Assembly (NCBI GenBank): GCA_965230905.1
Contig: OZ246396.1
Coordinates: 150,001 to 182,000, forward strand
DNA: 32,000 nucleotides
Direction of reading: 5' to 3'
DNA from: Candidatus Saccharimonadota bacterium
GTDB taxonomy: Bacteria > Patescibacteriota > Gracilibacteria > UBA1369 > 2-02-FULL-48-14
A program made the translations under genes and the position numbers. Below, piece by piece: positions 1 through 32,000 of this stretch (positions within the stretch are counted from its first letter, which is position 1; every line of letters starts with the position of its first letter). The notes beneath the pieces are model-generated. The model did no database searches. It saw only the letters and a program-made list of their open reading frames with translations, and had not been told where the DNA came from.

Positions 1-1
1 T

Positions 2-349
2 CAAAGACTGCCTCACGACACCGTGTCTCATCTAAAAAGTGTGCTTGGTTCGTATCCATTGGGAGCCAAGAAAGGAAACGGATACGTAATGATTGAGTCT
101 TCAGTAGATTTTTATAATTTGATGTATACTCAACTCAAAATTTGCAATTTTTCTCTTACTCAGGAACCTAACGAAAGATACTCGATAGAAGATAGTCGGT
201 TGGGACAAATTGCCGATATCCTTGGGGATGAGCTTATCAAAAAAGGTTATAGAGCGACACCTCCACTGAAGGACAAAACTGTGGCTTTCCACAAGGGCGC
301 CTTATTTAAAGATGGACGGTTGTCTGGTTTGATACTTTATCATCAATAA
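2..349 (+). CDS. hypothetical protein, probably 5'-truncated by the window edge
   Basis: The frame stays open from nt 2, with no stop upstream of the GTG at 23, and ends at TAA 347-349. It is AT-rich and has no motif I recognise. Its 3' end overlaps the convergent CapA-like gene by 7 nt. Confidence 0.3.
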   Translation, partial: QRLPHDTVSHLKSVLGSYPLGAKKGNGYVMIESSVDFYNLMYTQLKICNFSLTQEPNERYSIEDSRLGQIADILGDELIKKGYRATPPLKDKTVAFHKGALFKDGRLSGLILYHQ

Positions 350-1347
350 GTGACTCTTGGTTTGGGCGCCGCGCCGTCCACCAAGTCTACGATTTGTTCC
401 ACTACGGTTATTTCGCCGTTTTCAATTTTTAGGCCCAGCACGAGGCCTTCACGGACTTCGTTGCTGAAATATTGATCGAAAACGAAATTGCCGAGCGAGT
501 AGTAGATTTGAACGCCGTTGTAGGTCTCGTGATTTTGGATGACGTGTGGGTGGTGGCCCCAAATAAAGTCGGCGCCGGAGTCTACAAAGGCGTGTGCCTT
601 GGCGACCACGGATTCGCGAGCGGTGGCCTCGTACTCCCAGCCCCAGTGCACGCCAATGATTAGGTAGTCGACGAGCGGATCTACTTCTTTTATTTTGGCG
701 AGAGCAGCATCGGTGTCGAGGCGAATCACGGCGTCGTTGAGGCCTAAAAAGCCAACGGTGGTGCCGGCAAAATCGTAAGTGATGAAACTGTAGGGGCCGC
801 TGGGCGTGTCGGGGTGACCGAAGGAATCGATGCCAACAGCGGCGAGGTAGTCATGGGTTTGCTGGGGGCCGGTTTTGCCCATATCCAGCGTATGGTTGTT
901 GGCCATGCTGAAGGTGGTGAAGCCGGCGCTTTTTAGGAGCTCGGCCACAGCTGGCTCAAAGTTGAAAATCATGGCCGTTCCGTTGTTGGTGTAGTTGCTG
1001 TCGGTGATGGGGCCTTCCAAGTTTCCAACGATGAGGTCGAGCTCAGGCGCGGCGAGTTTTTCTTGAATGGCGGTGATTATTTCCGGCATGTAGGTGAATG
1101 GAAAAGGCGGCGGCGTTTGTTGGCGCAGGGTTTTCACATAACGGTCGAGCATGATGTCACCCGTGAAGAGAATCGTGATGGTTTCGGAGCCTTCTTTTTT
1201 AGTCCATGCGGCTTCGTAAAATTTCGCCTGAATGGGCTCGGGCTGGTCTTTGAAAAAATGAGCGCCGGTTGTGAGCGCGGTTAAGAGGAGGGCGCTGAAG
1301 CACCAGAGAGCGTTTTTTTGAAGAGGCGTGAGAGTGGGCAGATTCAT
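343..1347 (-). CDS. CapA/PGA_cap-family metallophosphatase with an N-terminal membrane anchor or signal
   Basis: 334 aa. Metallophosphatase/CapA-type motif series: FTGDIMLDR, GNLEGP, MANNHTLDMG, GVHWGWEY, WGHHPHVIQ, YSLGNFVFDQ. Hydrophobic N-terminus ALWCFSALLLTALTTGA. It starts 5 nt after the rlmH stop, so the two genes look like an operon. Confidence 0.8.
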   Translation of the reverse strand: MNLPTLTPLQKNALWCFSALLLTALTTGAHFFKDQPEPIQAKFYEAAWTKKEGSETITILFTGDIMLDRYVKTLRQQTPPPFPFTYMPEIITAIQEKLAAPELDLIVGNLEGPITDSNYTNNGTAMIFNFEPAVAELLKSAGFTTFSMANNHTLDMGKTGPQQTHDYLAAVGIDSFGHPDTPSGPYSFITYDFAGTTVGFLGLNDAVIRLDTDAALAKIKEVDPLVDYLIIGVHWGWEYEATARESVVAKAHAFVDSGADFIWGHHPHVIQNHETYNGVQIYYSLGNFVFDQYFSNEVREGLVLGLKIENGEITVVEQIVDLVDGAAPKPRVTY

Positions 1348-1352
1348 GTGGC

Positions 1353-1814
1353 CTATTTATGATACTTCTTACCAGCCAGCAAGGTGAAGGCGCGGTAGAC
1401 TTGCTCCTTTAAAAATACGCGCACCATCTCGTGAGTGAAAGTCATTTTTGAAAGGGCCAGAGTTTGGTGGGCGGCGGCGAGCACTTCGGGGTGAAGCCCG
1501 TGCGAGCCGCCGATGAGAAATTGGACCTTGCCGCTGCCGAAGTCGCGCTCTTTGAGAAGGAGGGCCGCGAACTCGGGCGTGGTGAGGTGTTTTCCGAGTT
1601 CATCCAGGGCGATGATGCGGCATGCGGGGTCGAGTTTTTCGAGGAAGGCTGCTTTTTCTTCGGCTTGAACTTGTTCACGGTCGTCGCGTTTGCTGGGGCT
1701 GAACGTGAGGTTTTCCAGTTTCGCAAAAGGCGTAAGACGTTTTTCGTATTCGGCTTCCAGGCTCGCGAGGGCGGCTTCTTTGGTCTTTCCGACTTGGAGG
1801 ATTTGGATCTTCAT
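1353..1814 (-). CDS. rlmH: 23S rRNA (pseudouridine1915-N3)-methyltransferase RlmH (SPOUT family)
   Basis: 153 aa, the typical RlmH size. N-terminus MKIQILQVGKTK and C-terminal block FLIGGSHGL...LSKMTFTHEM match the RlmH pattern. Confidence 0.85.
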   Translation of the reverse strand: MKIQILQVGKTKEAALASLEAEYEKRLTPFAKLENLTFSPSKRDDREQVQAEEKAAFLEKLDPACRIIALDELGKHLTTPEFAALLLKERDFGSGKVQFLIGGSHGLHPEVLAAAHQTLALSKMTFTHEMVRVFLKEQVYRAFTLLAGKKYHK

Positions 1815-1822
1815 TTACGCTC

Positions 1823-1838
1823 ATTCTAATGCTACAAT
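1823..1838. promoter_or_regulatory. back-to-back divergent -10 boxes in the 31-nt rlmH/rlmD intergenic region
   Basis: Minus strand: TAGAAT (plus coords 1823-1828) lies 8 nt before the rlmH ATG (1814). Plus strand: extended -10 TGcTACAAT (1830-1838) lies 7 nt before the rlmD ATG (1846). Neither gene has a Shine-Dalgarno sequence. Confidence 0.45.
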
Positions 1839-1845
1839 CGCCGCT

Positions 1846-3216
1846 ATGAAACCTAAAAAAGGTCAAAGCGTTGAGATAAAAGTGGATTCCCTGGTGTATG
1901 GAGGAAGTGGAATTGGGCAAATCGATGGATTTAAAATTTTTGTGGAAGGAGCTGCGCCCGGTGACACCGTGGAGGCGAAAATGACCAAAGTGCGCAGCAA
2001 ATATGGTGAGGCCAAGGTTTTGAACGTTTTGCAGCCTTCTCCACAGCGCATTCAGCCGCGTTGCAAACATTTTGGCGTGTGCGGGGGTTGCAAGTGGCAG
2101 TTTTTGGATTACGCGGATCAATGCGAAGTTAAAGAACAACAGGTGAAGGACGCCGTTACGCGCATCGGCGGACTTTCGGCGGATTTGGTGAAACCGATGG
2201 TTCCGAATGAATCGCCGTGGTTTTATAGGAATAAGATGGAATTGTCCTTTGGGATGAGTCTGGAAGGCGAAGATATGCTCGGCTTTTATCCGCCCGGATT
2301 TCACTTTGAAGTTTTCAATGTGGAGGAATGTTTTTTGCAGTCGGAACTAATGGTGGAAATCGTGAAAAAAGTTCGTGCCTTTGCCATTGAAAATCGCATT
2401 CCCGTTTACAATTCTCGCACGCATGAAGGGCTGCTACGCACGCTCACTATTCGCGAAGGAAAAAACACAGGTGAAGTGATGATTATTTTGAGCACGTCCA
2501 CCGGAATTTTTGATCACCGCGATGAGTTTGCAGCGCTGTTTGCCGGCGACCCTCGCATCACGTCTTTGTATTGGAATAGCGTGTACCAAGTGCCTGGCCA
2601 ACCCACGTGGATTGAAGAAAATTTGCTCGCTGGAAAAGAGAGTCTGACGGAAGCTTTGATTCTGGAAAATGGACAAGAACTGCGCTTCGACATCCTCCCC
2701 CAGGCCTTCTTCCAAACCAACACCAAACAAGCAGAAGTTTTGTATTCGCACGTGATGCAAGTGGCTGGCCTCACCGGCGCCGAAGTGGTTTTTGATTTGT
2801 ACTGTGGAACCGGAACCATTGGACTCTTTTGTGCGCACAAGGCCAAGCAAGTGCTGGGCATTGAAATCAATGAATCAGCGGTGGAAAGCGCACGCGGAAA
2901 TGCGCAGAAAAATGGCATCACGAATGCGAGTTTTTATTTGGGCAGTGTGGACCAGCGTCTCAGCGAACTTACGGAAAAACCCGACGTGGTGATTGTGGAC
3001 CCGCCCCGCGCAGGACTGGAAGGAAATGTGGTCGCAAAATGCGCCGCGTTTGGAGCTGCAAAAATCGTGTATGTTTCGTGCAATCCAAGTACCATGGCCC
3101 GGGACCTTAAGCTCTTTTCGGAATGTGGTTACACCACGCAAATGATTCAGCCGGTGGACATGTTTCCGCAAACCTACCACGTCGAAAATATTGCTTTACT
3201 TATAAAAAATGTCTGA
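1846..3216 (+). CDS. rlmD: RumA/RlmD-type 23S rRNA (uracil-5-)-methyltransferase with TRAM domain and Fe-S cysteine cluster
   Basis: The ORF-track frame opens at 1690, but that extension overlaps rlmH. The ATG at 1846 gives MKPKKGQSVEIKVDSL..., a TRAM-like N-terminus. Cys cluster CKHFGVCGGCKWQ, SAM motif DLYCGTGTIG, DPPRAG, and the catalytic-Cys motif VSCNP. Confidence 0.85.
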   Translation: MKPKKGQSVEIKVDSLVYGGSGIGQIDGFKIFVEGAAPGDTVEAKMTKVRSKYGEAKVLNVLQPSPQRIQPRCKHFGVCGGCKWQFLDYADQCEVKEQQVKDAVTRIGGLSADLVKPMVPNESPWFYRNKMELSFGMSLEGEDMLGFYPPGFHFEVFNVEECFLQSELMVEIVKKVRAFAIENRIPVYNSRTHEGLLRTLTIREGKNTGEVMIILSTSTGIFDHRDEFAALFAGDPRITSLYWNSVYQVPGQPTWIEENLLAGKESLTEALILENGQELRFDILPQAFFQTNTKQAEVLYSHVMQVAGLTGAEVVFDLYCGTGTIGLFCAHKAKQVLGIEINESAVESARGNAQKNGITNASFYLGSVDQRLSELTEKPDVVIVDPPRAGLEGNVVAKCAAFGAAKIVYVSCNPSTMARDLKLFSECGYTTQMIQPVDMFPQTYHVENIALLIKNV

Positions 3217-3478
3217 AAATTTTCGTGACGAATATGAAGAGGAAATAACTGAAGATGGGTTCGATTCCTATTTAGAAAAACTGTGCAGCGCCCGCTTTAT
3301 TGATGAAAAAATAGACTTAATTACAAAGGCTAATCAATTGGCTGGAGACAATACTATTCGACTTCTTCATCTGCGAAAAACCCTAATCTCAATGTTTGGA
3401 CAGAGTATTGGAAATGGCACCAACGTGGTTTTGCATTTGCACAATTCTAGAGGCAATGAAGTAGATATCATTATTTAG
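3209..3478 (+). CDS. hypothetical 89-aa protein with an acidic N-terminus
   Basis: The ATG is embedded in the rlmD stop (ATGTCTGA), which implies translational coupling. The ORF is AT-rich. Its end overlaps the convergent 1341-aa gene by 4 nt. No recognisable motif. Confidence 0.4.
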   Translation: MSENFRDEYEEEITEDGFDSYLEKLCSARFIDEKIDLITKANQLAGDNTIRLLHLRKTLISMFGQSIGNGTNVVLHLHNSRGNEVDIII

Positions 3479-6400
3479 GCGGCTTGGGCTGACTGGGATC
3501 CTTCTTCCCAAAGTACATCCATTGCCTGCATTCCGTAGGATGGACTGAAAGAAAACCGCTTGGGTTCTTCAAAATTATAAACCTTGCCAACTCCTGTGAT
3601 TGCAGCATCCATCGTTCTTTCAAAAATACCGCCCGTACGGTTTGTACGAATGGCTTTATTTTGAGAAGTACAAATGCGTTTGAATCCATTCTCTTTTGCA
3701 AATACTTTTATGGAGCTCAACAGGCCTTTGAATAAAGCGGCTTCATCCACTTTATAAAGATAGGTGCTAGAAGGATTGAATGCAGCCGTTAAAGTTTTAC
3801 CATCACCTTCAAAAGCATTTAAAAGTACCACACCCATACAACGATGGGTTTCTGGGTCCTCCAAAATGAGTTCAAAATAGTTCTCCATGTTCCACATACA
3901 GTCTTTGCCAACTTTTTTTGGATTGTCCCCACTCACACACACTCCCCCTACCATACGTGCATTTGCTGTTTCTTTATTTTTTGCGATATATCCATGGAGA
4001 ATTTCTCTTTCGGTACCAGAGGCTGAACTAAATTTTAGAAGCTCGGTAGCTAAAAATTCTTTTTCGTCTTCAAATAAATTTAAGGCATTTTGCACGGTAT
4101 ACGCCTCAAACTGTTGGGCGTCATAAATACCCCCACTTATGTTTTGTTCGGTCTCAAGAAGCTGAGCTACATTTATTTCTCCAAGCTGGAGTTTACTTGG
4201 GTCCACATCGGCCCCCGTTATGTATTCAGCCAGTTGGCGCGTGCGCTCACGCTGAGACCTTAATTGACCATAGAAAGCCTTGGTTCTTTGCTTGGGTGAA
4301 GAACTGGCCACTTCACTTAAACCACGAGTCGATTTCTCGTAGCGCGCAAGGAGTTCTTTGATTTCATCGGGGGTATATTTTTTACCCTTTTTCTCTAGAA
4401 CCTTTGAGATTTGCTTAATAAAGGCGTCCGTCAATCCAAGCTTGCCAGGCTGCATACCTTCTACCTTCGATTTTCTTTCTCCTGAAATTTCACTGCGCGA
4501 TAAGTGTTCAAAATAAAGTGGGATTATTTTTGAGATTTTTGGACTTTTAAAGCCTGCTTGGATCACACGTTTGTTGATTTCTTTCACTCGATCTGAGAAG
4601 AAAGTGTTGAGTTCACAAAGCAAAGCGTAGTCACGATTCGACGACTGGTTTACTCGATCCGTGGTGCCTTGCACGTAATCCCGCACGTCTTCAAAATAAG
4701 CAAATTCATAACTGATCATGAGATTTTTAAGCTCTTTTTCATTCACTTTCTTGTCTCCATACATGGCATCCAAAATGATCATGCACATCTTCTCTTCAAT
4801 ATCCAAGTTCGCTGCTTCAGCGGGACTTAAACGTGTCTCGTGATTTATCTTTGCAAAGTTCTCATCCACCATTTTTAAAACATCGACCTTCATCACTTGG
4901 GGCTCATAATTACAAGTCGCAAATTTTGCCGATATATCCGTTACATTTTTGACTAATTCGTCGGTCTTCCCTTTGTCTAAGCTTTGCCCTTCTTTTACGG
5001 AGATCTGAGACTGACTCATCAAATCAATTTCATAACGCGGACGGATTTTATATCCAGCAATATCTGCACCTCGATCTTCACAACTTTTATTATTCTCGGC
5101 ATTCGTCCATTTCCCAGCGTTGTTTTTATAAACTTCTTTTAGTAAGTCGTCGTAAAAAGGTTCGGTTCTTTCTTGAGCCGTCAGTTTACCGGCGCCCGTC
5201 ATTCTTGACGCTATATCGTTGAGTCTAGCAAGGTAAATCTCCTGCGTTCCTTCTGCTTTAGCTTTTTTATAGCCACTGATGATGGCTGGCGAGAGGACGC
5301 GGTATCGATCTAAAAATTCTAGTACCATTTCCTTGTCACCTGGAGTGATTACTCCTGCCAGAAGACACTGCTCATAGCCTTTGACTATTTCCTCAGCGGA
5401 CTTACCGTGTTTTCCAATCACTTGATTGATGAAGTCGCCACTTGAACGGTCTTTTATTAAGTTATCAAAATGTTCCAGTATCCAATGACAGAAAACTAGC
5501 TGCTTATTGTCTGTAAAAAGGACTGGGCACGCCCTAACAAAAGTCCCAATGAGTTGTAGGCGAATGGTGAGTTCTTTGATGTTTTTTTGGCCTTTAAAAG
5601 CACACTCCATCGTTGGCCCAACAAGGTTCCCATTTTCTATACCATCCACACAGTACTCAAATTTTTCCGAAAATAGCTTAAGCAATCCAAATTCAGATTC
5701 ATCTCGCACCACTTGATCAAAACAATTGAGCAGCCATCGAGTAGCGCTTTTATTTTTTCCCATAAGCAATGCAGGCTCAGACCTCACAAATTTAGTCACT
5801 AAATCTAGTTTTCCAAGCATGGCTGCAATGGATTCTACATCGCCAAAAATACAACATTTTATGTCTTCAGATAGACTGTCATCACCGATTTCTGCGTTCA
5901 AAGTCGCTAAGCCTTCCTTTACCTTGGGCCACGCCTTTTCAAATTCTGCTGGAGACTCTTTATAGTTTTCTAATAATATTTTTACTCCTGAATTGCTTTT
6001 TACACATGTATAGACGTCTGCTATGAGTTTTAGTTTATTTAGGTCCTCGCCATACAGTTCATGATAGAGACAAAGAGACAACCATGGGTCTTCTAGATAT
6101 TTTATTTTGGCGATGTCTTTAAAGATCTGTAAATATTCCATTCCTTCAGCGGGATCCCTTTGATAGACATGAAAAAAGTGCTTAGTGGCGGCCATTAGCT
6201 CATGGCCATAAGGTGTCCGGAATTCTTGAGCCCACAAAATGCAAACCTTTAATGCCTCAAGATCGTCACCATAGATTTCAAATAAATCTAGCGTACTATC
6301 AACACAATCATAGTCCCAATATCCTTTATATTCTTTTCCTAACCCCGTAAAAACCTCTAAATACGCTTGAGCCTGGGCTTCATCACGATCGCGTAAACGT

Positions 6401-7500
6401 AGATAAGCATTGAGAGCTTTTCTATAGTTTTCACGGGAGCCGCCAAGATAGCCCACTGCAAGGACCCAAGGTTCGGCTTTTTCAAAATCTTTTTCTTCTA
6501 CATATTTAAAATTGTACATTCTAGATAAGACAGCTTCTGCCCCTTTTCTTTCTCCTTTTTTGTAGAGACTAAGGATATAAAGCATGTGTTTTAAGTCTCC
6601 AAGGAAGCCGTTGAATTGACCAAAAATACGTACATCTTCAGCCAATGCTTTATATTCGGGATACTTAGTGCCAATGTAGGTGAAGCGTATTTTTAAAGAT
6701 AGGTGCGCTTCTAGACGCATTTCTCCTGTCTTTTTTTGTTCTTCATAAAAGGCTAAACAAGCATCATAAGACTTTCGATCGGTAAGGAACTCTGCGTCAC
6801 ACTCATTTATAATGGTGCCAAACATGGAGCCTAACCTGATAAGATTCATAAAATCGTAGGCCGTTTGAAAACGACTCAGGTCATTTGGATGTTCTTTCGC
6901 TATGCCAACAAGTAAGTCGGAGGCTTTGTCTAAATATTCAGGGAAGTCTCTATAGTAATCAAAGAAATCATTATTGCTCAAGAGCGTCTTGCTTACTTTA
7001 TGAAAGAAATCTGGATTGAATTCATATTGGTCTTTTAGCTGACGCAGCAAGGCAATCTTTCGAAGTGACCCCGATGATGATTCTAACGCTAAAAAATCTT
7101 CGAACACTCCAAAATTCACCTCTAAAATGTCGAAGTTATCGATCAAGCGATAGACGATGCGTACCCCACGCTGGTTGATTTTTTCAAAAAAGATCGGATA
7201 AAACTGTGGATTTTCTTCCAGTTTTTTGAGTAGTTTTTTAAAAACTTTTAAATGCTCTTGGCCGCGGTGCCCAACTATTTCTTCTAATTCTTTAATTTCT
7301 TGTTTATCTTTTTTCTCCAATTGGAGTATTCGCTGGGCTAGTTTTCGTTCTGTAGTATCTCCAATTAAAGCCTTTAAAACTTTATCCGTTGTGAAACTAG
7401 CAGCCATACGAATTTCTTTGTCCGTCATTGCATCCACATCAACTCGAGCCTCTTCGGAAAAGACATCTTCGGGTGCGGATTTTTTCTGCTCGTCAGCCAT
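3475..7500 (-). CDS. 1341-aa protein of unknown function (helical-repeat-like N-terminal two-thirds, distinct Cys/His-bearing C-terminal ~160 aa)
   Basis: Uninterrupted 4026-nt ORF with an ATG start and its own promoter. No signal peptide or TM segment is seen. The C-terminal block is MVGGVCVSGDNP...ETHRCMGVVLLNAFEGDGKTL...; I cannot name a family for it. Confidence 0.8.
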   Translation of the reverse strand: MADEQKKSAPEDVFSEEARVDVDAMTDKEIRMAASFTTDKVLKALIGDTTERKLAQRILQLEKKDKQEIKELEEIVGHRGQEHLKVFKKLLKKLEENPQFYPIFFEKINQRGVRIVYRLIDNFDILEVNFGVFEDFLALESSSGSLRKIALLRQLKDQYEFNPDFFHKVSKTLLSNNDFFDYYRDFPEYLDKASDLLVGIAKEHPNDLSRFQTAYDFMNLIRLGSMFGTIINECDAEFLTDRKSYDACLAFYEEQKKTGEMRLEAHLSLKIRFTYIGTKYPEYKALAEDVRIFGQFNGFLGDLKHMLYILSLYKKGERKGAEAVLSRMYNFKYVEEKDFEKAEPWVLAVGYLGGSRENYRKALNAYLRLRDRDEAQAQAYLEVFTGLGKEYKGYWDYDCVDSTLDLFEIYGDDLEALKVCILWAQEFRTPYGHELMAATKHFFHVYQRDPAEGMEYLQIFKDIAKIKYLEDPWLSLCLYHELYGEDLNKLKLIADVYTCVKSNSGVKILLENYKESPAEFEKAWPKVKEGLATLNAEIGDDSLSEDIKCCIFGDVESIAAMLGKLDLVTKFVRSEPALLMGKNKSATRWLLNCFDQVVRDESEFGLLKLFSEKFEYCVDGIENGNLVGPTMECAFKGQKNIKELTIRLQLIGTFVRACPVLFTDNKQLVFCHWILEHFDNLIKDRSSGDFINQVIGKHGKSAEEIVKGYEQCLLAGVITPGDKEMVLEFLDRYRVLSPAIISGYKKAKAEGTQEIYLARLNDIASRMTGAGKLTAQERTEPFYDDLLKEVYKNNAGKWTNAENNKSCEDRGADIAGYKIRPRYEIDLMSQSQISVKEGQSLDKGKTDELVKNVTDISAKFATCNYEPQVMKVDVLKMVDENFAKINHETRLSPAEAANLDIEEKMCMIILDAMYGDKKVNEKELKNLMISYEFAYFEDVRDYVQGTTDRVNQSSNRDYALLCELNTFFSDRVKEINKRVIQAGFKSPKISKIIPLYFEHLSRSEISGERKSKVEGMQPGKLGLTDAFIKQISKVLEKKGKKYTPDEIKELLARYEKSTRGLSEVASSSPKQRTKAFYGQLRSQRERTRQLAEYITGADVDPSKLQLGEINVAQLLETEQNISGGIYDAQQFEAYTVQNALNLFEDEKEFLATELLKFSSASGTEREILHGYIAKNKETANARMVGGVCVSGDNPKKVGKDCMWNMENYFELILEDPETHRCMGVVLLNAFEGDGKTLTAAFNPSSTYLYKVDEAALFKGLLSSIKVFAKENGFKRICTSQNKAIRTNRTGGIFERTMDAAITGVGKVYNFEEPKRFSFSPSYGMQAMDVLWEEGSQSAQAA

Positions 7501-7518
7501 AGTGAAAATAATCTGATA

Positions 7519-7547
7519 ATTATAGCAGATTTAAGGTTAAAACTCAA
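7519..7547 (-). promoter_or_regulatory. sigma70-type promoter of the 1341-aa gene
   Basis: On the minus strand it reads TTGAGT (7547-7542), 17-nt spacer, TGcTATAAT (-10 at 7524-7519), then 18 nt to the ATG at 7500. The -35 sits right after the cca stop. Confidence 0.55.
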
Positions 7548-7552
7548 CTGAG

Positions 7553-8854
7553 CTAGACTTGTTTCAGCCATTCCAGCGCGGCTTCACGACTCTTCAGCTC
7601 ATGGCTGAGTTGTTTTTCCCATAATTCTTGGAGGATTTTTCCCACTTCAGGGCCGGCTTTGAGGCCGGTGGCTTCCATGATTTCCTCACCTGTTAAAAGC
7701 GGTTTTGGTTTTTCCTTAAAGTGGGCCAGGCAGTCTTCGTAGGCGTTTTTTACTTCAAAATACATGGAAAGATCTTTAGGCGTGGTTCCGGCGGCATCGG
7801 CGTAGAAAAGCAGAAGGAGGTCGGGGAAACGGGGGTCGAGGAACCAGTGGCGTTGGCGGCCGGTGGGCATGTCCAAAAGTTGTTGCATCATGAAATGGTG
7901 CTTCACCACCCAGCTGACGTGTTCAATGGCGCTGCGCGAAAAACGCAAACGGCGCATGATGCGTTCGGCGATTTCGGCAGAGACTTCTGCGTGACCATCG
8001 GTGCGAATTCGTTCCGCGATTTTAAAAGTTTCCGGCTTGCCAATGTCGTGGAAAATCACGGCCCAGTGTGCGAGCAGACCGGCGTCTTCCGGCAAAGATT
8101 TGAGCGCGTTCATGAGGTGAGTCCACACGTCGCCCTCTTGGTGGAATTCCATGGGCTGCGCAAGGCCCTTGCAGGCTTCCAGTTCTGGCAGCACGTAGGG
8201 CAAAACCTCGGTGTCTTGCATGTCTTCAAAAGCCACGGCGGCGGACTTGGCCATGATGATTTTATTCAGCTCATCGCGCACGCGTTCCCAGCTCACTTTG
8301 TCGGCGAGTTGCGCGTGTTTTTTTATGGCGGCGTAAGTGTCTGGATGGTAGCCAAAATTGAGCGTGTTTTTGAATCGGATGGCGCGGATGATGCGCAAAT
8401 GATCTTCCAAAATGCGTTCGTGCGGCACGCCAATAAAACGGATGAGACGATTCGTGAGGTCGTTTTGGCCGCCCACAAAATCCAAAATTTCGTCGCCGAC
8501 TGGGTCGTAAAAAAGTCCGTTGATAGTGAAGTCGCGGCGCTTGGCGTCCTCCTCGGCGTGAGTAAAAGTCACTGCGTCGGGGCGGCGGCCGTCGGAGGTG
8601 CCGCTGTCGCTGCGAAAGGTGGCCACTTCAAAAGTGTGTCCGTCTTCCAGCACGTTTATGACGCCAAAGTTCTTCCCCACCGCGTAAGTTTCGGCAAAGA
8701 GCTTTTCAATTTGTTCGGGCAAAGCGCTGGTGGCGATGTCGTAATCCTTGGGGTCTTTTTTAAGCAGCATGTCGCGCACGCAGCCACCCGCAAAGTAAGC
8801 CTTGTATCCGGCTTTTTGCAAAGTTTTGACGATTTGAATAGCGGTGGAGTGCAT
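7553..8854 (-). CDS. cca: CCA-adding tRNA nucleotidyltransferase with C-terminal HD domain
   Basis: 433 aa. N-terminal class II nucleotidyltransferase motifs YFAGGCVRDMLL...DYDIAT and RDFTINGLFYD. HD motif VIFHDIGKP. Confidence 0.85.
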   Translation of the reverse strand: MHSTAIQIVKTLQKAGYKAYFAGGCVRDMLLKKDPKDYDIATSALPEQIEKLFAETYAVGKNFGVINVLEDGHTFEVATFRSDSGTSDGRRPDAVTFTHAEEDAKRRDFTINGLFYDPVGDEILDFVGGQNDLTNRLIRFIGVPHERILEDHLRIIRAIRFKNTLNFGYHPDTYAAIKKHAQLADKVSWERVRDELNKIIMAKSAAVAFEDMQDTEVLPYVLPELEACKGLAQPMEFHQEGDVWTHLMNALKSLPEDAGLLAHWAVIFHDIGKPETFKIAERIRTDGHAEVSAEIAERIMRRLRFSRSAIEHVSWVVKHHFMMQQLLDMPTGRQRHWFLDPRFPDLLLLFYADAAGTTPKDLSMYFEVKNAYEDCLAHFKEKPKPLLTGEEIMEATGLKAGPEVGKILQELWEKQLSHELKSREAALEWLKQV

Positions 8855-8857
8855 GAG

Positions 8858-9280
8858 TTATAAACTTTGAATGAGTTCTCCTGGTGAGAGGATTTTGAAT
8901 CGAATAGGTGCGTTTTTCATTCTCGATGACTTAAAATCTTTTTTATCTAAGGTTATTAAAGCCTCTACTTTTAAAAATTGTGCTGAATTCAGGATAGGGG
9001 CATCTTTTAAGATTATCCATTCTGTCCATTTTTCAATTTCTTCGTCTGAGTGTTTTATTTGGTCTATTTTTTTGAGCTCACTGACCAATGTATATAAACG
9101 AGGCAGACTGGCTCGACCAACTTTCCGAAGAATATTTCTTTTCGCTTCATTTAAAGCGTACAAACTGGTGGATAGTTCCACCTTGCCAAGCTTGGCCAAT
9201 TCAAAAAGCATAGAAGATCCCCCGTTCGGCGAGAGTGTTGCTGTAAAAAATATATTGGCGTCCAAAAAAAGTGACTTCAT
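8858..9280 (-). CDS. PIN-domain toxin (VapC-like)
   Basis: 140 aa. N-terminal LFLDANIFF with the acidic Asp. Later acidic positions in LKDAPILNSA and LITLDKKDF fit the PIN acidic triad or quartet. It begins 2 nt after the AbrB-type gene. Confidence 0.7.
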   Translation of the reverse strand: MKSLFLDANIFFTATLSPNGGSSMLFELAKLGKVELSTSLYALNEAKRNILRKVGRASLPRLYTLVSELKKIDQIKHSDEEIEKWTEWIILKDAPILNSAQFLKVEALITLDKKDFKSSRMKNAPIRFKILSPGELIQSL

Positions 9281-9282
9281 GC

Positions 9283-9540
9283 TTATTTCTTAAGAAGCTG
9301 TTCCAGTTTTTTGATCAACTTAGCATCTAAGCGATCCTCTGCAATCCACCCTTCAACTTCCTTGTCTGTGTAGAAAGCCGCATCTGAGTTTGGATACTCA
9401 AGCTTCACAAAGAGCACACCTTTGCTAGTGAGCTCAGCCTGTAAAAGAGAATCTTCGGAGATACCTAATTTTTCTCGAAACTCCACTGGGATAGTAACCA
9501 TCCCCTTGGCCTGAGTTCGAACTACTTTAGTTGGTGACAT
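9283..9540 (-). CDS. AbrB/MazE/SpoVT-type antitoxin
   Basis: 85 aa. GMVTIPVEFREKLGI is the swapped-hairpin AbrB-type DNA-binding motif. The gene lies directly upstream of the PIN gene. Confidence 0.7.
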   Translation of the reverse strand: MSPTKVVRTQAKGMVTIPVEFREKLGISEDSLLQAELTSKGVLFVKLEYPNSDAAFYTDKEVEGWIAEDRLDAKLIKKLEQLLKK

Positions 9541-9546
9541 GTAGAT

Positions 9547-9573
9547 AAGTTAGAAAGTAGGAAATTCTAACTT
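9547..9573. promoter_or_regulatory. 9-bp perfect inverted repeat, probable operator of the AbrB-PIN operon
   Basis: aagttagaa (9547-9555) and ttctaactt (9565-9573) are separated by 9 nt. The repeat lies between the -10 box and the antitoxin ATG at 9540. Confidence 0.55.
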
Positions 9574-9574
9574 T

Positions 9575-9603
9575 ATTATAAGTCCATATTCCAGTCTTGG
9601 CAA
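9575..9603 (-). promoter_or_regulatory. sigma70-type promoter of the AbrB-PIN(-cca) operon
   Basis: On the minus strand it reads TTGCCA (9603-9598), 17-nt spacer, TATAAT (9580-9575). Confidence 0.6.
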
Positions 9604-9624
9604 GCTAGTGACACACATAATTGC

Positions 9625-9783
9625 TTAAAGTCTCTTTAGAGACTCAAAAAGCTCTTTCTTGTTTTTATAGGCTTTTACTCCAATGCCTTTTTCGGCTTCA
9701 GCTAACGCCTTGCGAAGTTTTTCGTTAGGCACCTCGCTTGGTAAGATTTGGGTCGATTCGTGTTGCAGGCGTATAAAAGACAT
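9625..9783 (-). CDS. 52-aa ORF resembling the C-terminal toxin-binding segment of DinJ/RelB-type antitoxins
   Basis: This ORF is not in the track because it is under 60 aa. My hand translation is MSFIRLQHESTQILPSEVPNEKLRKALAEAEKGIGVKAYKNKKELFESLKRL. From memory, the PN..L..A..EAE.G.GV....N..ELF..L pattern resembles the DinJ C-terminus (PNQLTIQSIKNSEAGIDVHKAKDADDLFDKLGI). A TATAAT box lies at 9820-9815, 31 nt upstream. Confidence 0.4.
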   Translation of the reverse strand: MSFIRLQHESTQILPSEVPNEKLRKALAEAEKGIGVKAYKNKKELFESLKRL

Positions 9784-10230
9784 AGATTAGAAGTTGGTGG
9801 CAATGAACGACAGGATTATAAATGGTTGTTTTCTAAAAGTCCTGAACCCGAAGGGTCACGTAGTACAAAAACCTGAAATTTTCGGAGAAAATTATTCTGG
9901 CAGATTGACGGTCTGGAGCGAAATGGGAATATTTAAAACGAGCTCACCAAGTAATTCCACGCGCCGCAGCCGTGTTGCGCTCAGGAGATTTTTAGAGCTG
10001 GTCCCAATCTGGATCATCGCAGAGAATATGCAGCACAGTCCCTACAAGCCTTCCACGGAATGAACTTGTAACTTCCCCTTCTTCCTTCCATGCATTTTTG
10101 ACAGTTTTTTGGACTCGACCTGCTTCGAGGCTGACTTCACGGACGACTTGACGAGCTGATTCTGCTAAACGTTCACACATAGAAGATATTTTGATAAAAC
10201 AAGAATATAGTCTACCATGGCTTCCACTTG

Positions 10231-11220
10231 ATGCAAGCAATGCTCATCCTATCTATAGAAACGTCCTGTGACGAAACCTCGGTGGCCGTGGTGCAAAACG
10301 GCTGTGAAGTGCTGTCCAATATTATTGCGTCGCAAATTGCGCAGCATACGGAAACGGGCGGCGTGGTGCCGGAAGTGGCGGCGCGCGAGCACATTCGCGT
10401 GATGACTCACGTTTTGAAACAAGCGATGACCGAAGCCAAAGTGACTTGGAACGAGATTGATTCGATTGCGGTGACCAAGGAGCCCGGGCTTTATGGATCT
10501 TTGATTGTGGGACGCAGCACCGCCGCTGCGCTGGCTTTTGCTAAAGATAAACCGCTGATTGAAGTGAATCATATTCACGGGCACATGTATTCGACTTGGC
10601 TACTCGGCGGAGCCGAGGATGCTCCTGTTTCTTTGCCGGAGTACCCCATTCTCACTCTCACGGTTTCCGGTGGACACAACGAGCTCGTGCTCGTAGAAGG
10701 TCCGGGACAGTTCACCATTTTGGCGGAAAGCATTGATGACGCCGCGGGTGAAGCCTTTGATAAAGTGGCGCGTCTTCTGGGTCTCGGTTACCCCGGCGGA
10801 CCCGTGATTGAAAAACGTGCACTGCTCGGCAAACCCACGTTCCGCTTTCCCATTGGACTGCCCAAAGAAAACAATTTCAGTTTTTCCGGGCTCAAAACCG
10901 CCCTGCTCTACCACGTTCAGGAAAATGCGGATCGCCTGAAAGAGGAAACCTTTGTGAATGACACCGCGCACAGTTTCCAAAAAGCCGCCGTTGAGGCGCT
11001 GGTGCTCAAGCTGATGCGCGCCCTGCAAGACCATCCCGTAAAAGAGGTTCACCTCACGGGAGGCGTTTCCGCCAACAAAGCCCTGCGCGCCCGCATTGAA
11101 GAAGAACTGGGACGTCTTAGCTCTCCGCCGATTTTCCGCTTCCCCAAGCGCATGAGCTATTGCACCGACAACGCTGCCATGATTGCGGCGGCGGCGTATT
11201 TTATGCAGGCAAAAGCTTGA
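10231..11220 (+). CDS. tsaD: tRNA N6-adenosine threonylcarbamoyltransferase TsaD
   Basis: LSIETSCDETSVAVV, metal-binding NHIHGHMY, and a C-terminal ASKHA fold pattern. The start is ambiguous among TTG 10228, ATG 10231 and ATG 10240. Confidence 0.9.
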   Translation: MQAMLILSIETSCDETSVAVVQNGCEVLSNIIASQIAQHTETGGVVPEVAAREHIRVMTHVLKQAMTEAKVTWNEIDSIAVTKEPGLYGSLIVGRSTAAALAFAKDKPLIEVNHIHGHMYSTWLLGGAEDAPVSLPEYPILTLTVSGGHNELVLVEGPGQFTILAESIDDAAGEAFDKVARLLGLGYPGGPVIEKRALLGKPTFRFPIGLPKENNFSFSGLKTALLYHVQENADRLKEETFVNDTAHSFQKAAVEALVLKLMRALQDHPVKEVHLTGGVSANKALRARIEEELGRLSSPPIFRFPKRMSYCTDNAAMIAAAAYFMQAKA

Positions 11221-11269
11221 CTAATTTTTCATAAGTAGGAGAATTAAAGGTCTCATAACCCCCAACACT

Positions 11270-11533
11270 ATGAGACTCTCTTCAAACGATGATTTTGGGT
11301 TAGATATTAAAGGGAACGGAGTTTTTACCGAAGATCCTAACGTACTCGAAATACCGGAGCAGCGGCCTCTTGTTAGAGATATGCCAGAATTAGCCGTGGT
11401 TCAAAACACGCCTGAAGTTCCGACTGCATTGGACATTATTAGAGAGAGGGTTCTTATCATTGGCAAGGTTCCTGTCGCTCCAGCACGGTCTGGCTTTGGA
11501 CGTAAAGACAAGGGTCTTGAGGAAAACAATTGA
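11270..11533 (+). CDS. hypothetical 87-aa protein
   Basis: ATG-started ORF in the tsaD-hisS gap. It is preceded by TTGACT (11217-11222), 16-nt spacer, GAGAAT (11239-11244). No motif recognised. Confidence 0.35.
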   Translation: MRLSSNDDFGLDIKGNGVFTEDPNVLEIPEQRPLVRDMPELAVVQNTPEVPTALDIIRERVLIIGKVPVAPARSGFGRKDKGLEENN

Positions 11534-11551
11534 GTCAGAATTGTAATTTTC

Positions 11552-11579
11552 TTGCCTTAACCTGATATTCTGGTAGAAT
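11552..11579 (+). promoter_or_regulatory. sigma70-type promoter upstream of hisS
   Basis: TTGCCT (11552-11557), 16-nt spacer ending in the extended-10 TG, then TAGAAT (11574-11579). Confidence 0.55.
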
Positions 11580-11648
11580 TTGGGTTAATCTTTGTAATTC
11601 CTTAAACAACCTATGGCTGACGACATTCAAAATGACCAGGGAGGCAAG

Positions 11649-12959
11649 ATGCAAAAGCTGCAAACCCCCCAGGGTATTCATGATATTTTGCCAAAGGATC
11701 ACGAGTACTTTACGTTCATTAAGAAAGTTGTGCGTCACCGTTGCCGTCAGGCTGGTTTCCGCCGTATCACGACGCCTATTTTGGAGTACACCGAAGTGTT
11801 TGACCGCTCTATTGGAGAAGACACCGATATTGTTTCTAAGGAAATGTACACCTTCCAAGATCGCAGTGGACGCAGCCTCACTTTGAAACCGGAGGGAACC
11901 GCGGGCGCTGTGCGTTCTTATATTCAACATGGAATGAAGGAATTGCCACAGCCTGTGGAACTTTACTACATTGAACCTCACTTCCGTTACGACCGCCCTC
12001 AAAAAGGACGCTACCGTATGTTCTGGCAGATTGGAGTGGAGATCATTGGAGAAAGCGATCCTGCGCTCGATGTGCAATGTATTTTCCTTGCGTGGAAGAT
12101 GTTCAAAGACCTCGGGATCGAGAACCGATTCACTTTGCAACTCAACAACATTGGTTCACAAAAGAGCCGCTTGAAATACAGGGAAGCGCTTTTGAATTAT
12201 TACACGGGCAAGGAACGAAATTTGTGTGAGGACTGCCAACGTCGGCTCAAGAGCAATCCGCTGCGACTGCTGGATTGTAAAGTGGAAGACTGTGTGATTT
12301 TGGCGCAACTCGCACCTAAATTTGAGCAATATCGCAGTGAAGAAGATGCCGAATTCCACCGCTTGGTGAAAGAATTTTTGGATGAAATTGGAATCGTTTA
12401 CGTGGAAAACGACAAGCTGGTTCGTGGGCTGGATTACTACACCCAAACCGTGTTTGAATTCTGGGATAAAGAAACGCATGGGCAAAACGCCGTGGGTGGA
12501 GGAGGACGTTACGACGGACTCGTGGAACAGATGGGCGGAGAGCCCACCCCTGCAGTTGGATTTGCACTCGGAATCGACCGTCTTATTATGCATATGAAGG
12601 CGGCGAGCATACGCGTGCCTTCTAAGGATGACGTGCACATTTTTGTGGCGCAACTGGGCGATGAAGCGAAGAAAAAATGTCTACTGCTCATTGATGAACT
12701 CCGCGAAGCCGGGGTTCGCACCGTGGGAGCGCTTGGAAAAGGCAGTATGAAGGCGCAACTCCGTCTTGCCGACAAATTTGCGGTTCCCTACTGTTTGATT
12801 TTGGGTGCAACCGAGGTTCGTGAGGGCGTTATTATTGTGCGCGACATGAGCAAGGGCCAACAACGCGCCGTGCCCATGGATAAGGTGGTTTCCGAAGTCG
12901 TAAAACTCATCGGAAAGGAGAACTTGGACACCTACAGTCCGGGGGAGATTTCGATTTAG
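11649..12959 (+). CDS. hisS: histidine--tRNA ligase
   Basis: Class II aaRS HisRS motifs: QTPQGIHDILP, LKPEGTAGAVRSY, GGGGRYDGL. I prefer ATG 11649 because GGGAGG (11639-11644) lies 4 nt upstream and the N-terminus MQKLQTPQG is HisRS-like. The track start at 11613 is the alternative. Confidence 0.9.
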   Translation: MQKLQTPQGIHDILPKDHEYFTFIKKVVRHRCRQAGFRRITTPILEYTEVFDRSIGEDTDIVSKEMYTFQDRSGRSLTLKPEGTAGAVRSYIQHGMKELPQPVELYYIEPHFRYDRPQKGRYRMFWQIGVEIIGESDPALDVQCIFLAWKMFKDLGIENRFTLQLNNIGSQKSRLKYREALLNYYTGKERNLCEDCQRRLKSNPLRLLDCKVEDCVILAQLAPKFEQYRSEEDAEFHRLVKEFLDEIGIVYVENDKLVRGLDYYTQTVFEFWDKETHGQNAVGGGGRYDGLVEQMGGEPTPAVGFALGIDRLIMHMKAASIRVPSKDDVHIFVAQLGDEAKKKCLLLIDELREAGVRTVGALGKGSMKAQLRLADKFAVPYCLILGATEVREGVIIVRDMSKGQQRAVPMDKVVSEVVKLIGKENLDTYSPGEISI

Positions 12960-13011
12960 TCAAGCAGTCTTTGGAACAAAGTGGGCGTATTTTCAGTTAT
13001 AATACATGCCT

Positions 13012-14319
13012 ATGAAAAAACTTCTCGCCAGCACCATTCTCAGTTTAATGTTCTTTGTGACGTCTGCGAGCGCAGACTTTTCTGACGTGAGTACAGCTCA
13101 TACGCATTATGCGGCCATCACCAGTCTAGTTGAACAGGGGATTTTGCAGGGTTATGAAGATGGAAGTTTTAAACCGGGCAGCAATGTGAACCGGGCGGAG
13201 GCGCTGAAGATTATTTTGATGGGAGCGGGCGTGACGGTGGATGGCGAAAGCAATGCGGGGATTTTGTTCAGTGATGTGGACAGCAGTGATTGGTATTTTG
13301 ATTATGTGAGCACCGCGGTGAGCCTGGGCATTGTGCAGGGTTACAACGACGGGACTTTTAAGCCGGAACAAACGGTGAACCGGGCTGAGGCGATGAAAAT
13401 ATTGCTTGCAGCTGCGGAAGTTTCGGTGAGCGCCCCAGCGACGGCGCCCTTCCCCGATGTGGCGACCAGCGATTGGTTCAGCGGCTACGCGGCTTACGCC
13501 AAGACTTGGAATATTCAACCGCCACAAAGCGACGGACTCTGGCATGCGGAAGACGATATCACTCGCGCGAACTTAGCGGAAATGGTGTACCGCTTGCAGC
13601 AAAAGGACGAACTCGGACACGCCTTTGATGAAGGGACGAACTGGCAGAAAAAAGAATTTCCCACCGTGAATATTTCCATGAAAGTTCCCTTTTCTTGGGG
13701 CTATAAACAGGAAGGAGTGGGCGCGGCGTTTTTGCTCGACCGCGAAAATGACCAGGTGAGTTTGCTCTCGCCATATGAAAATGGAGGCACGATTCTAATG
13801 ACGCGTTACGCGAATTCGGAAGGAACGAGCAGTGGGTCTTTGTTTGCAAATATTGCCGGCAATAGCGTGTGGCAAAGTGGGCAGACCACCCTCAACGGCT
13901 ACCCCAGCCTGGTGGTTTATCACGACGAAGGTATTTATTATCGAGAATGGTATGTGTACATGGAAAATAAGAGCCTAGTGCACCTGGTGGCCCTGCGTGG
14001 TGACGGAGCTTATTCCAATTATTTGGAATGGTTCTTTGAAGCCATGGTGGCCAGCATTGAGTACGACGACACCACCACTTCAGATCTGACGATTGAGGAA
14101 ACGGTGGCTCAGTTGCGCGCAGCGATTCAAGTGGACGGTGTAGGAGCTGACGTTAAGGACTTGCTTGCGGACTGGGAACTCATTGAAACCGACACGATTG
14201 GCGTGGGAACGGGGCCGGTGGATTATTTCTATTCCCCCAGCGCCAATGTCACGATAAAATACGAGCGATCTTTCGATGTAATTCTTGACCTTGAAGAAGG
14301 CGAGACCTCGGCTTTCTAA
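13012..14319 (+). CDS. secreted envelope protein with three N-terminal SLH (S-layer homology) repeats
   Basis: Signal peptide MKKLLASTILSLMFFVTSASA. Three repeats of the type FSDV....Y......L...GI.QGY.DG.FKP...V.RAE. The start may be ATG 13012 or ATG 13006. TATAAT lies at 12998-13003. Confidence 0.8.
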   Translation: MKKLLASTILSLMFFVTSASADFSDVSTAHTHYAAITSLVEQGILQGYEDGSFKPGSNVNRAEALKIILMGAGVTVDGESNAGILFSDVDSSDWYFDYVSTAVSLGIVQGYNDGTFKPEQTVNRAEAMKILLAAAEVSVSAPATAPFPDVATSDWFSGYAAYAKTWNIQPPQSDGLWHAEDDITRANLAEMVYRLQQKDELGHAFDEGTNWQKKEFPTVNISMKVPFSWGYKQEGVGAAFLLDRENDQVSLLSPYENGGTILMTRYANSEGTSSGSLFANIAGNSVWQSGQTTLNGYPSLVVYHDEGIYYREWYVYMENKSLVHLVALRGDGAYSNYLEWFFEAMVASIEYDDTTTSDLTIEETVAQLRAAIQVDGVGADVKDLLADWELIETDTIGVGTGPVDYFYSPSANVTIKYERSFDVILDLEEGETSAF

Positions 14320-14329
14320 CCTACATTCT

Positions 14330-14563
14330 ATGAAAATTCTATTGGCTCTGAGTTTGCTGGCAGCTCTGGTGAGCGGCTGCGAACGTGAAACAAGCATGAC
14401 GGAAGATACCGATTTGATGGATATATATGAGACCGATGTGGACACAGAGGAAACGAGTGAAGTGGAAGAAGTGGAAACGGAAGATGGCTTAGATCCAGAG
14501 GAAGTGCCGGTGACTTCTGTTGGACCCAGTGAAATTCCCGCTGACCTCATTCCTTCCCGATGA
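14330..14563 (+). CDS. small acidic lipoprotein
   Basis: The internal ATG at 14330 gives MKILLALSLLAALVSGC with lipobox LVSGC, followed by a D/E/T-rich tail. The stop overlaps the malic-enzyme ATG (ATGA). Confidence 0.5.
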   Translation: MKILLALSLLAALVSGCERETSMTEDTDLMDIYETDVDTEETSEVEEVETEDGLDPEEVPVTSVGPSEIPADLIPSR

Positions 14564-15699
14564 GCCAATACGACGACGCTGCTCTTGAACTCCACCGCCA
14601 AAACAAGGGTAAGTTAGCCGTGGCCGCGAAAGTAAAAGTGACGAACCGCGAAGAGCTCAGCAAGGCCTACACTCCCGGGGTGGCGGCGGTTTCTTTGGCG
14701 CTCGCAAAAGATCCTTCACTGATGTACGAGCTGACGCCGAAAGGAAACACGGTGGTGGTGGTGAGCGATGGAAGCGCGGTTTTGGGACTCGGAAATGTGG
14801 GTCCGGAAGCGGCCTACCCCGTGATGGAGGGAAAGGCGCTTTTGTTTAAAGAATTCGGCGGACTCGACGCCTACCCACTGGTGCTGAGCACGCAAAACGT
14901 GGATGAAATTGTGGAAATTGTGTGCGCGATTGCGGTGGGATTTGGTGGAATCAATTTGGAAGACATTGCGGCGCCTCGCTGTTTTGAGGTGGAGGCACGC
15001 CTCAAGGAACGGCTGAAAATTCCCGTGTTCCACGACGACCAGCACGGAACCGCGATTGTGGTTTTGGCCGGGCTGATCAATGCGTTGAAAGTGACGGGGC
15101 GCGGTAAGGATTGCAAGGTTGTGGTGAACGGAGCGGGCGCGGCGGGCATTGCCATTGCCGAGCTTTTGATTGCGGCGGGTTTCACGCACTTGGTGGTGCT
15201 GGACACGGTGGGGGCGATTTACGAGGGGCGCGCGGAGAACATGAACTCTGCCAAGGACGCGATTGCTGCGCATACGAATCGCGAAAAAGAGGCCGGCAGT
15301 TTGGCCGACGTACTCGTGGGCGCAGATGTGTTTATTGGGGTTTCCAAGGCGGGGCTCGTGAGTCAGGACATGGTGCGCAGCATGAAAAGTGCGCCGATTG
15401 TGTTTGCCATGGCGAATCCGGATCCGGAAATAACTGAGGCCGATGCCAAGGCGGCGGGCGCCGCGGTGGTGGCCACGGGGCGTAGTGACTCAGCGAATCA
15501 ACTCAACAATGTACTGGTGTTTCCGGGGATTTTCCGCGGCGCGCTGGACGCGCGAATCGGCAGCTTCACGGAAGCCATGTTTTTAAAAGCCGCAGAAGCA
15601 CTCGCTGCGCTCGTGCCGGTGCCGAGCGCTGAAAAAATAATCCCAAGCCCTTTCGAGCCGGGCGTGGCGGCGGTAGTGGCTCAGGCCATTAAGGCTTGA
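14560..15699 (+). CDS. NAD(P)-dependent malic enzyme, short form
   Basis: 379 aa. LSKAYTPGVA, VVSDGSAVLGLGN, FGGINLEDI, HDDQHGTA and the Rossmann motif VVNGAGAAG are typical of the small bacterial malic enzymes. Confidence 0.85.
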   Translation: MSQYDDAALELHRQNKGKLAVAAKVKVTNREELSKAYTPGVAAVSLALAKDPSLMYELTPKGNTVVVVSDGSAVLGLGNVGPEAAYPVMEGKALLFKEFGGLDAYPLVLSTQNVDEIVEIVCAIAVGFGGINLEDIAAPRCFEVEARLKERLKIPVFHDDQHGTAIVVLAGLINALKVTGRGKDCKVVVNGAGAAGIAIAELLIAAGFTHLVVLDTVGAIYEGRAENMNSAKDAIAAHTNREKEAGSLADVLVGADVFIGVSKAGLVSQDMVRSMKSAPIVFAMANPDPEITEADAKAAGAAVVATGRSDSANQLNNVLVFPGIFRGALDARIGSFTEAMFLKAAEALAALVPVPSAEKIIPSPFEPGVAAVVAQAIKA

Positions 15700-18280
15700 G
15701 GAGCGGACCAACGGGACCTTGGGCGCGAGTGGGAATGTAGACGTGCCAGTGACCTCCACTTTTTGTGTTGCCCCGAGCGATGGCGCCTCTTTCTGTTTCA
15801 TCAAAAACCATCATGAATCCACGTGCTTGGTATTCTTCGAGCAATTGGATCATAACGGGACGTAACTTCTCTTCGATTAAGTCCGCATGCGGCCCACGAC
15901 TCCCCTTTTCGGACCAAGTGATTTCATTGCCAGCGGGATCCAGAAAACGTCCGTCCGCTACGTCGGCGGTACGTCCACCGGGGTGCGTTCCTTTGCTGAT
16001 TGAAACTGCATCTTGTTGTTCGGGGCTTCGCATTAAATCCATTATCGATAGTGAATAACCCCCGGAACGTGCTTTAAATTCGGCCGCGAAACGCTGCACA
16101 ATCACAAGCGCGTCTGAGTACAAGGTGGCGTCTAAACCTTCGTAGGGCTTTACCCGGTAACCCTCTCCTTCCATGGGCACGGGAACTCCAGCCGCTTTCG
16201 CTGCTGCGTAAATTTCTTGGTTTTCTCCAACGTTGGTGGAAAAAGCAAATCCATCCCGAGCCGCACGGTCCAGCAAAGGTTCGTAGGCGGTGAAAATATC
16301 CACACGGGGTTTATTGGTCAGAATTTCAGATACTGTCACTGGGCGCTCAGGCATTCCACTTGCACGCCGAAGCATTGCTTCCATGGCTTCAGCACCTTTT
16401 TTAGCTCCACGAGAAACGGTTCCTTTCTTTTTCAACTTAAACACAGGAACCGAATCAGCAGCAGCCGTGGGAATTGCCTGAATATAAGGATTCAGAGCGG
16501 TTGAATCCACCGATTTTAAAAGTGCTGTGGCGGCTCCATACGCTCCATTGTTATGATCAGGGTCTCCTCTTCCGTTATTGATGGCGCCTGCAGAAAAAGA
16601 TGCTATGAAGAGATATCGTTCACTTTCGGGAGCAGAGGTCCAGGCTTTTTTGAAATTAAGATCATTTATTAAAACGTTGAATCCAAGTTCAATGTGGTAC
16701 GCAATAGCCATGATGGTGTAGAACGAATGGGAAGGCGTATCCGTGATCATTGCTGCTACCAAATCCTGATCGTCGTACCTTGTTACCGTTTTCTTTTTTC
16801 CGGTGAAATCTTTTTTCTGCGGAACGAGAAATTTAAAGGAGGGGTCTGAAGTTTGGATATCTCTAAGCTGACTACTTTTTCCGCTCAAAAATAGTTTGAA
16901 TGTGTCTTCTAACAATTGTACTTCTCCCATACTCACCTCTATGTCTCCGACCGCTGGACCGTAGGGCAGATTTCCCGATTCAATGGCAACGGGAAGTATG
17001 TCCAGGAACGCATCACCTGAAAGTTCTGAGAAAAATTCCGCGTGCATAACGGCAAGAACCACAGAGGGCGTCATGTATTTTGCCAGCTGTGGGTCGTAAC
17101 CCAATTCCGCTCCATGTTTATTAAAATACGCACACGCTTTTTCTTGTTCATTCAGCCAAGATTCCAAAGTTACGCTGTTGCTTTTATCAGAGAGTTCATC
17201 AATAACGATGTCATAAAAACCAGCATCGGCCCCTTGGCTTTTTGCCCGTTTTTTATACTCCCAAACTTCTTGAAGATTGTAGAAAGGAAAAGAGGCATCC
17301 AGCACCGTGCCCTGGAGGATTCGTTTTTCTTCTACTTGGCGTGGGGTCATTTTTTTTACAATATCCACGAGCTCATTGTATATTTTGGTTTTCAATATAG
17401 GCTCCAATTGATCGATTTCTTTTTTATTAGCAGGGCGATCTTTTTTAAGTTCATCGAGTTTATCCTGGATTTGAGCTGCAGTTTCCCCCTTGTAGGCTTT
17501 CATTTCGCTTTGACTGGCTACGTTGTAACGCTCAAAAATATCGTGGTAACTGGCGTTGCTAGCTCGGTCTATAACCGCATCCAGAGCCAATAGCTCAGGC
17601 CAAACGTTTTGACTGGGGTCCCGTTTGTACTCCTTCGCTAAAGATTTCAGCATTTTATCCATTTTTCCGTTCAGCTCAGTGATCTCCACATCACCTCCAT
17701 CTCCCAAACTTTCTTTCAATTCCTCATCTTTCTCACTGGCAAGGTCGAAATCGAGATCCAAAAGGAAAGTGCTGCCATCGGGCTGGAGGACATGAATAGA
17801 TTCTGGAAAGTACAAGGTTTTAGTATGGATTCCCGAGAAATCATCTAAGTCTTCGGGATTGAGCGAGCGGCAAAAATAAATCACCGCATCAATGACTTTT
17901 AGTTGGTCAGCCTCAGCCATGCCCTCAAAAACATCGGCAGCCGCTAAGGTTCCTTTAATGAAGTGGTATAAAGTTTTGCCATGGGCCTCCGTGACCTCCG
18001 CCTTCCCCGTTCGATACATGTTGAATTGCCAGTCTTTTTCTTGATGAGACAGCAAAATTTGGTCTTCGGCGGTGTCCACCGGATCTTCCCCAAATCCACA
18101 CCCTTCATTAATTGCAGCGGTTCCACCTAAAACCAGACTGGCTACGGCCACCCGCGCCCAGGTTGGGATTTGTCCCATCAAGTTAATGATCCCTCGGCTG
18201 TTTTCAGCTTCGCGGGCAGCTTCAGGCACGCGCTGGGGCATAGGATCGTTTCCTTCTGGAATGTGAGGATTTTTTGCCAT
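15689..18280 (-). CDS. 863-aa membrane-anchored protein with a C-terminal LAS/M15-type zinc peptidase signature
   Basis: I moved the start to ATG 18280 because the track's TTG at 18322 lies inside the promoter spacer. TM segment WARVAVASLVLGGTAAI. C-terminus: DLMRSPEQQ...GTHPGGRTADVAD (His codon 15983-15985) ...GGHWHV (15743-15751), which fits the R..Q / H..G.A.D / H.H pattern of VanY/M15 peptidases. Confidence 0.75.
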   Translation of the reverse strand: MAKNPHIPEGNDPMPQRVPEAAREAENSRGIINLMGQIPTWARVAVASLVLGGTAAINEGCGFGEDPVDTAEDQILLSHQEKDWQFNMYRTGKAEVTEAHGKTLYHFIKGTLAAADVFEGMAEADQLKVIDAVIYFCRSLNPEDLDDFSGIHTKTLYFPESIHVLQPDGSTFLLDLDFDLASEKDEELKESLGDGGDVEITELNGKMDKMLKSLAKEYKRDPSQNVWPELLALDAVIDRASNASYHDIFERYNVASQSEMKAYKGETAAQIQDKLDELKKDRPANKKEIDQLEPILKTKIYNELVDIVKKMTPRQVEEKRILQGTVLDASFPFYNLQEVWEYKKRAKSQGADAGFYDIVIDELSDKSNSVTLESWLNEQEKACAYFNKHGAELGYDPQLAKYMTPSVVLAVMHAEFFSELSGDAFLDILPVAIESGNLPYGPAVGDIEVSMGEVQLLEDTFKLFLSGKSSQLRDIQTSDPSFKFLVPQKKDFTGKKKTVTRYDDQDLVAAMITDTPSHSFYTIMAIAYHIELGFNVLINDLNFKKAWTSAPESERYLFIASFSAGAINNGRGDPDHNNGAYGAATALLKSVDSTALNPYIQAIPTAAADSVPVFKLKKKGTVSRGAKKGAEAMEAMLRRASGMPERPVTVSEILTNKPRVDIFTAYEPLLDRAARDGFAFSTNVGENQEIYAAAKAAGVPVPMEGEGYRVKPYEGLDATLYSDALVIVQRFAAEFKARSGGYSLSIMDLMRSPEQQDAVSISKGTHPGGRTADVADGRFLDPAGNEITWSEKGSRGPHADLIEEKLRPVMIQLLEEYQARGFMMVFDETERGAIARGNTKSGGHWHVYIPTRAQGPVGPLLKP

Positions 18281-18301
18281 TGCTTTGTTGGAGATTAGAA
18301 T

Positions 18302-18330
18302 ATTATGATCTCTTTTACGCAACCTGTCAA
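18302..18330 (-). promoter_or_regulatory. sigma70-type promoter of the 863-aa gene
   Basis: On the minus strand it reads TTGACA (18330-18325), 17-nt spacer, CATAAT (18307-18302), then 21 nt to ATG 18280. Confidence 0.6.
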
Positions 18331-18365
18331 TAAGGCTGGCGCCCCTATTCCCTTCCCTGGAGAAC

Positions 18366-18394
18366 TTGACTATATCTCAATTTCATGTTTAAAT
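18366..18394 (+). promoter_or_regulatory. sigma70-type promoter of the 890-aa gene
   Basis: TTGACT (18366-18371), 17-nt spacer ending in TGt, TTAAAT (18389-18394), then 24 nt to ATG 18419. Confidence 0.55.
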
Positions 18395-18418
18395 ACCTAA
18401 AAATATCCTTGTGCATCT

Positions 18419-21091
18419 ATGAATACCAACGACCCAAATCAAAGCAATGGAGCCGAGCAAAACCACGACCTCAATAGATACGGCCTCAATGAGGAACACC
18501 TGAAACAGGTCAATGCCTGGGCCGAGATCCTCGTTTCTTCAAAAACATGGCCACTGGATCACACAGTCGGGATTGCTGCGCATCTCAAACAAAAACTGAT
18601 CGAGCTGCAAGTTTTTGAGCAAGGCGCTTATGAAAACTGCATGATTCAACTCCAAAATGCCCTGCTCACGAATCCAGGTTTATTTGAGCAGAAAGACTCG
18701 ATGAGAACTTATGTAGCAAGAAGCATCGGCATTTATTTTCAAAGAAGACTCTACGATATTTTGATGGAAGGAGGAGTTCAAGATGGCTACTTTCAGGATT
18801 TTCGAAGAATAGTGCTCCAATTGAGACGGACTATGCAAAACAAATGGCCAAGTGACAAGCTTGACGACTTGCTCGTTGACATAGATTTGCAAGTCGCCTT
18901 GAACGCCGACCCTCAAAGGCTTGACGTAAAAGAGCTAAGGATTTACCAAAACATGGCTAGGACAGTCAACACCGTACAGGTGGACAGAGATGAAAAATGC
19001 ATGACCGATAGAGCCTACCTAATGGAAGGGCCCATTTATTTGTATGCTGATTCCATACAAAGCAAAAGTGACAATTTAGGCGAAGATCACCTGATTCAAA
19101 AAGGCCGCTTGACCGTAGAAGAAATCAACGAGCGCTACAATAAAGAAAATGATTTTTTGACATACCTGAGTAAAGCGATCATTCAACACAAGGCCAGCGG
19201 CTCAAAAAACAAATTCGCAATAAATCTGGACCCCCAGGAAGAGGGCGATGCCGTCAAAAGAAACCTTTTCCCTTCTTCTTATCATCAACTTCTAACACGA
19301 ATACAGAAGGTGGCCGAAACCTCCGGCAGTAAACAGGACTTGCTCAACGCACCAATTTCAATCAAAGCCTGGCTGAACACTTTCGAAAAGGACTTTGAAG
19401 GAGACCGCATCGCCTATATTCATGACCGTAAGAATCCGGGCTTCGCAAGCGCAGCTCAAAAACACCTGAATAAAGCCAACTCCGATGGGCTTTTTAAAAC
19501 CCTGCTCTACGCCGCGAGCCATTCCAACAACAACGGTGAGATCGTACTGGCCCTGGTAATGCTTGCGAGGCACTGCGAAGAAGATGAAGGGGAAACTCCC
19601 ACCCATCGATTGTATAAAATTGTGACGGAACTTCTAAAAGAGCCGGACCTTAAAAAACTTTTCATTTTCTTTGCAGCTTTCGAAGATCCGGCGAAAATGA
19701 TGCAATTGCTCATGACGGCCGTGTACGCCAAAGAAGGCGGTGTAAAATACACCGTCAAAAAAGACCGGGTTGATTTTAATAAAATTAAGATTACAGAGAT
19801 CCTGGATCAAGAAACAATACAAAAGTTCTATCAAAAACTCTTAAACATTCAAGGCGACAGCAAATCCGTTGAAAAAGCGGTGAATTCGATAGACACAAAA
19901 ACATTCAAAGAACCTGACACTCTTTGGGATGAAATGGCGGCGAAGCGATCCATCGTGCTCGGTGAAACCCAAGAGATAGACATGACAGACCTCTTGCCAA
20001 GCAGCTGGCACATCTTCATCAGCCCAAAAAATGGCACGGATACATATTCACTCAAAATCAATATTACAGAAAAGAAAGGCCACCGATTGGATGTGATTGA
20101 AATCCATGGAAAACTCGATGAAAACGGATTTAAATCGGGCGTGATTTTATCGGATGAGGTCCGAGCTAAAATCCATAAAATAGGTTCCACGGCCGCCCAC
20201 CGTTATTTTGTACGCGCAAAAATAGAGGATGAAGTCAAAAGCAAACTCGAAGACAAATTGGGAGAAATAACAGGAGCAGATCCTGATGACGGAGCAGGCA
20301 CTGATCTAAATGATACAGGGGCAGAACCCGAACAACCTGAAACAAGCCTGCCTCCGGAGGAGAACGCCAAAGAACCAAACGTCACCCTTCCGGTCAAAGA
20401 AGCCAGAGCCAGCAAAGACAGCTTGAGCATAGACATTCGGGCCATCGACAGAGAAGACGACTCACAGCGTCAGAAGCGCATTCGTAAAAAAATGCTGCAC
20501 TCCAACAAGATGCTTAAAAAACACCTGACCGGAGAAAGCCTATCCGATGAAGATTTAAAGGAACTGCTGCTCTTTAGAAAAGAAGCCAGCAGCATGGCCG
20601 CGGGAGAAAGCGTTTACCCTCTCATCAAAGACCCTCAAGAAAGACGTGCACTTTTGACAGAAGACCCCACTGGCAAAAATCTTTGGGTAATGGTGAGATG
20701 CCCTCACTCCAAAGCGGCAGGCTTTTACCTTCACAAGCCAGGCAGCAAGGCCAGTGGACCCGTTTTATTCGATGTAGAAAAAGTAAAAGCCACCGATCAC
20801 TCGGTTTGGAGCTACGAGGTTTATTTGGACAACGGCTTTGAACCCATGGGAGACAAAGAGCTCAAGCCTTACGACAGCATTGCCGGCCTCAAAGCGGATG
20901 CCGACCCAAAGTTGGAAGCCCTCATCAACGGAATCAAAAAGGCTTACCCCGAAAACGAAGCTTACGCTAAAAATGCCATCCAAGGTTCCACGGCTACCCT
21001 GCACGTGCCAAACCAGCTCAGCAACCGCATTTTCAATCAAGGCACTTACATCAGCATGGAAGAGTTTTTAAAGATACAGGTGACAAAATAG
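18419..21091 (+). CDS. 890-aa protein of unknown function with an internal acidic/Pro-rich linker
   Basis: Long ATG-started ORF with no signal peptide or TM segment. Low-complexity stretch GADPDDGAGTDLNDTGAEPEQPETSLPPEENAKEP. No family recognised. Confidence 0.8.
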   Translation: MNTNDPNQSNGAEQNHDLNRYGLNEEHLKQVNAWAEILVSSKTWPLDHTVGIAAHLKQKLIELQVFEQGAYENCMIQLQNALLTNPGLFEQKDSMRTYVARSIGIYFQRRLYDILMEGGVQDGYFQDFRRIVLQLRRTMQNKWPSDKLDDLLVDIDLQVALNADPQRLDVKELRIYQNMARTVNTVQVDRDEKCMTDRAYLMEGPIYLYADSIQSKSDNLGEDHLIQKGRLTVEEINERYNKENDFLTYLSKAIIQHKASGSKNKFAINLDPQEEGDAVKRNLFPSSYHQLLTRIQKVAETSGSKQDLLNAPISIKAWLNTFEKDFEGDRIAYIHDRKNPGFASAAQKHLNKANSDGLFKTLLYAASHSNNNGEIVLALVMLARHCEEDEGETPTHRLYKIVTELLKEPDLKKLFIFFAAFEDPAKMMQLLMTAVYAKEGGVKYTVKKDRVDFNKIKITEILDQETIQKFYQKLLNIQGDSKSVEKAVNSIDTKTFKEPDTLWDEMAAKRSIVLGETQEIDMTDLLPSSWHIFISPKNGTDTYSLKINITEKKGHRLDVIEIHGKLDENGFKSGVILSDEVRAKIHKIGSTAAHRYFVRAKIEDEVKSKLEDKLGEITGADPDDGAGTDLNDTGAEPEQPETSLPPEENAKEPNVTLPVKEARASKDSLSIDIRAIDREDDSQRQKRIRKKMLHSNKMLKKHLTGESLSDEDLKELLLFRKEASSMAAGESVYPLIKDPQERRALLTEDPTGKNLWVMVRCPHSKAAGFYLHKPGSKASGPVLFDVEKVKATDHSVWSYEVYLDNGFEPMGDKELKPYDSIAGLKADADPKLEALINGIKKAYPENEAYAKNAIQGSTATLHVPNQLSNRIFNQGTYISMEEFLKIQVTK

Positions 21092-21161
21092 GAGCGCAGT
21101 ATTTCAGCGTTAGAAGCCTGGCTGACTTGACGATTGACTCTGGCTATGGGAAAAATAGTGT

Positions 21162-21914
21162 ATGGCCAGGCACAGTCATTTTGCGAATATGAAGCGGTGG
21201 AAAGCCGTGGTGGATGCGGAACGTGGGAAAATTTTCACGGTTCACGCGCGGCTCATTGCGGTTGCGGCAAAAAATGGCGGTGATCCTGTTATGAATCCGA
21301 TGCTGCGATCCGCCATTGATCACGCTAAGGCGGCGAATGTGCCCAATGCCAATATTGAGCGTGCGATTAAAAAAGGGACTGGTGAGGATAAGGACGGATC
21401 GGTGTTTGTAGAGGTGACTTATGAGGCCATTGGACCCAGCGGAAGTGCCTTTTTAATAGATGTGATTACTGATAATACGAACCGAGCACTGCTAAATATT
21501 CGCACGATTTTGAGTAAGACGGACGGCAACCTCGGTTCCTCCGGCAGCGTGATGTGGAAGTTCGCTAAAAAAGCGTACTTTTTAGTGGACGTAGGGACGA
21601 CCGCAGCGGATGAAGCGGAGCTCATGCTCATCGACGCGGGAGCGGATGATTTGGGACAGGATGAAGAGGGGCATTTTGAGGTTTACGCAGCCGCGGATCA
21701 ACTGGGTGAAGTGCGGAAAAAGATAGAGGGGGCCGGCTTAAAGCTTTTAAAAGACGAGCTGATCTGGGAGCCCAAGGATACGGTGATGGTTACGGATTTG
21801 GAAGCGGCTCAAAAAATCATCAAGTTGAATGACGCCCTGGAAGCGGATGATGACGTGGTGCGCGTGACGAACAATGTGGACTTCAGCGAAGAACTACTGC
21901 CCCATTTGGGATAG
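21162..21914 (+). CDS. yebC: YebC/PmpR-family transcriptional regulator
   Basis: 250 aa. HSHFANMKRWKA...GKIFT...ARLIAVAAKNGGDP..NP.LR.AI..AKA.N.P...IERAIKKG is the canonical YebC N-terminus. Confidence 0.9.
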   Translation: MARHSHFANMKRWKAVVDAERGKIFTVHARLIAVAAKNGGDPVMNPMLRSAIDHAKAANVPNANIERAIKKGTGEDKDGSVFVEVTYEAIGPSGSAFLIDVITDNTNRALLNIRTILSKTDGNLGSSGSVMWKFAKKAYFLVDVGTTAADEAELMLIDAGADDLGQDEEGHFEVYAAADQLGEVRKKIEGAGLKLLKDELIWEPKDTVMVTDLEAAQKIIKLNDALEADDDVVRVTNNVDFSEELLPHLG

Positions 21915-23336
21915 TACATCACCTACCGTGGGCTCAGCAGGCTTGGGCTGACCATCGGCATCTTGGAAGAAGCGAACGGTTTGATCCTTAAGCGGGTCTG
22001 CATTTTGTCGGTTGCGGAAGTCCTGAAGCAGCATGTCTTCCCCACCCTGGCCGGGCGTTGGAATGGTTTTTTGTGGCTTGGTCACGAGGCCTGGAAACAG
22101 AAGCGTTCCGTCTTCATCCATAGGCTCCACTTGGGGCTGAACAGGAGCATACTCGGCTCCGCCGAGGGGTGGCACTGGCTGGCCGAGTTTAGGCAGCAAG
22201 TAAGCGCCAATGTTTTGCTTCGCGAATTGCAGGGCCTCTTCCATGTTCATTTGCTTGATGCGGAAACCGGCGGCTTTTTTGTGTCCGCCTCCGTTCATGC
22301 TCTTGGCGATTTCGCTCACGTCGGCGAGCTGGCCAGGCGCACGGAAACTTCCCGAGATGAAGCCAGGTTCTTTTTCTTTAAGCAGCATAACCACTTCGGA
22401 GCCGGGGGCGTTGGACATGAGTTCGTCGATGATACCGCCCGTATCGTCGGAGTTGGCGCCGGTGTCGGCTAGGTCTTGCAAGGTGATGGTGGAGTAAACC
22501 AGTTTGAGTGCAGGCTCGTATTGAATTTTAGAAAGCACACGTCCCCACAATTTGAGGGTCGCGAGGCTCTTGGTTTTGAAAATATGTTTGATGATTTCTT
22601 GCTGACGCGCGCCGCGTTCCAAAAGGTCTGCGGCCACTTCAAAGGCTTCCGGCGTCGTGTTGCTGTGCTGAAAGCTTCCGGTATCGGTGATGATTCCTAC
22701 GAGCAGCAAAGTGGCTACGTCTTCGTCGATGAGTTCTTCGCCGCGTTCTTTTTCAAAGTTTTGCAGAATCGGCGTGATCATTTGCGTGGTAGCAGCAAAA
22801 CCGTATTCCAGGTAATTGTGAGAACCAAATTTTCCATTGGAGGCGTGGTGGTCGATGTTGAGCACAGGAATGCGGGCGAAGAGATCTTTGTGGTCTTCGT
22901 AGAGCTTTCCGAGTTGCACGAGGTCGCCGGTGTCCACGGTCACAATCAGGTCAAATTCCGCTTCTTTGCTTTGAAAGCTGAGGTCGTGCGGCGTGAATCT
23001 GCCTTCCTTGGCGGTCACAATAATATTTATTTTTCCTTGTTCCACTTCGTATTTAAGATGATCCACTTCAGCGTTTTCGGTGCTGAGTGAAATCACGAGG
23101 TCACGAGAAGGCGCGATGCTCGGTTGAATTTGGCTAACAAAAGGCAAGAACTTGAGCGCGTCCGGCATATGCTCGTAACCCACCACGGTAACCTGTTTTC
23201 CCATCTTTCGAAGGGCTACCATGAGCGCAAGTGAACTTCCCACGCTGTCTCCGTCCATGGGGGAAGAAGGCGCAATGAGGATATTTTTTGCGTTTCGCAG
23301 GAGGTCTTCCGCTTGTGTTCTATTGATCAGATTCAT
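21894..23336 (-). CDS. DHH/DHHA1 phosphoesterase (NrnA-like) with a ~100-aa Pro/Gln-rich C-terminal extension
   Basis: Motifs DGDSVGSSLAL, NIDHHASN, GIITDTGSFQHSNTT and GGGHKKAAGF. The tail after about residue 380 is low-complexity. The 3' end overlaps convergent yebC by 21 nt. Confidence 0.8.
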   Translation of the reverse strand: MNLINRTQAEDLLRNAKNILIAPSSPMDGDSVGSSLALMVALRKMGKQVTVVGYEHMPDALKFLPFVSQIQPSIAPSRDLVISLSTENAEVDHLKYEVEQGKINIIVTAKEGRFTPHDLSFQSKEAEFDLIVTVDTGDLVQLGKLYEDHKDLFARIPVLNIDHHASNGKFGSHNYLEYGFAATTQMITPILQNFEKERGEELIDEDVATLLLVGIITDTGSFQHSNTTPEAFEVAADLLERGARQQEIIKHIFKTKSLATLKLWGRVLSKIQYEPALKLVYSTITLQDLADTGANSDDTGGIIDELMSNAPGSEVVMLLKEKEPGFISGSFRAPGQLADVSEIAKSMNGGGHKKAAGFRIKQMNMEEALQFAKQNIGAYLLPKLGQPVPPLGGAEYAPVQPQVEPMDEDGTLLFPGLVTKPQKTIPTPGQGGEDMLLQDFRNRQNADPLKDQTVRFFQDADGQPKPAEPTVGDVLSQMGQ

Positions 23337-23353
23337 TGAGAGGTATTCTTGCT

Positions 23354-23382
23354 ATTATACAATATTTATCTGTTCTTATCAA
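23354..23382 (-). promoter_or_regulatory. sigma70-type promoter of the nrnA-like gene
   Basis: On the minus strand it reads TTGATA (23382-23377), 17-nt spacer, TATAAT (23359-23354), then 17 nt to ATG 23336. Confidence 0.55.
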
Positions 23383-23440
23383 GGGGTCAGAGTCAAGATA
23401 AGCTTTTACTTTAATGCGAAGGCAAGCCAAAAGCAAGGTC

Positions 23441-23469
23441 TTGTCTAGACATGGGTCAGAGATTAGAAT
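23441..23469 (+). promoter_or_regulatory. candidate promoter firing into an ORF-free region (possible sRNA)
   Basis: TTGTCT (23441-23446), 17-nt spacer, TAGAAT (23464-23469). The next plus-strand termination signal is the hairpin plus T-run at 23625-23656. Confidence 0.35.
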
Positions 23470-23624
23470 GCTCGTGACGACCTGGCCTTGTACGTTGCTA
23501 CTCCAAAATTAAATACCCTCACAATAAAAGGTTCCCTCGAGGTGACTAAAGCCTTTTATTGAAGTTTTCTGCGCAATCACTTATAATATATTCGACAATT
23601 CTTAGGATGAGTACCGTCTCAGAT

Positions 23625-23656
23625 AAAAGACCCTCCTTGTGAGGGCCTTTTATTTT
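23625..23656. terminator. intrinsic terminator after the tRNA-like gene, possibly bidirectional
   Basis: On the minus strand it reads AAAAGGCCCTC-ACAAG-GAGGGTCTTTTAT (7-bp stem with one G:U). The plus-strand reading has a 5-bp GC core (the same position becomes A:C) followed by ttttatttt. Confidence 0.6.
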
Positions 23657-23661
23657 CCCAG

Positions 23662-23735
23662 TGGTGGACCTGCGGGGATTCGAACCCCGGTCCTTAAGTT
23701 GACAATTCTTAGAACGGCAACCAATTCCCAGGCCC
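23662..23735 (-). tRNA. 74-nt tRNA-like gene with encoded CCA, apparent anticodon UGU (Thr), non-canonical features
   Basis: Minus-strand sequence: GGGCCTG GG AATTGGTTGCCGTT C TAAGA ATTGTCA ACTTA AGGAC CGGGG TTCGAAT CCCCG CAGGTCC A CCA. The acceptor stem (with G3:U70) and T arm are perfect. Only 17 nt occupy positions 8-26. The anticodon stem has an A:A mismatch at 31:39. Position 37 is C. Confidence 0.55.
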
Positions 23736-23900
23736 ATAACCACTGGTAACTCTGTTATAACTCACCGACCTTTATGAAACCCTGAAAGATTCCTGAATTA
23801 ATTCTGAATTTTTCCTGACAAAATTAGTTTTTCTCGTTGTGCAAATGTGCAAAACTTCTGGACAAATTTTACCCTGTAATTTAACCGCTGGCGGTGATTT

Positions 23901-25094
23901 TTACTCTGCAAATCTAACGAAGGCATTTCGTCCGTCTGCAATCACCTCCAAGGGAACCATGCTTCGTACTTCCGTATTGCGAGGACACTTATATCCTTCG
24001 GGTATTTTGAGGTCATCCATTGAAGCGACAACCGATACTTCAGGCTTGAAGAGAGAGGACTTGCTGGAGTGTCCTTCACAAGCTCCAAGCAAGAAGGTGC
24101 CTAGGTTGGGCAGATCTCTCTTGTCCTTAAAATGCAGGCATCTTCGACGAACCCCAATCTCTTCCATAGCTACAGCCCAAGTAAATCCAAATGAACCTTG
24201 CTCTTCCTCATCAAGTGGATGTTCGTGGTCGTGGTGAAAAGTCATATCAACTCTCCGACCTTCTGAGGGCGTAGCACCCCTGACCATGAGCGCTTTAACC
24301 CAGCCATCCCGCTCTTCCTCCAAGGTAAATTCAGCGGGCTTGAAATCTCTTGTTCGGTGGTACTGAAGAAAGTGAACACCATCCGCATTACTTTGCATCT
24401 CCACCGCAGGACAATGGTTTGGATCAAAGGCCTCGAGCCTTCTGACCTTATCATAAGTGGCGATCAATTCATCCAGTGGCAAGCTAGAAAGCGGCAAGTT
24501 TATAGAATGGTTTTTTACTACCCCATCCTCCAGATCAAGCTGTACATATCCTTGGCTAAGTCCGCCTTCTAACCCAAATCCTCCAAAGCTAAAAACATGG
24601 TAGCGGGAAGGCACGGTGCTGTCAGCCACCACCGTATGATTCATGCCACCCACCAGCTCCCAAACTGAATAAGTTAAGCCAGCAGCAATTTCATCAAAAT
24701 CGGCACGAGCGTGCCAGCAGTATGCGTCAATTGCAAGCTTTGCACTTGCGCGTAAATCTCGATCAAACTGGTCATCATTCCCGCCCTTAAAAAGCCTCTT
24801 CTTCAAAGCTATTATTCCGAGCCCAGAAGGAGATCGCACACGAGAAGGATCTCGTGGGTCATTGAATATACGTGCTCTCTCTCGACTGGTAGCATTTATA
24901 ACAGCAGAGTGAAAAAGTCCTGAAGGTCCTTCGTACTCAATAGGATGCTCACTTCTAACGATCAAGTCGGCTCCCGATGCCAACCCCTCACTGACACTAG
25001 AAAATCTTCTAGGAACCAGAATGCCGTTCGCTTCGACATAGCGGGCAACATCAGCCTTGGGTTGAGACACTCTACTTTCGAGGAATTTATCCAT
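23901..25094 (-). CDS. 397-aa protein, possibly ATP-grasp / PEP-utilising-enzyme N-terminal (PPDK_N)-like
   Basis: I prefer ATG 25094 over the track's TTG 25103. It lies 15 nt downstream of the recJ stop. LIVRSEHPIEYEGPSGLFHS resembles the VRSS..ED....SFAG motif, and AVEMQSNADGVHFLQYHRTRD resembles the vE......l.llQ.RP.T strand of PPDK_N/ATP-grasp folds. Both comparisons are from memory. Confidence 0.7.
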   Translation of the reverse strand: MDKFLESRVSQPKADVARYVEANGILVPRRFSSVSEGLASGADLIVRSEHPIEYEGPSGLFHSAVINATSRERARIFNDPRDPSRVRSPSGLGIIALKKRLFKGGNDDQFDRDLRASAKLAIDAYCWHARADFDEIAAGLTYSVWELVGGMNHTVVADSTVPSRYHVFSFGGFGLEGGLSQGYVQLDLEDGVVKNHSINLPLSSLPLDELIATYDKVRRLEAFDPNHCPAVEMQSNADGVHFLQYHRTRDFKPAEFTLEEERDGWVKALMVRGATPSEGRRVDMTFHHDHEHPLDEEEQGSFGFTWAVAMEEIGVRRRCLHFKDKRDLPNLGTFLLGACEGHSSKSSLFKPEVSVVASMDDLKIPEGYKCPRNTEVRSMVPLEVIADGRNAFVRFAE

Positions 25095-25109
25095 ATATGT
25101 CAAATTAGC

Positions 25110-26744
25110 CTAAGTAAAATCCACCAACCTCAACTGCGAGCTCACCTTGCCCATCCATTCGTTTTTTTCGAGGTGCACCACGAGGCGGGTGGCTTTTTGG
25201 AGAGCGGCTTCGTGGGGGCCGAATTGGAAGCCGATGCCCTCGAACATTTTGCCAGCAGCTTTTCCATCGAACTTGATGTGTTTGCCTTCGCTGCCCACGG
25301 GACGGATGTTTAAAATTTCTACGCCTTCGAGGAGAAATAGCGGCGTTTCGTTGCCAATTCCAAAAGGCGCGAACTTGCTGACTTTTTCACAGTTTTCCAG
25401 ACTGAGGTCGGTGCCGGTGAGAGTGAAGTCGATAGTGAGTTTTCGCTCGAGTGGAGACTTTTTGAATGCGGCGGTTGCGTGGGCGAGCAGGGCGACTTTG
25501 AAGGCTTCGTAGTTTTCTTTTTTAAGGTGAAAGCCGGCGGCTTGTTCGTGGCCACCAAAAGTTTCCAAAAAAGCGGCGGCGGTTTTAAGAGCGTCCACGC
25601 AGTGAAAGCCGGGCAGACTGCGGGCGCTGCCCACTAGGGTTCCACCACGGTCTTCCAAAACAAAGGCGGGTTTTCCGTATTTTTCTTGAAGGCGTCCGGC
25701 CACGAGTCCCACCACCCCACTGGACCAAGGGCCAGCGGCTATGAGCACGGGGTCGTCCAAGTTTACCGCTGCTTCGGCTTCTTCGATGATGCGGCCCATC
25801 ATGGCTTGGCGGAGGCGATTGAGACCTTCGAGTTTTTCGCATTTTTGAGGAGCTTCTTCGGGATTCGCGAGCAGGGCTTGGAGGCCCCAGTAGGGACTTT
25901 CTAGGCGACCGGAGGCGTTGAGCCGAGGGCCGATTTGAAAACCGATAGTAAAGGACGTGAGTTCTTTGTCCCAGGCTCCGGCACGTTCCAAAATGGTCTG
26001 GAGGCCGGCCCAGCGTGTGGTCTTCATTTGGCTGAGACCGAGCTTAACGAGGGCGCGGTTTTCACCGGTGAGCGGCACGCAATCCGCCACGGTGCCGAGA
26101 CTGGCGAGGTCAGTGAGGTACGGAATCCAGTCTGGGTTGTCGGTGCTAATCAGCAAGGCACAGGCGAGTTTAAACGCCACGCCACTGCCGGAAAGTTCTT
26201 TGAAAGGATAGCTTGCGGCAAGTTTGGGATGCAGGGTCGCGAAGGCGTTTGGCAAAACATCGGGGATGGTGTGATGATCGGTGATGATGACATCAATTTT
26301 GTTTTCTTGGGCGAGCGCCACTTCGTCTTTGCAGGAAATTCCGAGGTCCACCGTGATGAGCACCGCCACGTTTTGTGCAGCGAGTTCTTCGACGTATTTT
26401 TTGTGAAGTCCGTAGCCGTCTTCGCGGCGGTGTGGGATGCGGTACGACACTTCCGCACCCAGCATACGGAGTGTGTGGATGAGCAAGGCCGAGCCGCTGA
26501 GTCCGTCCACATCGTAGTCACCGTAGACAATGATTCGTTCGTGCCCGTTTATGGCTTTTTGCAAACGCTCAACGGCCTTTTGCATATCTGGAAACAGGAA
26601 GGGGTCGTGCAAATCGCTGAGGCTGGCACTGGAAAAAAACGTGCCCGGATCTTCAATTTTGCGAGCCTCTAAAAGCGCGGACCATAAAGTTTCGTCCGGC
26701 TTTCGTTCATAACGAAGCGACCATGTTTTACCGAGTATGCTCAT
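25110..26744 (-). CDS. recJ: single-stranded-DNA-specific exonuclease RecJ
   Basis: 544 aa. DHH motifs YGDYDVDGLSG, ITVDLG, IITDHH and GGHEQAAGF. Confidence 0.9.
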   Translation of the reverse strand: MSILGKTWSLRYERKPDETLWSALLEARKIEDPGTFFSSASLSDLHDPFLFPDMQKAVERLQKAINGHERIIVYGDYDVDGLSGSALLIHTLRMLGAEVSYRIPHRREDGYGLHKKYVEELAAQNVAVLITVDLGISCKDEVALAQENKIDVIITDHHTIPDVLPNAFATLHPKLAASYPFKELSGSGVAFKLACALLISTDNPDWIPYLTDLASLGTVADCVPLTGENRALVKLGLSQMKTTRWAGLQTILERAGAWDKELTSFTIGFQIGPRLNASGRLESPYWGLQALLANPEEAPQKCEKLEGLNRLRQAMMGRIIEEAEAAVNLDDPVLIAAGPWSSGVVGLVAGRLQEKYGKPAFVLEDRGGTLVGSARSLPGFHCVDALKTAAAFLETFGGHEQAAGFHLKKENYEAFKVALLAHATAAFKKSPLERKLTIDFTLTGTDLSLENCEKVSKFAPFGIGNETPLFLLEGVEILNIRPVGSEGKHIKFDGKAAGKMFEGIGFQFGPHEAALQKATRLVVHLEKNEWMGKVSSQLRLVDFT

Positions 26745-27127
26745 TTAGACTTTTTAGCTTTTTCTGCGGCCTTATTTTTGTTCCACTGCTCCACCGCTTC
26801 TTCGGGCGTGGTCACGGTGTCGCCTCCGAAAACCCAGGTGTGCCGTGAGATGAATTTTTCGCCCACTTTGGTCATGGCCGAATCGATGTCGAATTTACCT
26901 TCGTCTTTGGCGATTTCCGCCAGCATGATGAGGGTGAAAAGCACGTCGCCGAGTTCTTCTTCAATGTTTTCGAGGTCGCCTTTTTGCACCGCTTCCAGTA
27001 GTTCCTGAGCCTCTTCCAAAACTTTGGGCGCCAGGCTTTCGAGCGTTTGTTTTTTATCCCAAGGACAACCGTTTTCGCCACGGAGTTTTGCAGAAATTTC
27101 GAGGAGTTTTGCGAATTCTAGATGCAT
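26741..27127 (-). CDS. mazG: MazG-type nucleoside triphosphate pyrophosphohydrolase
   Basis: GCPWDKKQTLESL...EEAQELLEAV...EELGDVLF is the MazG EEXX(E/D) pattern. ATG 27127 gives the typical N-terminus. GTG 27151 is the track alternative. The stop overlaps the recJ ATG by 4 nt. Confidence 0.8.
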   Translation of the reverse strand: MHLEFAKLLEISAKLRGENGCPWDKKQTLESLAPKVLEEAQELLEAVQKGDLENIEEELGDVLFTLIMLAEIAKDEGKFDIDSAMTKVGEKFISRHTWVFGGDTVTTPEEAVEQWNKNKAAEKAKKSK

Positions 27128-27132
27128 GTAAC

Positions 27133-27186
27133 ATTGTTGTGGCTTCGCCACGTTATTGTCTAGCAGACCCTTTGGGTCCGCTTAGC
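27133..27186. repeat. copy A of a 55-nt double-hairpin intergenic repeat
   Basis: Sequence: attgttgtggcttcgccacgttattgtctagcagaccctttgggtccgcttagc. It matches copy B (29472-29526) at 45 of 55 aligned positions and forms the same two hairpins. Confidence 0.6.
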
Positions 27187-28109
27187 TGGTAAAATTCTTC
27201 AGGGGAAATCCAATATATATCTTCTTCCTTACGAAACCAAGTGAGTTGGCGTTTGGCGAAATTGCGCGTGTTCATTTGCAGCTCTTCTTTGCAGTCTTCC
27301 AGGGATTTTTCGCCACGCAAATACGGAAAATATTCTTTGTAACCAAGCGCAGAAAATGCCTGCGCATTCTCGGAGTAACCTTCGGAGATAAGTGTTTTGA
27401 GTTCGTTCAAAAGGCCGCGTTGAATTTGGTCGTCGGCACGTTTGTTGATGCGGTCGTACAAAACCTCGCGTGGCCAATCCACCGCCATTTTGAAAACGTT
27501 GTACAGACGCTCCGCTTTTCCACGTTCGATGGGCTTTTTGGTTTGTAAAACTATTTCGAGGGCGCGGGCCACATAACGCACATTATTGGGATGGATTTTG
27601 CTCGCACTCACCGGGTCCAAATTCAGGAGCATATCGTAGAGACCTTCCCCACCATGTTTTTTAAATTCCGCTTCCAATTCGTCGCGGATTTTTTGGTTGG
27701 GTGGCGCCACCGGCAGATCGTAATTTTCCACCACGCTGCTGATGTATAAACCAGTTCCTCCACAAATAATCGGCACCTTCCCTTTGTGCAGAATCTCGCC
27801 AATGGCATGCGTGGCTTCGCGTTTAAAATCGGCCATGGTGAACACTTGATTGATGTCGCGCACATCCACCAAGTGGTGCTTGATTTTTTTGCGCTCGGCG
27901 ACGGTGACTTTATCGCTGCCGATGTCCATTTTCCTATAAACCTGCGCCGAATCAGCAGAAATAATCTCGCCATTAAAATCCTCCGCAATGCGTAGGCTGA
28001 GGGCAGTTTTTCCACTGGCCGTGGGTCCACAAATCACCAGCAAAGGTTTCTCCCCCGTCTTTTTCACCTCCTTAAGAAAGAGCGTGAGATGGTGGTACAG
28101 ATCAGTCAT
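27153..28109 (-). CDS. miaA: tRNA dimethylallyltransferase MiaA
   Basis: 318 aa. P-loop GPTASGKT, then ISADSAQVYR.MDIGS.K and GGTGLY. Confidence 0.9.
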   Translation of the reverse strand: MTDLYHHLTLFLKEVKKTGEKPLLVICGPTASGKTALSLRIAEDFNGEIISADSAQVYRKMDIGSDKVTVAERKKIKHHLVDVRDINQVFTMADFKREATHAIGEILHKGKVPIICGGTGLYISSVVENYDLPVAPPNQKIRDELEAEFKKHGGEGLYDMLLNLDPVSASKIHPNNVRYVARALEIVLQTKKPIERGKAERLYNVFKMAVDWPREVLYDRINKRADDQIQRGLLNELKTLISEGYSENAQAFSALGYKEYFPYLRGEKSLEDCKEELQMNTRNFAKRQLTWFRKEEDIYWISPEEFYQLSGPKGSARQ

Positions 28110-28168
28110 GGGCTGAGTGTAGGACTAAGCGCGCTCAAGAACAAGCTATTTGATATACTAAGCTTTTA

Positions 28169-28177
28169 TGGTATAAT
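28169..28177 (+). promoter_or_regulatory. extended -10 box abutting the lipoprotein start
   Basis: TGgTATAAT (28169-28177) lies 6 nt before ATG 28184, with no Shine-Dalgarno sequence. Confidence 0.5.
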
Positions 28178-28183
28178 ATATTT

Positions 28184-28801
28184 ATGAATTTACCTAAGGT
28201 ACTGCTCGCATCCACTGCAATTGCTTGCGCTCCGGAACCTGAAGCCCTTTTACTGGAAAGAGAGGCGGGCTCAGAATGCGGAGTGAATGTTTACAATACT
28301 TTTGTGGCGGATGAAATCGACGATGTTTTACAAAAACAGTTGGAGGGCATTCCGGACTATAAAGAAACTGTTATTGGGACGTATATTCCCGTGGGCGCGG
28401 TTAAAAGTACGTACCGTGATGTGCTTGACGATCTCAAGCTCACAACTATTTCGGTTCAGTGGCATATGTCCGGGACTACTGAGGGGTACGTTATCTTGGA
28501 TGAAACGAAGGTCAGCTCCACATTAGATAACGGTTTTGTTTGTGACGATAAAATAGTGGCTTACTCTTTTTATGAGGATCAGTATCAAATGATTGGCAAA
28601 TGTGACTTTGAAGCTCTGGAGGGTGACCCCGCACATTTTGGATTTTGTGAAGGTAATATTTATCAAAACTGCTCCTGGGAGTCCGACGGATCTGACCTCA
28701 TGGATGCCGCCAATAAATGTGACTTAGTCGGCACATTCACAGATGGGCGCACACTAGTGACCGGCCTGTCGAAAGATGGGATGAACTACTACCCCTATTA
28801 G
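28184..28801 (+). CDS. Cys-rich putative lipoprotein
   Basis: MNLPKVLLASTAIAC with lipobox AIAC. The mature part carries seven further Cys residues. The 3' end overlaps the convergent CADD-like gene by 4 nt. Confidence 0.55.
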   Translation: MNLPKVLLASTAIACAPEPEALLLEREAGSECGVNVYNTFVADEIDDVLQKQLEGIPDYKETVIGTYIPVGAVKSTYRDVLDDLKLTTISVQWHMSGTTEGYVILDETKVSSTLDNGFVCDDKIVAYSFYEDQYQMIGKCDFEALEGDPAHFGFCEGNIYQNCSWESDGSDLMDAANKCDLVGTFTDGRTLVTGLSKDGMNYYPY

Positions 28802-29454
28802 CAGCTCATCTCCAAAGCCTCTGGCATGTACGCCTTGAGTACTCCTGTTAGGAAGTTCCAAAGGGCGTCACGTCCGGCTTTTACGGATTCAGCAACGTCG
28901 GCTTCTTGGCCCTCGATCATGTCCCACCATACCTGTGCGTGGTGAACGTCGATGATGCCGTGCACCTTGAAGAATTCAGTTCCGGCAAAGATTCCGTAGT
29001 TCTTTTCGAGTCCTTCGATTTTCTTAGCAGCGATGGCTGGCATTTGGCTTTCGTACGCGGCGAGGGCGCCGGCACCTTGAATATAAGAGGATGCGCAGAT
29101 GCTTTGGAAAGTGGCGATTGCGGCTGCGGTTTCAGGGAGCATCTCAGAATTTTTCATGTCTTCACGGCTCGCTCCAATGGCTTCTCCAAATTGCAGCCAG
29201 AGTTCGCGGTGGTTGTGAGTTCCGTTTGTTTCATCGTTGAAGTTTTCGAGAATTTTTGCGCGGATCGCTTCGTCGTCACAGGTCATGAGCATGGCGCTGA
29301 GGAAGTTTGGGAAGTTTCGTTCGAGGTGGTAGTACTGTTCTGCGTATTTTTGCATCACTTCCATAGGCAAGGTTCCCTTTTCCCACATTTGGTAAAACGA
29401 GTGCTTTAAAAGATGCTTTTCGTCGATGAGGGCGGAAAGGTCTTGCGTAAGCAT
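28798..29454 (-). CDS. CADD/PqqC/TenA-like heme-oxygenase-fold dimetal oxygenase (candidate CADD-type 4-aminobenzoate synthase)
   Basis: 218 aa. It aligns by eye with Chlamydia CT610 (CADD) as I remember it: KHSFYQMWEKG vs EHTFYVKWSKG, NFNDETNGTHNHRELWLQF vs NLMDEENGYPNHIDLWKQF, and YESQMPAIAAKKIEGL vs YESQIPRIAREKIRGL. Confidence 0.7.
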   Translation of the reverse strand: MLTQDLSALIDEKHLLKHSFYQMWEKGTLPMEVMQKYAEQYYHLERNFPNFLSAMLMTCDDEAIRAKILENFNDETNGTHNHRELWLQFGEAIGASREDMKNSEMLPETAAAIATFQSICASSYIQGAGALAAYESQMPAIAAKKIEGLEKNYGIFAGTEFFKVHGIIDVHHAQVWWDMIEGQEADVAESVKAGRDALWNFLTGVLKAYMPEALEMSC

Positions 29455-29471
29455 GAGGAAAGGGGGTTAGA

Positions 29472-29526
29472 ATTGATGTGGCTAGCGCCACGTTCTTGCT
29501 TAGCAGACACTTCGTGTCCGCTTCGC
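29472..29526. repeat. copy B of the 55-nt double-hairpin intergenic repeat
   Basis: Sequence: attgatgtggctagcgccacgttcttgcttagcagacacttcgtgtccgcttcgc. It lies 17 nt 5' of the CADD-like ATG on the minus strand. Confidence 0.6.
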
Positions 29527-29746
29527 AGCAAGTATCTTTACATAGAGCCTTTTTTTGAGCAAGACTTAAAACGGAGGAGGCACACGGGCCTTGATAAACT
29601 TGAGGAATATCTTGGAGTTCACTCCCGGGAGTGAGGTAAGCCACATTTCCCCTTTGTAACAAATTCGCTTGACCGAAGCATGGGTCTGGAAATATGCTAT
29701 GTACATGGTTCACAATTTCTTCTTTAGCAGCTTCTTTTATTTTTTC

Positions 29747-29822
29747 GCTCCCCAGCGAGGCTGCTAACGTGTGAACTGTAATTCATTCACCACTAGCCTC
29801 GCTCTCAGCGGGGTATTTTTTA
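29747..29822 (+). terminator. terminator- or attenuator-like compound hairpin followed by a T-run
   Basis: agcgaggc (29754-29761) pairs perfectly with gcctcgct (29796-29803). An outer cccc/gggg pairing is possible. The inner loop can form gtgaa/ttcac. It is followed by tattttttaattttt. There is no annotated plus-strand gene upstream. Confidence 0.35.
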
Positions 29823-29840
29823 ATTTTTAAAACCATATTT

Positions 29841-30107
29841 ATGGCAGCAGAAACTACCACTCTCCCTAACACCAAAGAGCTGATCCGAGCCAGTGAAGAC
29901 ACTCTTCCCAGTTTACTCGATAAATTGAGGGGTGCCATTACAGGTCCTTGCCATGCAACAAAGCAACGTGCCATGGAGATTATTCAGGCGACTGTGGGCA
30001 TATGTTCTCCGGAACTTCCATTAACAAAGGCCCTTCAATCGATTTCACAAGTACAGGCTACGACTTATGAAGGAAGTGATTATACGGAAACTCATTATAA
30101 CTTCTAA
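29841..30107 (+). CDS. hypothetical 88-aa protein
   Basis: ATG-started ORF with no motif recognised. It sits between the hairpin and the next small ORF. Confidence 0.3.
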   Translation: MAAETTTLPNTKELIRASEDTLPSLLDKLRGAITGPCHATKQRAMEIIQATVGICSPELPLTKALQSISQVQATTYEGSDYTETHYNF

Positions 30108-30117
30108 CCCTTCATTT

Positions 30118-30303
30118 ATGACAGAAAATATACTAGACCAAAAAGACCATTTGCCTGGAGCACCTGACCTGAATGAACTCACCAGACTTCCTGATGAAAC
30201 TCCCACCTCAGTAATACCACCAACCGTTACGACTCAAATAGCTGAGGTTCGCCGTGTTTGTGATTGGGTACACATCGACATGGGAAATGCCAATCTTAGC
30301 TGA
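30118..30303 (+). CDS. hypothetical 61-aa protein
   Basis: The internal ATG at 30118 (MTENILDQKD...) avoids overlap with the previous ORF. The track start is 30067. No motif recognised. Confidence 0.3.
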   Translation: MTENILDQKDHLPGAPDLNELTRLPDETPTSVIPPTVTTQIAEVRRVCDWVHIDMGNANLS

Positions 30304-30308
30304 AAAAC

Positions 30309-30337
30309 TTGCCAAATGGCTTATTTCCTTATAGAAT
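30309..30337 (+). promoter_or_regulatory. sigma70-type promoter of rplJ-rplL
   Basis: TTGCCA (30309-30314), 17-nt spacer, TAGAAT (30332-30337). Confidence 0.55.
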
Positions 30338-30343
30338 CCCCCT

Positions 30344-30513
30344 GCGTTCGAAGACAGTGGGCAGTCCCGAAAGGGACAGAAGACCTACCGAGATCCGCAG
30401 GCTGATCTGTTAAAACAGAGAGGTCCTACGTTCGTCTCAACGCAAGTTGAGAGATTTTGGTCGACCTCAACCTACAAAATCAGGCCTTCGGGCCAAACTA
30501 ATGTTTTGTCACT
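30344..30513 (+). promoter_or_regulatory. structured ~170-nt rplJ 5' leader (L10-leader-like autoregulatory RNA)
   Basis: Three tetraloop-capped hairpins: gtccc-GAAA-gggac, tctcaac-GCAA-gttgaga and ggcc-TTCG-ggcc. An additional hairpin is ctgtt-aa-aacag. The position upstream of rplJ matches the known L10(L12)4 feedback site. Confidence 0.5.
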
Positions 30514-31038
30514 ATGCCTACAACTAGACAACAGAAAGAAGTCACTCTGACCGAGCTTAAGGACAAGTTTGGACGCGCAAAAAGCGTGGCATTCGGGCAG
30601 TACGCCGGAATGAGCATGGAACAGCTCTCAAAAATGCGAAAGCAAATGCGAGAAGCTGGAGTTGAATTCAAAGTCGCTAAAAAGACTTTATTCAAGATTG
30701 CCGCTAAAGAACAAGGCTTTGAACTTTCAGATGACCTGTTACCGGGAACCATTGGTGCCGCTTTCTCTTACGAGGACGGAATCGCTGGACCCCGCATCAT
30801 CAAGAAGATGGGTAAGGATATTGAAGTCCTTAAACTCATGGGAGGAATTATGGAAGGACAAGTCCTTTCTATTGCTCAAATGAAAGAAATCGCAGATCTG
30901 CCAAGCAAACAAGAACTTCTTGGAAAATTGGTTGGACTCATGCGAGCTCCTCTTCAGAATTTCTACGGCGCTATTCAAACGCCTCTCTCTTCTTTCGCTC
31001 GTGGGCTTCAAGCTTACGCGGAGAAGAAACCTGCTTAA
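30514..31038 (+). CDS. rplJ: 50S ribosomal protein L10
   Basis: 174 aa. K.....L...F....SV......G.S..Q....R...R..G.EFKV.KKTL is the L10 signature. Confidence 0.95.
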   Translation: MPTTRQQKEVTLTELKDKFGRAKSVAFGQYAGMSMEQLSKMRKQMREAGVEFKVAKKTLFKIAAKEQGFELSDDLLPGTIGAAFSYEDGIAGPRIIKKMGKDIEVLKLMGGIMEGQVLSIAQMKEIADLPSKQELLGKLVGLMRAPLQNFYGAIQTPLSSFARGLQAYAEKKPA

Positions 31039-31059
31039 ATTAATTAACTCACTATAATT

Positions 31060-31461
31060 ATGTCAGACGACGTAAAAGTAGAGCTCTCTAAAGAGGGAAA
31101 AACTCTCATCGAAGCTCTCGAAAAACTCAATGTTGTTGAACTCAACAACGTAGTAAAATTCATGGAACAAGAGTACGGAATTTCCGCTGCTCCTGTGGCT
31201 ATGGCTGCTGCTGGTGGTGCCGCTGCTGGCGGAGCTGCTGCAGAAGAAGAAAAATCTTCCTTCAACGTTAAACTCGTTGACTCTGGTGCTCAAAAGATCG
31301 GAGTGATCAAGGTTGTTCGTGAACTCACTGGACTTGGTCTCAAGGAGGCTAAGGACGTAGTAGACGGACTTGGAATGGTTATGGAAAATGCAGACAAGGC
31401 TAAAGCAGACGAAGCTAAAAAGGCTTTGGAAGGTGCTGGAGCTAAGGTTGAATTGCAATAA
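31060..31461 (+). CDS. rplL: 50S ribosomal protein L7/L12
   Basis: 133 aa. Ala/Gly-rich hinge [16 protein letters not shown] and C-terminal domain [24 protein letters not shown]. Confidence 0.95.
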
Positions 31462-31501
31462 TTACGCGCGAAGCGTGAGCGAAGTGCGCTTACAAAAAGA
31501 G

Positions 31502-31532
31502 AAAAAGGCCCTCGGAAACGAGGGTCTTTTTT
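31502..31532 (+). terminator. intrinsic terminator after rplL
   Basis: aaaaa-GGCCCTCG-gaaa-CGAGGGTC-tttttt: an 8-bp stem with one G:U, a GNRA loop and a T6 run. Confidence 0.75.
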
Positions 31533-31533
31533 A

Positions 31534-31561
31534 TTGACAAGGTGGTGTTTTTAAATAGAAT
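31534..31561 (+). promoter_or_regulatory. near-consensus promoter immediately after the rplL terminator
   Basis: TTGACA (31534-31539), 16-nt spacer, TAGAAT (31556-31561). An ATG lies 5 nt downstream (31567). A hairpin gtggt/accac and the tract ggggggcttttt follow at 31582-31620. Confidence 0.45.
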
Positions 31562-31622
31562 TGGGGATGAAAGAGCTTTGCGGCCGTGGTTTATATACCA
31601 CACCTGGCGGGGGGCTTTTTCT

Positions 31623-32000
31623 TCATTGTTCAGGAAAGAATGAAATTAAATATTTTTTCCCGGAGATTTTATCTTCTTTTATTTGAACATAGAAAAGTTC
31701 TTTATGAGGGGTAATACCGGCAAAACGATGTAACCATTCTGATCTTTTATTTGGATTTTCCACCGATCTAGGTAAGCATCTACTTTTCTCTATAAGCTCA
31801 ATAGCTGTTTCAAAAAATTGAAGTCTCCTTGTGCGATCTTTCCAATCTTTTTTCTCATAAAGATGATGCAAGAAAATAGTTAAGAAAACTTTCTCTTTAT
31901 TGAAATAAGCTGATCTAACATAAGGTGTTCTTTTGCTTTTTCTTTGGATTTTTTTAAAAAGCTGTAAGGCGGTATGTCTTACTTCGGAGAAATTAGTACC
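31623..32000 (-). CDS. hypothetical protein, 5' end beyond the window
   Basis: The track starts it at TTG 31871, but my hand translation shows the frame stays open to nt 32000: ...GTNFSEVRHTALQLFKKIQRKSKRTPYVRSAYFNKEKVFLTIFLHHLYEKK.... The C-terminus reads ...RFAGITPHKELFYVQIKEDKISGKKYLISFFPEQ. It is AT-rich, and I cannot name a family. Confidence 0.55.
   Translation of the reverse strand, partial: GTNFSEVRHTALQLFKKIQRKSKRTPYVRSAYFNKEKVFLTIFLHHLYEKKDWKDRTRRLQFFETAIELIEKSRCLPRSVENPNKRSEWLHRFAGITPHKELFYVQIKEDKISGKKYLISFFPEQ

Follow-up and report, generated by a model that had tools for sequence, protein, structure and literature searches.

A giant gene beside rlmD encodes a member of an unnamed, chiefly Patescibacteria protein family with a predicted GNAT-like domain

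We found that the giant gene between rlmD and cca is real, has a promoter of its own and encodes a soluble protein of three parts. The last ~690 residues of this protein –a helical and a GNAT-like domain– form a module that defines a family as yet without a name, whose members come chiefly from Patescibacteria (CPR), ultra-small bacteria. We read the protein as accessory and, based on the predicted structure, as probably of the acyl-transferase type. We give about an even chance to the full reading, in which a variable N-terminus, a conserved helical domain and a GNAT-fold domain would together serve acyl or aminoacyl transfer in an old resident of this locus.

The gene, its flanks and its promoter

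The window is the whole stretch of 32,000 nucleotides that was analysed, and its features are collected in Table 1. The uninterrupted 4026-nt minus-strand ORF of the preliminary description is intact and lies where it had been placed: rlmD is upstream in the window on the plus strand, and cca precedes the giant gene on the minus strand. The NCBI entry for the 1341-aa protein reads 'MAG: hypothetical protein AAB383_04815 [Patescibacteria group bacterium]', and the 1.3-Mb contig ERZ1292638 NODE_1 carries an identical protein. For rlmD, the most likely start is Met53 of the 508-aa longest ORF (window 1846), since the orthologues in two syntenic relatives (L021 and L022) align from Met53 and the gene call has 456 aa. 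For cca, the top NCBIfam matches were CCA tRNA nucleotidyltransferase models, below their curated cut-offs (NF009814, E 3.6e-80, 269.9 bits vs. a cut-off of 290). Directly past cca, there is an AT-rich PIN/MazE-like pair.

Table 1. Location of the features in the window
Feature	Positions	Strand	Basis or remark
rlmD (23S rRNA U1939 methyltransferase), flank	1846..3216	+	TIGR00479, E 6e-113
89-aa small gene	3209..3478	+	translation
Giant gene, CDS of the 1341-aa protein	3475..7500	-	ORF list and translation
GNAT-like alpha/beta domain, residues 1157-1334	3499..4032	-	AF2 model, pLDDT ~90-96
Asn1228 codon AAT	3817..3819	-	column statistics on 75 modules
All-helical part of the module, residues 650-1156	4033..5553	-	alignments and AF2 model
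Residues ~468-649, common only to the closest relative (P0002)	5554..6099	-	BLASTP
N-terminal lineage-specific region, residues 1 to ~467	6100..7500	-	hydrophilic, no signal peptide
Sigma-70-type promoter-like site TTGAGT-N17-TATAAT, extended -10 TG	7519..7547	-	consensus scan
cca, CCA-adding tRNA nucleotidyltransferase, flank	7553..8854	-	Pfam PolyA_pol, PolyA_pol_RNAbd, HD

The giant gene does have the promoter of its own that had been proposed. The site, TTGAGT-17-(TG)cTATAAT, is the best consensus match of the region (10 of 12 positions) and is located 18 nt 5' of the ATG, within the 52-nt gap past the cca stop. Upstream of the L022 orthologue, 24 of 29 positions are identical from -35 to -10, despite the adjoining coding sequences being unalignable between the window and L022. 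The leader indeed lacks a Shine-Dalgarno sequence, but this is no peculiarity of the giant gene, since none of the 21 long ORFs in the window presents an SD-like motif.

A conserved C-terminal module behind a variable N-terminus

The protein had been regarded as an orphan. However, an exhaustive HMMER search retrieved 240 homologous cluster representatives with E ≤ 1e-3, of which 135 reached E ≤ 1e-30 (at least 240 clusters at 50% identity). The homologues have the C-terminal ~690 aa in common, and all align to the last ~670 residues of the query and end at their own C-termini: the module is invariably C-terminal, in proteins of ~750-2100 aa plus shorter fragments, and the N-termini are unrelated. 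By sequence, the module had no match in Pfam, NCBIfam, PADLOC, PHROGs or PDB, and no characterised family claims the whole protein. In an alignment of 75 modules, 114 positions were at least 85% conserved, and 21 invariant and ~60 near-invariant polar, Gly or Pro residues are kept across members that are only 28-50% identical. As suspected, the gene is accessory: its distribution is rare and patchy, and at 65 loci there was no conserved neighbour beyond housekeeping coincidences. The gene is not mobile: it was absent from IMG/VR and from phage and plasmid collections. A Bdellovibrionales MAG holds two divergent family copies. The 'Gammaproteobacteria' labels on some family members are doubtful.

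Residues 1 to ~650 are lineage-specific and fast-evolving. The first ~390-470 aa are unalignable even to the relatives with rlmD 72-78% identical. With residues 1-660 as phmmer query against the 150 best family members, P0002 alone matched, and from residue ~390 onward only; the N-terminal region gave nothing by tblastn against related loci and no match in Pfam. BLASTP of P0001 vs. P0002 showed 60% identity starting at residue 470. The fast evolution that had been claimed applies to the N-terminal ~390-470 aa but not to the C-terminal ~690 aa, which are conserved in the family.

Residues 1 to ~650 are also probably helical and weakly repetitive. Of the degenerate helical repeats of the preliminary description, Smith-Waterman self-comparison gave a weak trace: two off-diagonal pairs (361-420 with 437-492, and 563-602 with 646-686) had scores of 63 and 61, where 3000 shuffles reached at most 56. 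BLASTP self-comparison and DNA repeat finders detected none. A few family members show a weak upstream copy of the first ~45 residues of the module. Among 44 full-length members scanned, there was no informative N-terminal domain; one family member presents HEAT repeats at its N-terminus. The N-termini are polar, and 3 of 99 full-length members have any hydrophobic segment. In the 1341-aa protein itself, we found neither a signal peptide nor a TM segment (maximum 19-aa Kyte-Doolittle value of 1.4), as first described.

The first part of the module is a helical domain of ~500 aa that includes one small beta-hairpin. It is strongly conserved and, as modelled, without a known structural relative: its pLDDT is mostly 80-94 (84.1 for the whole-module AF2 model, with pTM 0.62), no Foldseek match had a probability > 0.55, and its sequence had no match in Pfam or PDB. 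Its motifs, taken from two alignments (A1 and A2) and the 75-module alignment, are YPNNxGxW...CxDRSxDL...PRYxIDL, GTxDRVxxAxNxDYALLxEL and RTxAFYGQLRSQRxxT.

The second part, with the motifs ARMVGGVCVSGDNP, NPSSTYLY and IRTNRTGGxFE, is strongly conserved and is predicted to adopt a very divergent GNAT (acyl-CoA N-acyltransferase) fold. A distinct C-terminal block had already been noticed; it is a separate alpha/beta domain, but it starts ~26 aa earlier than stated. The order of secondary-structure elements in the AF2 model (b1-a1-a2-b2-b3-b4-a3-b5-a4-b6-b7) is that of the GNAT topology. Every Foldseek match at probability ≥ 0.9 in PDB and BFVD was a GNAT, and these were the sole confident matches of the module (probability 0.97-1.0, target TM-score 0.36-0.53, E-value 0.026-0.3, weak partly because the 692-aa module was searched whole). 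They include NatD 4u9w, HP0935 8iyo, HAT1 1bob, the ribosomal-protein S5 acetyltransferase 3igr, GNA1 3t90 and viral N-acetyltransferases; the nearest are the protein N-terminal acetyltransferases (NatD/Naa40, Naa50, Naa30, RimI/RimJ-type) and HAT1. At the sequence level, in contrast, there is no detectable similarity: GNAT-clan Pfam models gave no match (Acetyltransf_4 in 1 of 33 members at E 0.085), and hhalign against a RimI profile reached a probability of 0.8%, aligning a3-b5 alone in the topologically correct register.

In GNATs, the a1-a2, b4-a3 and b5-a4 loops form the donor and acceptor sites. The invariant residues of the family are on the same three loops (GGVCVSGDNP, NPSSTY and IRTNRTGG, respectively). 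However, the canonical CoA pyrophosphate-binding motif Q/R-x-x-G-x-G/A is absent; the family has NPSSTYLY-x-VDE in its place, with the conserved acidic D603-E604 (module numbering) at the pyrophosphate-binding position, which suggests that the domain may use another donor or be non-catalytic. Nor are the invariant Cys and His or the RTNRTGG motif of this family known from GNATs. The domain also differs from them in being fused to a long variable N-terminus and to the conserved helical domain of 500 aa.

The window copy stands apart at one position. Residue 1228 is His in all 74 other complete modules and Asn solely here, and near it Ala1240 (3781-3783) replaces a 97%-conserved Ser; the closest relatives, P0153 and P0002, retain both His and Ser. 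Since a family-invariant His is lost, this copy may be catalytically altered.

Age of the locus and the small gene

In the clade of the window, the giant gene was already at the rlmD locus before three lineages split, and it has stayed there. Both relatives carry it in the same position, convergent with rlmD (rlmD identity of 78% for L021 and 72% for L022), so it is not a recent insertion. One of the two also retains the gene order downstream. No flanking repeats, tRNA or integrase were found at its borders. The AT-rich composition first noticed is real: GC is 0.404 and GC3 0.373 (0.53-0.64 in rlmD and cca), and the gene is the strongest tetranucleotide outlier of the window (z=2.5). It had been read as a sign of acquisition. 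However, at 30 of 34 homologous loci the GC of the giant gene is below that of the flanks (mean difference of -0.035), and so it is in both syntenic relatives. Thus, AT-richness is a trait that goes with the gene family and no sign of a recent import.

Likewise real is the 89-aa ORF, a separate small gene that evolves fast. Its ATG is located 5 nt ahead of the rlmD stop codon –not inside it, as had been stated– which gives an overlap of 8 nt with the end of rlmD (ATGTCTGA); the 4-nt convergent stop-to-stop overlap with the giant gene (3475-3478) was described correctly. It has a GC of 0.363 and encodes a protein with an acidic N-terminus and a hydrophobic C-terminus. L021 has an 88-aa positional homologue (Smith-Waterman score of 104, shuffle maximum of 61, z=18) that overlaps the rlmD stop by 4 nt, and there a Peptidase_M23 gene lies between the small ORF and the giant gene. 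Among 5.8 billion clusters, the sole other match was a 99%-identical copy, and Pfam, NCBIfam, PADLOC and PHROG gave none. The small gene had been proposed as a partner of the giant gene. It has one positional homologue only and is missing at 65 other giant-gene loci (L022, 17 genome-assembly loci and 47 metagenome loci), so co-occurrence fails outside the immediate clade and it is not a partner. The small gene belongs with rlmD.

Proposed function, alternatives and known systems

We propose that the GNAT-like domain would be the catalytic or ligand-binding core for acyl or aminoacyl transfer. The acceptor would be a macromolecule, most likely a protein, held by the conserved helical domain, and the variable N-terminus would fit the enzyme to lineage-specific partners or locations.

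Rather unlikely, in our judgement, is a pseudo-enzyme or scaffold modelled on the pseudo-HAT domain of O-GlcNAcase, in which the GNAT-like domain of a large structural or adaptor protein binds without catalysis and at least the window copy is inactive. The missing CoA-binding motif, the lack of sequence similarity to active GNATs, the mostly helical protein and the HEAT repeats of one member are consistent with it, as are H1228N and S1240A at invariant or near-invariant positions. However, the concentration of 21 invariant and ~60 near-invariant residues on the GNAT active-site loops is a pattern typical of catalysis, and the window copy retains an intact ORF of 4 kb. We also consider unlikely that the protein is a secreted or host-directed effector, whose enzyme module an episymbiotic CPR bacterium would deliver to the inside or the surface of its host cell. 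Diversifying selection, for delivery or for recognising the target, would then act on the hypervariable N-terminus. The concentration of the family in Patescibacteria, the two copies in a Bdellovibrionales MAG –a predatory lineage–, the accessory, patchy and AT-rich nature of the gene, and polar, disordered-looking N-termini that evolve extremely fast beside a well-conserved C-terminus would fit such a role. Against it, 65 loci and 99 proteins revealed neither a signal peptide nor a secretion-associated domain nor a secretion-system neighbour, the neighbours are housekeeping genes, there is no immunity-like partner, and the layout, with a conserved enzyme at the C-terminus and variation at the N-terminus, is that of polymorphic toxins in reverse. 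Moreover, the doubtful labels are those that would widen the host-associated pattern.

Very improbable is a recently acquired AT-rich island between rlmD and cca, made of an orphan giant and a small effector-immunity or toxin-antitoxin-like partner. The strongest compositional outlier of the window, the two ORFs overlapping at their stops, the AT-richness of the small ORF and the AT-rich PIN/MazE-like pair just past cca speak for it. It is largely refuted by synteny (orthologues in place in two relatives, borders without repeats, tRNA or integrase), by a protein family with low GC throughout, and by co-occurrence: the small ORF is tied to rlmD by a start/stop overlap in both genomes having it, is split from the giant gene by the M23 gene in L021, and is missing elsewhere. 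PADLOC gave no matches.

Among known systems, TacT, AtaT, ItaT and KacT are GNAT toxins from type II toxin-antitoxin systems. Each is a single domain of ~170 aa that bears the canonical acetyl-CoA motifs, and an RHH antitoxin lies upstream in the same operon. The window shares with them the predicted GNAT fold and an adjoining small ORF, but the protein is 1341 aa long, its small neighbour is convergent, rlmD-linked and not co-occurring, and neither gene has PADLOC or Pfam matches.

Several GNAT-fold transferases work without acetyl-CoA: FemX/FemABX, the MprF C-terminal domain, Leu/Phe-tRNA-protein transferase and the HlyC/ApxC-type toxin-activating acyltransferases. Like the family, FemX/MprF/HlyC-type transferases lack the canonical CoA motif in a GNAT-like fold and have conserved basic residues that could bind a nucleic-acid or phosphopantetheine-bearing donor; some have a catalytic His. 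This possible resemblance is a lead: none of these enzymes was among the confident Foldseek matches (MprF 7f47 had a probability of 0.08) or matched by sequence.

Finally, eukaryotic Nat complexes combine a catalytic GNAT subunit with a large helical TPR-like auxiliary subunit, e.g. Naa10/Naa15. Although the analogy is purely architectural, as the helical domain had no structural match to Naa15, Naa25 or Naa35, the giant protein would fuse in one chain a GNAT-fold unit and a large all-helical one by which a protein substrate is put in place.

The protein family and its distribution

The 1341-aa protein encoded between rlmD and cca had been taken for an orphan in the preliminary description, and this view had to be abandoned. 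An exhaustive HMMER search with query residues 142-1341 against 1.84 billion cluster representatives gave 240 homologous representatives at E <= 1e-3 (135 at E <= 1e-30), and nearly all alignments span query residues ~520-1192, corresponding to residues ~660-1333 of the protein. The exhaustive search was needed: when the full protein was used in a word-index homologue search, the only match was the query itself, annotated at NCBI as a 'hypothetical protein' and encoded on a 1.3-Mb contig of a Patescibacteria MAG, and a search of the same type with the module alignment gave 9 matches only. Word-index homology searches can overlook a family of hundreds.

The shared region is a module of ~690 aa, and all 72 complete copies lie at the C-terminal end of 743-1797-aa proteins. 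Family members are 28-60% identical to the window protein, and across 75 modules 114 positions are conserved at a level of at least 85%. We defined the family by full-length module alignment, the C-terminal ending, and the motifs GGVC, NPSSTY, IRTNRTGG, and FS-x-x-P-x-Y...W. The window protein aligns along the entire module with the 74 other complete modules and retains 105 of the 114 positions; judged by its sequence, it belongs to an unnamed Patescibacteria family defined by this C-terminal module.

Databases offered no name for it. Over the module, no family member matched any Pfam family; outside it, Pfam gave N-terminal HEAT repeats in one member and nothing informative in the longest ones. 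Family profiles had no real match in the PDB, and neither the whole protein, nor any of five pieces, nor profiles of 9-40 members gave a real match in sequence searches of Pfam, NCBIfam, PADLOC, PHROGs, and PDB. Matches to dynactin and designed helical bundles were rejected because they arise from low-complexity N-terminal columns. Clustering of the flanking ORFs, first from 18 and then from 65 family loci, revealed no conserved neighbour, and we found no paper on this module family in the literature.

The N-terminal half is far less shared. For residues 1 to ~390, not even the 150 best family members contain a homologue, and residues ~390-650 can be aligned with the closest relative, P0002, alone. 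The degenerate helical repeats proposed for this part found weak support: two internal pairs (361-420 with 437-492, and 563-602 with 646-686) scored 63 and 61 in Smith-Waterman comparison, where shuffled sequences reached 56 at most, but no repeats were visible by BLASTP or at the DNA level in the giant gene.

Record titles and source names of the family are mostly Patescibacteria, including Parcubacteria, Nomurabacteria, Saccharibacteria, Taylorbacteria, Kerfeldbacteria, and Minisyncoccia, and several of the metagenome loci come from Hainich groundwater, from which the window too probably originates, judging by contig names. One fragment is labelled Planctomycetota, and a Bdellovibrionales MAG (HKST-UBA20) carries on separate contigs two divergent module paralogues, each sharing 28-29% identity with the window protein. 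Five SPIRE-style MAGs titled Gammaproteobacteria/Pseudomonadales (L003, L004, L006, L007, and L012) hold members 38-48% identical to it. These labels seem doubtful and may be wrong, since the SecA encoded beside the family gene in L007 matches the E. coli protein (800 bits) no better than that of B. subtilis (814 bits), and a DUF4012 gene flanks L003.

Organization and history of the rlmD locus

The gene layout and the signals at the locus stood as first described: the giant and small ORFs, the overlap of their stops (4 nt in common), the promoter-like site, the AT-richness, and the lack of any visible TM segment or signal peptide in the 1341-aa protein were all borne out. The ATG of the small ORF lies inside the final 8 nt of rlmD (ATGTCTGA). 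For rlmD itself, the longest ORF opens at TTG, 52 codons before Met53 (window 1690-1845, plus strand); the true start is most likely Met53, at window position 1846, where the gene call and the orthologues begin. Coordinates are collected in the table.

Coordinates of the features discussed (window positions unless a locus is named)
Feature	Position	Strand	Remark
rlmD	upstream of small ORF	+	TIGR00479, E 6e-113
Small ORF	3209..3478	+	89 aa
Large ORF	3475..7500	-	1341 aa, uninterrupted
Codon of Ala1240	3781-3783	-	module position 591
Codon of Asn1228	3817-3819	-	AAT, module position 579
Promoter-like site	7547..7519	-	TTGAGT-17-TATAAT with TG upstream; top match of the region
CCA-adding enzyme (cca)	7553..8854	-	upstream of large ORF
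PIN-domain and MazE/AbrB-like ORFs	8858-9540	-	140 aa and, upstream of it, 85 aa; directly upstream of cca
SLH-matching protein	13006-14319	+	437 aa
Large ORF of divergent pair	15689-18322	-	877 aa
Large ORF of divergent pair	18419-21091	+	890 aa
tRNA-Thr	23662-23735	-	sole tRNA gene in the window
ORF upstream of tRNA-Thr	23901-25103	-	400 aa
Peptidase_M23 gene	L021 2001-2519	-	between small ORF and giant gene
Bdellovibrionales paralogue	L017 3854-5548
Bdellovibrionales paralogue	L018 3403-5427

GC is 0.404 and GC3 0.373 in the large ORF, compared with a GC3 of 0.53-0.64 in rlmD and cca, and by tetranucleotide usage this ORF is the most extreme outlier of the 32-kb window (z=2.5). The giant gene lacks a Shine-Dalgarno (SD) sequence, as had been remarked, but this is no peculiarity: an SD-like motif occurs in the 20 nt before the start in none of the 21 long window ORFs. 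Because TATAAT also lies directly before the ATG (within ~10 nt) in several ORFs, e.g. at 13005, 28183, and 31059, this suggests that leaderless or short-leader translation is widespread in the window genome.

The AT-rich segment had been read as acquired. As a recent insertion this does not hold, since the same site is filled in two relatives and AT-richness recurs family-wide. In one of them, L022, the protein (P0002) is 60% identical from residue 470, its gene is convergent with rlmD with a 58-nt overlap, and the gene order onward is that of the window (rlmH, PGA_cap, beta-CASP, and NUDIX). In the other, L021, the protein (P0153) is 66% identical, and its gene is again convergent with rlmD, accompanied by an 88-aa ORF and a Peptidase_M23 gene. 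The latter is absent from the window and L022, so the junction between small ORF and giant gene has been rearranged among close relatives. The empty-site comparison thus covers relatives with an rlmD 78% (L021) and 72% (L022) identical, rather than those above 90%.

The promoter is kept in L022: between -35 and -10, 24 of 29 positions agree, whereas the adjoining coding sequences cannot be aligned. We found no flanking repeats, tRNA, or integrase at the borders of the giant gene (the sole tRNA of the window is 16 kb away), no Rfam match, and no member of the module family in IMG/VR, INPHARED phages, or PLSDB plasmids. Synteny, the conserved promoter, the plain borders, and the absence from mobile collections together indicate that the giant gene is an old resident of the window clade.

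Regarding composition, the giant gene has a lower GC than rlmD in all three genomes (window, L021, and L022), and a lower GC than its surroundings in 30 of the 34 homologous loci with enough flank (mean difference -0.035). A recently acquired island was rejected on the occupied sites, the missing repeats, and this recurrent deficit. AT-richness is a property of the gene family, and we infer that its cause is a weak constraint on codons in an accessory gene. The case shows that a locally AT-rich gene may owe this composition to its family and need not have been transferred recently.

Among 5.8 billion clusters, the small ORF has only one 99%-identical twin, and no relatives appeared in JGI metagenomes. 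A true homologue is the 88-aa ORF that L021 has across its rlmD stop: the two are 32-37% identical, both have an acidic N-terminus, and their Smith-Waterman score of 104 (z=18) compares with at most 61 for shuffled sequences. On these comparisons, the small ORF is a real gene that evolves fast and begins within the end of rlmD. As for the proposal that it encodes a small partner of the giant protein, the co-occurrence check spoke against it: the family of the small ORF is found only in the window genome and L021, and it is absent from L022 and the 64 other loci with the large gene. We therefore rejected the partnership.

Predicted fold and candidate functions

Residues 650-1341 were modelled with AlphaFold2 from an input of 40 sequences, with a mean pLDDT of 84.1 and a pTM of 0.62; a single-sequence model of the final 250 aa had a pLDDT of 34. 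Module residues 1-505 are predicted as helical with one small hairpin, and this domain had no credible Foldseek match in PDB or BFVD. Residues 508-685 are predicted as an alpha/beta domain (b1-a1-a2-b2-b3-b4-a3-b5-a4-b6-b7), within which residues 518-683 (pLDDT ~90-96) follow exactly the GNAT core-fold order, b1-a1-a2-b2-b3-b4-a3-b5-a4-b6(-b7). Every Foldseek match at a probability of at least 0.9 (PDB, BFVD) was a GNAT acetyltransferase, including NatD, HP0935, HAT1, GNA1, viral N-acetyltransferases, and the ribosomal-protein S5 acetyltransferase 3igr, with probabilities of 0.9-1.0, target TM-scores of 0.36-0.53, and E-values no better than 0.026.

The likeness to the GNAT superfamily lies in the predicted order of the core fold. 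However, the family lacks both sequence-profile similarity and the canonical loop. Pfam and NCBIfam gave no match for the window protein or its pieces, and the sole Pfam match among 33 C-terminal domains scanned at E <= 10 was one to Acetyltransf_4 (E 0.085). A PDB profile search found nothing. Alignment to a RimI profile with hhalign had a probability of 0.8% and covered only a3-b5, in the right register, placing RimI Q76-G81 opposite D/E-x-A-L-F of the family. The Q/R-x-x-G-x-G/A pyrophosphate-binding motif between b4 and a3 is absent, and the family consensus there is N-P-S-S-T-Y-L-Y-x-V-D-E. Invariant residues (ARMVGGVCVSGDNP, NPSSTY, and IRTNRTGGxFE) fall on the loops from which GNAT active sites are made, which speaks for a conserved site of catalysis or binding.

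The window protein departs from the family at 9 of the 114 conserved positions. One is H579N in module numbering (Asn1228), in predicted strand b3, where all 74 other complete modules have His; another is S591A (Ala1240), at a position where Ser is 97% conserved. The closest relatives, P0153 and P0002, have neither change, and both are specific to the window lineage. If the invariant His is catalytic or a metal ligand, the window copy would be altered or inactive.

In the best-supported reading, the giant protein is accessory, soluble, and multi-domain, with a C-terminal module made of a novel helical domain and a highly divergent GNAT-fold domain. We hold the descriptive part of this account (family, domain layout, fold, and history at the locus) with high confidence. 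Tentatively, the protein can be proposed to act on a macromolecular substrate as a transferase of the acyl or aminoacyl type, the chances of this being somewhat below even.

Among the rivals, a non-catalytic scaffold would share the architecture of the giant protein without the enzymatic role. A host-directed effector would be expected to carry export features, but secretion or trafficking Pfam domains occur in none of the 44 full-length members and any hydrophobic segment in just 3 of 99. A toxin with a cognate small partner, either a polymorphic toxin-immunity or a TA pair, was rejected for want of co-occurrence, of a secretion/trafficking domain, and of a signal peptide. The preliminary model of a recent island with a partner gene is largely refuted.

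A fuller reading of the module, which we regard as improbable, starts from the divergent GNAT-fold domain. The module would be a new transferase with a GNAT-fold core, in which the CoA-binding loop has been replaced and an invariant Cys/His pair is used; the donor could be other than CoA, e.g. aminoacyl-tRNA or acyl-ACP; and a helical domain of a kind not seen before would be joined to the core as a substrate clamp. With it, these ultra-small episymbiotic bacteria would modify a host or self macromolecule, the hypervariable N-terminus retargeting the enzyme in each lineage, and the window copy, having lost the His, would have been inactivated or repurposed in nature. If the domain is truly a GNAT working without the canonical CoA loop, it would add to the chemistry known from a very large superfamily.

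The gene is real and belongs to a sizeable unnamed family, combining a variant within a known fold class with a domain without known relative; nothing mechanistically surprising has come out of it yet. Patescibacteria have tiny genomes with much of the coding capacity unannotated, and it is among their large, conserved proteins without a name that the functions underlying an episymbiotic lifestyle are best sought. The supposed orphan is now a defined family with clear module boundaries, a list of invariant residues, a confident structural model, and a fold assignment for its C-terminal domain. As a tractable 'dark' CPR family with a natural His-to-Asn variant, it makes hypotheses on the identity of the donor, the importance of the Cys/His pair, and the role of the helical domain testable.

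Other genes of the window

Next to cca, the PIN-domain and MazE/AbrB-like ORFs are AT-rich (GC ~0.37-0.40) and, from their sequences, look like a type II toxin-antitoxin pair. All matches behind this are weak, with E-values from 2e-5 to 6e-4; MazE_antitoxin only just attains its gathering cut-off, and the PIN scores fall short of their own. Further along, the two divergent large ORFs have a GC3 below that of their housekeeping neighbours; they have no Pfam match and no hydrophobic segments, and resemble neither the giant-gene family nor each other. The ORF directly upstream of tRNA-Thr has no Pfam match either, and its GC3 is 0.42. Finally, the gene adjoining hisS encodes a protein with a precomputed S-layer-homology (SLH) match.
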